Assembly (NCBI GenBank): GCA_963921275.4
Contig: OZ001293.3
Location: forward strand, 1,952,001-2,016,000
DNA length: 64,000 nucleotides
Source: an uncultured Hormoscilla sp.
GTDB lineage: Bacteria; Cyanobacteriota; Cyanobacteriia; Cyanobacteriales; Desertifilaceae
Direction of reading: 5' to 3'
The position numbers and the translations under genes are program-made. Positions within the stretch are counted from its first letter, which is position 1. Every line of letters starts with the position of its first letter. This document shows positions 1 through 64,000 of this stretch, in pieces. The notes beneath the pieces were generated by a model, which was not told where the DNA came from, did no database searches, and worked only from the letters and a program-made list of their open reading frames with translations.

Positions 1-342
1 CAAGCTCATGTCCTCGTGGCGGAAAATCAGCTGAGTTTAGCCATTGGCAAGGAAGGACAGAACGTCCGTCTGGCTGCTCGCCTGACCAGTTGGAAAATTG
101 ATATCAAAGATAACGCCTCTTACGACCATGAAGCCGAAAGCCTCAAGATTGCAGCTATAGTAGAGGCTCGTCAACTTGAAGATCTCGCCTCGGACGAAGA
201 GCTGGAACTGGAAGTTGAACCGGATTCACTCTCACCGGTAGCAACATCAGACCCCGATCGGGTGGCCGCTGACGACCAAGCAGATGTTGTAGAGACAGCT
301 GTGAATCCATCAGTACCGGAAACGGAGACTGATGATTGGTGA
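1..342 (+). CDS. nusA: Transcription termination factor NusA, 3' part (runs off the window start)
   Basis: KH2 motif [27 protein letters not shown] plus acidic tail; upstream of ylxR-infB. Confidence 0.95.
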
Positions 343-409
343 TGGATGGCTGATAACTATTGACTGACAGCGTCTTCCATCCATAACTGCCCAATCCCCA
401 TTTCCAATC

Positions 410-745
410 ATGTTACCCAACTATCGCCGTTGTATTAGTTGCCGGAAGGTAGCTAGCAAAGAAGCTTTTTGGCGCATTGTCAGAGTATATCCTTCTGGAC
501 AGTTACAATTAGATCTGGGCATGGGGCGTTCGGCCTATCTATGTCCAGAGCAGGAGTGCCTCAAAGCAGCTCAGAAGAAAAATCGCTTGGGGAAGGCCCT
601 GAGAGCCAGAGTCCCCCAAGAAATATACCAAACTCTGTGGGAACGCTTAGGGGCGGTGTCTCCTGGGAGCGCTACTCGCACTACCCAGGAGACACCGGCC
701 GCTGGTCCAGGAGATATATCCCCGAAACAGCCTGACTGCAGCTGA
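410..745 (+). CDS. ylxR: YlxR/DUF448 RNA-binding protein; C-terminal tail contains a 42-nt repeat insertion
   Basis: RRCISCRK...GRSAYLC motifs; nusA-ylxR-infB synteny. Confidence 0.92.
   Translation: MLPNYRRCISCRKVASKEAFWRIVRVYPSGQLQLDLGMGRSAYLCPEQECLKAAQKKNRLGKALRARVPQEIYQTLWERLGAVSPGSATRTTQETPAAGPGDISPKQPDCS
655..696. repeat. 42-nt hairpin micro-element inserted in frame in ylxR
   Basis: 13-bp stem GGTGTCTCCTGGG/CCCAGGAGACACC around loop AGCGCTACTCGCACTA (reverse complement of the family loop TAGTGCGAGTAGCGCT). Confidence 0.85.
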
Positions 746-1496
746 GCAACTGTCTGAGGAGGCCAACAGTGGCGGTGACTGGAAAGGGATTTAACCATTT
801 TGAAAAATCTCCGAGAAAGGAAACCCGCTCAAGGCGACGCTTTCAGTCTCTCATTTGTAGCATTTTTTTATGCATTTGGAATAAGGGAGTCTGGCACCGC
901 TTGCCTTGGGACCAGTAGCTCACCAGGATGAGTGGCGATCCAAATGGCTGTGATGGTATTAAAATAAAAAGAGGAAGTAAACTTTATTGCCTCATGGCGG
1001 GTGGAAAGGAAAGCAAAAAGGTTCGTATGCAATCGAGTTGCTTGACGGTGTCCCAAGGGGCCCCCAGTCCGCAGACAGTGAAAGCTGTCTCATCTGATGA
1101 TAGCCCAGAGGCAAGGAAAACAGCGTCTGCTTGGGTTGCCTGGCAGAGCAGGCAACCCAAAAGTGAGACTGCTGGTAATATGGTAGACAAGCATGAGTCC
1201 GCTTGGATCTTGCTTGTCTACTGGCAGAGGGGCAATTAGGGTTCGATCGCTTGACGTACTCGGCCCCTGGAGATTAGACCTCTTGCAAAAGTCGATTTGG
1301 GCTACGTAATATCAATACTTGCAGCCCCCTATTTGGATCCATTTTGGCATTTATGCAAGAGGTCTATTGTGTAAAATCAGGAACTCACGACTAGGGCGCG
1401 AGACTGATGATAAGGAGCAAAAAAAATTGTAGTCGCTTCTCGATCGGGAGGCAGGCCATGATGTGAAAACTGGTAGGTAGGAAAGAGGAAGAGTGG

Positions 1497-4400
1497 ATGA
1501 ACAACGGCAAAGTAAGAATTTACGAGCTATCAAAGGAATTGGATTCGGAGAATAAGAACATATTGAAAGTTTGCGAGAAGCTAAACATCACAGTGAAAAG
1601 CCACAGCAGCACAATATCAGCATCAGATGCTGAACGCATTCGTGCCCACGCAGAAAAACACCCAGAAGAATTAGTCAGCCACTCATCTCAATCTGCCAGT
1701 GTCAGCTCGGCATCAATTGACACAGAATCAGCACCAGACACGCCGCCAGTAAAAAAACGGCAAGAAATTCTGGAAATTCGCCCAAATAGTAAGCCGATGT
1801 ATGCTAATGGTTCTCACAATCAGAGTGGGGCAACGAAGCCTCAGAAGCTAAGGGCTCCGAAGAAACCAGTTCATCAGCATCCAAGTCAAAGTAGTGAGTT
1901 ATCGGCGGCGAATGTTGAACTTCCGTCCCCCCCCAAACCCCGCACGAAAGGAGGTGCTGCCGAATCAATCGGGCGGAATGAAGAAAAAAGCCCGGCGTCG
2001 GAGCCAACTCGGGAATTGACAGTGGATAGGCAGGTGGAAGAAAAGCCGGAACTAATTGGTCCGCCAGTAAAGCGACAAGAAATAAAAACAGAGAATCGGC
2101 CAGCCATAAGCGTTATTGGTGAAGGGTCGGAAAAGCCAAAGGGACGAAGGAATCGGGAAGAAAATAAGCAGCAGTACCGGAAAGAACAAGACCACAAGAA
2201 ATTTAATCAGTCCAAGGAAATCGCAGAGGAAGAAGGCAAGAATATTCCGAGGTCCTCATCAGAACAGAAGGGAAAGGGGGTGGAAAATGCGGAGACAATT
2301 GTGTCTAATCGACCGATAATAAAACGGTCCAAAAATAAGGAGAAGAAACAGGATACGTCTGAGAAACAATCGGCAAGCAAAAATTGGACAGAGCCCCATA
2401 AACCGCCATTAAAACGAGTAGAGAGCCAAAAAATAGTCAGACTGGCATCGCGGGAAGGCTCCAAGAGTCGTAGTGGACTACGAGATGAGGCATCCTCAAC
2501 GGGGACGCAACCGGTATTAGAACTGCGACGGCCCCGCCCGATGGGTCCAACGACAGCCCCAACAGATCGCTCGGATGAGGAATTATCGTCATCGCTGGTA
2601 TTACGAAAAGACGTGTCCGACAGCTCAGATGCGGATGAGAATACTAAATATCGGGAGCTGAAGCGACCTGTACCACGTCCACCTAAGCGAGTGAAAAAAC
2701 GGGAGGAGGAAAAGGAAGAGGATGAACAGATAGAAAGTAAAAAGGTCCCAAAAGCGCCAGCGAAGGCTAAGCGGCGTCCGATAATCATCTTAGATTCCGA
2801 TTTAGATTCCGATTTGGATTCTGATTTAGATTCCGATGACGATCTGCTAGCCCCTGTGGAAGTCAGTTTGTCATTGGTGCGTCCGGCAAAACCGAAGGGA
2901 AGTGCAACTCATCAAAGTAAACTGGCAGCTTCGGCAGCACGACCGAGCCACAAGGGGAAAGAAGGAATAAAGAGTCAGAAAACATCGGCTCGCAATCATC
3001 GGGAACAGGCTTCAAAAGAAAAGCCATCGAAAATTGTGCTTAAAGGTGGACTGACAGTGCAAGAGCTGGCGAGTCTCCTAGTTGTGCCGTCTCCGGAGAT
3101 TGTCAAGGGGCTGTTCTATAAAGGAATTGCCGCGACGGTAACCCAAACCCTGGATGTAGAGACGGCAAGTCTAGTAGCCCAAGAGCTAGGGGTGGAGGTG
3201 GAAATGGCGTCGGCTGAGTCTGAGGCTCGGAAAGTAACGGAGATGCTGGATGAGGCAGACTTGGAAAACTTGCAACGTCGTCCACCGGTGGTGACGATTA
3301 TGGGCCATGTTGACCACGGAAAAACGACTTTGCTGGACTCGATTAGAAAAACTAAGGTGGCACAGGGAGAAGCTGGTGGGATTACTCAGCATATTGGTGC
3401 CTATCATGTGGATGTGGAACATGGAGGGTCTCAAGCTCAGATCGTTTTCTTGGATACTCCGGGTCACGAAGCCTTCACGGCAATGCGGGCGCGAGGGGCA
3501 CGAGTTACAGATATTGCGATTCTGGTGGTGGCGGCTGATGATGGGGTGCGCCCTCAAACAATTGAGGCAATTAGTCATGCTCAGGCGGCGGAAGTGCCGC
3601 TGGTGGTGGCAATTAATAAAATTGACAAGGAGGGTGCCCAGCCCGATCGGGTGAAGCAGGAGTTGATGGATCATGGTCTGGTGCCAGAAGAATGGGGCGG
3701 CGAGACGATAATGGTGCCGGTGAGCGCGATCGAGGGAGAAAATCTGGATACGCTCTTGGAAATGATTCTGTTGGTAGCTGAAATAGAAGAACTCTCTGCC
3801 AACCCAGACCGAGTGGCAAAGGGAACGGTGATAGAAGCGCATCTGGATAAGGCGAAAGGTCCAGTGGCGACGCTACTGGTGCAAAATGGAACGCTGCGGG
3901 TGGGAGATACTCTGCTGGCAGGTGCGGCGATCGGGAAGGTGCGTGCAATGATAGACGATCGGGGTCAGCGGGTGGAAACGGCGGGCCCTTCTTGTGCGGT
4001 GGCGGTTTTGGGACTGGGGAATGTGCCGTCGGCAGGGAATGAGTTCCTGGTGTTTGCTGACGAAAAAGAAGCTAAGGCTCTCGCCCAAGCGCGGAGCCTT
4101 GAACAACAGGAATCTCGTTGGCAACAGGCAATGGCATCCCGACGAGTCACTCTCAATAGTCTCAGCGCCCGCGCTCAAGAGGGCGAACTCAAGGAGCTAA
4201 ACCTGGTCTTGAAGGCAGATGTTCAAGGTTCGGTGGAGGCGATTTTGGGATCGCTCAAACAGCTGCCTCAAAATGAAGTGCAAGTGCGAGTGCTGTTGGC
4301 TGCTCCGGGGGAGATCGCGCAAACGGATGTGGATCTGGCGGCGGCGTCAGATGCGGTGATCATTGGCTTCAACACGAATTTTGCCAGTGGGGCCCGAGCT

Positions 4401-4808
4401 GCTGCTGACGATGCGGGTGTAGACGTGCGCGAATATGATGTCATCTATAGTCTGCTGGACGATATCCAGGGAGCGATGGAAGGTCTGCTGGATCCAGAAA
4501 TGGTCGAAGAAGAACTGGGCTCTGTGGAAGTGCGTGCTGTATTTAATGTGGGTAAGGGTGTGGTCGCTGGCTGCTATGTGCTCTCTGGTAAGGCGGTGCG
4601 CAACTGTAATCTGCGGGTCTATCGCGGCAAGAATGTGATTTATGAAGGCATTCTCGACTCGCTCAAACGGATGAAGGATGATGTTAAGGAGGTTAGTGCT
4701 GGCTTCGAGTGTGGGATCGGTGTTGACAAATTCAATGACTGGGCGGGAAATGATATCATCGAAACCTACCGGATGGTGACTAAGCGACGTACTCTCTCAT
4801 CAAAATAG
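1497..4808 (+). CDS. infB: Translation initiation factor IF-2
   Basis: N-terminal [11 protein letters not shown]; GTPase motifs [18 protein letters not shown]-terminal GFECGIG. Confidence 0.99.
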
Positions 4809-4838
4809 GCATGGGCTCGTTGGTGCGGTAGATGGCTG

Positions 4839-4872
4839 GGCTCCGGTAGTAACTGTGTGGCTACCGGAGCTT
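4839..4872 (+). terminator. Hairpin downstream of infB (possible terminator)
   Basis: GCTCCGGTAG...CTACCGGAGC stem; weak U tract. Confidence 0.5.
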
Positions 4873-5119
4873 CAACTCCCTCGGGATGGGCGCATCGCTC
4901 GCTTTGGGGGGCAGGGGGCAGGGGGAATGTCCTTCATTTTAGAGAGGGATGAGCGGGATATCTGACCGGGATGGATGCTTCAAGAGGATACGCCCCCTCG
5001 GAATACAGGGAAGACTGGCTCCGAATTTGTGGCTGATAGCTGCTGGCTAGGGAAAAAAATGTGATCGATGAGACAGAAGCTAATTGAAAATTAAGTTATA
5101 TTAAAAGGAAATAAAAATA

Positions 5120-5237
5120 GGCGTTGCACATTTTGGGGATGATGCCCTTTTTTGCACAGGCTACGCTACTGAAAATGGCTTGTAGTCTAAGTTTGAGAGT
5201 TCTGCAACTATCTCCATCATCCCGTCCGAAGTGCAAC
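5120..5237. mobile_element. ~118-bp MITE with the same ends as the IS1-family element at 40738
   Basis: Left end GGCGTTGCACATTTTGGGGATGATG, right end CATCATCCCGTCCGAAGTGCAAC; flanked by AAAAATA on both sides. Confidence 0.75.
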
Positions 5238-5321
5238 AAAAATATTGAAAGCGCTCCATGAGTGCGAATGCTTTTAATATGAGTTGATTTTCATAGTACA
5301 TTCACTAGCTAGGAGGAGTTT

Positions 5322-5519
5322 ATGTCGAGTTTGACTTTATCACCCAGCTGTAGCTCGGATGCGGAAATATGGGAAAACCTCAAAGGTGCGATCGCCTCTA
5401 GTTCGGGGTTTGAGCGTTGGCGAAGCGAACGCAGTGCAGACGCCGAGATCCAGAGCCTGAGTAAAGAGCAGCAGGTGCGCATTTACCTGCGGGAAACTTT
5501 AGAAACTCTGGCTTACTAA
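5322..5519 (+). CDS. Small conserved cyanobacterial hypothetical protein (65 aa)
   Basis: AGGAGG RBS 4 nt upstream; ends with the YLRETLETLAY motif seen in a conserved cyanobacterial family. Confidence 0.8.
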   Translation: MSSLTLSPSCSSDAEIWENLKGAIASSSGFERWRSERSADAEIQSLSKEQQVRIYLRETLETLAY

Positions 5520-5536
5520 GGCTTACTAAAAGGTGG

Positions 5537-5568
5537 TAATTCCCATCCCTGTTCGGGGATGGGAATTA
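5537..5568. terminator. Bidirectional terminator-like hairpin between convergent ORFs
   Basis: TAATTCCCATCCC-TGTTCG-GGGATGGGAATTA. Confidence 0.7.
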
Positions 5569-5577
5569 TTATGTTAA

Positions 5578-5905
5578 TCAGAAAAGATCGATAATATTCA
5601 AGATGCCTTGGATGGGTCTGGCTAAGCGGGTCAGCTGATTGTAAGCATCAGTGAGGAGATCGCCTTCAAGATGGACTTGTTGGGTAGGGTATTTTTGAAT
5701 GGTTTCCATGAGTGTGATTTGACCGTCGTCACTGGCCGAGAGGATGAGGGCCGATCGTAAGGCTTGCCGAGATGCTTGATGGGAGGGGGTATGCACTGCT
5801 AAACTGAGGCGATCGAGGATCAGTTCACCCATCTGGCTATTGAGTACCCGATCGAGAAAGATCAGATTGACTGGGACGGGTGTGGTGAGGGTGCGGCGAA
5901 GATTG
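5578..5905 (-). pseudogene. C-terminal fragment of a DUF1400 (alpha/beta hydrolase-associated) protein
   Basis: FLDRVLNSQMGELILDRL...QALRSALILSASDDGQITLMETIQKYPTQQVHLEG; no native N-terminus. Confidence 0.65.
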
Positions 5906-6091
5906 TCGCAGACCTCGGTAAGGTGCTTTCGCTTCTGCTTTGAGTCGAGCATATTTTTCCGGACTCAGCTTGCCGTGTCCCTTTACATGCGTTCTATCGT
6001 AGTTTCTCATGCCTGTCAAGGGTTCCGAGGAGCCGGTTGGTGGGTTCGGTGTTGGCTTGTTTGAGCCTGCTGGGTCTGTCATAGGTTTCAT
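5900..6091 (-). pseudogene. N-terminal fragment of a DUF3493 protein
   Basis: KLSPEKYARLKAEAKAPYRGLRQ motif, then abrupt loss of similarity. Confidence 0.7.
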
Positions 6092-6107
6092 CTGTTGTTG
6101 TTAGGTT

Positions 6108-6273
6108 AACTCAAGTTGCTACCTATAAAAATTGCGACCTCCCAGACAGCCATTTTGGTAAATTTATTCGCCAAAATGCTGTTTTGGGGTAAATCACAAG
6201 GTAATTTTGGCTGATTTTGGCTGATTTTGGCGCTTTGCAAGGAGTTGAGGTTCTATAGGTAGCAACTTAGGTT
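6108..6273. mobile_element. 166-bp MITE
   Basis: TIR AACTCAAGTTGCTACCTATA / TATAGGTAGCAACTTAGGTT; 5-bp direct repeat AGGTT at 6103-6107 and 6274-6278. Confidence 0.75.
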
Positions 6274-6350
6274 AGGTTAATATTGTCTAGAAAATTTTTC
6301 TCGGGAAGCACACAATAGCAAAAAGCGTGCTATACTAGGAAAAAGTATGT

Positions 6351-6422
6351 GCCGGTGTAGCTCAGTGGTAGAGCATTCGATTCGTAATCGAACGGTCAGC
6401 GGTTCAAATCCGCTCATCGGCT
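6351..6422 (+). tRNA. trnT: tRNA-Thr(CGT)
   Basis: Acceptor stem GCCGGTG/CATCGGC; anticodon arm TTCGA-TT CGT AA-TCGAA; T-loop GGTTCAAATCC; no encoded CCA; TATACT at 6331. Confidence 0.97.
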
Positions 6423-6455
6423 TGGTTTGGATGATTAGTTGATTAGTAATTGTAA

Positions 6456-6621
6456 CTGGACAGTGCGAAGTTCTTTGGGGAACTGCTTGAAAGGAAGCGG
6501 GTTTGGGCCCGATCGACCTATATGCAGCAATTCGCGGGATCCGAAAGGCTTACAGCCTTTCGGATCAAGGGGTTCAGCTTTTAGGATAGGTCATATTTTC
6601 AGAGAACTTCGCACTCTCCAG
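6456..6621. other. Long nested inverted-repeat structure
   Basis: Outer arms CTGGACAGTGCGAAGTTCTTTG / CAGAGAACTTCGCACTCTCCAG; inner GACCTAT/ATAGGTC and GATCCGAAAGGCT/AGCCTTTCGGATC. Confidence 0.75.
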
Positions 6622-6736
6622 AACTGAGGTAATTTAAATGAAATCCTTACAAGGCTTGCGGTTTCCGCCGCGTTCGCCCCTCCCGAAAATTTACACAAAT
6701 GATTTAGGTTCGCTATAAATTGAGAGTACCACGTCC

Positions 6737-6792
6737 TCGTGTCACTTGACAAGCATGAGAAGATATTTTATCATGCTTGTCAAGTGACACGA
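6737..6792. repeat. Perfect 22-bp inverted repeat with a 12-nt loop
   Basis: TCGTGTCACTTGACAAGCATGA / TCATGCTTGTCAAGTGACACGA. Confidence 0.9.
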
Positions 6793-6882
6793 ACGCCACA
6801 TTCACTCCTATTTACAACTAGCAGAAAGACTATGGCCTTTGACCAATGAACCGATAGCAAATCGTAGCGATCGCATGTCCTA

Positions 6883-7720
6883 GCTCCGCCTAGGAACGAC
6901 AATTTGAGGCAGAGCCTCTAGTCAAGCATCTCTATTCTATCACCTTCTGCCTCTGGGTAAACTACACGCAAAATATACCCGATCGCCCGTTCTAACCGGT
7001 TGCCAGGCGATCGCCTCTTTCGCTTCGTTGTTAGCCCGCCCGGGGTTCAAACCTCGGGCTAATAGCTTAAGTCGGTTGAAAACCGACTACCACCTTTTCT
7101 ATTATATACCCTTTCGCTTCATTGTTCCGCCTGGGAACGACAATTTGAGGCAGAGCCTCTAGTCAAGCATCTCTATTCTATCACCTTCTGCCTCTGGAGG
7201 AAACTCAACCCCAAATCTCCCCGATCTCCTGTTCTAACCGGTTGCCTGGCGATCGCCCATTTTGCCAGAAAACCCGATCGCCCCTAACCTGCTCTCCGAT
7301 GGCGTGCGCTTTGGGCTTACCGTCACCCCCGATCGCCAGTCCTTTCGCCCTAACAATTCCCACCAGAAATGTAGGGCTGCTGAACCCTTGCATCCCTACT
7401 TGTAATAGCCAATTACACCATATTTTTATCTTGACACATTCTTTTGGCATTTTCAACCACTTTTTGATATTTATTTTACCGAAATTAATAAAATTTTAGC
7501 GATTCTTTATAAGACATATAAATTAAATACTATCATCATATGGCCGAGCGATCGCTTCGAACCTACTCTCCGATAATGCCTGCGCTTTGGGCGCTTACCA
7601 TCACCCCCGATCGCCAGTCCAACAATCCATCAGGAATGTCGGGGTGCTGAACGCCTGCATCCCTACTTGTAATAGCCGATTCAATCATATCTTTATCATG
7701 GCACATTTTTTGGGCATTGT
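6883..7720. repeat. Two pairs of diverged direct duplications (~6883-7016 vs ~7125-7258; ~7294-7452 vs ~7568-7718)
   Basis: Shared GGAACGACAATTTGAGGCAGAGCCTCTAGTCAAGCATCTC block and shared CCGATCGCCAGTCC...GCATCCCTACTTGTAATAGCC block. Confidence 0.85.
7033..7088. repeat. REP-like double hairpin (family also at ~8540-8617 and ~11203-11257)
   Basis: AGTCGGTTNAAACCGACT hairpin plus GCCCGGGG...CCCCGGCGGGCT hairpin. Confidence 0.7.
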
Positions 7721-7919
7721 AAAGTAATTTTTGCTATTTGTTTTGACAAATAAAAATTCGCGATCGTTTAGCAAGACATAGATCACATGAATGCATTGAT
7801 GATGGCAGTAATTTTGAATTGCTGAGTCCTTGCATTCGAGTACCCAGAAACCGGGTTTCTTAGTCCTTGTCTACGAACCTGCAAATGCTAAAGCGTTTAC
7901 TACGAACGGAAATTATCAT

Positions 7920-8464
7920 CTATTTCTTCTCAGCGGCCTTGCGCAAGATTTCATCAATGTAAATGTAGACTTGAGAGGAACCATCTGAACTTTGAGAAAG
8001 GGGAGGAACTCCAGAGAGATGACCTACCTTAAATAACTGGTCAAGCAACTCACTAGCATCATCATCTTTCTTCAGAGTCCAGAGGGTGCCCTGACAACGA
8101 CCGCCGTACTGACTAGAGACGCAAATAATACGTTTACCATTTTCCTTTCCTGTGGTAATATAGTTGAGGATACCCTCTAACCTGTATTTCTAAAATTTTG
8201 CCGATACTAGATCGCACCTCTTTTCCGGTGGATAGCCCGCATCGGTGAAAGCCTCTGATTTCCAGCTTATCAATGCTAGCGGACCTCTCGTGGTTCTGGC
8301 AAAGGTTCGGTACCGTCTTGAGAGCGATCGCAGTAGTAAACAGGGGTGGGAGTCGTAGAATAAGTCTCTTCTTTAGTAGTGGACGAACCTTGCTGGCAGG
8401 CAGTAGTATTCAGAGCAATGATGGCCACTGCTGCGAGAAAAGTTTTCCGGGATTTGTTTTTCAT
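7920..8464 (-). pseudogene. COP23-domain lipoprotein pseudogene
   Basis: Signal peptide with Cys, then frameshift near 8280; continues LISWKSEAFTDAGYPPEKRCDLVSAKF*KY...YITTGKENGKRIICV with an in-frame stop. Confidence 0.75.
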
Positions 8465-8668
8465 GGCATTTCATGGGGTATAATAAAATGAATGCAATAA
8501 TAATGCTCCTGACTCGCACACTTTCTCTATAATAATTTCAGTCGGTTTTAACCGACTTAAGCCTCGTTCCCTGGCTCCCGCCTGGGAACGCAGGAGTTTG
8601 CAACCCCCGGCGGGCTATCGGGAAAAGCGCAAGATGTGAGTTTGGAAACCGGGTTTCTGGACTACCTT

Positions 8669-9634
8669 TTAGCGACTAGCATAAGCACCGATCGGCTCTT
8701 TGATAAAGCGGATATAGAGATGCTTGAAGGTAGACTTGAGCACCCGAGGCAGCCCAAAATCGATCGGGACGAGAGATGCTGGCAATTTCCAGTCATCAAC
8801 AAGCAGTTCCTCGGGGTGCAGCAGGGGAAAGTCAATATCCCCGATCGCCTGCCAGAGTCCGAGTCGCTGGGAAGCTGCTGCGGTGGGCACAGTTGCGGGG
8901 TCAACCTGCAGAATTACCAAAATTGAGCTATCGATGGCAAACAAATTAGTAGAAGCGCCCAAAATTCCCAGATAACGGGGTTCGCCATTACTCGGACCAT
9001 TACCTTCATGAGCAATTATCCCATCAATAATCGTCAAATTTGGGTTAATTGCCCGGGCCGTTTCCACCAACATTTCCCCAAAGCGGGCGCTATCTTTGCC
9101 TGCTTCCATGTGCCACCAAGCTTTCATCTTCCCTGGCACGCAACCGAACAGGTTTTTCACCCCCATCGTCATGGTCAACTGCCCGTGAGATTTTACCTTC
9201 GGCAAGTTAATCACCACATCAGCATCCATCGCCTCTTTGCACAGGCGCAGATGATTAAATTCCTCGCTGACAGTCTCATAGCGCTGGCCGTGGAATTCCA
9301 CAATCGGCAAATTCAATTCTGGGCAGGCTTGGGATTCCAGATAACCATTTGCCTTCGCCACACCTTTAGCACTGCCAAATGCAGGACTATCTCCCAAAAA
9401 TGGCTTACCTCCAGATGCTTGCACCAGTTCGGCAACGCAGTACACCAGTTCTTTGCGGGTCACACATTCCTTTGTCGGACGAGAACCAGTCAGCAAATTG
9501 GGTTTCAGCAACACCCGATCGCCCGGTTTGACAATGGCCTCTATTCCTCCCAGAGGTTCCAGCAGCTTTAACACAGACTGCCGCAGTTCTTGCAACTCAT
9601 AGGAGGAGGCCCGAATTAAACTGACAGTAGACAT
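8669..9634 (-). CDS. DUF362 domain-containing protein
   Basis: VLLKPNLL, GDSPAFGS, INLPKVKSH, GVKNLFGCVPG, HEGNGP motifs; likely start MSTVSLIRA at 9634. Confidence 0.9.
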   Translation of the reverse strand: MSTVSLIRASSYELQELRQSVLKLLEPLGGIEAIVKPGDRVLLKPNLLTGSRPTKECVTRKELVYCVAELVQASGGKPFLGDSPAFGSAKGVAKANGYLESQACPELNLPIVEFHGQRYETVSEEFNHLRLCKEAMDADVVINLPKVKSHGQLTMTMGVKNLFGCVPGKMKAWWHMEAGKDSARFGEMLVETARAINPNLTIIDGIIAHEGNGPSNGEPRYLGILGASTNLFAIDSSILVILQVDPATVPTAAASQRLGLWQAIGDIDFPLLHPEELLVDDWKLPASLVPIDFGLPRVLKSTFKHLYIRFIKEPIGAYASR

Positions 9635-9665
9635 CAATGTTACTTCCACAATAATTAACAACAAA

Positions 9666-9956
9666 CTAAACAAATCTGCCGGTAGCACCCCGCTGCATAG
9701 CCGTCACCCGATCGGCATTCGGAAACACCCCGACTCCCACTATTTCCGACAGAGGAGGCTTCACCTCCACCTTCACCACCCGGGCCATGCAGATGAATAC
9801 TGTTTGATCGAACAGATGGAATGTCAACCAGGGTCTTTCCAACAACAGATTGACTTGCTTCTTGAATTCGGCGGGCGGAACTGGTAGATTAAAGGCTTCT
9901 GACTCTCCATTGTCATAATAAAATGTGACTTGCGTTGTGTCCTGTTGACTTGGCAT
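9666..9956 (-). CDS. Conserved hypothetical protein (96 aa)
   Basis: GGAG RBS; open frame immediately upstream of DUF362 in the same orientation. Confidence 0.7.
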   Translation of the reverse strand: MPSQQDTTQVTFYYDNGESEAFNLPVPPAEFKKQVNLLLERPWLTFHLFDQTVFICMARVVKVEVKPPLSEIVGVGVFPNADRVTAMQRGATGRFV

Positions 9957-10050
9957 CGCTCCAAGGCTCCGAATTGCTTTATTCTTTAGCTTAACAGAAG
10001 ATGTAGCTTACGGGACTCGGACTCTCCTGTCGCCCGGTCCTAGGACAAGG

Positions 10051-10095
10051 CGATGCACTCGGGACAGTGCGATTAGCGCGTCCCGAGTGCATCGA
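10051..10095. repeat. Hairpin micro-element (TAGTGCGA-loop family)
   Basis: 15-bp stem CGATGCACTCGGGAC/GTCCCGAGTGCATCG around AGTGCGATTAGCGC. Confidence 0.85.
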
Positions 10096-10335
10096 AGGCT
10101 AGTAAGATATTCCCTAATGGATGGTAGATCGCCTGTTGCCAGGCCGCCGTACCGCCTGCCTTCATGATATCCACAACCCGTTGCAGGCAGGCGCGATCGG
10201 ATTCGATCGTCCTCATGGCCTTTGCGACTGGGCAGGTTGGGGTTTCTCGACGGGGGTAGTAGTCGGGTGCGTCTCGTATGACATCTGGCAGAGGATCTCT
10301 ACAGTTTCTAAACCCTCCTGAAACAATGGAAGTTC
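10095..10335 (-). pseudogene. Fragment of a cyanobacterial C-terminal helical domain, of the type found at the ends of pentapeptide/LRR proteins
   Basis: Frameshifted ETHPTTTPVEK...VAKAMRTIESD..LQRVVDIMKAGGTAAWQQAIYHPLG. Confidence 0.5.
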
Positions 10336-10339
10336 TGCT

Positions 10340-10946
10340 AACTGCTGTCTGACCCAAGTTTTGAAAGACTCCATCATGGGCAGTTCCCCAATTTCCCAAC
10401 TTTTTTCTAGAAACCTAGGTATTTCTCTCACGGGCAGATTGGCAAAGGTAGGAGAGCCAGTGCAGGGTACATATCGTCCTTCTTGCATTTGGTAAATCTG
10501 CATCACTTGTTCCTCGTAGCGCCACAGTTCGGGAACTCCCAATCCGGCATAAATTAGCTGTCTGTCAACAGATGACTTTTTATAATCTACTTCTATCACT
10601 AAGTCAAGTCAAGTTCTTTTTTGTTTCTCATCAGCGGTTCGTTCTGAATGTAGAATCCTGAGTCTGGTTCCGCCCCCCGCATTAAATCTGGACGATTACA
10701 GGTTACGGAAACTACAGTTTTCAGGTTAAGCTTTAATTCCGTAGCTAATATCACTATCAGGTTTTAAATCAATCTTTTCCAGTTTTCGTGACGTAAAGAA
10801 GGACTCATTATTTCTAACATTCCTCGATCGTAAGCAACTCTCGTGACGAGATCGTTCCCCATTTCTGCCAGCATGGCTACATATGTTGGCCAACTGATGT
10901 TTTTCAACATTACCCGCTCGGATGTAGTTTTGCAAGTCATGACCAT
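10340..10946 (-). pseudogene. Uma2/DUF820 endonuclease pseudogene
   Basis: LKNISWPTY...RVAYDRGMLEIMSP...HE; GAEPD; LVIEVD...IYAGLGVPELWRY split over frames. Confidence 0.85.
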
Positions 10947-11277
10947 AGCACTAAATAGTTCGTATTTCGTATTTCGTATTTGGTAAAACCATGCTACAAT
11001 TATTTTAATCATCATCCTATTATCATCCTATTATACCATTTTGATTTAATGATGATACAGTTAGTAGACACCTCAACGGCGGATCGTAGCCTCCGAGCCG
11101 ATCCCCCTGGGAAAGGGGGGGGTTTTCGACCGCTGTTTCATCGCTTAATAAAATTGAGATTACAGACTTTCATTTGTAGCAACCTTTTTCCAAAATGGTA
11201 TTAGTCGGTTAAAACCGACTTTAGCTATTAGCCGGGGGTGTTAACCCCCGGCGGGCTAACAGCGAAGACAAATGCTA

Positions 11278-14200
11278 TTAGCTTGTCGCCGCCGCAGTCG
11301 CAGAATCTGAATTTTTGGTCAGGCGAGAAATCAACCGCCAGATTTCCCCTATCCACAGTACTACGGAAGTGCCACCGATAATTATTAACCAATCATGCAA
11401 GGATATTGGTACGGTGCGGAAAAAGTCGCCCCCAAATTGCACCATCAATATTTGACCGACGAAAATCAGTAAGGCAATGGTGATAAACCCTCGGTTTTCC
11501 CATACCTTGGAGAAGGCGGAATTGTTCAAGCCAAAGCATTTGGCATTGAACATATTCCAGAATTGTAACATGACGAAGGTGCTGAAGAACAGGGATAGTT
11601 CGTAGGGATTAACATCGCCATCTTGCTGGATCTTCAGCAGGAAGCCAACTAGAAACACCAGAAAGATGATGCCCACACTGAATATACTCACGGCCATCGG
11701 TTTGGAGATGATAAAGGCTTCTGGATCCCGTGGGGGATCGTTCATTACTTTCTCGCTGGGTGGTTCCGTTGCTAGGGCTAAGGCCGCAAAGGTATCCATG
11801 ATCAAGTTTACCCATAACAGCTGCACTACGGTCAACGGCAAGTTGATGCCGATGAAGGGCCCTAATAAGGCGATGAAACATGCAGCTACGTTGATGGTAG
11901 ACTGGAATAAGATGAATTTCTGGATGTTCTGGTAGAGCGATCGCCCCCACATGACGGCATTTTCGATACTGCCGAAGGAGTCATCCAGAATAATGATATC
12001 ACTGGCTTCCTTGGCAACGGAAGTCCCGGTGCGTCCCATTGCTAAACCAACTTGGGCTTGATTTAATGCTGGGGCATCATTGGTGCCGTCTCCAGTCACT
12101 GCTACTACTTGACCGCTATCTTGCAGCAGCTTCACTAACCGCAGCTTGTCTAATGGACGAGATCGGGCTAAGACCTTCAACTTCATGGCCGCTGCTTTAG
12201 CGGTTCGATCGTCCATCGCCGCAAATTCGGGACCGGTCAGGAAGCAGTCGGACGGATCGTTTTCCTTTGCTAAGCCGATCGCCCGGGCAACTTCCTTAGC
12301 TGTGGGTAAGATATCTCCAGTGACTACCTTTACCATCACTCCTGCCTGTTGACAGACAGCCACAGCAGCAGGTACGTCGGGACGGACCGGATCCGCGATC
12401 GCGGCAAACCCCAGCCAGATCTGATCTCGTGCCAGGTTATCAATCTCGACCCCTTCAACATACTCCACATTTTCCCGGTAGGCAAGCCCCAAGGTCCGCA
12501 TCCCCCGTTCTTGATATGAGTTAAGTTCTGCTGCTATGGACTGCTTTTCCCCTAGGGGCTGAATGCCGTCCGGGGTGAGAATGGAGTTACAGCGATCGAG
12601 GAGAATTTCCGGGGCACCTTTAATATGCAGGATGCTGTTACCCGTAACCAGGGAATTTCCCAGGGTTGCCATGTACTTGCGTTCCGTGGAGAAAGTCCAT
12701 TGATAGGTAATGGGAAACTCCTCCCGCTTTTCAAAGTAGGGTACTTCCCGATCGTCCAACCATAACAGCAGGGCCCCTTCGGTGGGGTTCCCCAGGACCG
12801 TTGGGACGGCGCCCGGTTTTTTCTCTAAATTAGCGGTCGTGTTGACAGTAATGGCTTCTACTACCAGCAAGCCTGCATCCTTGAGAGTATCTGCGGTAAT
12901 TTCTCCTGTCAAGTAAGGAATCTTGATGTCGAAAACCCGCATGGCATTCAGAGTCAGGGTGCCCGTTTTATCCGAACAGATCGCCGTAGCTGCGCCGATG
13001 GTTTCGCAAGCATTCATCCGCCGCACCAGGTTATTCTGCTGGGTCATCTTGCGCATGCTGTAGGCGAGAGAGAGGGTGACACTCAAGGCTAAACCTTCGG
13101 GGACCGCGACTACGATGATCGTCACCGCGATCATAAAGTAAGTGAGAAATTCCGTCGCCACATGAGTGGGGATCCAATCGCTGGGAGACTGGGGTATCCA
13201 GTTAAAAGCATAACCCAGACCTATGCCCGCACCAAACAGGGCTAATGCTAAACCGATATTGATCGCCCATCCCAACAGACTTTCGTTTTCCAGCCATTCT
13301 GGGGGTTCCGTTTCTCCCCCTGTTAGAGAGATCGCATCGTAGACAATGGGTAACCAAACCCGGACTAACCCGATGACGATCGCGCTCACAGCGAGCAGTC
13401 CTGTAAAATACCATTGTCCCGGGGTCAGATTTAGATCTCCGGTCAGGATGCCCCGTACTATCAGGGCAATGTCGATCAGGACTGCCACTGCAAAGCCCAG
13501 AACTCCGATCAGTCTGCTGAGGCGGTCCAGTTGGATATTCAGGGGCGTATCTTGGTCCGACTCAATCGTCGCCGCCTGGGAGGTTTTGCCAATTTCCGTG
13601 CCGTCTCCCACCGCCGTCAGTTCCAGGGTAGCGCGTCCATCGGCAATAATGGTGCCCCGCAGGGCCTGATCGGGAGGATAGGCCGTTTCACGGGCAGCGG
13701 CATATTTATCAGCCATGTCCTTCGACACCTTCGGGATGCATGCAGCCGCGGCTGCGCTGCGCTGACACAAAAACCCCTCAGGTGTCGATGCCACCTTGGT
13801 GACGGGAACCCCTTCCCCAGTCAAGCTAGCTTCATTTACTTGCAGGGAAACCGCTTCCAGGACTTGACCGTCTGCGGGGACTTCTTCTCCAATCTCCAGA
13901 AATACGATATCTCCCACCACCAGGTCTTTCTTGGGGACCGTTGTAAAGTTGCCATCCCGAACCACCTTGATGGGAACCTCATCGTTGACTTGGTTGAGGA
14001 TCTCGAATTCCTCGTTGGCCTTGTATTCGTTAAAGAAGGCCACGGTGGTTGCCAGCAGGATGGCTATGACAATGCCTATGCCTTCGGTAATATTGCCATC
14101 GAAAATCCCGACCGCGATCGCCAGGAAAGCCGCGACCATGAGAATGCGGATGATCGGGTCTTCAAATTTTTCCAGAAACAGTTGCCACCAAGGGTCTCGT

Positions 14201-14307
14201 TCCGGTGGTGTCAAGAGGTTGGAGCCATATTTTTGCCGAGAGGACTCCACTTCCGCCGCCGTCAGACCTTGGAAGATTTTGGGATTGCGTTCTACAGTTA
14301 CTGTCAT
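11278..14307 (-). CDS. Calcium-translocating P-type ATPase (PMCA/P2B-like)
   Basis: VAVPEGL, DKTGTLT, KGAPE, VTGDGTNDAPAL, QLLWVNLIMDT motifs. Confidence 0.95.
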   Translation of the reverse strand: MTVTVERNPKIFQGLTAAEVESSRQKYGSNLLTPPERDPWWQLFLEKFEDPIIRILMVAAFLAIAVGIFDGNITEGIGIVIAILLATTVAFFNEYKANEEFEILNQVNDEVPIKVVRDGNFTTVPKKDLVVGDIVFLEIGEEVPADGQVLEAVSLQVNEASLTGEGVPVTKVASTPEGFLCQRSAAAAACIPKVSKDMADKYAAARETAYPPDQALRGTIIADGRATLELTAVGDGTEIGKTSQAATIESDQDTPLNIQLDRLSRLIGVLGFAVAVLIDIALIVRGILTGDLNLTPGQWYFTGLLAVSAIVIGLVRVWLPIVYDAISLTGGETEPPEWLENESLLGWAINIGLALALFGAGIGLGYAFNWIPQSPSDWIPTHVATEFLTYFMIAVTIIVVAVPEGLALSVTLSLAYSMRKMTQQNNLVRRMNACETIGAATAICSDKTGTLTLNAMRVFDIKIPYLTGEITADTLKDAGLLVVEAITVNTTANLEKKPGAVPTVLGNPTEGALLLWLDDREVPYFEKREEFPITYQWTFSTERKYMATLGNSLVTGNSILHIKGAPEILLDRCNSILTPDGIQPLGEKQSIAAELNSYQERGMRTLGLAYRENVEYVEGVEIDNLARDQIWLGFAAIADPVRPDVPAAVAVCQQAGVMVKVVTGDILPTAKEVARAIGLAKENDPSDCFLTGPEFAAMDDRTAKAAAMKLKVLARSRPLDKLRLVKLLQDSGQVVAVTGDGTNDAPALNQAQVGLAMGRTGTSVAKEASDIIILDDSFGSIENAVMWGRSLYQNIQKFILFQSTINVAACFIALLGPFIGINLPLTVVQLLWVNLIMDTFAALALATEPPSEKVMNDPPRDPEAFIISKPMAVSIFSVGIIFLVFLVGFLLKIQQDGDVNPYELSLFFSTFVMLQFWNMFNAKCFGLNNSAFSKVWENRGFITIALLIFVGQILMVQFGGDFFRTVPISLHDWLIIIGGTSVVLWIGEIWRLISRLTKNSDSATAAATS

Positions 14308-14369
14308 GCTACTCTCTTGTCTTACTCTGGGGTAAAGCCACAGGTGTATGTTCTAGCGGCCTGAGTTGC

Positions 14370-14815
14370 CGTCTGTGTCCCCCGGGTAGTGCGAGTACGA
14401 TGTCTCCTGGGTAGTGCGAGTAGCGCTCCCAAGGGATACCGAAAGCTTCCGGGGGGCACAGTACATTCCTTAGTATAAACCTTACTGTATAGAACGCCTA
14501 GTGTTGACAACCGATACAGCCACTGCGTAGGACAGGCGTCTCCCTTCGGGACTTGCTTGGACCAGGGATGGGCTATGGCTACACTCATTAGCTGACAAAT
14601 CATGGTTTTTATCCCAATGGCGAGATTTTTTTGCTGAATATTCATGGTTAACACCTCAAGCACGAGCTTTTTTTGCTAAATATTCATGGTTAACACCTCA
14701 AGCACGAGCTTTTTTGTACGATGTCCTCCCTTTTGTGCGATTAGCGCTCCCCGAGGACATCTCGATATCTCTGGGGTAGTGCGAGTAGCGCGTCCCCTCT
14801 GGGGGATATCGAAGA
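14370..14815. repeat. Cluster of nested hairpin micro-elements (14370-14460, 14718-14812) around a 42-bp tandem duplication (14626-14709)
   Basis: Four TGCGA(G/T)TA cores; TTTTTTTGCT(G/A)AATATTCATGGTTAACACCTCAAGCACGAGC x2. Confidence 0.8.
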
Positions 14816-14838
14816 GCGACCAGGAGTTAAGTAAGCGA

Positions 14839-15576
14839 ATGTGGGCAATTATTAGTGGCATTGAAGGAAATTTGGCAGCCTATGAAGCGGTAATCGCTGA
14901 CTGGAAACGCTCCGCGGTTCCAGTGACAGACATTTATATTATTGGAGATGTTGTTGGACCGAGACCGGAAAGCGAAGCTGTTGTCTCCCGCTTGCGTTCC
15001 TCGCGATCGAGAGAAATTGCACCGCAAGTTTGCATCGGCTAGTGGGAGGAACAATGTTTTGCTCTGCATGGGGTTGGTGCAACTGCCGATGGCGCTACGC
15101 TGGGCGCGCAGCGCAATCCGACAGAATTGCGAGATCGCTATGGTGGCGAGGTGATCGAACGGCCTTGGAATAGTGTTTCCCGCGAGACTGTACAATCGTT
15201 GCGAGGGTTGCATTTTGGCTTTGTGGAATTGGATTCCTTGCTGATTCACGGTAGTAGTATCAGCGTTAGTGAGGAACTCACTCCGGAAACTCCTCCTTGG
15301 CAAATGCTAGACCGCTTGCAACGGGTTGAAGTGAATAACTTATTTTGCGGTCGTTCGGGTCGGATCTTCGAGTACGAATTGCAAGAAGGGGCAATTTCAG
15401 CGGTAGTAACGACTTTGGAAACTGAGCAAACTCCACAAAAGATAACCTTAAACAAACGGCGGGTGATTGGTGTGGGAAGCGTTGGCAGAGAACCTGGCGA
15501 GGCGAGTTACGTTCTCTAGCATCCCGGTGGGGACGCGCTAGAATTCAAAACGACTCTTTACGATGGTATAAGATAA
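14839..15576 (+). pseudogene. Metallophosphoesterase-like pseudogene
   Basis: WAIISGIEGNLAAYEAV...IGDVVGP; LLIHGS; LFCGRSG; GVGSVG; in-frame stops at ~15040 and ~15517 plus a repeat insertion at ~15092. Confidence 0.8.
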
Positions 15577-15659
15577 CTGTGGTAGATTCTGAAACATTTC
15601 CCCCCGATTTTTCGGGCCGTCCGCGGACCGATCGCAAGGAGGAAAACTACGCTCCATAA

Positions 15660-16113
15660 GGACCGTAAAGGACGTTGTATCGTCAACCACTCTATGGAAA
15701 CAGGGAGCGATCGCATTCGTAATATTGTTCTCGGGAAGCGGAATTTCTCCCGCCTGGACGAAGTTTTTGGGAAGCGGGTGGATATACACGAAGGATTGGA
15801 GAATAGGTCGGGAGATTGTTATCGTCAAAAACTACGGGAAACTCCCGCCAGTCCACTGCTATGCCAGTCAACTAAATCAAGTGTTTATGCATATTCTCAC
15901 CAACGCGATCTTCCAGTCCAGGCATTTGACCTATTCTTCACAACCAAACCAGTCGGTTTTGGAACTGGACTGGGGTTATCAATTAGTTACCAAATTATCA
16001 CCGAGCAGCATGGAGGGCAGTTGTTGCATTGTATTTCCCAACCGGGACAAGGCACAGAATTTATAATAGACATTCCGATTCAGCGCGATATGGTCCGTAG
16101 TTTGATAGAATAG
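15660..16113 (+). pseudogene. Histidine kinase HATPase_c C-terminal remnant
   Basis: QLNQVFMHILTNAI (N box) and FFTTKPVGFGTGLGLSISYQII (F/G2 boxes) in different frames. Confidence 0.8.
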
Positions 16114-16141
16114 CACAGCATCAATTATTCTATGGGGTGGT

Positions 16142-18700
16142 ATGTATAATTCGGACCGTAGTCCATCATCGGTAGTAGTAGCTTCAGAGGCTTCGGATTA
16201 CCACTCTGGGACAGACACTCCGACTGACAGGTGGGTAGAAGTCTTGGTGGACGGGCCACCCGAACTGGATGTAAATTTATATACATACCACATACCGCCA
16301 GATTTGTCAATAGTGTCGGGGGATATATTGCAGGTGCCGTTTGGACCGCAGCAGTTGGGGGCGATCGCCATTAGGCTGCTGGATAAACCCCCCGCTGGGT
16401 TGGCCCCGGAGAAAATTCGGGATGTTCGAGATGTCGTCAGCCCGGGGTTCTTCCCGCCTACCTACTGGCAGCTATTAAACCGGGTAGCTTCTTACTACCA
16501 TACGGAACTGATGCGGGTGATTAGAATAGCCCTACCGCCGGGACTGTTGCGGCGATCGCAGCGTCGGATCCGCTTCACCCCCTCTTACCCAGGGGGAAAG
16601 GCGATCGCCGATGACCCCTTCCTAACACCGGTGGCGCGGCAGCTGCTGGAGGTGCTGGAGTCGAGCAAAACGGGGGATATGTCTTGGAAAGGGATCCAGG
16701 GTCAGGTGAAAGGTGCTAATCGGCCATTAAAGTCATTATTACAACGTGGGTGGGTCCAAAGTTATCTGGAACCGCCGAAACTCTCCCGCCCAAAACTGCA
16801 AAAAGCTGTGATGCTAACTAGCGATACTTTTACTCGGGAGTTGACGAAGCGACAGCAGGAAGTCTTAGGGGTTCTCAGACAGCGGGGCGGCGAATTGTGG
16901 TTGTCTGAGTTACTACAGATATCTAAGGCTAGTTCTAGTATAGTCAAAGCCTTGGAAAAAAAGGGTTGCATTGCGATCGAAGAACGGGAAGTGTTGCGGC
17001 GAGATATGGGAGTCGCTCAAAGAAGCGATCGCCCCAAAGTCCTTACCGAAGCTCAAACCAAAGTCCTTGATATCATTACTAAACAAACGAGATACTCCCT
17101 GCTGTTGCTTCACGGCGTTACCGGTTCGGGAAAAACTGAAGTATACTTGCAGGCGATCACCCCGATCTTAGCCAGCGGGCGATCGGCCCTGGTGCTGGTT
17201 CCCGAAATTGGACTTACCCCCCAACTGACCGATCGATTTCGGGCCCGTTTTGGTTCGGGGAAAATTTTTGTTTATCACAGCGCCCTCTCCGATGGCGAAC
17301 GCTACGATACCTGGCGACAAATGCTGATGGGCATTCCTCAAATCGTGATTGGCACCCGATCTGCAGTTTTTGCCCCCCTACCCAAGCTAGGTTTAATTAT
17401 CCTAGATGAAGAACATGACAGCAGCTTTAAGGAAGACCAACGCAGTCCCACTTACCATGCTCGCACTGTAGCTGCTTGGCGGGCAGAATTAGAAAATTGT
17501 CCCCTCCTCCTCGGTTCCGCCACTCCTTCTTTGTTAACCTGGGCAAGTGTAACTCGCAGCGCCCAATTTCTCTCCTTCCCAGGACTGGAGAGTCCAGAGG
17601 AACCCACTCCTAAATATTACCTTTCTCTAGCAGAACGCATTGCCCAGCGGCCCATGCCGCCAGTAGAAATAGTTGATATGCGGCCAGAGTTCCAGGCCGG
17701 AAATCGCTCCATATTTAGTCGTTCCCTGCAAAAGGAGTTACAAAGATTAATCCATGAAAAGAAACAGGGAATTTTATTCATCCATCGGCGGGGACACAGT
17801 ACCTTTGTTGCTTGCCGCAGTTGCGGGTATGTGATGGAATGTCCTCACTGCGATGTCTCTTTATCCTATCACTACACCCACGAAGGGGCAACCCAACTGT
17901 TGCGCTGTCATTACTGCAATTATACACAAGTCCAACCTCAGCAATGTCCAGAATGTAATTCCCCCTACCTGAAACATTTTGGCAGTGGAACTCAGAAAGT
18001 TGCCCTAGAATTAGCTAAACATTACCCATCCCTGCGGTGCATCAGATTTGATAGCGATACCACTCGGACCAAAGATGCCCATCGGACATTGCTCACCCAA
18101 TTTGCTAATGGGAAAGCTGATATCCTGCTGGGAACGCAAATGCTGACCAAAGGACTAGATATAGCAGCAGTAACTCTGGTGGGGGCGATCTCCGCTGATG
18201 GATTATTACATTTCGCCGATTATCGAGCTAATGAGAGGGCATTTCAAATATTAGCGCAAGTGGCAGGTCGTGCGGGTCGTGGCGACGAGGATCCTGGTAA
18301 GGTAATTATTCAGACTTATTCGCCAGAACATCCAGTAATTCAAACTGTGCAGCATCATGATTACTGGTCTTTCGTGGATAGGGAATTAGCAGAACGGGCT
18401 GAGTTCAATTATCCTCCCTACGGACGCTTGATTTTATTACGACTGAGTGGTTTAGATTTAGCGGAGGTGGAAGCAACTGCCCAAAAGTTGGCACAGGTGC
18501 TGACTCCCCAGAATGATGATTACCAACTGTTGGGACCAGCACCAGCTACGATTCTGCGGGTAGCTAATCGTTATCGCTGGCATATTTTGCTGAAATTTTC
18601 TCCAGTAAATCCCGTACAGTTACCAGATTTGATGGAGTTGCGCAGCCATTGTCCCCCTTCTGTTAGTATCATGATAGATGTTGATCCTCTGCAATGGTGA
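16142..18700 (+). CDS. priA: Primosomal protein N' (PriA helicase)
   Basis: GVTGSGKT, DEEH, SAT, two Cys-rich zinc motifs, QVAGRAGR, IDVDP. Confidence 0.98.
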   Translation: MYNSDRSPSSVVVASEASDYHSGTDTPTDRWVEVLVDGPPELDVNLYTYHIPPDLSIVSGDILQVPFGPQQLGAIAIRLLDKPPAGLAPEKIRDVRDVVSPGFFPPTYWQLLNRVASYYHTELMRVIRIALPPGLLRRSQRRIRFTPSYPGGKAIADDPFLTPVARQLLEVLESSKTGDMSWKGIQGQVKGANRPLKSLLQRGWVQSYLEPPKLSRPKLQKAVMLTSDTFTRELTKRQQEVLGVLRQRGGELWLSELLQISKASSSIVKALEKKGCIAIEEREVLRRDMGVAQRSDRPKVLTEAQTKVLDIITKQTRYSLLLLHGVTGSGKTEVYLQAITPILASGRSALVLVPEIGLTPQLTDRFRARFGSGKIFVYHSALSDGERYDTWRQMLMGIPQIVIGTRSAVFAPLPKLGLIILDEEHDSSFKEDQRSPTYHARTVAAWRAELENCPLLLGSATPSLLTWASVTRSAQFLSFPGLESPEEPTPKYYLSLAERIAQRPMPPVEIVDMRPEFQAGNRSIFSRSLQKELQRLIHEKKQGILFIHRRGHSTFVACRSCGYVMECPHCDVSLSYHYTHEGATQLLRCHYCNYTQVQPQQCPECNSPYLKHFGSGTQKVALELAKHYPSLRCIRFDSDTTRTKDAHRTLLTQFANGKADILLGTQMLTKGLDIAAVTLVGAISADGLLHFADYRANERAFQILAQVAGRAGRGDEDPGKVIIQTYSPEHPVIQTVQHHDYWSFVDRELAERAEFNYPPYGRLILLRLSGLDLAEVEATAQKLAQVLTPQNDDYQLLGPAPATILRVANRYRWHILLKFSPVNPVQLPDLMELRSHCPPSVSIMIDVDPLQW

Positions 18701-18931
18701 CTGGCGAAGGGGGATTGGAAAAGGGGACCGGCACCAGCGAGAGAGATGATATAGGTGGCTAATCGCGATCGCCAGGCGCAGCGCGATACTGTCCGAGAAA
18801 CACGCGCCTAGCAGTCTGCTCATCGAAAGCCGAAGGGGCCGGAGTAAGAATAAAATATTTGATGAAATCTATCTGCTAGATTGGCATGGTAACAGCAAAA
18901 AAAGTTGATTTAGATCTTTTGGAGAAGCAAT

Positions 18932-19165
18932 ATGCAAGTGACAATAGAAACAATAGAGCAAGAAATAGAACAATTTAACGAGGAGCAACTGAAACAAATA
19001 GCAGAATTTATTAAATTGATAAAATTTCGCACTATATACCAGAAAAGCGTGACGGATATGAATCAATTTGCTAGCCTCTACTAAGAATTTGCGACTGACG
19101 ATCGGGAACTAGCAGAAGTCGGGATGACAGATTATGCTAATCAGTTACAACAAGAGGATAAATAA
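18932..19165 (+). pseudogene. Small antitoxin-like protein (DUF2281-like) with a premature stop
   Basis: GGAGA RBS; EEQLKQIAEFIKLIK...ASLY*EFATDDRELAEVGMTDY; in-frame TAA at 19082. Confidence 0.5.
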
Positions 19166-19482
19166 TGTAGTGCAGAACTCACTGTTTGTATGAAATATAG
19201 CTACGGTGTATCACCAAGCACACCAGACGGGAAAATAATAAAAAAATTATTGTCATACACTTGACAGAATGCAGTTCCATGAGTTAAGCTAAGAAAAGAC
19301 GCTCGCTCGGAGAAGATGCTACTCAAAGCCAAGTTAGACAGGCTTTCCTGTAAACAGATCGACTGACTCTATTTCCAGTTAAGCAATTCAAAATTCAAAA
19401 TGGGGAAAGTCATTGATAGCAAGGTTTTCAGCATTTGGATCCATGCAATTTAAATGCGCGACAGCTTACAACAAGATAAACT

Positions 19483-19966
19483 ATGCCACCTGAATATCGA
19501 ATTTACCTGGATGTATGTTGCTGGAATCGTCCATTTGATGATTTTTCTCAGGAGCGAATTCGGCTAGAGGCAGAGGCGGTTTTGCTAATCTATAAAAATT
19601 CCGGTTGGGAATATGGATGCTTTTGAGTAGTGATATTGTTGAAGCTGAATTACGCAAAACGATAGGCAAAGACTGGAGTTGCTCATGGCTGCATTAGCAA
19701 TTGCAAAATCCAAAATTAAATTAGACGATACCATCAAAAAAAGAGCTGCAATCTTGGTTGAGCTTGGCTTTAAGCCATTTGATGCGACTCACATTGCTAG
19801 CGCAGAAGCAGCTAACGCTGATGTTTTTCTCACAACGGACGATCGCCTGCTCCGAAATGCTCAACGACATTTAGGTAATTTGAGGACTTCTGTTCAAAAT
19901 CCTGTATATTGGCTCATTGCAATCAACCAAAACGAGGAGGGAGGCGAAAATGAAGACACCTATTAA
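19483..19966 (+). pseudogene. PIN-domain (VapC-like) toxin pseudogene
   Basis: [27 protein letters not shown] then frameshift; FDATHIASAE...FLTTDDRLL. Confidence 0.85.
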
Positions 19967-20150
19967 AATTAATCGCATGGGCTATGAGGCGCTTATGAAT
20001 GCTCTTGGCTTTGATGGCACGATCTGATTTTTGCGTCAGTTCGATCCGGGCAAGGGGGACTACACTACTGAGCGGCATCAACGACTTAATAAAATTCCCC
20101 TAGAAGAAATTTTTACGGATATTGAAGCCAATGACTCAGCAGACCACCGT
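19950..20150 (+). pseudogene. Small PIN-associated partner gene, pseudogene
   Basis: Overlaps the PIN stop; GYEALMNALG...I*FLRQFDPGKGDYTTERH. Confidence 0.65.
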
Positions 20151-20343
20151 AGGTCGGAACTTCCTGTCGCAACTGCGGACTGAGCTAGTTCGTAGGTTGG
20201 GTTTCGTGCCTCAACCCAACCGATGCATCTCATTGTTGGCAGTTCGGAACTTGTCTGGGAGAGCAAGTATGACGAGTATGAAGATCCCCTGCTATGCAAA
20301 AGTGCGATCGCCCTGTAAACTCTATGAAAAGGAGAGAGGTACT

Positions 20344-20814
20344 ATGAGCCTGGAAACCGAGGTAAAAACATCTCTATATGAAACTGATTACCAAATGTGG
20401 CTAGAGAAAATACTGGCGCAGTTGAGAGTGGGTGATTTTACCAATATATATCTAGAGAATTTAATTGAGGAGATAGAAAATTTGGGTCAAAGCGATCGAC
20501 GCGCAATAGCTAGCTTTTTAAGGCGACTTTGCGAACACTTGCTCAAGATTAAATATTGGCAATCTGAGCGATAACTGTGTTTTAGAAGCTGTAATTTGGA
20601 GATTATAAATTTTCGCATTGAGATTATGGATATTCTCAAAGATAGCCCCAGCCTCAAAAACTTTCTCCAGGAAAATTTTGCTCGGGAATATGCTAAAGGG
20701 AGAAAGATATTCCTCAAAGCTAGCGGACTTGAGGCAAATCTCATCCCCGAACAACCCTGTTTTACCTTGGAACAGGCGCTCTTAGAAGACTGGCTCCCCT
20801 GGCAACCTGAATAG
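20344..20814 (+). pseudogene. DUF29 family pseudogene
   Basis: LYETDYQMW...ENLIEEIENLG..D...LCEHLLK; in-frame stop at 20572; DSPSLKN...PEQPCFTLEQAL. Confidence 0.85.
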
Positions 20815-20912
20815 TCCCATCCCCCTTGACAAGATGCGAGCTAATATATTATTATGAATGGCAAGTGATACTGCTGGGATACCAGCATTACCCTAGAGGA
20901 GAGTGTAGCGCT

Positions 20913-21327
20913 ATGCCAGCCAAAAATCTCTATCACGATGCAGTCAAGTCAGCCCTCATTAAAGCGGGTTGGGTAATTGTTGCCGACCCATACCGAATTC
21001 AAGACAAAGATTTTGATTGGTATGCTCAACAGGCTGCAGATCGCCCGATCGCAGCTGGAGGAGAAGGACGGAAAATCATAGTTGCGATTCAAAGATTTGT
21101 CGGGCGATCGCTGATGATTGACTTCCACCATGCAGTTGGGCAGTATGCCGTTTACCGCAGCCTGATGCAAGCAAGGTCGTCTGAATATCAGTTATATGGC
21201 AATTGACGACATTATCTATGAGAACTTATTCAAGCGCGAAGGAATTGCGTTTTTAACCAAAAAGAGTCAAATCAACCTACTGGTTGTGGATATCGAAGAA
21301 CAGGGGATCGTGGAATGGATAAGCTAG
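20913..21327 (+). pseudogene. xisH: XisH family protein, frameshifted
   Basis: MPAKNLYHDAVKSALIKAGW...DFHHAVGQY; frameshift near 21200. Confidence 0.85.
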
Positions 21328-21617
21328 CTTCTTACCGCAAGATCGTGCAAAAAATCCTGATTGAATATCAGCAATGGGCCGCTGGTGCAAATAAACCCGG
21401 AGTAACGCAGTGTGTTTCCTTTGATGAAGAACGAGGGCACTACTTCTGGTTTAATGTAGGCTGGGACGGTAAGCGTCGAGATTTTGGCGTGACAGTTTAT
21501 CTCAGGATCGAGCAAGGTAAAATCTGGATTGAAGAAGATTGGACGAAACAAGGCATTGCCAATGAGTTGCTAGATGCTGGAGTCCTCCCCGAAGATATTG
21601 TTCTAGCATCCCAGTAA
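21315..21617 (+). CDS. xisI: XisI family protein, C-terminus truncated
   Basis: MDKLASYR...GKIWIEEDWTKQGIANELLDAGVLPEDIVL. Confidence 0.8.
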   Translation: MDKLASYRKIVQKILIEYQQWAAGANKPGVTQCVSFDEERGHYFWFNVGWDGKRRDFGVTVYLRIEQGKIWIEEDWTKQGIANELLDAGVLPEDIVLASQ

Positions 21618-21696
21618 GCGACCTCTGACTGAATTTGCCACGGGTATCCCTTGACAAATGTGATATACTATTATTAAGAAGTGGAGGTGTAAGAAA

Positions 21697-22269
21697 ATGT
21701 CTAGAAAAGACAATTTTCATCAAGCAGTCAGACGCGGAAAAGGATGGCCGGACAATTACCCAGGATCCTTTGCTATTGAAAATCAGTACGCTGCAATTGG
21801 AAGCTGATTTAGGAGCAGAAAAAGCGATCGCCGCTCAAAAGGACAATCAGAAAATAGCAGTAGAGGTGAAAAGATTGCTAAACACCTCAAAAATTCCCGA
21901 CTTATACCGGGCATTTGCACAGCAATTTTCCTATAAAGAGGCACTACACAAGCTAGAGCCCGATCGCATTTTTGCTCTAGCAATTCCAGACTCGATCTAT
22001 GACAATCAATGTGGAGAAATTATGATGGAGGAGCTTCTGGAGGAATATCCAGTAAAGCTGATTATCTAGGCTACCAACGTAAAGCGGGACAAATTTGCGG
22101 TTGTGCGAGCGGGCCAAATGTTTGTGGGCTGGAAGCCTTGCATCATGCGCTGTCCCGGCTTAAGTTGGTAGCCATTATCTTATAGCCCATACAGAGAGGA
22201 GATAGAGTCATGGATAAATTAGAACAATATCGGACAAGGAGCAGACAATACTGGAAAACTATGCTGATT
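21697..22269 (+). pseudogene. xisH: Second xisH (frameshifted, MITE-interrupted) with an xisI start fragment
   Basis: ITQDP...ADLGAEKAIAAQKDNQKIAVEVK...LEPDRIFALAIP; MDKLEQYR fragment at ~22210. Confidence 0.75.
22069..22173. mobile_element. 105-bp MITE (sister copy at 62632)
   Basis: TIR GGCTACCAACGTAAAGCGGGACA / TGTCCCGGCTTAAGTTGGTAGCC; 8-bp TSD ATTATCT(A/T). Confidence 0.85.
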
Positions 22270-22359
22270 AGATGAAAATTTTATACATCTGACAAAAGAT
22301 GATCTAATATTAGATCGAGCATGTAAAGTGATGAAACCCCGATCGCGCAGCGTGGCGCA

Positions 22360-22550
22360 GCCATTCGCATCTGCTGTTCAAACTGCTTCTGGGATCTTTC
22401 CCGTTCTTCCCTGGGCGTCAGGTTGACATAGAGGGTCGCCTCATTGATCTTTTCGCCCCCAGCAACCCCCAGGACATTATCCACAACTGGCTGCTGCTGT
22501 AACAGAGAAGTCGTCTGTTGCATCACCCGATCGGTATTGAGCGGAGTAGC
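22360..22550 (-). pseudogene. Short AcrB/RND efflux permease fragment
   Basis: TDRVMQQTTSLLQQQPVVDNVL...INEATLYVNLTPREERERSQKQFEQQMR resembles an RND periplasmic segment. Confidence 0.55.
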
Positions 22551-22650
22551 ACACGGCCACAGGCTTTGGAGTTGCCTAATTATCCCGATGAGCGGATGTG
22601 AAGGTCAAGCATTAGGCTTCACTGTCAAATTGCCTCACACCGCTGAAAAT

Positions 22651-22687
22651 TAACAACTAACAACTAACAACTAACAACTAACAACTA
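22651..22687. repeat. Heptamer short tandem repeat (TAACAAC)n
   Basis: Five copies; similar short arrays at ~32085, ~33440, ~48765, ~51456, ~52676. Confidence 0.85.
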
Positions 22688-23743
22688 TCAAATATCAGCA
22701 TCTTGATACAATTCTTCAAGGGACTGCTGCTGAGTCCGACGAGAAATCCGACGGTACTTCTTTGCTTCTAATCGCGGTTCGTACTCACTCTTCCCTTTCC
22801 CTTTACTTTTCCGCTTCAGGGTTGAGTCAGGATCCCCTTGTTGATGCAACTGCTCTTGACGGGCGATCGCCTTTTCCAAACAATCCAAATAATGCTCGTA
22901 GCGTTCCCAATCTCCCCTGACAACGCAATTAGGCTCATCTCTATGCAAACAGTCACTAAACTGACAGCTACCCGTCCCTAACCTTGTCGAAGCTTCTGGG
23001 AAATAAGCCACCAATTCCTCTGGAGAACAATCCATGTGAGGCTGATTAAAACCAGGAGTATCTGCTAACAATCCCTCACCAGGTAACTCAAATAATTCCA
23101 CATGGCGGGTAGTATGGCGTCCCCTACCCAGCTTTCCGGAAACCTCCCTCACTCGCAAGCAAGCTGTCGGAATTAGCTGGTTAATCAGACTCGACTTCCC
23201 CACCCCAGAAGGCCCGGCCACAACCGTGATGCGATCGCGCAGCCTATTCCTCAGTTCAGTAATATTGTCAAGGGTAGAAACACTGATAAATATCGCTTTG
23301 TAGCCCCAGGCTTGCAACCTCTCATCCCATCCGCCCATATGACCGGGCGCGACCAGATCGCATTTATTCAAGCACAAACACACATTTAAACCCGTGGATT
23401 CCGCCTTCACCAGAAATCTACTCAACTGGTAAGGGTCTAAAGTTGGTTCTGCCAGAGCAAAAACCAGTAAGATTTGATTAGCATTGGCCACAGGAGGGCG
23501 ATCGAGTTTAGTGGCCCGGGGTAACAGTTTATCGATCGCCCCCCGTCGGCCTTCCCAGTCCGGTTCGCAAACCAGCACCCGATCGCCCACCATCACCTGC
23601 TGACCAATTTTTTTCAGGCGCGATCGTCTCGTACATAGCAGAGAAGAACAGGCCATACCAGCATTTTCTAAGCGAACCCGATAGAAATTCGCTTGCACAG
23701 CCATCACCTTCCCCAGCAACTGCGCCGGTTCTGAGTCAATCAA
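22688..23743 (-). CDS. rsgA: Small ribosomal subunit biogenesis GTPase RsgA
   Basis: NKCD, GPSGVGKSS, GRHTT, DTPG, C-x4-C-x-H-x5-C. Confidence 0.97.
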   Translation of the reverse strand: MIDSEPAQLLGKVMAVQANFYRVRLENAGMACSSLLCTRRSRLKKIGQQVMVGDRVLVCEPDWEGRRGAIDKLLPRATKLDRPPVANANQILLVFALAEPTLDPYQLSRFLVKAESTGLNVCLCLNKCDLVAPGHMGGWDERLQAWGYKAIFISVSTLDNITELRNRLRDRITVVAGPSGVGKSSLINQLIPTACLRVREVSGKLGRGRHTTRHVELFELPGEGLLADTPGFNQPHMDCSPEELVAYFPEASTRLGTGSCQFSDCLHRDEPNCVVRGDWERYEHYLDCLEKAIARQEQLHQQGDPDSTLKRKSKGKGKSEYEPRLEAKKYRRISRRTQQQSLEELYQDADI

Positions 23744-23973
23744 AGCCGAGGACGCCGCACTCGCAGCGCAAAAAACCCTACCCGATCCTCTATTAATTCA
23801 ATCCCGTAACCTTCCATCGCCAAACTATCGGGCACCTGTTCAATTGGCTCGCCCGGATCCAGCCACACCTCCAGCAAAGACCCCGGTACCATTTGCTCTA
23901 GCCGCAGTTTAGTTCTGACAAAATTAATCGGGCAGGGAGTACCCCGCAAATCCATCTGAGCGTCAGGCATCAT
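23740..23973 (-). CDS. TusA/SirA-family sulfurtransferase
   Basis: DLRGTPCP motif; overlaps dnaJ and rsgA. Confidence 0.9.
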
Positions 23974-25103
23974 TTATTAAACAGTCCTCCCAAGAAACCT
24001 TCCATCCCACCCTTGCCAGTGCGATTACCGCGAATAGAGGCCAACTCCTCCAGATGCTGTCGTTCCTCAGCCCCTATCCGCGTGGGAATCTCCACCAACA
24101 CCGTAATCAAGTGATCGCCTCGCGAAACCGGATTTCCCAGTCGTGGCACCCCACGATTTTCCAAAGTAAGAACAGTATTCGGCTGGGTTCCCGCTGGAAT
24201 CACCAACTCGGACGAACCATCTACCGTCTTTATTTCTCTGTGACTGCCCAGAATCGCTTCCAGATAACTAATCTTCAACTCTGAAAGCACATTTATGCCA
24301 TCCCGCCGGAAATCCGGGTCTTCATTCACGGACAAATACACGTACAGGTCTCCCGCCGGCCCCCCGCGTCCACCCGCATCACCTTCACCTGAGACCCGCA
24401 ACCTCGTACCATTATCCACCCCTGCTGGGATTGTAATTTTCAGCTTTTTCGTCACCTGCTTATTGCCACTGCCACCACAGGTCTGACACTTTTCCTCAAT
24501 CACCCGCCCCGTCCCATTACAACTGGGACAGACTGACACTTGGGTAAAGCTGCCAAAAGGCGTCCGCGTGGCCCGCCGTATTTGACCCGACCCGCCACAA
24601 GTCTGGCAAGTTTTTGGCTTCGTTCCTGGCTTAGCACCGGTACCTTTACAGGTGCCACAGGTTTCCAGGTGGTTGATGCGAATTTCCTTCTCCTCACCAA
24701 ACACCGCTTCTGTGAATTCCAGCCTCAGGTCCAGCCGCAGGTCGTCCCCACGCACCGGTCCCCTTCTGCGAGCCGCCGTTTGACCCCCCATTCCACCGGA
24801 AAACCCACTAAAGAAGCTTTCAAATATATCTGCAAACCCACCGATATCGCCGAAATCTTGGAATCCACTGGCTCCCACACCGGCACCACTCACTCCTGCT
24901 TCGCCGAATCGGTCATAGCGTGCCTTCATTTCCGGTTCTGAGAGGACTTCGTAGGCACGATTTATCTCCTTAAACCGTTCCTCCGCCCCCGATTCCTTAT
25001 TCACATCCGGGTGATACTTGCGCGCCAAGCGACGGTAGGCACGCTTAATTTCTTCCTTGTCTGCATCCCGGGAGACCCCTAGAACTTCGTAATAATCGGC
25101 CAT
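23970..25103 (-). CDS. dnaJ: Chaperone DnaJ
   Basis: J domain with HPD, G/F region, four CxxCxGxG repeats. Confidence 0.98.
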
Positions 25104-25146
25104 AGAGCGCTAGTTTATGCTACTTGTGCTATTATCCGCTATTTTT

Positions 25147-27096
25147 CTATTCGATCGCTTCGTAGTCAGCAGTGACAGTTTCCGAATCATCTTCCTCGTC
25201 TGAGAACGAAGCGGTATCTTCCTCGACCTTTAAGGTTGATAATTCCGAACCTGCCGCGCTTGGCACCATTTCTGCCTGAGTGCTATCACCTTGTTCATAC
25301 ACATAGGTGCCAATCTCAAATAGTATTTGTTGTAGGGCATCGATTTTTCCCTTTACTTCCTCTACTCTGATTGCCGGATTAGCGAAAGCCGCTCTGATCT
25401 CCGTCACCTTTTGTTTTGCCTGGGCCTTCAGTTCTAAGCTGATATATTTTTCCTGGTTTTTTAGCGTCGTTTGATAACTATAGAATAGGCTATCTACCTG
25501 GTTTTTCAGTTCTACCAGCTGCTTACGCCTGCGGTTTTCCTCTGTGTATACTTCCGTCTCCATGCGCATTTTTTCCACTTCACTGGCACTCAATCCGCCG
25601 GTGTTGCTGATTTCAATACTCTGTTCGGACCCCGTTCCTTTATCTCGCGCCGATACTTTCAGAATACCATTAGCATCTATCTCAAAGGACACCTCTATCT
25701 GGGGTACCCCTCGTGGTGCTGGCGAAATCCCCGTTAGCTCAAATTTCCCCAGACTCTTATTGTCCCTCGCCAGAGCTCTTTCCCCTTGCAGTACGTGAAT
25801 TTCCACCGAAGTTTGCCCATCTGTTGCCGTCGAAAAGGACTGGGTTTTGCTCGTTGGAATCGTCCTATTCCGTTCAATGATTTTAGTGAACACTGAGCCC
25901 AAGGTTTCTATTCCCAGGGACAAAGGCGTCACATCTAGTAGTAGCAGGTCTTTCATCTCGCCACCGATCACCCCACCTTGAATTGCCGCCCCCAGGGCCA
26001 CCGCTTCATCTGGATTTACCGATCTATCCGGTGCCTTGCCACCAAAGTAATTTTTGATTGCCTCTTGCACTGCCGGTATCCGGGTAGACCCACCCACCAT
26101 AATTATCCGGTCAATATCCTCCTTTTTCCTATCGCAGTCCTTGAGCGCCTGGGTCATCGGTTCTAGCGTTCCTTCGATTAGGTCTTTGCTCAGTTCTTCA
26201 AACTTAGCCCTACTCAACTCCATCTCCAGATGTTTCGGTCCCGTTTCATCAGCCGTAATGAACGGCAGGTTAATTGAAGTCGTCACCATGTTAGACAACT
26301 CTATTTTTGCCTTTTCCGCCGCCTCACGCAGGCGTTGCAGGGCCATTTTGTCCACTGACAGGTCAATACCTTCCTCCTTGGAGAAGCTATCGATCATCCA
26401 GTTTACTATACAGTTATCAAAATCATCACCCCCCAGATGGTTGTTACCCGAAGTAGCCTGCACCTCAAAAATGCCATCACCTAGCTGGAGAATAGAGACA
26501 TCGAAAGTCCCACCACCCAAGTCAAAGACCAGAATCATCTGGTCTTTGTCCTGCTTATCTAAACCGTAGGATAATGAAGCCGCCGTCGGCTCATTAATAA
26601 TCCGCTGCACTTCTAGACCAGCGATCGTGCCTGCATCTTTTGTCGCTTGCCGCTGGGCGTCCGTGAAGTAAGCTGGCACCGCGATCACCGCTTCACTCAC
26701 CGGTTCTCCCAGATAATTTTCGGCATCCTGCTTTAGTTTTTGCAGGATCATCGCTGATATTTCTTGCGGCGTGTAATTGCGACCCCTAATTTGGACATCT
26801 ACTGTCTCGTCGCGACCTGTTACACAATTATAGGGCACCCTAGACCGTTCTACTTCCGTATCGCACCAGCGTCTACCTATAAATCTTTTGATGCTGAATA
26901 TGGTATTTTCTGCATTGGTAACTGCTTGTCGCTTTGCCAGTTGACCTACCAAGCGCTCCCCTGCCTTCCCAAAGCCCACCATACTCGGGGTAGTACGTCC
27001 ACCTTCCGAGTTATAGATGACGACTGGTTGACCGTCCTCCAATACAGCAACACAACTATTGGTCGTCCCTAAGTCTATGCCAATGACTTTTCCCAT
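25147..27096 (-). CDS. dnaK: Chaperone DnaK
   Basis: [36 protein letters not shown]. Confidence 0.98.
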
Positions 27097-27234
27097 AGCT
27101 AGCGGCGGTTAATGTTGACAATATCTGAATACACTCTCAGCTATTTGGCTGAGTGTCTACTCTGTTATGCACTCTATCGCGAGCACCAGACGCCACTGGC
27201 GCCTGGTTGACTTACCTATATTTACTATACCCCT

Positions 27235-28032
27235 TTAATTTTCAATACTTTCATTACTCTCCTCACTCTCGGACACTACAGCTGCTGAAGCTTCCATCGG
27301 TTCTTCTGGCGCTGCTGCTACTTTTACCATAGCGTGGCGCAGCACCCGATCGCCCAGCATATACCCCCGCATCAATTCTTCTATCACCGTTCCTTCTGGA
27401 TATTGGTCCGTTTGTCCCCGCATCACCGCTTCATGCAGGTTCGGGTCAAACTCTTCTCCTTCACAACGCATCGCCGACACTCCGATGCCTTTTAGACAGT
27501 CTACCAATTGCTTATATACCCCTTGGTAGCTTTTGTGGATGTTCTTTTCCCCGTCTGTTTGCGGTTTGATCTGCGATCGCGCCCGCTCGAAGTTATCTAC
27601 CACCGGCAGCAGTTCTTTAATTGTCGCAGACTTTATGCGCTGCTCCATTTCTTCTTTTTCCTTGTAAGTGCGCTTGCGAAAGTTATCAAAATCTGCCGCT
27701 ATCCGCACTGATTGGTTCTTTACCTCTCTGAGCTGATTTTTTAGAGACTCTATTTCGGCCTCCTGCGTCGCCAATTCCACGAACAGTGCTTCGTCCACCG
27801 TTACTTTCGGTTCTGACAACCCTGTTGCTGCGGACGACTCTGAACCCATAGCCGACTCTATCTCTAATGACTCTGTCGGCTGAGGCCCTGGCCCTGGGCT
27901 ACTTGCTTCTGATGCCACTTCTGCTGCTATATTTTCAGCCGACCTTGTCGGAACCTGCATTTCCTCTGACACTTCTGGCGAGGATTCCGAATCCCTAGTC
28001 ATATTCTCTAACTGCTTTGACTCGTCGCTCAT
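27235..28032 (-). CDS. grpE: Nucleotide exchange factor GrpE
   Basis: [44 protein letters not shown]. Confidence 0.97.
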
Positions 28033-28890
28033 TGTACTCTTACTCTACACTGCAAGACTACTACCAGGGAGCCGGTTACACCCGATGCCCCTGTTTTCCT
28101 TAGGACCACTAAGCTTTTAGCCTAGCTTCTGGACATCCCTTTTTTGGACCGACACGCAATATTTTAGCTTTTTTTGCTGGTCGCCCTACCTTCTGGTTCA
28201 TTTGGGCCAACCTGCCAGTCTGGATGCTGCTGCATCTCGTCTGAGCTGGCGCTGTGGGAAGCTAGGTCTCAGGCGGCACTTTGGCCCTGCCGGTTATCTT
28301 ATCAATAATTTACCACACCACAAGCTGTTTTGATCTGAACTATTGACCATTATCCCCTGTCCCGGCCAATCGCCGATCCCCATCGTCATCCGGCGGCATA
28401 GCCCGGCGTCGTGGATTCCTCGCCACTAGCTACCAGGCTTGAAATTGTGATATATTGGGTTATGTTTTGGGACAGTCGCCTGTTGCCCTGACCCCTGCCA
28501 TCGGACTGCCTCCAGTCATGACCTCTGATCGCCGTATCCCTTGCGGGAGCGCAGCCATTCGCGCAGAGTGGCCAGCCTAGCAAGTAGATCGGCTGCATAT
28601 TTTTAACTGTAAGGAAGATTCCATGAGAACTGAAAAATCACTATATAGATTGATGACAATCAGTAGAGAAACCACTCAATAAAGAGATGGCTCCGCTACC
28701 ATGGGAGGTGAGTTAGATATTTTGGGGAAATGACCGAGCAATTGCCGCAGGAGACGGGAAGTGGAAGAGTTTTAGCTCCCCCCGCTCGGGAGATATAAGG
28801 ATGTTTTTCCTATTGGTATTGAGTAATAATAGTAGAATGTCGGCTTCGCGGCAGATTAGTTGGCCCAGAAGCTTTTGCTAGACGAAAATT

Positions 28891-30897
28891 ATGAGGAAAT
28901 CCCCAACAGCGCGGCGTGAGCTTATTGTACAAAATAACCTTTCTCCGTTTGGCAACAAAGTGGTCAGGTCAGGGTATGTCAATAGTGACCAGATGCAGCA
29001 GGCTTTGATAGAAAGCCGCAAGTCAAGGAAGCCACTGACGCCGGTACTGGAAGGGCTGACAGGTAAGCAACTGCCCCCAGATTTAATTCGCCAGTACAAG
29101 AAACAGCAGCTGTTTGAACTGAAGATCCTCTATGGGGTAGATTCTCTAGATCCAGAAATATTTCAGATCGACACGACCCAGGTAAACTCCCTGATTAACA
29201 CCCTCATCCCCATAGATATATGTCGGAGCTATCAATTAGTACCGCTGTCGAAAAAAGCTAATCCGCCTTCGGTATTGGTGGCAATGGTGGATCCAGATAA
29301 TCTGGCAGCGTTGGACGACATGAAGCGGGTACTGCGCCCCCAAGGTTTGGAAATGCAGCGGATGGTGATTATCCAAGAAGATTACCAGCAAATCATTTCC
29401 AAATACCTGGACGAAGAAGTAAAAAAGCAGTCCAAACCAAAGAAAAGGGAGGAAAACCTTGACCTAGAAATAGATTTAACCTATCTGAACACCAGTATGG
29501 AGGATGAGGGGGACGATGAAGAGTCAGATGTTGACCTGAATAAGGCATTAAAAGATGCGGAAAGTGCCCCAGTCATAAAATGGGTGAATAAAATCCTGGC
29601 CAAGGCACTGACAGATGGGGTGTCGGATATCCATGTGGAACCTCAGGAAGAAGATTTGCGGGTGCGCTTCCGCAAGGATGGGGTGCTGCAAGAGCCTTTT
29701 CCGAGATTCCCGAAGTCAATTGTCAACGCCCTGACCTCTCGTTTCAAAATTATCTCGAATTTGGATATCGCTGAACGGCGGAAACCCCAGGATGGTCGTA
29801 TCCGCAGGATATTCCAAGGACGCAAGGTGGACTTCCGGGTGAATACTCTGCCAGCACGCTACGGGGAGAAGATCGTGCTGCGGATCTTGGATAATTCGTC
29901 AACCCAGCTGGGGTTGGATAAGTTAATCACAAATCCAGAGACCCTCACTCAAGTGCGGGAAATGGCGTCGCGTCCCTTTGGACTGATCTTGGTGACGGGG
30001 CCAACGGGTTCGGGTAAGTCTACAACCCTATATTCAGTCCTGGCAGAAAGAAACGATCCGGGGGTGAATATCAGCACGGCGGAAGACCCGATCGAGTATG
30101 CGTTACCGGGGATTAATCAGGTGCAGATGATTCGGGAAAAAAATATGGACTTTTCCTCGATTCTGCGGGCGTTCCTGCGGCAAGACCCGGATATAATTCT
30201 GGTGGGTGAGACCCGGGATAAGGAAACGGCAAAAACGGCAATAGAAGCGGCGTTGACGGGACACTTGGTGCTGACAACTCTACACACCAATGACGCGGCA
30301 GGGGCGATCGCCCGCTTGGACGAAATGGGGGTAGAACCTTTCATGGTCTCCGGGGCATTGCTGGGTGTGGTGGCCCAACGCTTGATGCGGCGGGTTTGTA
30401 GCGAATGTCGCATTGCCTATACCCCCACGCCTGAAGAACTAGCCCGCTACGGCATGTCGGCTTCTAAAGAGGCAGGGGTGACTTTCTATAAAGCTAACAC
30501 GATTCCTCTTGAAGATCGGGGAGAGCTGAAGGAAAAAGGGGAACTATGCCCCAAATGTAGTGGCGTGGGCTACAAGGGTCGTTGTGGGGTATATGAATTA
30601 CTGCAAGTGACAGAAAATCTCCAAGTGTTGATCAATGCAGGGGCCCCGACAGAGCGGATTAAGGAAGTAGCTGTAGAAGAGGGGATGGTCACATTACTGG
30701 CCTATAGCTTAAATCTGGTACGGGAAGGTGCGACCACCTTGGATGAAGTGGAGCGCGTGACCTATACGGACACGGGTCTGGAAGCAGAACTGAAAGCAAA
30801 ACGGAAGGTGGGTCTGACCTGTAAAACTTGCGCTGCGGGACTGCAGCAGGAGTGGCTAGAATGTCCATACTGCATGACACCTCGCTTTACTGATTAA
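28891..30897 (+). CDS. pilB: Type IV pilus assembly ATPase PilB
   Basis: GPTGSGKST, EDPIEY, LRQDPD, TLHTN; C-terminal Cys motif typical of cyanobacterial PilB1. Confidence 0.96.
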   Translation: MRKSPTARRELIVQNNLSPFGNKVVRSGYVNSDQMQQALIESRKSRKPLTPVLEGLTGKQLPPDLIRQYKKQQLFELKILYGVDSLDPEIFQIDTTQVNSLINTLIPIDICRSYQLVPLSKKANPPSVLVAMVDPDNLAALDDMKRVLRPQGLEMQRMVIIQEDYQQIISKYLDEEVKKQSKPKKREENLDLEIDLTYLNTSMEDEGDDEESDVDLNKALKDAESAPVIKWVNKILAKALTDGVSDIHVEPQEEDLRVRFRKDGVLQEPFPRFPKSIVNALTSRFKIISNLDIAERRKPQDGRIRRIFQGRKVDFRVNTLPARYGEKIVLRILDNSSTQLGLDKLITNPETLTQVREMASRPFGLILVTGPTGSGKSTTLYSVLAERNDPGVNISTAEDPIEYALPGINQVQMIREKNMDFSSILRAFLRQDPDIILVGETRDKETAKTAIEAALTGHLVLTTLHTNDAAGAIARLDEMGVEPFMVSGALLGVVAQRLMRRVCSECRIAYTPTPEELARYGMSASKEAGVTFYKANTIPLEDRGELKEKGELCPKCSGVGYKGRCGVYELLQVTENLQVLINAGAPTERIKEVAVEEGMVTLLAYSLNLVREGATTLDEVERVTYTDTGLEAELKAKRKVGLTCKTCAAGLQQEWLECPYCMTPRFTD

Positions 30898-30933
30898 CAG
30901 TTTTGATGTGACTTTAGATAAGGAGACAGCGGT

Positions 30934-32022
30934 ATGGAGTTGATGATCGAAGACGTAATGGAGTCTCTGATCGAGCAGGGTGGGTCGGACATGCATATCC
31001 AGGCAGATTCGCCGATCTACTTCCGGATCAGTGGGAAATTGACTCCTCAGCCCCAATTTGGCGAAGAACTGGATGCTCAATCTTGTCAGCGTCTGATATT
31101 TAGTATGCTGAATAACAACCAGCGCAAGGCTCTGGAGCAAAACTGGGAGCTAGACTGTGCTTATGGGGTAAAAGGATTGTCTCGCTTTCGGGTAAATGTA
31201 TATCGGGAACGTGGTTGCTTTGCGGCTTGCTTGCGGGCCTTGCCTTTTAACATTCCCAATTTCGAGAAGCTGGGAGTGCCAGAGATAATGCGGGAACTCT
31301 CAGAACGACCTCGCGGGATGGTGTTGATCACGGGTCAGACCGGTTGTGGGAAGACGACGACAATAGCGGCGATCCTGGATCTGATCAACCGCACCCGCTC
31401 AGAGCATATCCTAACGGTGGAAGACCCGATCGAATATGTATTCCCGAATATCAAGAGTCTGTTTCACCAACGGCAAAGGGGAGAAGACACTAAGAGCTTT
31501 GCTAATGCGCTGAGAGCAGCCCTGCGGGAAGACCCGGATATAATCCTAGTGGGAGAAATGCGCGACTTGGAGACGACCGGTCTGGCGGTGTCGGCAGCAG
31601 AAACGGGTCACTTGGTGTTTGGCACGATGCACACTAACTCGGCAGCAGGGACGATCGACCGCTTGCTGGATATGTTCCCGCCAATTCAACAACCCCAAAT
31701 CAGGGCCCAAATATCAGGGTCTTTGGTAGGGGTCTGTAGTCAGAACCTGGTAAATAAAATCGGCGGCGGTCGGTGTGCAGCTCAGGAAATCATGGTGAAT
31801 ACTCCGGCGATCGGGAATTTGATCCGTGATGGTAAAACTGCTCAAATTTACTCGGCCATCCAAACCGGGGCAAAGATGGGCATGCAGACGATGGAAATGG
31901 CTTTAGCAAGACTGGTACGGGAAAACAAGGTAACTTATGAAGACGCGATCTGCAAGTGCAATAAAATAGATGAGCTGAATCGTCTTATTGGACTAGGGGT
32001 AAAAGCAGGGGCAAAAAAGTAG
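30934..32022 (+). CDS. pilT: Type IV pilus retraction ATPase PilT
   Basis: GQTGCGKT, EDPIE, LREDPD, AETGHLVFGTMHT; pilB-pilT-pilC synteny. Confidence 0.96.
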   Translation: MELMIEDVMESLIEQGGSDMHIQADSPIYFRISGKLTPQPQFGEELDAQSCQRLIFSMLNNNQRKALEQNWELDCAYGVKGLSRFRVNVYRERGCFAACLRALPFNIPNFEKLGVPEIMRELSERPRGMVLITGQTGCGKTTTIAAILDLINRTRSEHILTVEDPIEYVFPNIKSLFHQRQRGEDTKSFANALRAALREDPDIILVGEMRDLETTGLAVSAAETGHLVFGTMHTNSAAGTIDRLLDMFPPIQQPQIRAQISGSLVGVCSQNLVNKIGGGRCAAQEIMVNTPAIGNLIRDGKTAQIYSAIQTGAKMGMQTMEMALARLVRENKVTYEDAICKCNKIDELNRLIGLGVKAGAKK

Positions 32023-32125
32023 CTAGCACAGTCGGAGTGCCGCAAAGGGATGACAGTTGTTAGTTGTTAAGGGTAGGAGAACTAACAACTAAAAACTAAA
32101 AACTAAAAACTAACAAAGAACAGCC

Positions 32126-33354
32126 ATGCCAACTTTTATTGCTAGTATTCGGGACTCAACAGGACAGCAGAAAAAAGAAAAGTTAACGGCAGACAATATT
32201 CAGGCAGCACGGATTTCTCTGATCAATAAGGGACTGTCGGTGCAGGACATCAAGAAAGCAGGTTTCAACCTGAAGGACATTGACTTCGACGAACTAAATG
32301 AAGCATTTACCATTGCGACAGCTAGTATCACGGTTAAGGATATAGCTGTATTTTCGCGTCAATTTGCGGCAATGGTAAATGCGGGGGTGGGGATGGTTAG
32401 ATGCCTGGGGGTGTTAACAGAAGAATGTGAAAATCCTAAGCTGAAACATGCTCTGAAGAAAATTTCGGGCGAGGTGCAAGAGGGAACAGATCTGTCGGAG
32501 GCAATGGGCAAACATCCGGCTTGCTTTAGCGATCTATACGTGGCGATGATATCGGCAGGGGAAGTAGGGGGGGTACTAGATGAGGTGCTCAACCGTCTGG
32601 CAAAGTGCTAGAAGATGCGGCCAGGTTGGAAAACGAGATGAAGTCAGCTATGTCCTACCCAGTGACGGTAGGAACATTGGCGGTGATCATTTTTATTAGT
32701 CTGTGTGTTTTTCTGCTGCCTACTTTTTCGGCTATTTTTGAAGACATTGGGGTAGAACTGCCAGCCTTCACCCAGTTCATGCTGGGAATTAGTGACTTTC
32801 TGATAGATGTCAAAAAGTCCTTGGGACTAGGGGCAATACTGTTAGTGCTCAAGTTGATTTACGATCAATGGTACAAAACTCCGGCGGGGAAGTTGATAAT
32901 GGATAAAATCTTCCTGAAGCTACCGTTGTTTGGAGAACTGATAACAAAAACAGCGACGGCGCGTTTTTGCCGCACGTTTGGGACTTTATCTCGCGCGGGA
33001 GTGCCAATCCTAACTTCTTTGGAAATTGTCCGGGATACGGCGGGGAATCAGGCGATATCAAATTCGGTGGAAGCGGCCCGCAATGAAATTCAGGGCGGGG
33101 GCATGATCAGCGTGGCTTTGGAAAGAGATAAAGTATTTCCGGCGATCGCGATGATGAAGATTGGTGAGGAAACGGGGCAGATAGACCAAATGCTGATGAA
33201 AGTGGCTGACTTCTATGAGGATGAAGTTGAGCAAGCTGTCAAAGCACTTACCAGTATGCTGGAACCAGTGATGATCGTGGTGATTGGCGGGATGGTAGGT
33301 TCGATTTTGCTGTCGATGTATCTGCCCATGTTTAAGGTGTTTGAATCACTGTAA
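32126..33354 (+). pseudogene. pilC: PilC (GspF family), split by a 1-nt frameshift near 32607
   Basis: AGEVGGVLDEVLNRLAK|LEDAARL...IGEETG; the two halves are ORFs 32126-32611 and 32605-33354. Confidence 0.85.
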
Positions 33355-33518
33355 GAGTGGTGAATGGGTAATTGAGAATGGAGAATTGAAAATGGAGAAT
33401 TGAGGATGGTTTAATAGTCAATAAAAAATTAGCAATTATCCATTAGCAATTAGCAATTAGCAATGAATTAAGTAGGATTATCGGAGCGAAGTCAGAAAAA
33501 TGGCGGGAAAAAAAATCA

Positions 33519-34042
33519 TTACGAAGCGTTACTGGCAGAATATAGTAACACGGAAGTGAGGGCGGTTAAGTAAATGTCAGCGATTTGAGCGATATCGCTA
33601 GCCCGATCGAGTCCATTGACAATACGTCGGGCGCTGTAAAAATCTTGCTCTCGATCATTGATGAAGTCACTCAGGGCTAATCCGGTAAAGGTACCATCGC
33701 GCATGCCTTGAACTAAGATTGTAGCGGCGATTTCGGGAATGGCTGCGCCCCCAGCGCAGCGCTATCGGATGCTCTCTCGGGGAAATTCACGAGGGAGAGA
33801 AAGTCCTCGTTAATCCCACTGTTAAGCAGATGAAAAAAGAGTTGAAAATTGCTTAAATTCCGTAAGTCCGGGTTATTGGATCGATACCAATTCAAATCAA
33901 TAAAGGGTGAGAACTGACGGCCTTCGGCCAAACCATTATTACAGAAATGCCGTCTAGCTTCTGTATCATTGAAACCAGCCAGATCCGGATTTATGGCTCG
34001 GTAATAGTCGGCAGCGAATACAGTAAATATGTTGATACTCAT
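33519..34042 (-). pseudogene. Fused remnants: surface-repeat N-terminus and a GH19/lysozyme-like C-terminus
   Basis: YYRAINPDL...HF..NG..EGR.FSPF.D..Y...NPDL repeat; GMRDGTFTGLALSDFI...DFYSARRIVNGLDRA. Confidence 0.6.
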
Positions 34043-34470
34043 AGGGTTTCGGTAACTGGTTATGGGCGATCGCGCTGGCGCTTTGCTACGAATTGGGCAG
34101 CTAAATACTGGCAGTCAATGCAGACAAGCTGCAAATATGCAACTCTCTACTATAACTCTCATTGTATGTGGCAAGTTTACGCGAAATTCAATCAAATTTT
34201 TCTGACCTCTGCCTCACGACCGTTTACTTCGAGCCTGAGTCCCTTGCTTCTATTAGCCTTTGCCTACTCACTGGCGATCGGGATGTCCTGGTTTTGAGAG
34301 ATCGCCCATTTTCTCTTGAAACTGTTCTCTTTGGGCGATCTCTTGTTCCCAGGCGATCGCCTGGGAAGGAGTTTCCATCAAGCCTGCGCAGGCAGGCTTT
34401 GTAACTGTAGCCGCACCCCTCGTTCCCACGGCTCTGCCTGGGAACGGGTGCGGGCGGCGGGTGACGGCGG

Positions 34471-35487
34471 CTACCGCACAAACAGGGGCATCACTTCCGC
34501 AGCAGTAAACAACCCATATAGTCCTCGCCGATGCAACTTAACCCCAGCTTTCAGATAACCAAAGGCAGGACCGCACACATTGGCTGCCATGCTGGTTTCA
34601 TCCCCTAAGGTAAAGGTATGGGTAGAAATCTGGCCTTCAAAGGTACGACCCGTTATTTTCACATTCGTACTCAGAGGCTTCTTGGGATTGCGCGTATCCA
34701 CAACGCCACCTACCGAAACCCGATCGCGCCCGCAAATTCCCGCCAATTCCAGCATAATATCATCGGCATGTTCCATATTCTCCAGGGCCAAGATCCCATT
34801 AGTTTTATCCAACAGGGCTGCCACCTCAGCATCACTCATCGCCCTCGCCTTCTCCACGTCATAACCGGGCATATGGGCAATATCCTCCCGAATAGTGGCC
34901 CGATAAGCTTCCCAATTGGCAATTCCCACCCCAAAGGTAATCTTCACACTGTGAATTTCTGCATAACTCTGGGCCGCCAAGGCCGCTGCTGCTGTCAATA
35001 ACCCGGGGGTGGCACCGCAACCGGTCATGTAAGTAATCCCCGCTGCTTGCAGATCCGACTGCAACTCCAACAGTTGCTCTACCGCACTGGTACGCTTCAG
35101 AGCATCTACCAGCACCCCGCGCCAACCGGAAGCGATAAACTGCCGCACTACATCCGCCATAAAGGTATTCGGCAAATTCGGCAAGGCCAGAAAATAACCA
35201 TCCACCTCCGTCCTCGTGGCGATTAATTCCTCAATGCTGCGATCGCTCTTGACAGAGTTTCCATTATTACCATTCGCCAGACAGCTATCGACATTTAACC
35301 CATTGCGATTGTAAGCGTAACCCTGGCGATCGGCAACTGCCACCCAAAGCATCTCCCGTTTCGGGGCCAGTACCTTAGCCGCCGCTTGTCCCAAACCGCC
35401 AAAACCCAGGATACCCACCCGTATGGGAGCGTTGGCCCGATCGCCTACAACCGATGCCGACCTATCCATCCCTTGCGTTGTACTCAT
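34471..35487 (-). CDS. bioU: BioU-type biotin-pathway dehydrogenase (saccharopine dehydrogenase-like)
   Basis: Rossmann [40 protein letters not shown] motifs. Confidence 0.8.
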
Positions 35488-35825
35488 TTGCCAGACTCCT
35501 AGCTGATTGCTGCGATGCTCATTCTACCCGAGACAGCCGTTCGCGAAGCGTCTTCGCAGACGAATCGTCGCCCCTACTGTGGACTTAACTCTATAGAAAA
35601 TATAAGTAAAATTGACATATAAATGAGAATACTGCTTATACTGTATACTAACTTTTGTTACGATTTAAATCATTATGCTGCGATTGTTTACTAGAAATGT
35701 AGTGAACAGGCCCTCAGCAACTAGATTCCAGTCCCATCGCCAAGCGGTGCATGGGCCAACAACATTGCCGTGTCTTCTGAGTAGCGTTTAAGGCGCTTTC
35801 AGGAGATACAGCGCCTCACCAGCCT

Positions 35826-36035
35826 ATGGAAACCCTAGAGTTCGTGATCTACCCCGACGGTCGGGTGTTGGAGAAAGTCACTGGCATTGTGGGCACTTCC
35901 TGTGCGGAAGTAACTGCGGCCATCGAAGCCCAGCTGGGCCAAGTGCTCAAGCAAGAACAAACTTCTGAGTTTTTTGCCAAAGTGCATCAACAGCATGAGG
36001 CGGTTACCACTCAAGCGACTTTTAGCGAGTGGTAG
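35826..36035 (+). CDS. DUF2997 protein
   Basis: IYPDGRV.EKV.GI.G..C...T..IE..LG.V....T.EF. Confidence 0.9.
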   Translation: METLEFVIYPDGRVLEKVTGIVGTSCAEVTAAIEAQLGQVLKQEQTSEFFAKVHQQHEAVTTQATFSEW

Positions 36036-36113
36036 GTTCCTGTGGGTCGCACCCGTCGGCCTCCTGACAGGAGGATGTCCTTTTTTTGTACCAAACAACC
36101 AATTAGAAGATAA

Positions 36114-36500
36114 ATGTCACACTTTAGCCAAATCAAAACGAAAATCCGTAACCTGGAATCCTTGCAAGCTGCTTTAACAGAACTGGACATTGACTGGAAA
36201 CCGGGTCCAGTCCCCGTGCGGGGTTATCGGGGACAGACTTACAATGCGGAAGTGGCGATCGAGCAAGACAATGGATACGATATCGGCTTCAGCTGGAACG
36301 GTCAAGAGTATGAAATGGTTTCCGACATGCAGTTCTGGCAGCAAAACTTGTCTGTGGACGGTTTCCTGAAGCAGATTACCCAGCGTTACGCATACCACAC
36401 TGTGGTCCAGGAAACCGTGAAGCAGGGCTTTCAACTGGCCGAACAACAGAAAAATGAGGATGGTTCTATCCGCTTAGTGCTGCAACGCTGGAGTTCCTAA
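36114..36500 (+). CDS. ycf35: DUF1257 / Ycf35 protein
   Basis: MSHFS.IKT...RGYRGQ...DIGF.WNG..Y...D...W...Q.YA...DGSI.LV..RW. Confidence 0.9.
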   Translation: MSHFSQIKTKIRNLESLQAALTELDIDWKPGPVPVRGYRGQTYNAEVAIEQDNGYDIGFSWNGQEYEMVSDMQFWQQNLSVDGFLKQITQRYAYHTVVQETVKQGFQLAEQQKNEDGSIRLVLQRWSS

Positions 36501-36979
36501 TGGATGATTTTGTTTTACATTCACTCCCAGATTTGTCTGAAGAGGACCCCTCACGCTCTGGTTTTGAGCCAGAATTAGGAGGGGTATGGCGGGACGAACC
36601 GGAACGTTCCGGTTTCGAGCCCGAACTAGGTGGAGTCTTGCGGCAAAAGGGCGTTTACGTCGATGAAGTTACCTGTATCGGCTGTAAACATTGCGCTCAC
36701 GTCGCCCGGAATACATTTTACATCGAACCAGATTACGGGCGATCGCGGGTAGTCAGGCAAGATGGCGACTCTGAAGCGCTAATTCAGGAAGCGATCGACA
36801 CCTGTCCGGTTGACTGCATCCACTGGGTAGATTACACGCAGCTCAAGCGGCTGGAAGCAGAACGGAAGTATCAAGTGATACCCGTCCCTGGATTTCCCGC
36901 TAGTCATGCTGCGAGCAACCGCCGCCTGCAACAGATCGAGAGAAACCGCAAGCATCCCTCACCGGAGCCCTCACCCTAA
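36500..36979 (+). CDS. Ferredoxin (4Fe-4S single-cluster type)
   Basis: YVDEVTCIGCKHC...AIDTCPVDCIHW. Confidence 0.9.
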   Translation: MDDFVLHSLPDLSEEDPSRSGFEPELGGVWRDEPERSGFEPELGGVLRQKGVYVDEVTCIGCKHCAHVARNTFYIEPDYGRSRVVRQDGDSEALIQEAIDTCPVDCIHWVDYTQLKRLEAERKYQVIPVPGFPASHAASNRRLQQIERNRKHPSPEPSP

Positions 36980-37020
36980 AGGGTGGGGCTACCAGAACAA
37001 AGCCCGCCTCCGCGGGCTAG
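36966..37020. repeat. REP-like/IS200-IS605-end-like double hairpin
   Basis: AGCCCTCACCC-TAAA-GGGTGGGGCT and AGCCCGC-CTCC-GCGGGCT. Confidence 0.6.
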
Positions 37021-37214
37021 TAACAGTTACCAAATTTAGTGATATATCTAGGTAAATATTGGAAAATTGCCCAGAAATTGATGTAATTTTCTGGCTGCAA
37101 CTAGGTATGGCTTGCTGAAAAAGAGTATAAGCCTTACTAGATAAGGGTTTCAGGCATTTTGACGGCCCTCCAAGTGCCTTGTTATGACACCAATTCACCA
37201 ACGTTTTTTGTCTA

Positions 37215-37579
37215 AGTGAGAGGTGTTACCGGCAGTTCTTCGAGTACGATGTTAGCTAGAACACACAACTAACACTAACTGCTTTCCCTTTTTGGGCCAG
37301 CGCATTAAGCCTTTTCGCTGGATCTTGATAACGATACTTACAGAGATTTGCTTGTTCTAACCTTGAGTCTCTTTCCTAGCGGCGTCACCGGTTTAGGCTA
37401 CCAGCTATCCTACATTTAAGTCCTCGCTTGGCACCACGGCGATGTTATGGAGCAGCACCTCCGACCGGTGTCACCCCCGTACCTGGGGGAGGGGAATCTA
37501 ACCCCCATGATCACCAGAGTTCCTAGTTTCCTAGGCTAGCGTTCCGTGTTTTACCACGTTAGGCGAGAACGAATCGCAC
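37215..37579 (-). ncRNA. Group II intron, 5' (domain I) fragment, copy 1
   Basis: Starts GTGCGATTCGTT; colinear with the complete copy at 41425-42293; no DV/DVI nearby. Confidence 0.85.
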
Positions 37580-37650
37580 GCGACCATACAAGTTTTACCA
37601 GGGTTGTTACATCTTTGGAAACGAGACTCCCTGACTTGGGCACAGGTTTC

Positions 37651-38160
37651 TTACTCGTCCTTTATCAATAGTGCCTTATTAATGCAAGTAAGAAACCTGT
37701 CTGCCAATACCCGCACATCAGGTTCGGTCAGCATGCTAAAGTGGTCGCCGGGAACTCCGATCAGATCGACAACACAGGTTACGCATCGGCAGAATTGATT
37801 TACTCACTGGTACTACGTAGTCTATCTTCATGTTAAGCGCTGTAAAGCGCAAGTCGTTCGCGTAGGCGTAGCCGTGTGCGCGCAGCGCAATCCCTTTCAA
37901 AGTATAGCGAAGATCAACCCGAGCAACGAAGAGTGTAATTTTCCCCGGGTAGCCAAGCATAAGATACTCTCCTTTATTCGCTCTCACAGAATCCCTAGAC
38001 TTTTGTGCTGTTAAATTGTCTTTTACTTCTCAGAGCAATTCACCCAACTGCTGAGCAAAACTCAGCAACGAACCCCGCAATAATCGCTTTTTCGTTGCCA
38101 TCAGAGTCAGCTTTAGTTTTTGCAGATAGCGATAGATCAGTCCAGAACCATAACCTTCTA
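37651..38160 (-). pseudogene. NRPS/PKS-type thioesterase C-terminal remnant
   Basis: YPGKITLFVA and VPGDHFSMLTEPDVRVLA in different frames; interrupted by a short repeat at ~37860. Confidence 0.65.
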
Positions 38161-38321
38161 ATATAGCTAGCAAAGCCACTGTCAAGTTTTATTAATGGAC
38201 CGACTCTCTAGGGAAAACCAAATTAGGGGGGTTAAATGGGTTTGTCAAGGTCCCTAACGCTGATGGCGGGAGCGTGACATGGGTAATTCCTTGTTTTTGT
38301 AATAACTCTATTTTTTGACCG

Positions 38322-38411
38322 TTCGATGTCTCCGGAGTAGTGCGAATACGATGCGCGAGGGGTAGTGCGATTAGCGCTCCCCGAGTGCATCGAGCTCTCC
38401 GGAGACATCGA
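38322..38411. repeat. Nested pair of hairpin micro-elements
   Basis: Outer TCGATGTCTCCGGAG/CTCCGGAGACATCGA; inner copy inserted right after TAGTGCGAATA. Confidence 0.85.
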
Positions 38412-38605
38412 AAGAGATTCTATTTCTGTAAAGGAGATCGTCATATAACCCGAAAAACCCAGGAGAGCCAATATATCCAATGGCCTGAAAAGATTGTATC
38501 ATGACAAAGTCCTTAAGTGAGAGAAGGGGGAGAAGAGAGGAAAAGGAATGCTTCGCACGCGCTCCCAGATGGCATTATAATCTGAGAATGCGTTGAGAGG
38601 AAAAG

Positions 38606-40468
38606 ATGAGACCAGGTGCTATATACCTAGGGAACGATCGCTGTGAATTTATAGTGTGGGGACCGCTACTCAAGGAAGTCACTCTAAATATAGTGGGGAC
38701 CGCACCGCGCCAGATCCCTATGGAACGGTCAGCAGGGGGTTACTGGAGAGTGACTGCCGATAACATTTCTCCAGGAACACAATACCTTTACCAATTGGAT
38801 GGGGAAAAGACTCGCCCCGATCCGGCATCATATTATCAGCCAGGTAGCGTCCACGAACCATCCCAGGTGATCGAGCGCCATGCTTTTGCGTGGCAAGCGT
38901 GGCGCTGTCCGGCCCTGGCAGATTGGATTATCTATGAGTTGCATGTCAGTACTTTTACTCAGGAGGGAACCTTCGCAGGGATTATTCCCCGCTTGCAGGC
39001 GCTAAAGGAACTGGGCATAAATGCGATCGAACTGATGCCAGTGGCCCAGTTTCCGGGAAGTCGCAACTGGGGTTATGATGGAGTCTATCCCTACGCGGTG
39101 CAGAATTCCTACGGGGGTCCGGACGGACTCAAGCAGTTGGTAAATGCCTGTCACGAAGCGGAAATGGCAGTGATTCTGGATGTAGTCTACAATCACTTCG
39201 GTCCGGAAGGCAATTACACCCGGGATTTTGCTCCCTACTTTACCGAGAAGTACCATACTCCTTGGGGAAGTGCGATTAATTTTGACGACGCCTACAGTGC
39301 GGGCGTGCGGAACTTCTTCGTGGAAAATGCTCTATATTGGTTGCAAGACTATCATATAGATGCCCTGCGTTTAGATGCAGTTCACGCTATCTACGACTTT
39401 GGGGCCAAGCATTTCCTGGCAGAATTGGCAGAAGCTGTCGAAAGCTTGTCCCAGCAGGAAGGTCGCCCTTACTATTTGATAGCGGAAAGCGACCTGAATG
39501 ACGTGCGCGTTATTCGACCTCAAGCACTAGGTGGCTACGGGATCGACGCCCAATGGAGTGATGACTTTCACCACGCCCTGCATACAGTCCTGACAGGAGA
39601 ACAAAAGGGTTATTACCAAGATTTTGGCAAATGCGAACAGTTGGCGAAAGCATGGCGCGATCGCTTTGTTTATGCTTGGGATTATTCCCCCGCTCGCCAG
39701 CGCTATCACGGCAGTCACTCTGCAGCTACCGCATCGCATCCCCCAGAGCAATTTGTGGTGTGCAGCCAAAATCACGACCAAATTGGCAATAGAATGTTAG
39801 GGGAACGCCTCTCGCAACTGGTATCCTTTGCCGGGCTGAAGCTGGCGGCGGCAACGGTTTTGCTTTCTCCTTACATTCCCCTGCTGTTCATGGGCGAAGA
39901 GTATGGCGAAGAGTCTCCTTTCCTCTATTTTATCAGCCACGGAGACTCGGATCTGACTGAGGCAGTCAGGCGAGGACGAAAAGCAGAGTTCGAGGCATTT
40001 CATGAGGTGGGAGAACCGCCGGATGCAGCGAGTCCGGAGACATTTAAACGCTGCATCCTTAAATGGGAGCAGCGCAGCCAAGGGAAGCATCAAGTGTTAC
40101 TAGAATTATATCGGCAGTTAATTGGGTTGCGCCGCCACATGCAGAAAGGGTCTGGCGATTGCGCTGCGCGCACGCTACGCGATCGGAAAAACCTGGAAGT
40201 ATTAGCAATAGAAAAGGAGAAAATATTAATTTTTCGCCGTGGGAGTCAGGAAAGGCAATTTGCCTGTATAATGAATTTCAACGACAAAGAGGTAAAATAT
40301 ACCTCATATCTAGAGGGGAATAAGCGATTAGATTCCAGCGCTGCTGAATGGTTGGGCGATGGCTCTACTTTACCAGAGTCCCTAACACCACCCCAAGAGT
40401 TAACCCTGCCACCCCAAAGTTTTGCGATCTACGAACAGGGGAATGTTGACTGGGAAGAAAAGGTGTAA
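38606..40468 (+). CDS. treZ: Malto-oligosyltrehalose trehalohydrolase
   Basis: GH13 motifs NWGYDGV, DVVYNH, LRLDAVH, WSDDFHH, QNHDQIGNR, FMGEE. Confidence 0.96.
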   Translation: MRPGAIYLGNDRCEFIVWGPLLKEVTLNIVGTAPRQIPMERSAGGYWRVTADNISPGTQYLYQLDGEKTRPDPASYYQPGSVHEPSQVIERHAFAWQAWRCPALADWIIYELHVSTFTQEGTFAGIIPRLQALKELGINAIELMPVAQFPGSRNWGYDGVYPYAVQNSYGGPDGLKQLVNACHEAEMAVILDVVYNHFGPEGNYTRDFAPYFTEKYHTPWGSAINFDDAYSAGVRNFFVENALYWLQDYHIDALRLDAVHAIYDFGAKHFLAELAEAVESLSQQEGRPYYLIAESDLNDVRVIRPQALGGYGIDAQWSDDFHHALHTVLTGEQKGYYQDFGKCEQLAKAWRDRFVYAWDYSPARQRYHGSHSAATASHPPEQFVVCSQNHDQIGNRMLGERLSQLVSFAGLKLAAATVLLSPYIPLLFMGEEYGEESPFLYFISHGDSDLTEAVRRGRKAEFEAFHEVGEPPDAASPETFKRCILKWEQRSQGKHQVLLELYRQLIGLRRHMQKGSGDCAARTLRDRKNLEVLAIEKEKILIFRRGSQERQFACIMNFNDKEVKYTSYLEGNKRLDSSAAEWLGDGSTLPESLTPPQELTLPPQSFAIYEQGNVDWEEKV

Positions 40469-40475
40469 AGTATCC

Positions 40476-40590
40476 TGTAGGGTGAGCGATCGAGAGGGTA
40501 ACGCACCGGGTTCGAGGGTTGCGGTCACTTGCCCCAGCGCCAGGAACGGGGTATACTATGCGGGTGGGTGAGCGAGAGGGTAACGAGAGC
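40476..40590. repeat. ~100-bp REP-like unit, repeated at ~42722-42826
   Basis: GAGGGTAACGCACC...GAGGGTTGCG..CACTTGCCC...ACGGGGTATA...GGGTG..CGAGAGGGTAACG in both copies. Confidence 0.75.
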
Positions 40591-40737
40591 ATCTCTATTT
40601 TTTCATCTAGCCCTCAATGTCTCGGCGATGTGCGATTAATGTGCTCCCACAGCCGCGCAGTGCTCAACCGCGCGCTGTGTCTCCCCTTTTGTGCGAGTAA
40701 GATGTCTCCGCCGTATCTCCTGGGTAGTGCGAATATG

Positions 40738-42448
40738 GGCGTTGCACAATTACGGGATGATTTAACTAGAGACAGGTATGCAATCATAACGTAAATAGTG
40801 TCAAAGTAACTTAATTGAAAGCTTTAACATTTATTCTGATTTTGAGTAACACAATGTTTTCCTTTTTAATCGAGTTATATAATGTCTTAATCGACAGTTT
40901 TCACGTTCAACACGAGTCATGTATGTTTTACTCACTATATGATCGATATCTTCAATAAACTTTGGATATACTGACCAACCATCCGTCACAAAAGATGCCT
41001 TTTATTATTTCCAGGCTTAAATATTTCTGCAGAACGGTCTCCTAAAGTCCATGCTATAATTCAAGGTTTAAAATGATTTACAACTGTCCATAACCACTTT
41101 TTATTCTTTTTTTCACCTACAATGTAACTCGTCAATCTCTGAAACCTCCGGTATCTCATAGTTTTCAGGGAGAACAGGCTCTTGTTGAGCTACTTGTTTT
41201 ACCCAATTTATAATAGTATTATGCTTGACATCAGTGATTCTTTCAATCCCTCGAAAGCCTTTCCCGTTGACGTACATTTTTAGACAATTTTCTTGAAATT
41301 CTTTCGGATAGCCTCGTGGAGAATAATGTTCAATAAACTGGCGACCACAATTTTTGCAAATCAAATTTTGCTTACCACGACCATTTTTATTAACTTTTTC
41401 AGAAGCGTGGACATTTCATGTTGGATGGGGTCGAGCCGGGAATCGCTTCCCGACCCTCCCTTGAGGAACCGGACTTGCGATTTTCACCGCATCCGGCTAC
41501 TGGGTACTAGGCCCTTTTCATAGGTAGACTTAATAGGAATTACTTCCGTTAGCCCTTGCCGCCTGTCTTTTCTTCCCTTTCCTGGTTTAGCGAGTGGTTA
41601 TTCTGATAACCGTTAGTATCACCATTTTCAAGTCAGTTTTACCAGTTATCCATACCTTATCCTCCACTTGCGTTTCGGATTAGTTCCGTGGCTTTTTAGG
41701 ATTACTCATTCCAGCAGCTTCCTAGTATCACCGACCCACGTCAGCGCTGGCTACCCAGCATCATCTACATTACTGTAGATGTTATCCCAGGAATTACCCC
41801 GGGCATTCGCTTCTTGGGCCATCCCTCCCCCCGTGGCTTGCGCTTAACATCTAACTTGTCCTGATGGACAGCACACGAGAGGTTACTTCGTTCCCTAACA
41901 ACATTTCGCGATACCTTTAGGTCCACACTATACCCCGGGAGCTATTTGAGTACTATATTAGCCAGAGTCTAAAACTAATACTAGCTACCATTTCCTTTTT
42001 AGGCCAGCGCATATAGCCTTATTTCGCTGGTTCCTTATAACGAGGCTTGCACATGTTTGCCTGCTCTAACCTTGGATATCTTTCCTAGCGGCGTCACCGG
42101 CTTAGGCTGCCAGTTATCCTACATTTGAGTCCTCGCTTAGCACCACGATGATGTCGCTTCGTAGCACCGAGGACCGGTGTCACCCCCGTACCTGGGGGGA
42201 GGGGAATTTAACCCCCATGCGGTCAGAGTTCCCGGCTAATGAAACCGGGCTAGCGTTCCGTGTTTGACCACGTTAGGCTAGAACGAATCGCACCAACTCC
42301 TTAAGATTATATATTAGCCTTAATATCCATTATAACACTGATTGGTACTCCTGTGTAAAATTAGCTTAGGCTGATTATAAATTGATGATGAATTATTGCA
42401 GATTATTATAATCTGCAATAATTCATCATCCCTTCGTTGTGCAACGCT
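40738..42448 (-). mobile_element. IS1-family element (degenerate insA/insB at ~40800-41419) carrying a group II intron
   Basis: TIRs GGCGTTGCACAATTACGGGATGAT / ATCATCCCTTCGTTGTGCAACGCT; 8-bp TSD CGAATATG (40730-40737, 42449-42456); MKCP..CKNCGRQF...GFRGIER..HNTIINW..EIDEL. Confidence 0.9.
41425..42293 (-). ncRNA. Complete ORF-less group II intron (869 nt), copy 2
   Basis: 5' GTGCG; domain V AGCCGGATGCGGTGAAAATCGCAAGTCCGGTTC; domain VI with bulged A ending GACCCCAT; no RT ORF. Confidence 0.9.
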
Positions 42449-43010
42449 CGAATATGATGTCCCCGAGGTGTCTCTTGGGTAGTGCGGGGTTGCCTGCGTT
42501 GCATCCCGTCGCGCAGCGTGGCGCAGCCATAGACATCGAAGTGCGTCCGGGGGACATCAAGCTCCCCCGCAGAGCACATTGTAGTCGCACTACCCAGGAG
42601 ACACGGCCCCCTCGTTCCCACGGCGATGTACTCCGGGCAGTACGAATAGTGCGCCCGGAGTACATAGAAGAAGCCTGGAAACGGGTGACGGCGGTGGTGG
42701 CGAGGCTTGCATTGAGATGCACCCGAGGGTAACGCACCGAGATCGAGGGTTGCGACCACTTGCCCGATCGCAAGGGACGGGGTATAGTACACTCTGCGGG
42801 TGGGCGTTCGAGAGGGTAACGCACCGCGATTGCGCTGCGCAATCGCACCAGGTGGCAGCGGCGGCCACTAGCATTCTCCACTGTCACGCACTTCGGTGGC
42901 ACTCGGTGTGTTGCGTACCGAAGGTGGGGGATGGTGAGAAGGGAAAGATGAGTGGGAGAAAGGGGGAAAGTCAAATCCAAGTAAAATTGCACAGAAGCAA
43001 AGGAGAAAAA

Positions 43011-45860
43011 ATGCGGGTACCAATTGCGACTTATCGGCTTCAGTTCCGTCCGGAGTTTGGCTTTGCGTCAGCTCAAAAAATTCTGCCTTATCTGGCTGAA
43101 TTGGGGATATCAGATATCTACGCTTCCCCGATACTCAAAGCCCGATCGGGGAGTATCCACGGTTACGATGTGGTAGACACAAATCAAATTAACCCGGAAC
43201 TGGGAACGGAAGCAGAATTTGAATCTTTGATGGTCCAATTGCAAGAACGAGAAATGGGATGGGTACAAGATATCGTGCCTAACCACATGGCTTATGATAG
43301 CCAAAATCAATTCTTGATGGATGTTTTGATTCACGGACAGGACTCGGAATACTGTGAGTTTTTTGATATTGATTGGGAACATCCCTACGAAGATATCAGA
43401 GGCAAGGTGCTGACGCCGATGCTGGGGGATTTTTACGGCCAATGCTTGGAAAATGGGGAAATTAAATTAAGCTATGACGAAAGGGGGCTGAGTATTAACT
43501 ACTACCGTCTTAAAATCCCCCTCAGGATAGAATCCTACGCGAGTTTTCTGAATCATGATTTTGGACGACTGTCTCGATCCCTGGGACGCAGCCATCCAGA
43601 TGTGATAAAAATTTTGGGGATTCTATATATCGTTAAGAATATCCCATCGGAAACTGCGGGGATAGAGCGGAAAGAGCAGGGGGAATTTGTCAAGGGACTG
43701 CTTTGGGAACTATACAATGATAACCAGAAAGTGAAAGGGTTTATCGACCAGAACTTGAAAAGATTTAACGGAGAGGTGGGGAAACCGGAAAGTTTTGACC
43801 TGTTGGACGATCTACTGGGAGAGCAGTTTTTCTGCCTGTCCTTTTGGAAGGTAGGAGCAGAAGAACTCAACTATCGGCGTTTCTTTACGGTGAATGAGTT
43901 GATTTGTCTGCGCATAGAAGATGCGCAGGTTTTTGAGAAAACTCACGCTCTGATTGATAAGCTAGTAGGGTCAGGGAAGTTGACAGGACTGAGAATCGAC
44001 CACATTGATGGACTCTATGCTCCCACGGAATACTTGGAACGTCTCCGTGCCAAAATGGGGGATATATATATTGTCGCCGAGAAGATTCTGGAACTGGGAG
44101 AGGAATTGCCGAGTTCGTGGAAGCTCCAAGGTACGTCAGGATATGATTTCCTCAATCACGTGAATAGCCTTTTCTGTCAGAAGGAAAATGAAAATGCTTT
44201 TACCGATCTATACGAGCGCCTGACGGGTTTGAGACCAGTATATGAGGAAATGCTGGCGGACAAAAAGCGGCTGATTGCGGAAACGAATTTAGTCGGAGAT
44301 GTGAATAATTTGGCGCACCTGCTGAAAAGAATTGCCGGTGGATACCGATACGGACGGGATTTTACCTTGGAGGGATTGAGAAAGGCAATCCTAGAAGTAT
44401 TGGTGCAGTTTCCGATCTATTGTACTTATATCGATAGGGAGGGAGTGAGCGATCGGGCACGGGGATACTTGCAAGAGGCGATCGAAAAAACCAAAAGTCA
44501 GATTCCGCAGTTACTGAACGAAATCAACTTAATTGAAAAGTTCCTATTGCTGGAGTACGACGAGTGGCTTTCCGAATCAGAACGGGAACGGTGGTTGCAT
44601 TTTAGCATGAGATTTCAGCAATTCTCTGGTCCGTTGATGGCAAAGGGGATTGAGGATACTCTATTTTATGTCTACAACCGACTGGTATCTCTGAACGAGG
44701 TAGGGGGCCATCCGGATCGATTTGGCTTGGCGGTTTCTGAGTTTCACGAGTATAATCAGAAAAAACTGGCAGATTGGCCCCACGCCATGAATGCCACTTC
44801 CACCCACGATACGAAACGCAGTGAAGATACCCGGTTGCGCCTTAACGTGCTTTCGGAAATGCCGGAAGAGTGGGAACAGCAGGTGAAAAGTTGGCGGGAA
44901 ATGAACCGGGATAAGAAAACTGTGGTAGGGAAGCGCAGCATTCCCGATCGCAACGACGAGTATTTCCTGTATCAAAATATGTTGGGTGCATTTCCCGAAG
45001 CAGTTCTCCCTTTGCGTTGTCAGGTGGAACTAAAGAACGAGGGGTTAGAGGGGATCGATAAAGAGGAGTATACTGAATTTGTCGATCGGATCAAAGATTA
45101 CGTCATCAAGGCGGTGCGGGAAGCCAAAGTCCATACGGCGTGGTTGCGGGCGGATACAGAATATGAGGAGGGTTTTGTTGCCTTTGTCGATCAGATATTA
45201 AATCCTGGTGAAGAGAACGAATTTCTCTCATCATTTCGGGCCCTCCAGCAGCGGTTGGCGGTTTACGGCAGCTTCAATTCTCTGTCCCAAACCTTGCTGA
45301 AAATTGCCTCGCCGGGAGTGCCGGACTTTTACCAGGGGACGGAACTGTGGGATTTGAGTCTGGTGGACCCCGATAACCGCCGTCCAGTCAATTATGACGA
45401 TCGACTGTCATTTTTGCAAGAGATTAAACGCCGCTGCCAGACGGGAATGATGAGTTTGATTTCTGATTTGAAGGCAACCCGGGCCGACGGACGGATGAAG
45501 CTATTTTTGATCGCCCGCGCCTTGGAGGCGAGAAAACAATATTTGCCAGTTTTCCAGGAGGGAGATTATTTGCCTTTACAGGTGTCGGGTCAATATGCTA
45601 ACCATATAGTGGCTTTTGCGAGACACTATATGGGTAAGACCGCGATCGCAGTTGCCCCCCGCTTGCTCGCGCGCGTCATCGGACCGGAACAATATCCCCT
45701 CGGTACAGAAGTTTGGGGAGATACGCGCTTGGAAATTCCTGCCCATTTACAGTCTAACTGGATAGAGGCGATCGTGAACGAGGAAATTTCAGGTAACGCG
45801 GCGCTATCAGTCGGTGAAATTCTGCAATATTTCCCAGTTGCACTTTTAGTTAGTTCGTAG
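43011..45860 (+). CDS. treY: Malto-oligosyltrehalose synthase
   Basis: ATYRLQF, HGYDVVD, DIVPNHM, LRIDHIDGL, STHDTKRSED, PGVPDFYQG, LVDPDNRRPV; AAGGAG RBS before ATG 43011. Confidence 0.96.
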   Translation: MRVPIATYRLQFRPEFGFASAQKILPYLAELGISDIYASPILKARSGSIHGYDVVDTNQINPELGTEAEFESLMVQLQEREMGWVQDIVPNHMAYDSQNQFLMDVLIHGQDSEYCEFFDIDWEHPYEDIRGKVLTPMLGDFYGQCLENGEIKLSYDERGLSINYYRLKIPLRIESYASFLNHDFGRLSRSLGRSHPDVIKILGILYIVKNIPSETAGIERKEQGEFVKGLLWELYNDNQKVKGFIDQNLKRFNGEVGKPESFDLLDDLLGEQFFCLSFWKVGAEELNYRRFFTVNELICLRIEDAQVFEKTHALIDKLVGSGKLTGLRIDHIDGLYAPTEYLERLRAKMGDIYIVAEKILELGEELPSSWKLQGTSGYDFLNHVNSLFCQKENENAFTDLYERLTGLRPVYEEMLADKKRLIAETNLVGDVNNLAHLLKRIAGGYRYGRDFTLEGLRKAILEVLVQFPIYCTYIDREGVSDRARGYLQEAIEKTKSQIPQLLNEINLIEKFLLLEYDEWLSESERERWLHFSMRFQQFSGPLMAKGIEDTLFYVYNRLVSLNEVGGHPDRFGLAVSEFHEYNQKKLADWPHAMNATSTHDTKRSEDTRLRLNVLSEMPEEWEQQVKSWREMNRDKKTVVGKRSIPDRNDEYFLYQNMLGAFPEAVLPLRCQVELKNEGLEGIDKEEYTEFVDRIKDYVIKAVREAKVHTAWLRADTEYEEGFVAFVDQILNPGEENEFLSSFRALQQRLAVYGSFNSLSQTLLKIASPGVPDFYQGTELWDLSLVDPDNRRPVNYDDRLSFLQEIKRRCQTGMMSLISDLKATRADGRMKLFLIARALEARKQYLPVFQEGDYLPLQVSGQYANHIVAFARHYMGKTAIAVAPRLLARVIGPEQYPLGTEVWGDTRLEIPAHLQSNWIEAIVNEEISGNAALSVGEILQYFPVALLVSS

Positions 45861-45882
45861 GGTGGGCACTGCCCACCTTACC

Positions 45883-46176
45883 CAGGGCAAACGCATCTAT
45901 TGATTGAAATGCTTACTGGTTCTAATTGATTCTCTAACCCGGCTCTTCGGTACTTAGTATGGTATTTTGTCAAAAAAATCAGGTTGTAAGCTTTGCTGCG
46001 CAAGGCTTAGAGCCGCTTAGCCCTTAAAATGAAGGTAAAATAGCTTAATCAATTCGTGAAAGCATTACAATGCAAGGCTTTCGGCGATTTTTAGCTATCA
46101 ATTTAGCTTCCCAAGTCCCGAAGACCCTATAACCCTTACTGCCAAAGGCTTCCAGATATAGGATGCGTTTTCCCTG
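45883..46176. mobile_element. 294-bp MITE (IS4-like ends) inserted in a REP hairpin
   Basis: TIR CAGGGCAAACGCATC / GATGCGTTTTCCCTG; perfect 10-bp TSD CCACCTTACC. Confidence 0.88.
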
Positions 46177-46240
46177 CCACCTTACCCGGGTGCTGATGTA
46201 GATGTAGGATGGGCACTGCCCACCTTAAGCTATGAATTAG

Positions 46241-46266
46241 GGCGTTGCACAACTACGGGATGATAG
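46241..46266 (+). mobile_element. Solo end of the IS1-family element
   Basis: GGCGTTGCACAACTACGGGATGAT is nearly identical to the TIR at 40738. Confidence 0.7.
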
Positions 46267-46334
46267 AGGTTGCTAATTGTGGTTAGACGCCTGTCCTACG
46301 CCTCAGACAGATCTTGTCGTCCGTCCTACGCCTC

Positions 46335-48740
46335 TTATTTGAAGTAGGCAATAGTAACGCCTGTGCCGCCGCTATTTTGTTGCGCTAACTCAAACCGATC
46401 GATCTGAGGATGTTGCTGCAAAAAGTCATGTACTCCTTCTCTGAGTTTACCCGTACCTTTGCCGTGAATAATCCACAGGGCACCAGTTCCCGAAGTATAT
46501 CCTTTGGCGATCGCCTTTTCTAAGTCGGCCTCAGCATCTGCCACCCGACTTCCCCGCAAGTCCACAGTATTGCTTTCGGTTTGCACTACGGGACCGGGTT
46601 TGGGGGGTGGAAGAGTTGCTGCGGGTTTCGGTTTGGGTTGTTCGACTTTTTGTCCGTCTAGAGATTCAATTTCCGTAAAGGAAATCGTCATCTTCATCAA
46701 ACCAAACCGCACTGTTACTTCCCCATCCGCTTCGGAAACATTCAAGACATCACCCGTTTGCCCTAAGCTAGGAATGCGCACCTTGTCTCCTACTTGCGGT
46801 TTGTAAGCAGGTTTTGGTTTGGGTGGCGCTGTTTTAGAAGGCAGATAAATTTCAACAATTTTATTTACCTCCTCCGTGGCTCTTTGCGCCCTTTGAGCCA
46901 GGACTGGTCCTTGCTGTAACTTGCGAATTACCCGAGCAATTTCTTTCTTTGCTTCGGCGATCGCCTCTTGCACTGCTATTTCCTGCTGCTGTCGCAACTT
47001 TTGCTCTTGTGCTTGCAAAGCTGATGCTTTCTGGGAGACTTCTTCATGGAGGCGTTCTGCTTGTGCTACTAGCTTAGATGCCTGTTTTGCCTTCCTTTCC
47101 TGACGCCGACGTTGTGCTTCTAAACCGGCAATTACTTGATTAACATCTTGCTCGTTACCGCCTATATAACCTCGCGCCAGTTCGACTATTTCGTGGTTCA
47201 ATCCCAAGCGGCGGGCAATGGTTAAAGCATTGGAACGACCGGGTATTCCCCATAGCAGTCGGTAGGTGGGTTGCAGAGACTGATTGTCAAACTCCACCGA
47301 GGCATTTTCAAAGCGATCGTCTTCATATTTGAGCGCTTTCAGTTCCCCAAAATGGGTCGTGGCCACCGTCAGTTGGGCGTTGCTGGCCAGGTATTGCAAG
47401 AGGGCGATCGCCAAGGCACTGCCTTCGGAGGGGTCTGTTCCCGCACCGACTTCATCTAATAGTACCAATTCGGCATTTCCCAATGCCTGTAATATCCGAG
47501 TAATGCGACGAATGTGACCTGAGAAAGTAGATAAACTCTGTTCTAAAGATTGTTCGTCCCCAATATCGGCGAGGATTTTGTCAAACCAGGGCAATTCTAC
47601 CGGTTCTCGCGCGGGCACGAAGAGACCGACTTTGGCCATCAATGCTGCTAACCCCAGGGTTTTCAGAGTCACGGTTTTCCCACCCGTATTGGGACCAGTA
47701 ATAGCCACTACTTTTATGGACGGTGCTACGATCAAATCTACTGGAACTACCGTCGGACCTTGTTCGTGCTGCTGTTGCCAGACTAGCAGGGGATGGCGCA
47801 GTTGTCGCAGGGTAATGCTTTCTCCTCCCCCTCTATCTATGAAGCGGGGCGGGTTTGCTTCCAACCATAAACTATAACGCGCTCTTGCTGTTGCTAAGTC
47901 CAGGGCCGTCGCGATCGCCAATAATCTTTCCAGGTCCTCCTTGACTTCAGCTATTTCTGTTGTTAAATCTCGGAGAATCGCTTCTTCCTCTGCTTCCTCC
48001 TGGCGTTGCAGTTGGCGTAGTTGGTTCCCCAGGGGGACGATCGCGTGAGGTTCCACGTAGAGAGTAGCACCCGTAGTGGAGGTATCGTGAACGATGCCGG
48101 GTATGGCGGACTTTTGGGGTGCTTTGACTGGAAGCACGAAGCTATCGCCCCGTTGAGTAATCGTATTTTCCTGCACGGCAGCGAACTTCCGCTGCAAAAT
48201 CCCTTGCAGAGTCTGATAAATGCGGTCTCGCAAACCTTTAAGTTGACTGCGGATACCGCTAAGTTTAGGACTAGCGCGGTCTGTGACTTTACCCTGGTCA
48301 TCGATGCAGCGGTTAATTTCCTGCTCAATTTCCGGATAGGTGCGCAGATCCGCCACCAGTTCCATCAGCACGGGCACATCTGGTTGGGCATCGATCTGGC
48401 GTCGCAAACGCCGCATTCCTGCCAGGGTAGTAGCGATATGTAAGAGTTCCGCACCCGACAAGATACCTTGCAGTTCGGCCCGTTCCAAGGACGCGCCAAT
48501 ATCCTGAATGCCTTCAAAAGACAGTACCGCAGTCAGTTGACTTTCTAGCTGGTATACTTCTTTAGTTTGGGCTAAGAGGGCGAGACTGCGATCTAAAGTT
48601 TCCGGAATTGCCAGATGACGCGCTGCTACCGCCCCCAGTTTAGTAGCGGCAAAGGTAGATAGATGCTGGCACAGGCGGGGCCATTCCAGTAGTTCTAAAG
48701 TTTCTGCTTGAATCACAACTGCGGCTGTCCTAGGTTGCAC
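46335..48740 (-). CDS. mutS2: Endonuclease MutS2
   Basis: TGPNTGGKT, SLSTFSGH, LLDEVG.GTDP.EG, TTH, C-terminal Smr IIHGKGTG; start may lie a few codons downstream. Confidence 0.97.
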   Translation of the reverse strand: MQPRTAAVVIQAETLELLEWPRLCQHLSTFAATKLGAVAARHLAIPETLDRSLALLAQTKEVYQLESQLTAVLSFEGIQDIGASLERAELQGILSGAELLHIATTLAGMRRLRRQIDAQPDVPVLMELVADLRTYPEIEQEINRCIDDQGKVTDRASPKLSGIRSQLKGLRDRIYQTLQGILQRKFAAVQENTITQRGDSFVLPVKAPQKSAIPGIVHDTSTTGATLYVEPHAIVPLGNQLRQLQRQEEAEEEAILRDLTTEIAEVKEDLERLLAIATALDLATARARYSLWLEANPPRFIDRGGGESITLRQLRHPLLVWQQQHEQGPTVVPVDLIVAPSIKVVAITGPNTGGKTVTLKTLGLAALMAKVGLFVPAREPVELPWFDKILADIGDEQSLEQSLSTFSGHIRRITRILQALGNAELVLLDEVGAGTDPSEGSALAIALLQYLASNAQLTVATTHFGELKALKYEDDRFENASVEFDNQSLQPTYRLLWGIPGRSNALTIARRLGLNHEIVELARGYIGGNEQDVNQVIAGLEAQRRRQERKAKQASKLVAQAERLHEEVSQKASALQAQEQKLRQQQEIAVQEAIAEAKKEIARVIRKLQQGPVLAQRAQRATEEVNKIVEIYLPSKTAPPKPKPAYKPQVGDKVRIPSLGQTGDVLNVSEADGEVTVRFGLMKMTISFTEIESLDGQKVEQPKPKPAATLPPPKPGPVVQTESNTVDLRGSRVADAEADLEKAIAKGYTSGTGALWIIHGKGTGKLREGVHDFLQQHPQIDRFELAQQNSGGTGVTIAYFK

Positions 48741-49885
48741 TGCTTTTACATTCTATCAACTCGGATTGCTAATGGCTAATTGCTAATGGCTAATTGCTAA
48801 TTGCCAAACGTGACCATATATTACCTGGTTCCAAGGCGGAGCCTTGGAACCACCCTGGGAGGCAGTAAAACGGGGCTCACTGAAGGTTTTTACTGAAACT
48901 ATTATCATGGAAGGGTTTCGGCTGCATTCCTACCGAAAATTTACACACGCTACGCTATTATTTAGGCTTGCTATAGATGCAGTTTGTATTAGGATGGGAA
49001 CCTTAATCTATTCCTTCTTCTTTCCCCAGTTTAGCGGTAATAAAAGGAGAGTGGATATCGAGAGACCTATTTTCATCAATAAATTTAAAGTTGGCATCCA
49101 ATATTAAAGTCATTTCCCTAATCAGATTATCTGGGCTTATTTTTTTTCCTGACTCTACAGACAAGTTATTTTTTAGAAAAAATTCAGTTATATCGAATAT
49201 TATGCTGGGGTTTCTTGCAATTTTTTACCGATAATATAACTGGATAATTCTACAGATAAAGGCTGTTTGAATATCACTTCTTCATAGAAATTATCCTTCT
49301 CATCTCAATAGCCAAATATGGTAAACTTAGAATATTGCAAATGCTCTTTTCCTATCGACGAGGCGATCGATAATTTCATTTTCCCAAATCTGATTAATTG
49401 TTGATTTCAGCATGGTTGTTTCCTTCAATTAATGTTCTGTCATTAACCCGGTAAAGTGTAATACCATATATGTCTTCCTTTTGCTCTTCGCTTTCAAGAT
49501 TCAAAGATTCAGCAATATATTGAGCATGGAAACGATAATTACCTCCTTTTCCAGATCCTCGGTAGTTATAGCATATAATTTAATATTTTTGCAAAAAAAT
49601 TATCATCAAATAAAAATCTGTTTGACCCACTGGCAGCAAGGGCGATCGCCATCGTCAGAGGCAAACTAGCTTCACTATTTAATTATACTTCTAGGAAGCC
49701 CGATCTCGTAGGACCGGTAGCCTGTCGGTGCGCACCGGGCTACTGGTCCTGCGCTGCGCAATCGCCGGTTGTCGGTGCGGTCGAGCAGCAGCAATACGGT
49801 AGGGGCACAAATCAGTTACCTGGTTCCGAGGCTCCGCCTTGGAACCCCCCTCGGAGGCTCCTGCCTCCCGATCATCTGTCGGAAG

Positions 49886-50110
49886 TTAAAAGCATAGCAT
49901 CAATATGGGGGTGCAGATGCGGTCTAATTCGCCAATGGCTTCTAGTTCGGTAGTCTCTGCTGAAGTTAGGCGATCGGCTTTTTTTCTGAACAGCAGTTCT
50001 TCCATGGGCTCTTGCAGGTCATCGGTAAATTTGAACAGCCTATGTTGGTCAACTTTTTCCAGCTTTATTTTGCCAATTAAGGATGATGGTCCCGTAACTA
50101 TTGTATTCAT
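49886..50110 (-). pseudogene. Small conserved hypothetical (antitoxin-like) protein with a damaged C-terminus
   Basis: LFKFTDDLQEPMEELL..KKADRLT..E..ELEAIGELDRI. Confidence 0.5.
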
Positions 50111-50215
50111 AATCCGATCTGACTGCAATTATTTTATATTACCTCGGTCAGCAGGCCATCGCTTTCTGATAATAGAGGCCCGAGGGGAGCGATCGCTTCG
50201 TCACCCCGCGTGTTT

Positions 50216-51182
50216 CTAAACCTGCCGATCCGGATCAATACCATTTTTTCGCAGAAGCGCTTTCAATCGTTCTCTTTCTTGTTGTGCAGCAGATGTTTCT
50301 GACTCAGTAGCTCTTATACGCTGTTGTACAGCAGATGTTTCTGACTCAGCAGCTCTTATACGCTGTTCTGCAGCTCTTATAGACTGTTCTGCAGCTCTTA
50401 TAGACTGTTCTGCAGCAGCTTTTTCTTGCTCAATAGCAGCTTTTGTCGCTGCATCAGTGGCAGGGGCAATCAAATCTCCTTTATCGGTCATCCACCGTTA
50501 ACCATAGTTGGTCGTAACCCAGATAGCTTCCTCGCCACAAACCTAGACTTAACTGAATTTCTGGTATCAACAATCGTCCCTCAGTTAGTGCTGTCATCCG
50601 GTAGCGGTTTCTCTCTAGCAGGAATACCTGAAGTTCCTCGGTATAACGACTATATATAACATAGTAAGGCACCCGCATAATTTGTTCGTACACTTGCCAC
50701 TTTGTGGATGGTTGCCCTGGTTCGATTGTTGCCAGACCTAAGTCCTCATCTTCCGTACCTGGGGATAATAACTCCACCACTATTAACGGGCTAACTTTTT
50801 CTTGCCACATGACATAGCTCAAACGCATGTTTCGCCCTTGATACAGTCGCGGCACTCCCACAACTCCGTATACGCAGTGCCGCACCGGGCTACGTGTCCT
50901 GCGCGTGCTCGCGACGCCGGAGCGCTACCAGTCGGGACTTTTATGCCATAAAGGATGATTGACATCGTAATATATATAGTGATCCAATTGACTGTAGACC
51001 ATTTCTGGAGCCCAGTTGAACGGCTGAAATGTTAACAGCAGCAGCATTGTTTGTAAGGAATGAAAACTGTCAGGGAAACCGGGATACTCTGGATTTTCAC
51101 TGGGTAAATCGTACATTGTCGGCAGGGGATGCCGAGGCAGTTCCTCTAAATTTGACGGTGTTGGTAGGGCAGTCATAGACAT
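50216..51182 (-). pseudogene. Uma2/DUF820 endonuclease with coiled-coil tail, copy A
   Basis: LPTMYDLPSENPE, PDW, SYVMWQE, VVELLSPGTEDEDLG; repeat insertion at ~50871-50926; frameshift near 50490; AAEQSIR 21-nt repeats. Confidence 0.88.
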
Positions 51183-51485
51183 GGCATCGGGGGTATAATT
51201 ATCAGGAGCATCTTGCCTTAGTATAACATACTCTATATTATCTGGTTCCTTCGAGGCGATGCCTTGGGTGCATCTCCATGCAAGAATTAAGAAACCTGGT
51301 TTCTGGGCTATTCGTGAAGATGTCCGCAGCAAAAGACCAGATGCACCCGATGCCTTGGAACCCTCTCCCGTAGAGGCGATCGCCTCCCGAGCGCTAGTCA
51401 GGGAACGAGGAAATTTTATAACCTCCCGTTCCCTGCCCTCGTTAGGGAACGAGGAAAATTTTGAATTTTGAATTTTGAATTGTTT

Positions 51486-51660
51486 ATGATGTTATCTTAT
51501 GAAAAAACCGATGCGGCGATCTGCTGCTTGCTGGGAACGGCGGTGGGAGATGCGATCGGGCTTCCTTATGAAGGGCTCTCAAAAGACCGACTCCAGAAAA
51601 TATATCATCACCCGAATAAAAATCACTTTTTCTTTGGCAAAGGGATGATTTCCGACGATT
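51486..51660 (+). pseudogene. ADP-ribosylglycohydrolase N-terminal fragment, copy A
   Basis: CLLGTAVGDAIGLPYEG...GMISDD then truncated. Confidence 0.85.
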
Positions 51661-51720
51661 TACCTACGAGAGTCAGGAAACGAGGCACGAGCAAGCGATC
51701 GCCTCGTGCCCTGCGTTTTT

Positions 51721-52492
51721 CTAAACCTGCTGTTCCGGGTCAATACCATGTTTTAGCAGGAGTGCTTTCAATTGTTCTATTTCTTGTTGTGCAGCTTCTT
51801 TTTCTTGTTTTTCTTGCTCAATAGCAGCTTTTGTCGCTGCATCAGTGGCAGGGGCAATCAAATCTCCTTTATCGGTCATCCACCGCAACCATAGTTGGTC
51901 GCAACCCATATAGTCTCCTCGCCACAAACCGAGACTTAACTGAATTTCTGGTATCAACAAACCTCCCTGAGTTAGTGCTGCCATCCGGTAGCGGTTTCTC
52001 ACCAGCCGGAATACCTGAAGTTCCTCGGTATAAGGCACCCGCAGAATTTGTTCGTACACTTGCCACTTTGTCGGTGGTCGCCCTGGTTCGCTTGTTGTCC
52101 GACCTAAGTCCTCATCTTCCGTACCTGGGGATAATAACTCCACCACTATTAACGGGCTAACGTTTTCATCCCACATGACATAGCTCAAACCCATGTCTCG
52201 CCCTTGATACAATCGCGGCACTCCCACAACTCCCGAACCAGTCGGGGAGTTTATACCATAAAGGATGATTGACATCGTAATAGATATTGCTATCGAATTG
52301 ACTGTAGACCATTTCTGGGGCCCAGTTGAGCGGCTGAAAGGTTAACAGCAGCAGCATTGCTTGTAAGGCATGAAAGTCGTCTGGCAAACCGGGTTCCTCT
52401 GGATTTTCACTAGGTAAATCGTACATTGTCGGCATGGGATGCCTCGGCAGTTCCTCTAAATTAGATGGTGTTGGTAGGGCAATCATAGACAT
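51721..52492 (-). pseudogene. Uma2/DUF820 endonuclease, copy B
   Basis: Near-duplicate of copy A; frameshift near 52235 and a short deletion near 52030. Confidence 0.88.
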
Positions 52493-52711
52493 GGCATCGG
52501 GGGTATAATTATCAGGAGCATCTTGCCTTAGTATAATATCCTCTATATTATCTGGTTCCTTCGAGGCGATGTCTTGGAACCCTCTCCCGTAGAGGCGATC
52601 TCCTCCCGAGCGCTAGTCAGGGAACGAGGAAATTTTATAACCTCCCGTTCCCTGCCCTCGTTAGGGAACGAGGAAAAATTTGAATTTTGAATTTTGAATT
52701 TTGAATTTTTT

Positions 52712-54639
52712 ATGATGTTATCTAATGCAAAAAACGATGCGGCGATCGGCTGCTTGCTGGGAAAGGTGATGGGAGATGCGATCGGACTTCCTTGCTAAGG
52801 ACTTTCAAAACACAGACTCCAGAAAATCTATCGTCACCCGAACAAACATCACTTTTTCTTTGGCAAAGGGATGATTTCCGACGATACAGAACATACTTGT
52901 ATGGTAGCCCAATCATTAATCGTCTCAGCAGGTGACGAACGAATTTTTGCTCGCGAACTCGCTGGGAGATTAAAATTATGGTTGCTGGGTTTGCCCGCAG
53001 GAGTGGGCTTCGCAACCTTAAGGGCAATATTAAAGTTATGGTTGGGATATTCATACCGTCGCAGTGGCGTTTTTTCTGCCGGCAACGGTCCCGCCATGCG
53101 CAGTGCTATTATTGGCGTATGTTACGGGGATAATCTCCCCAAAATGCGATCGCTAGTCAAGGTTTCCACCCGCCTTATAGGGAATCCGGTTGTACCATAG
53201 ATGCAAGTAGGAATGAGTTAGTATCAGAACAATGGGAAAGCGCCTGAGCATCAAAGAGCACATTGGTGTGGCAGAAATGGAGCAGCGGCAGAAGTTACAG
53301 GCTATGGCTTGCAATGGATTAGAGCTATAGCCCTTCGATATCTCTTGTCGTGCTCTTGTCCCATGGGACTCGGCACGCAAGAGATATCGCCGCTTCAACG
53401 CCGGGGGAGTCGAAGGGATTGGAGATGGTCGCCATCACAACCCGGGAGCTCAACCCTTGCTCGACGACCAGCAGCAAGCACAACTGGTGCAAGCCTTAGA
53501 GGGAGAACATCCCGGAGGTGGAAGATGGACCGGACCGAAGGTGGCTATGTGGATGAGCGAGCTACTAGTCCAGTGGCACCGCAGCGAGGATGGGAAGATC
53601 GAATCTGGGCTCCTCTACAGCATCAAAGTGCCCCGTCCTGAGCACAGGGAAGCAGACGAGCTTGAACAGCAGGAGTGGAAAAAAAAACTTCGAGAGCGTA
53701 AAGAGGCATTTTTTACCGAGCTAGGTAAACTCGTACGACTTTGGACTATGGACGAGCAACGCGCGCGGGCTTAAACCTGTACTTCGTCGAGATTGGTTTG
53801 CCTGGTGGTCGGAAGCCAGACGAACAGGCCGACCCGATAAACAACTAGTCCCTATACTGGCGTAAGAGATGGTGCTGGGTCTATAGCTTTGTCGAACCGA
53901 GTAGCGGCGAGAGTGAATGGTGGCTCTTCGAGGGAGTGGAGACGGAAATCATCAGTCGTATTCTCGAAGCTTTTGCGCAGGCGCAAGGCATTGATGAGGA
54001 GCATCCAGCGCTGCTGGTGCTAGAGCGAGCGGGATGGCACACTACACAGAAGCTCGAAATCCCGCCAGGTTTGTTCAAAGAGTTCCTCCCAGCATATTCT
54101 CCAGAATTACAACCAGCCGAGAGGCTATGGCCAGTGCGTTTCGGAGGCAATAATGAATCGGGTGTTCGATTCTTTGGAAGAACTCAAAGAGGTCATCTGC
54201 GAGCGTTGTCGCCAGCTCATCAATCAGCCCGAGATATTGCGGGCACTGACTCAATTTCACTGGTGGCCGATCGCGTAGCGTGGCGCAGCCATAGCTCGCT
54301 AATTGCAATGTCTGATTAACCGGATTCCATATTACCCATACCGACCCGAAAGCAGAATGGGGGGCCCTGGCAGTGGCGATCGCGGCATTTATTTCCAGCC
54401 AAAAAACCCTGGTTTCCCCCCAGGAATATTATCAAAAGCTAGCAGAAATCCTGGATGCAGAAGCTGCTGAATTTCTGACATTAATCCAGCAAGCTGCCGA
54501 CAGTGCCGCATCTCGGGAGACAGCAGCATCATTTTCTGCAAGCATAGGCAAGGGTCAGGGAGTCAGTGGCTACGTGTATCATACTGTCCCCGTGGTAATT
54601 CAGGTCTGGTTGCAACATCAAAGAGACTATAAGAGGGCG
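52712..54639 (+). pseudogene. ADP-ribosylglycohydrolase copy B, broken by a stop, IS630 and a group II intron
   Basis: MISDDTEH, SAGNGPAMR, STRL|THTDPKAEWG across the IS630, GVSGYVYHTVP; truncated at 54640. Confidence 0.88.
53178..54331 (+). mobile_element. IS630-family element, degenerate
   Basis: TIR TAGGGAATCCGGTT / AACCGGATTCCATA; (T)TA duplication; WTMDE, AGWH, FLPAYSPELQPAERLW in broken frames. Confidence 0.9.
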
Positions 54640-55000
54640 GTGCGATTCGTTCTAGCCTAACGTAGTAATACGGAACGCTAGCCTAGGAAACTAGGAACTC
54701 TGGTATTCATGGGGTTAAATTCCCTCTCCCCAAGTACGGGGGTAACCGCGTGAGGTGCTGTGGAGTAACATCACTATTGGTGCTCAGCGAGGACTTAAAT
54801 GTAGGATAGCTGGCAGCCATAGCTGGTGACACCGCGCTTGTTAGATACCCAAGGTTAGAATAAACGAACTTATGTAAGCCTCGTTATGTAGAACCGGTGA
54901 AATAAGGCTGTATACACCGGAGACAAAAGTCAACGTAGCTAGTGTTAGTTGTCGCTCGTAACTAACATCGTACTCGAAAAGCTACCGGGGTAGAGTAGGA
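54640..55000 (+). ncRNA. Group II intron, 5' (domain I) fragment, copy 3
   Basis: Starts GTGCGATTCGTTCTAGCCTAACG; colinear with copies 1 and 2; ends at the REP cluster. Confidence 0.85.
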
Positions 55001-55002
55001 AC

Positions 55003-55175
55003 CTAAAGGCAGAGCCTCTAGAGGTGCGTTCCCTGCCGGAGTCAGGGAACGAGGACAAATGCTTTTGTCTGGTTCGGAGGCTCTGCCTTGGAACCCTCTC
55101 GGGAACGAGGACAAATGCTTTTGTCTGGTTCGGAGGCTCTGCCTTGGAACCCTCTCGGGAGGCAGAGCCTCCCGA
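55003..55175. repeat. REP cluster downstream of the RAYT gene
   Basis: GAGGCAGAGCCTC, GTTCCCTGCCGGAGTCAGGGAACGAG, GGTTCGGAGGCTCTGCCTTGGAACC x2. Confidence 0.8.
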
Positions 55176-55190
55176 GCGCTTTAACAAAGC

Positions 55191-55724
55191 TTAAGCGTCG
55201 ATTAAGTCTATTTCCAGCAATGCCTCTCCACCGAAGTAATTACGGTAACTAGAGTAGCGCCAATGAGCTGGCTCGTCAATATAGCCTCGCTTAACGGGAT
55301 TATTGTGAATGTACTCCAGTTTTTGCCTGAACATCTCTTCACTTAAGATAGCTTGGGGGTGAAAGCTTTCCTGCCAAAGCTGATATTTTTGATGTTTTTT
55401 ATAAGCAGGTTTTGAGGATTTGAGGAGATTCAAAATATGGTAGCTTTTGTTTTCTATAAGCCAGTCAATAATTGACCGATCTGTAAATGATTTGAAGTTA
55501 CCAATTTCTTTAGATAGGTTATCAGCTTCCGCAATCAAGTGCAGATGATTCTCCATGATTACATAGCCGTACAAGGCTAAACGCTGCTGACGAAGCATAA
55601 ATTTCAGGGAGTCGATAATTATCTGAGCTAATTCCGGTTTGCTGAAGATGGGAATCCAGTTAACTATAGTGCAGGTGAGAAAGTGAGGCTGATTTTCCAG
55701 TACGCGGTAGCGTGAACGTCCCAT
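55191..55724 (-). CDS. REP-associated tyrosine transposase (RAYT, Y1 HUH), apparently intact
   Basis: HFLTCT, YVIMENHLHLI (HUH), FKSFT, LWQESFH, KLEYIHNNPV (catalytic Tyr), WRYSS. Confidence 0.9.
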   Translation of the reverse strand: MGRSRYRVLENQPHFLTCTIVNWIPIFSKPELAQIIIDSLKFMLRQQRLALYGYVIMENHLHLIAEADNLSKEIGNFKSFTDRSIIDWLIENKSYHILNLLKSSKPAYKKHQKYQLWQESFHPQAILSEEMFRQKLEYIHNNPVKRGYIDEPAHWRYSSYRNYFGGEALLEIDLIDA

Positions 55725-55828
55725 TGCGATTTATTATACTGCGAACGGTTAGGAACTGCGCTTATTCTAGCAGCCAATATGTCATTGCGAGGGGGGGAGG
55801 ATAATTTTCCGATACCCTGGTTCCGAGG

Positions 55829-57401
55829 CCTTGTCATTACCCACATTTTTTCAAGTAATCTTTGTGGCAAGCTCTACACCTATGCACAAGTCTTGGAACC
55901 TCCGCCAGCCCCGCCGTCTGCCAGCCAGGGTTACCATCTCCAGAACGACCAATGAAACCACCTTTCGCGAACGATACTTTTCCAAAATTCTGCGGTTGTC
56001 AAATTATCATCGGGTAAATTGAGATGCGCTACTAACACTTTTAAGCACTTGATGGGAATCAACTTAGAAGCTGGAAGTTCTGGAGTAGTACGGCGCTCGA
56101 TTACGTAATTGCAACAACCGCTCCTGATACAATTGCCAAAAATCCCAATAATGCTAATAACCCTGATGCTGTCTCTAGCTGCCGTTTCTCTATGGCACAA
56201 CCAGTCTTCATGCATTTGTGATATTCGCACAATTTTCCAACTATACCAGTCTAATTGTTGTAAAGCATCCTCCGCATCTTGCACCTTCACAGTTGTAAAT
56301 AAAATCCATTCTAATCCATCATCAACTCCCGCTTCCCAACAACGAATGCACCATCCTGAGATGGTTTCTTCTTTTGAATAAGGACTGTCTAATGGTGGGT
56401 GAATGGTCAGCCCAAGCCACTTCCAACTTGACTGTACGTTGGGGTTCTCCATTACGACCACGTAACACCATCGTTTTATAAGTCATGCTCTCCAGAGTGC
56501 GCATAGGTTTTAAGGTTACTTTTAGTCCCCGAGGCCGTTGTCATTACTCGATGAAGACAAATTCTCACCAAGCCATGCCACCCTAAAGCTTGTGAAGGTT
56601 TAATGTCATCGAATACATCACTCTCTCTATCCCCAACACTCACCCATAACGACCCTGTTGTTGATAACGGAGTCCTACCTATTGACTCCACCATTTCCGC
56701 CCATTTGTCTCCTTCTGTACGAACATTTTCCTTTTTTCGTTGGCGATAGGTTTTTTTCTCTTTTTTTGGCTCTAGACCCATCCAAGTCTCCTGACCTGCT
56801 AGACCTAATATTTCTGGGTTGTCTGGTTTTGGGATAACTGCTAGACTACTATGTACCATTATTCCTCTACCTTTACCATTTCCAATATATCCTATGCCTT
56901 TTATGTCTTGACGCTGACTATAATCTAATTCCGTAGTATCTTGCAGAAACAACACTACTGATGAATCACTTTCTCTAGCCCTCTCAATGGTCTTTTCCCA
57001 ATGAGGTTTACTTAACATGAGTCACATCAGAAGAATTTAACAATCGGTAAGCTGCTATAGCTTGACTCCATTGAGTCATTTGTTCAGGCCTACTGGCTGT
57101 TGGATTAGCTGCCATTGCCGCTCCCACTTTAATAGCTCTTTGTGTGCGACGGCTATCTCCCAAATCACAGGTTGACCATTGGGAAGTGGCCCATTTATTA
57201 ATGTCTATTAACTTCTGCTGGTTCATCATGTGTGATTTTTACTACAATTATTGCCTTGGGTGTGCGGAGACCGGTATACTACCGCAGTATAACGGGGAAG
57301 TGAATCACCTATCACTGGCAGTATCAAGTTCCAGGCGATGTCCCACGTATGTGGGTGAAAACTACCCTATTTCCTAACACAAAATGTGGGTAATGACAAG
57401 G
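55829..57401 (-). mobile_element. IS4-family (IS50/Tn5-like) element with a frameshifted transposase (~55870-57229)
   Basis: 21-bp perfect TIR CCTTGTCATTACCCACATTTT; LGDSRRTQR, AAYRLL, QDTTELDY, VGDRESD, LEWILFTT. Confidence 0.9.
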
Positions 57402-57545
57402 GTTCCTTCGAGGCGATGCCTTGGAACCCCCCTCCGAGGCTCTGCCTCCAGTAGACTCAGCGAGCGCGACAGTGGAGGCAGAGCCTCTAGAGGCCCGTTC
57501 CCTGCCGGAGTCAGGGAACGAGGTTTTCTGGAGGCTCTGCCTCAC
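57402..57545. repeat. REP unit, continuation of the copy split at 55829
   Basis: GAGGCGATGCCTTGGAACC...GAGGCTCTGCCTC...GAGGCAGAGCCTC...GTTCCCTGCCGGAGTCAGGGAACGAG. Confidence 0.8.
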
Positions 57546-57552
57546 TACATTG

Positions 57553-59957
57553 TCAAGGTAAAATTCGCAACTTCAGGCGAACATTTCCACTGACAGACTG
57601 AGGCGCATTCCAGATAGCTAGCGTTTGCCGGATCTCATCCAGCACCGCTTTTGCTTGCAGCGTCGAGACTGTATCATCTAAGATGATTCGCCCCACTCGC
57701 CCATTACTCACGCGAAACTCAAAGACAATTTCCCCACTCACCCAGATGGCAGATCCACCCATCCTAATTCTCGGGTGAGAGAGTCACGCGCCCCTGCATC
57801 CAATCCCGAGGCACTAATCACTTCAATGCGATGATTTTCTGGTGCTAACTCATCTTCAGACTCAAATTGAGCAGATTGCGCCAAAGGCCCTGGTGCAGCA
57901 ACTCTAGCGCTGGTCATTCCCCTGGTAGCACCCCTCGCTGGTGGGCTAGAAGGAAGCTGTCCGCCAACTTGATTTCCTCTTGCCCCCGTGCCATAAATTC
58001 CTTCATAACTGACACCTTCAGGTAACTCCACGGGCACTTTTACCCGCTGCCTGGTGCGATCGGGATTAACTCGCACCTCCTCGCTGACTGCCACAAAAGC
58101 CGTGTAAGGTGATAATAACCGATAGGCTAAAGCTGTTTTCGTCACTGCCGCCACACCAGTTTTGGTCTCGCCGCCAAACATCTGATTCATCAATTCCTTG
58201 ATTCTGGCCCGACCCCATAGCTGAGAGATCGCCTGGTTGTCCCCATTAAAATTCACGCCGATAACTCGATCGTATCTTCTGCCCCCAGCTGTCATACCTG
58301 TAATCCGCAGATTCCCATTAGCCCGATCGCCTTTCCGGCCCAAGATTACCAAAGGCTGTTCGGCAAACAAATCCGGTACCGCTGCCGGATATATTTCCGG
58401 TTGCACCCCGCTTCCTTCCCAACTAATTTGAATATTTGTCAACACGGGATTATTAATTTTGCGGGAAAACTCTGCTGCCACTTCCTGAGTCGGTTCGTCC
58501 TGACGAATCACTTGGGATGTGCCCCTGCCCACTTCCGCCAGGCTATTTAATAAAAAGCGATTCACCGAACTTCCCACCCCAAAGCTATAAAGGCGATTTC
58601 CCGGTTTCAGTCCCTGCTTTACCTGGGTAAGGATCTCATTTTCATTGCCAATATAACCATCCGTTAGCAACAGGATACTCCGCAACCTTCCCGCTGGCGC
58701 CGCTGGTAAATTCAGCACTGCATTAATGCCATTAATTAACTCCGTACCCCCCTTCGCCTTCAGTTGGTTAATATATTCCAGGGCCTGGGCGCGATTTGCT
58801 GGTGTATTCGCCAAGGGGACGGCAGACAATGCCGTAGTCGTATTGGCAAAATCTATAATTGTGAAAGTATCGTCGGCATTCAATTCTTCGATAAACCGGC
58901 GCATCAGTTCCTGGCATTTCCCTAAGGGATCTCCCCGTTGGGAACCGGATGTATCGATCAGGAACACCACATCTTTGGGGACAATTTCTTTGCGCCCATA
59001 GGAGATCGCTGGAATCAGGTAAACTGCAAAATGGCCGCCTTGTTTATCTGCTTGGGTGAGGACTGTTGCTTGAGTATTTTCCCTTGCTACCCGATAGCGC
59101 AGTATCAAATCTTTATTGGGAATTCTGTCTGTTTTTGCCAACTGCACCCGCAGAGTTTCCCCCTGGCGCTGAGTTATAATTTTATGGGAGGGAGAAACGA
59201 CATCATTAATTGGCACCCCCGCATCAATTTCTACTGTTACATTAATATCATGCCCAGATCGGGTGCCTGGTTTCAGCACTGGCACATTAATCCGGGAACC
59301 ATCTGGGACTCGATCTGTATCCCCGACACTGCCGGAGATATGAGCGCCGGGAATATAGCGGGGACCGACTACCATCGGAAACACAAACTCGTAATCCCCT
59401 GCGGCAAATTTGAGATTTTCTGTGTAACTAATTGTTACCTCAATTTCCTCTCCGGGCTTGATATTTGCCAGGGATTGGGTGAAAATATTATCCCGTTCTT
59501 GCTCTAACAGTCCCGCTGTCCGTCCTTCTTCCCGGGCACGTTCGTAGATTTCCTGGGCCTCGTCCCGTTTTTTGATCTCCCCGGAGATCCGGAGATCGCC
59601 TATTTTAATCTCCATATCATGCACCGCTGCTGTATTGGGCAACGGGAAGACATAAACCGCCTCTAAGGCCGTAGTAAAATGATTAGCAAACCGCTGCGTC
59701 ACCTCCACTTGGGAGACATTTCCAGCTACTTTGGCCTTTACCTGGGTATGCTTCAGGGGAAACACCTGTTGATTTTGCTCTTGTGATGGGATAAACAGCC
59801 CACCCACTGGCCGTTCTGCATCCGAGGTCGTTGCCTTCGTCATCTGCGCGATCTCCTGTTGCGATCGGGGTGGCGCTTGGGCCATACTGAAATGAGTAAT
59901 CGTTCCTAATGTCGCCGCGATCGATAGGGTTGCGGGCAGAATCATTCTCAATTTCAT
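57553..59957 (-). CDS. Exported VIT + vWA domain protein; short C-terminal domain out of frame near 57745
   Basis: Signal peptide; VIT (PLKHT.V...EAVYVFPLP..AAV...GLLEQ); vWA MIDAS DTSGS, GGTE, LLTDG; LW.R..I; LLSPYTAFVAV. Confidence 0.9.
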
Positions 59958-60432
59958 CGTTCTTCTCTTGTTCTCAAATGATATCCCATGCCCAACCTCC
60001 CTATATTACACTTTTCCTCTGCACCTATATCCGATCGGGGGTGGGCTGTTCCTCTATCTAGTTTAGCCTATCTTGAGAGCAACTGACTAAATCGCCCCCA
60101 AAAATCTCCTCAGCTATCGCCCATTTAAATTGCATAAAGAGAAAAAAAGCTGTCGCCGGTACATGGTTTCACTCTCTTGCTCCCCAACTTCCTCAATTTA
60201 TGCTATAAGATAGATGTTCGAGCGGGCAACCAGAGAGTAGAGATATGAGAAATCCTGGGCTGATGTTATTTCTGGTCTTGATAGCGATGTGTCTTTTGCC
60301 ATTGACAGTCGGAAACTCTCTTCCACAGCAGGCTGAACCAGCATCGAGGAACGCCGCACCACCTCCCGCGCCAACACTAGAGGAGGTAAAGCTAAGGGAT
60401 TTCCGGCGTTGTTAGAGCGACTAAACGAAGCG

Positions 60433-60518
60433 GCAGAACGGCAAAAGCCAGCGGCGGCAGGCGGCCTCGGCAACCTCACCAGCGGCTTTCGACCGTCCGC
60501 TGCCGTGACCTGTTGGGC
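60433..60518 (-). other. Integron attC-like site
   Basis: GCCCAAC-N5-ACGGCAGC-GGACGG...CCGCC-GCTGGCT-N6-GTTCTGC, canonical R''/L''/L'/R' spacing, 86 bp. Confidence 0.6.
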
Positions 60519-60621
60519 TGCTGACTGGGCAAGATCCTGTCATGGATAGCAAGAAACGGGTGGCATTGAACCACTGCTATCGATACATTGAGAGGTGATC
60601 GATTGACAATGAGCTGACAGC

Positions 60622-61503
60622 ATGAAAACCTTGATAGAAGCCGCAGCTGACGATAGCGAAACCTATGAACGCATTGCCAAAGCGATCGCTTTCATGGGTC
60701 AAAATTATTTGAACCAGCCTGACTTGGAGACTATGGCTCAGCACGTACATCTGAGCAAGTATCACTTTCAGCGATTGTTTACGAAATGGGCTGGTATTAG
60801 TCCTAAGCGTTTTTGGCAATACCTCACGGTTGAATATGCCAAGTCAAAAATTACTGAAGCTAAAAGCCTTTTAGAGCTGACTATGGATGCTGGTTTATCA
60901 AGTCCAGGGCGGTTACATGACCTGTTTGTCAAGCTAGAAGCGATGTCCCCTGGTGAATTTAAGGCAGGAGGCGCGGGGTTGCAGATTTTGTATGGAGTTC
61001 ATGAAACTCCTTTTGGCTATTGCCTGATTGCCACAACAGCCCGTGGCATCTGTAATCTGCATTTCCTGAACGCAATAGACGAACAAGCGGCTGAATATCA
61101 TCTCCGTACAGAATGGGAAAATGCTGAAATTATCTACAATCAGCAGGCAACCAGGGAAATCAGCGATCGCATCTTCCAGCCAGTTGCAGCTAATATTTCT
61201 CCCTTGGTTCTCTATGTTAAAGGAACTAACTTTCAGATTCAAGTTTGGCGCGCGCTTTTGAGAGTTCCGTTTGCAGGCATCACCACCTATAAAGGGTTGA
61301 CAGAATCAATGGGTTATCCAACTGCTGCTAGAGCTTTAGGTAAGGCACTAAGCAATAATCCAGTTGGGTACTTAATCCCGTGTCATCGGGTGATTCGAGA
61401 ATCAGGTGAGTTGGGCGGTTATCGGTGGGGACTAGAACGTAAAGCTGCTCTTCTGGGTTGGGAAGCCAGTCGAAATCAGAATCTAGGAAAGGATCGATCG
61501 TGA
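60622..61503 (+). CDS. AraC-HTH + methylated-DNA-protein-cysteine methyltransferase (Ada-like)
   Basis: HFQRLFTKWAGISP HTH; GTNFQIQVW, IPCHRV, GGYRWG..RK. Confidence 0.93.
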   Translation: MKTLIEAAADDSETYERIAKAIAFMGQNYLNQPDLETMAQHVHLSKYHFQRLFTKWAGISPKRFWQYLTVEYAKSKITEAKSLLELTMDAGLSSPGRLHDLFVKLEAMSPGEFKAGGAGLQILYGVHETPFGYCLIATTARGICNLHFLNAIDEQAAEYHLRTEWENAEIIYNQQATREISDRIFQPVAANISPLVLYVKGTNFQIQVWRALLRVPFAGITTYKGLTESMGYPTAARALGKALSNNPVGYLIPCHRVIRESGELGGYRWGLERKAALLGWEASRNQNLGKDRS

Positions 61504-62355
61504 GAATCTTAGATATCGCTGAAATTTTGCTACTTGCAGCATTGTGGGGTGGATCGCAATACTTCAAGGTTTTGGATTTTATTTGTCATTGCGAGGGGGG
61601 GCTGTGTTCCTCGAGGACATCGTATTCGCACTACGTAGAGCACATCGCGGAGACATCGAAATTTAATTCCACTCGTTGTTGTTGGCTGTATTAATTCTGC
61701 CGTTCCATTTTCACTCCTTGCTTTTGCGTCTGTATCACTACCTGCGGGGTTGACATCTATTTTGAATGCCACAGCACCTCTATTTGGCACCATTATTGCT
61801 TCCGTTTGGCTGAAGGAGAAATTAACCGCCACTCGAATGATTGGCTTCGTTTTGGGATTCACAGGTGTGGTGATTTTGGTTGGATGGAAAGTAATTGCAG
61901 CTACACCTACTTTCTTCCTGGCAGTATCGGCTGGATTATTTGCAGCCTTGATGTATGCGATCACCGCCCCTTATATCAAACAAAATCTAGTAGGTGTTCC
62001 TTCATTAGTCGTCACAACTGTAAGTCAGCTCAGTGCAGCATTCTTACTCTTACCTGCGCTACCGTTTACAGTACCTCAACACACACCGCCCATTGCTGTA
62101 GTGGTGGCGGTGTTTGCTCTGGCTATGCTATCAACAGCCTTTGCCTATATTCTCTATTTCAGACTGATTCAAAAAGTTGGCTCAACTAAAGCCTTAACTG
62201 TCACTTATCTCATTCCCCTATTTGCGATGCTCTGGGGGGCGATCGTACTGAAAGAAGCTGTAACTGTGTCAATGATGTTGGGCTGTGGTTTGGTTTTGTT
62301 GGGTACTGCGATCGCAAACGATATACCCCTAGAGTATCCGTCAAGTAGAAGCTAG
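61500..62355 (+). pseudogene. EamA/DMT transporter disrupted near 61560-61660
   Basis: LLAALWGGS start overlapping the upstream stop; repeat insertion/deletion; then NSAVPF..SILNATAPLF..LTVTYLIP.FA.LWG. Confidence 0.85.
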
Positions 62356-62631
62356 AAACCAGGTTTCTTGCCCAGCTATCAACGAGATATCAATGCTCTC
62401 ATGCCTCGAAACCCGGTTTCTTGACCGACGTTCTAGGAAAGCTACACGCTGCGCTGCAAACCAAAAATTTAATTTGCCGATGCCTTCGGAACCACAAGCG
62501 CTAGTTCAGAATGGCGAAGCGCTCCGGCGTCGCGCCGCTGGGCGATGGGATGGTGTATTCTCGGTAAAGTTCATGTAAAATGGGTGACCAGACCATGAAC
62601 AATTACAGACAACCCTATTGCTAGTTAACCT

Positions 62632-62735
62632 GGCTACCAACGTAAAGCGGGACAAATTTTCCAACCGCGAGCGGCAGAAACCCCTGTGGGCTGGAAGCCT
62701 TGCCTCATGGGCTGTCCCGGCTTAAGTTGGTGGCC
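62632..62735. mobile_element. 104-bp MITE (sister copy at 22069)
   Basis: Same TIRs; perfect 8-bp TSD GTTAACCT. Confidence 0.88.
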
Positions 62736-62755
62736 GTTAACCTAGACAAGAACTG

Positions 62756-64000
62756 TCATGAGTTCTTCGGCTTAATTCCCGCGGGGAGAGTGCGACTGAC
62801 CTTAGCTGGGCAGACTACCCGATCGCCCGACTTATATCCCACGAACCGGACATAAACCATCTCTCCTTCCTGGATATCATCAGTATCCGCCTCATGCAAG
62901 TTCCGATTATAAGGAACCTGTTCCCAAACGGAAGCGATCGGTTCATAACCCCAATTCTCCAGCATGTTCTCTAAGGGCGTGAACAGCTTCATCATATTCT
63001 TTGCTGGCAAATCGGGCTTCGTTTCGGCAATTTGGCGGGCGCTGGGGTACTTAGTCAGCAAAGCTTGCAATTCCGCGAAAGTCGAGTCGCGAAAATCGGC
63101 ATTTAGCTGACTTGGTTGCTGTTGCAATTGGGATTGCAGTCGCTGACATTGTTGCTGGAACTCAATCATTTCTGCCGTTTGCTGCTGCAATTGCCAGCGC
63201 AGTTGTTCCCATGCTTGCTGCAACTCGGTTATTTCTGCCGTTTTCTCACTTTCCATCTGCTCTAATTGCTGACGCAGTTGCTCCCGTTCTTGCTGTAGAC
63301 CGGATATTTCCCCTGTTTTCTCACTATCTAGTTGCTGCAATTGTGATATTGCCGCTGTTTTCTCACTATCTAGTTGCTCTAATTGTGAGCGCAGTTGCTC
63401 CCGTTCTTGCTGTAGACCGGATATTGCCGCTGTTTTCTCACTATCTAGTTGCTGCAATTGTGATATTGCCGCTGTTTTCTCACTATCTAGTTGCTCTAAT
63501 TGTGAGCGCAGTTGCTCCCGTTCTTGCTGTAGACCGGATATTGCCGCTGTTTTCTCACTATCTAGTTGCTGCAATTGTGATATTGCCGCTGTTTTCTCAC
63601 TATCTAGTTGCTCTAATTGTGAGCATTGTGAGCGAAGTTGTTCCCGTTCTTGCTGGAACTCCGCCAGGGTCGCCTGCTTCTCTGTTTCCAGTTGCTGCAA
63701 TTGCGATTGCAGTTGTTCCCGTTCTTGCTGGAACTCCGCCAGGATCGCCCTTTTCTCACTTTCCAGTTGCTGCAATTGCGATTGCAATCCTTGGCGTTCT
63801 TGCTGCAATTGTGATACTTCTGTCGTTTTCTCACTATCCAATTGCTGTAACTGCGAGCGCAGTTGCTCCCGTTCTTGCTGGAACTCCGCCAGGGTCGCCC
63901 TTTTCTCACTTTCCAGCTGCTGCAATTGCGAGCGCAGTCCCTGGCCTTCTTGCTGCAATTGTGATATTGCCGCTGTTTTCTCGCTTTCCAGCTGCTGCAA
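62756..64000 (-). CDS. Repeat-rich coiled-coil protein with a C-terminal GrpE-like domain (5' end beyond the window)
   Basis: 25-aa QLQQLxSEKxAxxxxxQQEREQLRS repeats; YNRNLHE...VYVRFVGY..GDRV.CPAKVSR. Confidence 0.8.
   Translation of the reverse strand: MQQLESEKTAAISQLQQEGQGLRSQLQQLESEKRATLAEFQQEREQLRSQLQQLDSEKTTEVSQLQQERQGLQSQLQQLESEKRAILAEFQQEREQLQSQLQQLETEKQATLAEFQQEREQLRSQCSQLEQLDSEKTAAISQLQQLDSEKTAAISGLQQEREQLRSQLEQLDSEKTAAISQLQQLDSEKTAAISGLQQEREQLRSQLEQLDSEKTAAISQLQQLDSEKTGEISGLQQEREQLRQQLEQMESEKTAEITELQQAWEQLRWQLQQQTAEMIEFQQQCQRLQSQLQQQPSQLNADFRDSTFAELQALLTKYPSARQIAETKPDLPAKNMMKLFTPLENMLENWGYEPIASVWEQVPYNRNLHEADTDDIQEGEMVYVRFVGYKSGDRVVCPAKVSRTLPAGIKPKNS

Follow-up and report, generated by a model that had tools for sequence, protein, structure and literature searches.

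The TeI3/TeI4 family of group II introns in Thermosynechococcus elongatus is multi-copy and mostly ORF-less, and some of its copies are truncated fragments (Mohr, Ghanem & Lambowitz 2010, PMC2882425). In the sections of that paper drawn on here, diverged exon-binding sequences (EBS) fit different sites, insertions are found in IS elements, introns and intergenic DNA, and the 25 intact introns, at 85-100% identity, fall into 6 EBS families. For TeI3c, the excerpts of PMC3706431 place IBS1 at exon positions -1 to -6 and IBS2 at -8 to -13, with A residues recognised at -14/-15, and they describe targetrons and thermotargetrons (Ll.LtrB, EcI5, TeI3c) as retargeted by changes of EBS1 and EBS2 (plus EBS3) alone. 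The abridged text of PMC4649490 reports many group II introns and a twintron in the filamentous marine cyanobacterium Trichodesmium; ORF-less introns are rare in bacteria according to the part of a review used here (PMC4424553). A retargeted ORF-less family has already been described in T. elongatus, going by the same sections of PMC2882425, and the case that we report from Hormoscilla mirrors it closely.

We analysed a window of 64,000 nucleotides, in which a domain I profile finds exactly three copies of the intron and a 3'-half profile only one. Copy 2 (41425..42293, minus strand) is a complete ORF-less group II intron of 869 nt. Copy 1 (37229..37579, minus strand; domain I profile positions 1-358) and copy 3 (54640..55011, plus strand; positions 1-381) survive as 5' fragments, each about 350-370 nt long; past 37229, where copy 1 ends, the sequence is unrelated to the intron family, and a REP-like repeat truncates copy 3. 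All three copies start with the identical GTGCGATTCG, immediately past unrelated flanks, and GTGCG stands at the flank junction in these as well as in the 11 other copies of the family that we used, which fits a GUGYG boundary. We put a probability of about 0.85 on the reading that they represent an ORF-less group II intron family with two guide loops per copy, each set matching the copy's own insertion site.

The original prediction described three sibling introns. That the copies starting at 37579 (-), 42293 (-) and 54640 (+) are colinear was confirmed by the repeat search, by blastn with copy 2 and by the domain I profile: copy 1 is 79.4% identical to copy 2 over 360 nt (37579 to 37229, minus strand) and copy 3 is 75.0% identical to it over 384 nt (54640 to 55009, plus strand). 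The copies are related, but at only 75-79% they are diverged lineages and not close siblings, and two of the three are dead 5' fragments without the catalytic domain V. We were not able to find the 3' half (domains II-VI) of copies 1 and 3 anywhere in the window, either with blastn or with the profile; since they lack domains II-VI, these two copies are unable to splice or move. The truncation of copies 1 and 3, with domains II-VI in copy 2 only, had not been part of the prediction.

Copy 2 is matched end to end by the domain I and 3'-half profiles. Its domains V and VI match Rfam RF00029 at 41425-41501 (44.4 bits, gathering score 40) over model positions 1-77 of 77, a match that terminates in AU, and it is the only one of the three copies that has domains V and VI and a 3' end of the AY type. 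Its minimum-free-energy fold has z = -2.87, and inside the 869 nt there is no ORF of at least 60 aa on its own strand. The intron sits in sense orientation in an IS1 transposase gene, between the ribosome-binding site (AAGGAG) and the ATG start codon, with the ATG 6 nt beyond the intron. The 5' exon is the IS1 leader (42294..42306, minus strand; IBS1 42294-42299, IBS2 42302-42306), and the 3' exon is an IS1-family transposase remnant with a broken frame (41113..41424, minus strand), which matches NCBIfam transpos_IS1 with 78.8 bits over profile positions 23-104 of 199. The IS1 leader was thus correctly named as the target of copy 2.

The target proposed for copy 3, an ADP-ribosylglycohydrolase gene, was likewise recovered: Pfam PF03747 matches 54373-54660 (profile positions 168-256 of 287). 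Copy 3 lies inside a gene that was already fragmented, with earlier pieces at 51468-51824 and 52871-53200; the third piece (54373..54639, plus strand) is its 5' exon and contains IBS1 (54634-54639) and IBS2 (54627-54631). A later REP/RAYT insertion (55007..57547) truncated the copy; it consists of REP-like repeats around a RAYT gene (55191-55724, minus strand; NCBIfam REP_Tyr_transpos, 104.7 bits, cut-off 80) and IS4 transposase fragments matched by NCBIfam IS4 models (55931-57229, minus strand). In the repeat search, the repeat families D8, D10 and D12 start at 55007. The 5' flank of copy 1 (37580..37592, minus strand; IBS1 37580-37585, IBS2 37588-37592) falls in an intergenic or degenerate region; a thioesterase remnant had been suggested beside it, and this label was not confirmed, since none of the seven reading-frame pieces of 37654-38574 (minus strand) matches Pfam at E<=1. 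Both host genes, the IS1 transposase and the ADP-ribosylglycohydrolase, are broken in their turn and so give no sign of present-day activity.

To examine the structure of domain I, we aligned 13 copies and compared 24 named pairs with 500 shuffles. Altogether 93.9% of the cells are paired, as opposed to 85.7% in the shuffles, none of which is as high, and 15 of the 24 pairs have changed on both sides (4.4 in shuffles; 0/500). Compensatory changes occur in 8 of the 9 pairs of the EBS1 hairpin, and in 40 of the 83 pairs of the RNAalifold consensus. EBS1 occupies 6 nt inside a 9-nt (9-10 nt) terminal loop, EBS2 occupies 5 nt of an internal single-stranded stretch, and both are unpaired in the RNAalifold consensus as well as in the minimum-free-energy fold of copy 2. 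The check that had been named beforehand, whether folding puts these motifs in stems, therefore came out in favour of loops. In copy 2, EBS1 (AGACTC, 41965..41970, minus strand) takes up positions 3-8 of this terminal loop, and EBS2 (TAAGG, 42033..42037, minus strand) lies unpaired on the 5' side of the CCAGCG hairpin. The location of EBS2 in an internal loop and the IBS registers resemble TeI3c, a likeness that is not a class test. The Rfam group-II-D1D4 families gave no match at E<=1, and a blastn search of the intron against E. coli genomes and plasmids gave none either. As for EBS3, which in subclass IIB1 (the chloroplast-like class) would pair from the coordination loop with position +1 of the 3' exon, no domain I column complements that position in all five full copies compared, where the relatives' 3' ends can be placed only to within 1-2 nt.

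Next, we asked how well each copy pairs with its own site. We used 14 copies, three from the window and 11 from three related Hormoscilla MAGs; they share ancestry, and their 14 insertion sites are all different. A degenerate relative (L008), in which the EBS1 hairpin is deleted, was excluded from the count and shows 0/5 EBS2 pairs. In the window, recomputing the motifs returned the predicted counts, namely 5/6 for EBS1 with IBS1 in each copy and 4/5, 5/5 and 5/5 for EBS2 with IBS2 (positions -13 to -9) in copies 1, 2 and 3. The segments of copy 1, in columns aligned with the other copies, are EBS1 GTGTTC (37259..37264, minus strand) and EBS2 TCAAG (37324..37328, minus strand); those of copy 3 are EBS1 CGCTCG (54953..54958, plus strand) and EBS2 TGTAG (54887..54891, plus strand). 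The weak points of EBS1 are in copy 1, which leans on G-U (three Watson-Crick pairs), and in copy 2, which has a mismatch at -1.

Over the 14 copies, 79 of 84 cells are paired between EBS1 and exon positions -1 to -6, and 63 of 70 between EBS2 and -9 to -13. If EBS2 is compared over six columns, the sixth being an invariant unpaired A, the mean own-site pairing is 5.64/6 for EBS1 and 4.71/6 for EBS2, against 2.59 and 2.50 with the exons of other copies. None of 100,000 permutations matches or exceeds the observed totals, so the comparison with shuffled pairs, also named beforehand, turned out in favour of the predicted pairing. Sliding the exon window yields a lone peak at -1 for EBS1 and at -9 for EBS2, and the claim of an identical register extends from three copies to 14. 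The 14 copies carry 13 distinct EBS1 and 13 distinct EBS2. The data therefore support that both exon-binding loops have diverged such that, always in one register, they fit the 5' flank of the copy that carries them. Note that the pairing is not perfect throughout: over six columns it is incomplete in 5/14 EBS1 and 12/14 EBS2 comparisons, and five of the 14 copies have just 4/6 pairs in EBS2.

The original prediction also expected a large genome-wide family, which is supported indirectly: the intron occurs at at least 12 loci in three Hormoscilla MAGs, with 25 intron-like 5' ends in 71 kb of the matches listed; in total, about 135 kb of DNA were examined. Five of the 12 related loci among the matches listed have an Rfam Intron_gpII match. 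Besides copy 2 in its IS1 leader, several copies are nested intron-in-intron (L004, L006 and L002/L011), and in L004 the intron is inserted antisense in the EBS1 hairpin of another intron, with 5/6 and 5/6 pairs. The mean of pairwise comparisons is 33% identity at EBS columns and 76.5% elsewhere, and when 340 columns are ranked by variability, EBS columns supply 9 of the first 20, including the top four. Copy 2 and a full-length copy in L007 are 91.4% identical; they differ at 11/12 EBS positions as opposed to 58/852 others (Fisher p = 4e-12). Similarly, L001 and L010 differ at 7/12 EBS positions and at 22/434 elsewhere (p = 1.5e-6). Change at EBS positions is far faster than over the remainder of the intron. 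Diversified RNA-guided targeting, as originally proposed, is the reading on which the domain I structure, the permutation and register controls and the excess of EBS change agree, and it rests on these three. We regard it as established that these are group II introns, where their loops lie, that the loops complement each copy's own site, that an ORF is lacking, that copies 1 and 3 are truncated and that EBS positions change fast.

Potentially, the EBS loops do not themselves change fast: gene conversion could homogenise the intron body, while only the loops are kept site-specific. L001 and L010 do form a mosaic of the kind typical of recombination, as they are about 99% (98.8%) identical over the first ~455 nt and ~75-80% beyond. 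On the other hand, conversion across domain I would overwrite the EBS unless this were selected against, which does not happen at non-coding sites; moreover, the excess of EBS change is also seen between copy 2 and L007, whose divergence is even along the length. We consider this explanation doubtful, though with a real chance of being right.

Retargeting of an ORF-less family raises the matter of its reverse transcriptase (RT). An RT/maturase ORF in domain IV, the mark of an autonomous mobile intron, is absent from copy 2. None of 74 window ORFs (all 67 of at least 110 aa and 7 shorter ones) has an RT-family match, in line with the original prediction, and there is no ORF-bearing copy in the 12 related loci among the matches listed. 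The suggestion that the family is non-autonomous holds as far as it can, because copy 2 and the full-length relatives listed measure 746-923 nt and have no room for an RT ORF. The family could be a fossil whose RT-encoding master was lost, with all copies, including copy 2, immobile and capable of splicing at most. In addition to the missing RT, many copies are truncated, nested or interrupted by insertions, and bacterial ORF-less derivatives are usually non-mobile according to the part of the review used here (PMC4424553). However, L001 and L010, with near-identical domain I, different sites and different EBS, argue for recent activity; ORF-less copies in T. elongatus are reported, in the sections cited, to be actively mobile with RT from related introns (PMC2882425); and the fossil reading judges the family from only about 135 kb in total. 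We find it unlikely.

It would also be conceivable that the match arose after insertion, that is, that rare retrotransposition to poorly matched sites was followed by adaptation of the EBS under selection for splicing. Copies at poorly matched sites in T. elongatus were ascribed to retrotransposition (Mohr 2010, PMC2882425, in the sections used), and the residual mismatches given above are compatible with incomplete adaptation. Yet pairing is good where splicing cannot have been selected, as in the antisense copy in L004, in the intergenic copy 1 and in copy 3 within its broken gene, and the complementarity is therefore best explained by target choice at integration; we give later adaptation little credence. 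Three copies with a register found by eye and 5/6 pairs counting G-U would be weak evidence by themselves, but there is practically no chance of an unrelated dispersed repeat with a coincidental, after-the-fact register, as this is refuted by the domain V/VI contiguous with copy 2, by the permutations and the single register peaks and by the covariation in the hairpins.

From what is established of group II introns, one can sketch how the retargeted family may spread. Once excised, the intron RNA would be bound by a reverse transcriptase/maturase from another element in the genome, would reverse-splice into DNA complementary to its EBS loops and would then be copied into DNA. Variants with mutated loops could leave sites that are already filled and move into new ones, above all where an insertion does no harm, such as IS elements, other introns, pseudogenes and spacers. 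Since no reverse transcriptase was found among the window ORFs searched or in the loci listed, we infer only from this biology and the T. elongatus precedent that one may act in trans and that the family may be mobile at present. It is very unlikely, in our view, that this is a mesophilic, wholly ORF-less population kept mobile by an unlinked or unrelated RT, in which EBS diversification is focused on the loops beyond mutation and target-site filtering. Error-prone copying or segmental exchange of EBS hairpins would be candidates for such a process; the idea draws on the 13 distinct EBS1 and 13 distinct EBS2 in 14 copies, on differences at 7-11 of 12 EBS positions between copies with 92-99% identity elsewhere, and on the fact that no RT-bearing master is seen among the copies listed. 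If this reading were true, the population would be a natural library of RNA-guided DNA-insertion specificities.

In any case, the family appears to be a second, more diversified natural case of escape from target-site saturation by rewritten guide loops, in a probably mesophilic host, where the classic case of T. elongatus has been explained partly by high temperature. A lineage in which every listed copy is ORF-less bears on how machinery for splicing and mobility can come to be shared, which is a step towards spliceosome-like arrangements. The natural EBS/IBS pairs make up ready data on the targeting rules of a new intron scaffold, and for annotation, three unannotated repeats are explained and the IS1 and ADP-ribosylglycohydrolase genes are recognised as interrupted.

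Compared with known systems, the Hormoscilla introns share with TeI3/TeI4, as far as the excerpted account goes, the cyanobacterial host, ORF-less copies, fragments, diverged EBS and insertion in IS elements, introns and intergenic DNA; this likeness is one of shared features and not of sequence comparison. They also resemble TeI3c, in the published excerpts, in having IBS1 at -1 to -6 and IBS2 just upstream, which is -9 to -13 in the Hormoscilla family; an A occupies exon position -8 in 11/14 copies and position -15 in 8/14. Unlike the T. elongatus family in these excerpts, they have 13 different EBS1 in 14 copies, at about 65-99% identity, and no RT-encoding member is seen among the Hormoscilla copies listed. 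The host is presumably a relative of a mesophilic sponge symbiont, unlike the thermophilic T. elongatus. In archaea, as Dai and Zimmerly reportedly described in 2003, ORF-less and RT-encoding introns home into related introns; the Hormoscilla family similarly has ORF-less copies among related introns that insert into one another, whereas the archaeal targets are intron ORFs and the nested insertions here lie in RNA-coding sequence of domain I. The intron-in-intron arrangement in a cyanobacterium recalls Trichodesmium, going by the abridged text. Finally, the natural copies differ exactly at the segments in the intron's first ~350 nt by which targetrons are retargeted in the excerpts used; targetrons are made in the laboratory with a plasmid-supplied RT, whereas the variation in Hormoscilla is natural.

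The three co-linear group II intron copies of the original prediction were recovered both by the repeat search and by a blastn comparison of the longest copy with the window. The longest copy (copy 2) runs from 42293 to 41425 on the minus strand and comprises 869 nt; in blastn, copy 1 (37579 to 37229, minus strand) is 79.4% identical to it over 360 nt and copy 3 (54640 to 55009, plus strand) 75.0% over 384 nt. The 5' end GTGCGATTCG is common to the three copies and directly abuts unrelated flanks. Applied to the whole window at the gathering threshold, Rfam gave two matches, one tRNA and one Intron_gpII (domain V/VI; 41425-41501, minus strand; 44.4 bits, cut-off 40). Since the latter is contiguous with copy 2 and its 3' terminus is AU, copy 2 is a complete intron of 869 nt. 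No further group II matches were found between 35000 and 60000 at a permissive threshold; the candidates mir-3180 and CRISPR-DR28 were rejected as sub-threshold hairpins within REP-like or terminator sequence.

The two other copies are incomplete. Copy 1 ends after position 358 of the domain I profile and copy 3 after position 381, where its end coincides with the start of REP-like repeats (repeat families D8, D10 and D12). Profiles built from the family gave three domain I matches in the window and one match for the 3' half, and the missing 3' parts of copies 1 and 3 were found in the window neither with these profiles nor with blastn. Abortive reverse transcription would cost 5' ends and not 3' ends; therefore, given the known mechanism, both copies are best read as the result of later decay.

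A single scan of genome contigs with a 20-nt conserved pattern yielded at least 12 loci carrying this pattern, and all matches listed fall in three Hormoscilla sp. MAGs. Among these listed matches, family members are present in every one of the 12 loci, Rfam domain V/VI matches occur in 5 of the 12, no locus overlaps the window, and full-length copies measure 746-923 nt, which leaves no space for an RT ORF. The copy in locus L007 shares 91.4% identity with copy 2, and apart from introns, 8 short repeats are common to the window and the loci (85-97% identity); the window thus probably comes from Hormoscilla or a near relative of it. Compared by blastn with a plasmid collection and with E. coli genomes, copy 2 gave no match. 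Some members are inserted in each other: in L004 one intron is nested antisense within the EBS1 hairpin of another, and in L006 and L002/L011 introns lie inside domain I of other introns. In the members at L008 2769-3627 and L011 1291 to 1166, domain I is interrupted after about position 66 by GC-rich inserts (40-60 nt), and the former also lacks the EBS1 hairpin; these members are a degenerate subfamily.

How well do the exon-binding segments of domain I (EBS1 and EBS2) match the adjoining 5' exon (IBS1 and IBS2)? A search with the 5'-end motif gave 32 matches, 25 of them intron-like (among the matches listed). The pairing analysis rests on the 14 copies whose EBS contexts are intact, each at a site of its own. 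Left out were 11 copies: an orthologous duplicate (L011_+2845, which pairs at 5/6), eight truncated or rearranged copies of L002, L006 and L011, L008_+2769, with a deleted EBS1 hairpin and, by our reading of the alignment, 0/5 EBS2 pairs, and the unalignable L008_-2344. Counting Watson-Crick and G-U pairs, EBS1 forms on average 5.64 of 6 pairs with its own site versus 2.59 with the exons of other copies, and a six-column EBS2 forms 4.71 of 6 versus 2.50. None of 100,000 permutations of these 14 copies reached the observed sums. When the exon window was slid over 19 offsets, each motif gave one peak, at -1 for EBS1 and -9 for EBS2. The number of paired copies per position was 13, 14, 14, 13, 14 and 11 out of 14 for EBS1, and 10, 13, 13, 13, 14 and 3 out of 14 for EBS2. 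Because the A in the sixth EBS2 column never varies and is unpaired, EBS2 comprises 5 nt and pairs with -9 to -13, exactly the register proposed from the sequence. The exon is A at position -8 in 11/14 copies and at -15 and -17 in 8/14; by analogy with the T. elongatus intron TeI3c, for which protein recognition at -14/-15 is reported (PMC3706431), these A-rich positions may be recognised by protein.

Both motifs lie where the original prediction placed them. Across 13 aligned copies, 93.9% of the cells in four helices that we named (24 pairs) are paired, compared with 85.7% in shuffles (0/500 as high), and 15 of the 24 pairs are changed on both sides, compared with 4.4 (0/500). Shifting the helix partners by 1-3 columns lowers the pairing to 21-46%, and the hairpin bearing EBS1 has compensatory changes at 8 of its 9 pairs. 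An independent RNAalifold run gave the same hairpins, with EBS1 within a 9-nt terminal loop and EBS2 within a single-stranded stretch ahead of the CCAGCG hairpin; the minimum-free-energy fold of copy 2 is consistent with this loop placement. Both motifs are thus unpaired and not, as would have spoken against the original prediction, part of stems. Among 5 copies we found no column complementary to 3' exon position +1, as sought for EBS3, with the 3' boundaries of the relatives uncertain by 1-2 nt.

The EBS columns differ strongly from the rest of the intron. The 12 EBS columns show a pairwise identity of 33%, the other columns 76.5%, and in a ranking of 340 columns by variability the top four are all EBS columns, which make up 9 of the 20 most variable. 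Copy 2 and the L007 copy differ at 11/12 EBS positions versus 58/852 others (Fisher p = 4e-12), the L001 and L010 introns at 7/12 versus 22/434 (Fisher p = 1.5e-6). The latter two (L001 3178 to 2135 and L010 3176 to 2286, both minus strand) share about 99% identity as far as about position 455, beyond which it falls to about 75-80%. This mosaic means that recombination between copies occurs, and it may contribute to the contrast between EBS and intron body. Both introns contain GC-rich inserts, a palindromic one of 22 nt in domain I of the L010 intron and one of about 100 nt close to domain V in the L001 intron; the identity break and the inserts point to recombination and to the invasion of the introns by small elements.

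In the established group II pathway, intron RNA acts with a reverse transcriptase/maturase, by reverse splicing and copying into DNA. Here, the intron RNA with such a protein would reverse-splice into DNA complementary to EBS1 and EBS2, after which it would be copied into DNA. No RT family matched any of the 74 window ORFs, including all 67 of at least 110 aa, as had been stated from the sequence. As the members carry no ORF, the protein would have to be supplied from elsewhere, by analogy with Thermosynechococcus elongatus, where the RTs of related introns reportedly splice and mobilise the ORF-less copies (PMC2882425). Alternatively, the EBS could have adapted after insertion, but pairing is good also at sites where splicing is not selectable, such as antisense in an intron, intergenic or in a pseudogene. 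This favours target choice at integration, rather than later compensation, as the origin of the complementarity.

The insertion contexts in the window were only partly as predicted. Copy 2 is inserted in the sense direction, with AAGGAG on its 5' side and, on its 3' side, the ATG of an IS1-family transposase remnant (NCBIfam transpos_IS1, 78.8 bits). This agrees with the proposed IS1 leader; the remnant is located between treZ and treY. The frame of the remnant (41113-41424, minus strand) is broken soon after the ATG: the first Cys-Pro-Arg codons are followed by a stop, with the zinc-finger motif carrying on in another frame, and this IS copy looks inactive. Copy 3 is also in sense orientation; its target, an ADP-ribosylglycohydrolase gene as had been named, is in pieces, and the copy sits where the third of these ends. 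The gene is interrupted at other points too: pieces 1 and 2 are separated by two tandem units (50200-52900; about 1.3 kb each; 85-100% alike; repeat families D3-D14), each encoding pieces of a Uma2-family putative endonuclease, and an IS630-family transposase remnant in two frames (53309-54319) lies between pieces 2 and 3. On the other hand, the thioesterase remnant claimed beside copy 1 was not confirmed, as none of seven frame pieces 5' of this copy matched thioesterase or any other Pfam family.

Several other features were seen in the window. Between 55007 and 57547, two REP-like repeats that are 96% identical (55007-55054 and 57476-57523), together with smaller hairpin repeats, flank a gene for a REP-associated tyrosine transposase (RAYT; 55191-55724, minus strand; NCBIfam 104.7 bits, cut-off 80) and IS4 transposase fragments (55931-57229, minus strand); related 43-nt repeats lie at 48821 and 49816 (family D8). 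With at most one mismatch, the 13-nt core GTGCGATTAGCGC occurs 7 times versus 0.03 expected (669, 10067, 14414, 14735, 14779, 24019 and 38365), centred in a short inverted repeat at 10067, 14735 and 38365; it was rejected as an intron, though it has GTGCGATT in common with the intron 5' end. A coiled-coil-like ORF of 414 aa, which matches GrpE and ANG-1 weakly, contains a long array of 63-, 75- and 117-nt repeats (62756-64000; families D1 and D2). A T2SSF (PilC-like) gene 3' of two T2SSE ATPase genes is seemingly split into overlapping ORFs (32126-32611 and 32605-33354), possibly by a frameshift, and two adjoining XisH-family ORFs occupy 20826-22069.

The host of the Hormoscilla intron family is presumably mesophilic, unlike T. 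elongatus. Among the papers searched, we found none linking Hormoscilla with group II introns, and ORF-less introns are described as rare in bacteria in a review (PMC4424553). For T. elongatus, Mohr et al. 2010 (PMC2882425) describe 28 related introns, of which 17 are ORF-less and 3 are fragments; they report six EBS families, and insertions also into an IS element and other introns. The Hormoscilla family is similar in having ORF-less copies, fragments, diverged EBS and insertions into IS elements and introns. It differs in that no RT-bearing member was seen in the window or in the loci among the matches listed, in the wider divergence among copies and in that nearly every copy has an EBS set of its own.

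Follow-up and report, generated by a model that had tools for sequence, protein, structure and literature searches.

The leader of an IS1-family insertion sequence in an uncultured Hormoscilla sp. appears to be split by an ORF-less group II intron, which separates the Shine-Dalgarno (SD) sequence from the start codon of the transposase. As read from sequence, the identification of a group II intron on the minus strand of this leader holds, its domains V and VI (DV/DVI) being above the Rfam threshold. Its presence there is probably (about three chances in four) the outcome of ordinary trans-assisted retrohoming of an ORF-less IIB intron into the IS1 leader, the arrangement being an incidental by-product and not an evolved switch. 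The intron would have retrohomed, by base-pair guidance and in the sense orientation, into leader DNA of the element, with the protein functions supplied in trans by the reverse transcriptase (RT)/maturase of a related intron located at another place in the same genome. The insertion is read as part of the ordinary spread of introns in a genome well stocked with introns of this kind. It is a clean natural example of a start codon parted from its ribosome-binding site by a group II intron, one exon-binding site (EBS) of which is predicted to pair with the SD itself, and no description of a natural group II intron in such an arrangement was found in open-access papers and bioRxiv. Current understanding is not overturned, and the copy is a fossil. 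The coordinates of all features are collected in Table 1 and refer to the window, i.e., the whole stretch of 64,000 nucleotides that was analyzed.

TABLE 1. Features of the IS1-family element and of the intron in its leader (positions within the window).
Feature	Position	Strand	Basis
IS1-family insertion sequence, 1711 bp (ca. 840 bp IS + 871-nt intron)	40738..42448	-	Terminal inverted repeats, PF03400, relatives
Target-site duplication, left copy, CATATTCG on minus strand	42449..42456	.	Identical to 40730-40737
Target-site duplication, right copy	40730..40737	.	Direct reading
Left terminal inverted repeat, aGCGTTGCACAA...GGGATGAT	42425..42448	-	23-24 nt, 87% complementary pair
Right terminal inverted repeat	40738..40761	-	Pair with left repeat
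Perfect palindrome, 23-nt arms, just inside left inverted repeat, terminator-like	42384..42430	-	100% complementary; conserved in relatives
Promoter-like site: TACACA, 17-nt spacer, TG-extended TATAAT	42329..42357	-	10/12 consensus positions, TG present
IBS2 UCUUA, exon -13 to -9	42302..42306	-	Pairs with UAAGG 42033-42037
Shine-Dalgarno AAGGAG	42297..42302	-	Conserved 6 nt 5' of ATG in 47/78 related loci (best 80 of 283)
IBS1 GGAGUU, exon -7 to -2, overlapping SD	42295..42300	-	Pairs with GACUCU 41964-41969
Group II intron, ORF-less, IIB type, 871 nt (predicted)	41423..42293	-	5' GUGCGAUUC; Rfam DV/DVI; family profile; fold
EBS2 UAAGG, unpaired segment after CCUCGU	42033..42037	-	Covaries with 5' exons, 8 copies
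EBS1 GACUCU, loop of 9-bp hairpin	41964..41969	-	Duplex energies
EBS3 U, pairs with first 3'-exon base A 41422	41930	-	Alignment A1 column 432
Domain V: AGC triad, GAAA loop, 2-nt AA bulge	41467..41498	-	Rfam match; compensatory changes in relatives
Domain VI, bulged A at 41431	41427..41461	-	Rfam match; relatives
First three 3'-exon bases AAC; A at 41422 = IBS3	41420..41422	-	Intron-free relatives, EBS3 pairing
Degraded transposase gene, ATG 41419-41417 (MKCP...)	40831..41419	-	Frameshifts, stops, deletions

The host element is bounded by 8-bp target duplications, which are also found, with the same IS ends, in two relatives (L048 and L001). Its TG-extended -10 is TGTTATAAT (42337-42329), accompanied by the -35-like TACACA, and relatives have kept the -10 region as GTGTTATCATGG or GTGCTATAATGG. 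Direct reading confirmed this -10, the AAGGAG at 42302-42297 and the GTGCG at 42293, all of them located by an earlier sequence-only reading of this DNA, which had also taken the ATG at 41419 (MKCP) for the start of an IS1 transposase. By homology, this ATG indeed matches the beginning of the intact IS1-family transposase P0001 (229 aa, carrying PF03400), to which the copy is 79% identical, and a PF03400 (DDE_Tnp_IS1) match was obtained at 40831-40989 on the minus strand (E 1.3e-13). The gene is degraded, as had been supposed: its coding sequence is spread over three frames and contains stops, and there are 34 gap positions relative to the intron-less locus L028. Judged from its sequence, the transposase of the intron-bearing copy is a pseudogene. 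At the DNA level, the left piece shares 71% and the right piece 78–80% identity with intron-less Hormoscilla IS copies. A distant search of plasmid sequences with the whole element returned 13 records at 60–80% identity, remote IS1 transposase matches annotated as "IS1 family transposase," none of which matched the intron.

The intron begins with GTGCG (GUGCG) at 42293-42289 on the minus strand, where the sequence spells GUGCGAUUCGUU and fits the 5' consensus GUGCGAUUC; GTGCG opens all 11 of the aligned 5' ends of the intron family. DV/DVI are matched by the full model (1-77) of Rfam RF00029 at 41425-41501 on the minus strand, with 44.4 bits (gathering score, 40) and an E-value of 1.9e-05 for the whole window, in agreement with the group II identity first proposed. 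Given this E-value and the many homologous copies of the family, chance is not an issue. Besides DV/DVI, one tRNA was the only hit of the scan of the whole window at gathering thresholds, and domain I gave a weak match to RF01999 (22 bits, under the gathering score of 36). The DV and DVI helices are both fully paired and are kept by compensatory pairs in relatives. The intron scores 894.8 against the family profile (nhmmer), and its minimum free energy fold (-302.9 kcal/mol, z = -3.0) recovers the DV, DVI, and EBS1 hairpins. There is no ORF >53 aa inside it, nor any match in the window to the intron-encoded protein of the related locus L044 (see below), so that we consider it an ORF-less derivative; the earlier description of an ORF-less, sense-orientation intron between the SD and the transposase start, with a 5' GTGCG, is thus upheld. 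By its EBS3–IBS3 pair, 5' consensus and stem-less EBS2 it can be assigned, as far as sequence goes, to subgroup IIB (IIB2-like).

The 3' end proposed in the same reading was 41425, for an intron of 869 nt, and it was not borne out: on comparative grounds, the 3' splice site is 41423, the intron having 871 nt and running on through CC. A 3' site away from 41425 was also what that reading had named as evidence against itself. Firstly, the two IS pieces, aligned to the intron-less L028, cover subject positions 144-297 and from 298 onward, and hence abut exactly. Secondly, the 3' ends of related introns all (9/9) read CGACCCC-NN-C[C/T], with unrelated flank thereafter; the NN differs among the nine copies (AT, GC, GT, TA, GA), whereas C[C/T] is constant. 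Thirdly, changes in EBS3 are matched by changes in the base right after CC (see below). Lastly, a sibling intron interrupts an LRR gene at locus L038, where the NNCC boundary joins ...GWHGV of exon 1 to TVAGSRVTKIDL... of exon 2, which is the junction ...W[HY]GV|TV...RVT of the uninterrupted paralogues in the four out of four that align on both sides, whereas a boundary of the earlier type yields PR*, i.e., a stop after two codons. The reading frame of L038 alone also permits boundaries 3 nt either side of NNCC, and it was the paralogue junctions that decided; a protein search found no longer homologues of its exon 1. At L012 and L025 no long ORF lies beside either intron, hence ORF continuity is uninformative there.

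With the corrected site, the predicted ligated leader is AAGGAGTTG|AACATG (RNA junction AAGGAGTTG|AACATGAAATG), with a spacer of 6 nt between SD and ATG instead of the 8 nt claimed before; the former junction, AAGGAGTTG|CCAACATG, was off by 2 nt, as the 3' exon begins AACATG and not CCAACATG. Intron-free relatives had likewise been expected to carry AAGGAGTTGCCAACATG, and they read instead AAGGAGTYGAAMATG, within the uninterrupted leader AAGGAGTYGAAMATGAAATG, in 47 of the 78 related IS loci, drawn from the best 80 of 283 matching stretches. A splice site after ...CCCCAT (41425), in an IS subtype natively having the 8-nt spacer AAGGAGTTGCCAACATG, would agree with the end of the Rfam DV/DVI model, an A-pyrimidine terminus and a branch A 7 nt from the end, and no intron-free copy of exactly the same subtype was seen among the best 80 of 283 matches (the references are 71–80% identical), but it is highly improbable, since besides the variable NN, the EBS3 covariation and the stop in L038 it requires that CC be an extra 2 nt, absent from both intron-free subtypes and placed exactly where the intron went in. 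A search for gamma-gamma' covariation under the 41425 boundary gave a sole fitting column inside DV, which was rejected. From the corrected end, the branch A at 41431 is predicted to lie 9 nt away and the intron terminates in CC; this is atypical, the usual distance being 7–8 nt and the usual terminus AY. Members of this family thus appear to have their 3' splice site 2 nt past the end of the standard DV/DVI model, so automatic annotation would mis-join exons, as in the LRR gene of L038. The intron B.c.I4 has a long extra 3' segment, unlike the present one, in which the 3' shift is only 2 nt (...CCCC-NN-CC). Both are alike in having a 3' site off the standard DVI model (for B.c.I4 of Bacillus cereus, with its altered 3' terminus, see PMC4424553, in part).

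Target recognition would have involved three pairings, EBS2–IBS2 (UAAGG:UCUUA), EBS1–IBS1 (GACUCU:GGAGUU), and EBS3–IBS3 (U:A), the insertion point having AAGGAGTTG, with the ribosome-binding site, on one side and AACATG, with the start codon of the transposase, on the other. The EBS1–IBS1 pairing comprises 6 bp, two of them G-U, and covers the GGAG of the SD. When duplex energies were compared over eight copies, the EBS1 loop found its own exon the best of the eight (-6.0 kcal/mol), cognate duplexes averaging -4.64 kcal/mol and non-cognate ones -2.14 kcal/mol, with 2 of 20,000 permutations as good. EBS2, which remains unpaired between helices in the fold (stem-less), places its own exon second of eight, not first, and its means were -3.15 (cognate) versus -0.53 kcal/mol (non-cognate), with 12 of 20,000 permutations as good. 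These energies replaced a run-length measure of EBS–IBS pairing, the control for which was weak (longest contiguous run, cognate mean 5.0 versus non-cognate 3.96; 19 of 56 non-cognate pairs with at least 5). The EBS3–IBS3 pair is Watson-Crick in all six copies (U:A, A:U, G:C, U:A, G:C, A:U), i.e., with three pair types; column 432 was picked on four copies and then held in two further ones.

The sequence-only reading had EBS1 pairing with the ribosome-binding site, which agrees with the GGAG core and the permutation result, and IBS1 overlapping the SD, which also stands; the segment it gave for IBS1, GAGTTG, has to be replaced by GGAGTT (-7 to -2), the best pairing. The G at exon position -1 faces an A and is unpaired, with the same offset in L025 and in the inner intron of L048; this could reflect inefficient splicing or ectopic insertion. 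A conserved AACUCC/AGCUCC segment was also considered as EBS1 and rejected, being invariant while the exons vary.

The intron belongs to a diversified IIB-type family of Hormoscilla MAGs, with homologous copies and fragments both in the window and in other Hormoscilla loci. Two more intron-like stretches of this family occur in the window and, as no DV was detected in them at E-values up to 1, they were treated as 3'-truncated fragments. Family members are found in unrelated targets, among them the LRR gene and other introns, with changed EBS sequences. A candidate type of donor is seen at L044, in a related genome, where the intron encodes RVT_N, RVT_1, GIIM, and HNH domains. When the protein encoded by that intron was used as a tblastn query against all loci and the window, no reverse transcriptase turned up in the window, and Pfam detected no RT domain in the 25 ORFs of 150 aa or longer from the window that were compared with it. 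No literature naming Hormoscilla together with group II introns was found.

Under the retrohoming reading, the SD of the unspliced RNA would be paired to EBS1 at a distance of 871 nt from the AUG, which itself would lie 3 nt past the structured DVI. Splicing would rebuild AAGGAG-6 nt-AUG, and the transposase would be translated only then; this requirement follows from the 871 nt between SD and AUG in the unspliced form and from the lack of any purine-rich SD in the 15 nt that precede the AUG. Thus, of the previous idea that splicing gated translation, the dependence on splicing agrees with the anatomy, but a selected switch found no support in the related loci: the intron was present at the leader site in 0 of the 78 (best 80 of 283 matching stretches), so that the arrangement SD-intron-AUG was not seen conserved across copies. 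These empty sites, the degraded transposase and the unrelated targets of the family together suggest an incidental rather than a selected arrangement. As the IS copy is a pseudogene, nothing would be regulated today, and decay of the IS may have preceded the arrival of the intron.

Among the other explanations, one is that the insertion was a knock-out, the intron splicing poorly or never at this place, silencing the IS copy and leaving it to decay afterward. The mismatched exon position -1 and the two G-U pairs of EBS1–IBS1 are consistent with it, as are the many lesions of the transposase, the lack of a maturase gene within the window and the two truncated family fragments found there, bacterial intron copies being mostly truncated or inactive (PMC4424553, in part). 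However, DV/DVI are fully paired and above the Rfam gathering threshold, the three EBS have kept their match to the exons on both sides, and a single copy cannot order intron entry and decay, so we consider this explanation unlikely. A somewhat smaller chance is given to an evolved splicing-dependent switch, in which the intron would gate transposase translation, EBS1 would mask the SD and the intron would spread as IS cargo. The anatomy fits, given that the intron parts the SD from the AUG and IBS1 overlaps the SD; the IS ends, the hairpin and the promoter are untouched, so that the composite could in principle transpose; and splicing control of a mobile element's own gene is known from Ll.LtrB in the relaxase gene (PMC6003770 and PMC7293003, both in part). 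Against it, the cargo role, also part of the sequence-only reading, found no support in the empty sites described above (0/78, with 47 uninterrupted leaders, best 80 of 283), the sole intron-bearing copy among the loci examined is a pseudogene, the IS could have been dead before the intron entered, and the family hits many unrelated sites via changed EBS, as expected for opportunistic retrohoming. As only the best 80 of 283 matches were covered, sister IS copies carrying the intron may exist. More doubtful still is that an ORF-less intron has a true homing site in the SD-bearing leader of this IS1 subtype, with the transposase, and with it IS activity, licensed by a trans-acting maturase, the excised intron able to rebind GGAGUU in intron-free leaders and the composite still transposable; if true, such a maturase-licensed leader would amount to a retroelement-on-transposon control circuit.

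The setting favored here, retrohoming with help in trans, can be compared with several known systems. RmInt1 encodes its own protein and is located within the transposase coding region. Its natural homing site, in Sinorhizobium meliloti, is inside the insertion sequence ISRm2011-2 (cf. PMC4615759, in part), and the IS1-leader intron is similarly inside an IS, but between SD and AUG and without an ORF. In Lactococcus lactis, expression of the ltrB relaxase gene depends on splicing of Ll.LtrB, and the intron can restrain it (same two sources as above, in part). There too a group II intron sits in a gene needed by its mobile host element, although Ll.LtrB has its own protein gene, lies in the coding region and exerts a control that was established by experiment, whereas the IS1-leader intron has no ORF, sits within the leader and is read from sequence. 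The introns of Trichodesmium erythraeum, another filamentous cyanobacterium, have GUGCGAUUC as IIB2 consensus, a stem-less EBS2 and an EBS3, and 10 of the 17 spliced introns are ORF-less, with one twintron (PMC4649490, in part). The 5' GUGCGAUUC, stem-less EBS2 and EBS3 of the IS1-leader intron resemble them by description; those introns are mostly in protein-coding genes and their splicing was demonstrated in vivo, unlike the one described here.

Precedent for help in trans comes from Thermosynechococcus elongatus, whose ORF-less TeI3 families F3–F6 are mobilized in trans. One of these families occupies a conserved position in the insertion element ISEL1 (IS200 family), and another lies right at the start of an RT ORF, between its two start codons (Mohr et al., 2010, PMC2882425, in part). 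Both cyanobacteria have, by description, ORF-less families with diverged exon-binding sites that would depend on protein in trans. In Hormoscilla, however, the host is of the IS1 family and the site is in the untranslated leader between SD and AUG, and unlike the conserved and repeatedly occupied site of T. elongatus there is a single degraded copy (best 80 of 283 matches). Twintrons and IS-in-intron insertions occur in T. elongatus (PMC2882425, in part) and also in Hormoscilla, where L048 contains a twintron and an IS inserted into the intron. In their diversified ORF-less introns, twintrons and nests of IS inside introns, the Hormoscilla MAGs and the window are comparable to Thermosynechococcus.

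The sequence-only reading had proposed an ORF-less group II intron between the Shine-Dalgarno sequence (SD) and the ATG of an IS1-family transposase. This feature is real and was correctly spotted, with a 3' end that needs a 2-nt correction. Scanned against Rfam at gathering thresholds, the whole window returned a single group II intron domain V/VI (DV/DVI) match (41425-41501, minus strand; 44.4 bits, gathering score 40; E 1.9e-05). A permissive rescan recovered it again, joined by matches to plastid IIB-type DV and by a weak domain I (DI) match to RF01999 (22 bits, under the gathering score of 36). The intron interior holds no ORF longer than 53 aa, and the 871-nt RNA folds at -302.9 kcal/mol (z = -3.0 relative to 20 shuffled sequences), with the DV, DVI and EBS1 hairpins recovered. 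Its 5' end GUGCGAUUC, the unpaired EBS2 and the EBS3 (exon-binding sites, pairing with intron-binding sites, IBS) match the subgroup IIB2 criteria used in PMC4649490. The layout of the leader, the host element and the relatives is shown in the table.

Coordinates of the intron, its host element and related copies (window positions unless a locus is named)
Feature	Position	Strand	Remarks
Promoter-like site	42357-42329	-	TACACA, 17 nt, TG-extended TATAAT; 10/12 positions
SD AAGGAG, then TTG	42302-42297	-	direct reading
Intron 5' end GTGCG	from 42293	-	long structured stretch after it, ending ...GGCTCGACCCCATCC
EBS2 UAAGG	42037-42033	-	unpaired segment after CCUCGU; varies with exon
EBS1 GACUCU	41969-41964	-	loop of hairpin (7-10 bp across copies); varies with exon
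AAC, then transposase ATG (MKCP...)	ATG at 41419	-	direct reading
Inverted repeats of the IS	40739-40761 and 42425-42447		inverted-repeat pair
Exact IS ends	40738 and 42448		comparison with relatives
8-bp direct duplication CATATTCG	42456-42449 and 40737-40730	-	direct reading
Intron-family fragment	37229-37579	-	3'-truncated, domain I only; 79% identity to IS-borne copy
Intron-family fragment	54640-55052	+	3'-truncated, domain I only; 75% identity to IS-borne copy
Sibling ORF-less intron in LRR-repeat protein gene	L038 2924-3707	-	right after ...GWHGV
ORF-containing intron relative	L044 5109-7493	+	RT/maturase/HNH gene in two ORFs, 5624-6367 and 6385-7524

Because four lines of evidence agree (the IS halves, the conservation of family 3' ends, an EBS3-IBS3 pair and the LRR sibling), sequence comparison places the intron at 42293-41423, 871 nt long, with a predicted ligated leader of AAGGAGTTG joined to AACATG and the same 6-nt spacer as in intron-free relatives; the 3' end at 41425 and the 8-nt SD-ATG spacing originally proposed give way to these values. 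Firstly, on the related IS locus L028 the left piece of the element (42448-42294) aligns without gaps to positions 144-297 and the right piece, begun at 41422, aligns from position 298, so that the two halves abut exactly, while a boundary at 41425 would leave two extra bases between them. Secondly, at all nine 3' ends of the family CGACCCC precedes a variable dinucleotide (AT, GC, GT, TA or GA) and C[C/T], after which the sequences are unrelated. Thirdly, EBS3, one position immediately 3' of the EBS1 hairpin (column 432 of the family alignment, U at 41930 in the window), was found on four full-length copies and then held in two more, the inner and outer introns of L048; it is Watson-Crick with the base after NNC[C/T] in 6/6 copies, with three pair types, and under the 41425 boundary its partner would be an invariant C. 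Finally, in the LRR gene, whose exon 2 matches LRR_8 (E 4.5e-23), the NNCC boundary joins ...GWHGV to TVAGSRVTKIDL... with the frame staying open over at least 100 more codons, and a boundary of the 41425 type reads PR*. The frame by itself also permits boundaries 3 nt either side of NNCC. Four uninterrupted LRR paralogues (L035, L038) read ...W[HY]GV directly followed by TV..RVT.IE..., the query pieces abutting exactly; a fifth match, to a truncated piece of a gene, is uninformative on the junction.

EBS1 and EBS2 are the two segments that vary with the exon among eight intron copies of known 5' exon. Cognate duplexes averaged -4.64 kcal/mol for EBS1 versus -2.14 for non-cognate ones (2/20000 permutations as good), and -3.15 versus -0.53 for EBS2 (12/20000); a longest-run measure of pairing separated the two classes poorly. 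The pairings are GACUCU:GGAGUU (exon -7 to -2, including two G-U pairs; an A faces the -1 G) and UAAGG:UCUUA (-13 to -9) in the window, CACUCC:GGAGUG, perfect, in L038, and GUGUUUU:AAAGCAC and ACCUAC:GUAGGU in L012. Given this EBS1 assignment and the duplex energies, IBS1 covers the GGAG of the SD; pairing of EBS1 with the ribosome-binding site thus stands as first described, except that its register moves by one base.

The N-terminal transposase piece shares 79% identity with P0001, an intact IS1-family transposase (229 aa, single ORF) beginning MKCPECGSEK..., which makes the ATG at 41419 the true start. A reading-frame fragment matches PF03400 (DDE_Tnp_IS1, E 1.3e-13), and the reading is spread across three frames with stops and 34 gap positions against a relative; judged from this, the copy is a pseudogene. 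Relatives also carry 8-bp duplications. A perfect palindrome with 23-nt arms (42384-42430), just inside the left inverted repeat, upstream of the IS promoter and conserved in Hormoscilla relatives, may block read-through transcription or bind transposase.

Scanning genome contigs with P0001 gave 78 loci, drawn from the top 80 of 283 matching stretches, 49 of them from three Hormoscilla MAGs and the others from Pseudanabaena, Nostoc and other cyanobacteria. Among these loci, 47 carry the uninterrupted leader AAGGAGTYGAAMATGAAATG and none has an intron between SD and ATG. The IS copy of L038 is 5'-truncated one base before its ATG, leaving only IS positions 158-872.

Intron-family copies and fragments are numerous at unrelated sites, both in the window and in the 78 loci; L012, L025 and L038 contain full-length copies that lack an ORF. 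Both window fragments have unrelated 5' exons upstream and no DV was found near them; that at 54640-55052 ends at the onset of palindromic GGCAGAGCCTC-type repeats. L048 reverses the relationship seen in the window, having a twintron and an IS1-family element inserted into an intron. In this locus of a Hormoscilla MAG (L048 3266-6427, minus strand) one intron lies near the 5' end of another, and the outer one is split by the element, which carries within its transposase gene a 121-nt MITE sharing its inverted repeats. The window encodes no reverse transcriptase; the distant 2.4-kb relative in L044, from a related genome, has a broken ORF with RVT_N, RVT_1, GIIM and HNH domains.

A review (PMC4424553) describes ORF-less introns of bacteria as rare and nearly always in genomes with related RT-encoding introns, and bacterial introns as often truncated amid other mobile DNA. 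Thermosynechococcus elongatus has the same repertoire as found here, with ORF-less families of diverged targets, twintrons and an intron interrupted by an IS; one of its families sits in an IS200-family element and another between two start codons of an RT ORF (PMC2882425). Retrohoming of ORF-less introns with protein supplied in trans was shown experimentally there (PMC2882425), and by analogy the window intron would have arrived in this way.

In the unspliced RNA the SD would be paired with EBS1 and lie 871 nt away from an AUG placed 3 nt past domain VI, and no purine-rich SD was read within 15 nt upstream of this AUG; therefore transposase would be made only after splicing. Dependence of a mobile-element gene on intron splicing is established for Ll.LtrB and its relaxase gene (PMC6003770, PMC7293003). 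The splicing-dependent switch proposed earlier is mechanically sound for this transcript and unsupported as biology. We regard the dependence as incidental, since the arrangement is absent from 78/78 relatives (best 80 of 283 stretches), the family inserts at any site that its EBS sequences match and the copy is dead. The mismatch at exon position -1 also allows for an insertion that spliced poorly and knocked the element out, and a single copy seems compatible with insertion before or after transposase decay. Open-access PMC and bioRxiv returned nothing relevant on a natural group II intron located either in the leader of an IS1-family element or between SD and start codon, and no paper on Hormoscilla together with group II introns.

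Two alpha-amylase-family genes (38606-40468, 42717-45860) flank the repeat-rich spacer that contains the IS, in an ordinary chromosomal neighborhood (IF-2, PriA, DnaK/DnaJ/GrpE, type IV pilus ATPases, MutS2). This treZ-treY spacer (40469-40731, 42449-42821) is made of dispersed 65-nt and 35-nt repeat families (86% identity), with a 38-nt unit abutting the IS at each end. The long ORF from 42717 probably starts within repeats, the true treY start likely being further downstream. A solitary IS1-family inverted repeat, GGGCGTTGCACAACTACGGGATGAT (46238-46264, plus strand), between treY and mutS2 and with no partner nearby, is probably a remnant of another copy. The overlapping ORFs 32126-32611 and 32605-33354 (plus strand), each with a T2SSF (PilC-type) domain, look like one frameshift-split gene. 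A single GC-rich hairpin at 36996-37019 (plus strand), with a sub-threshold CRISPR repeat match (31.2 bits, gathering score 35) and no array, and a long palindromic repeat at 57470-57547, with spurious microRNA matches, are probably short dispersed hairpin repeats.
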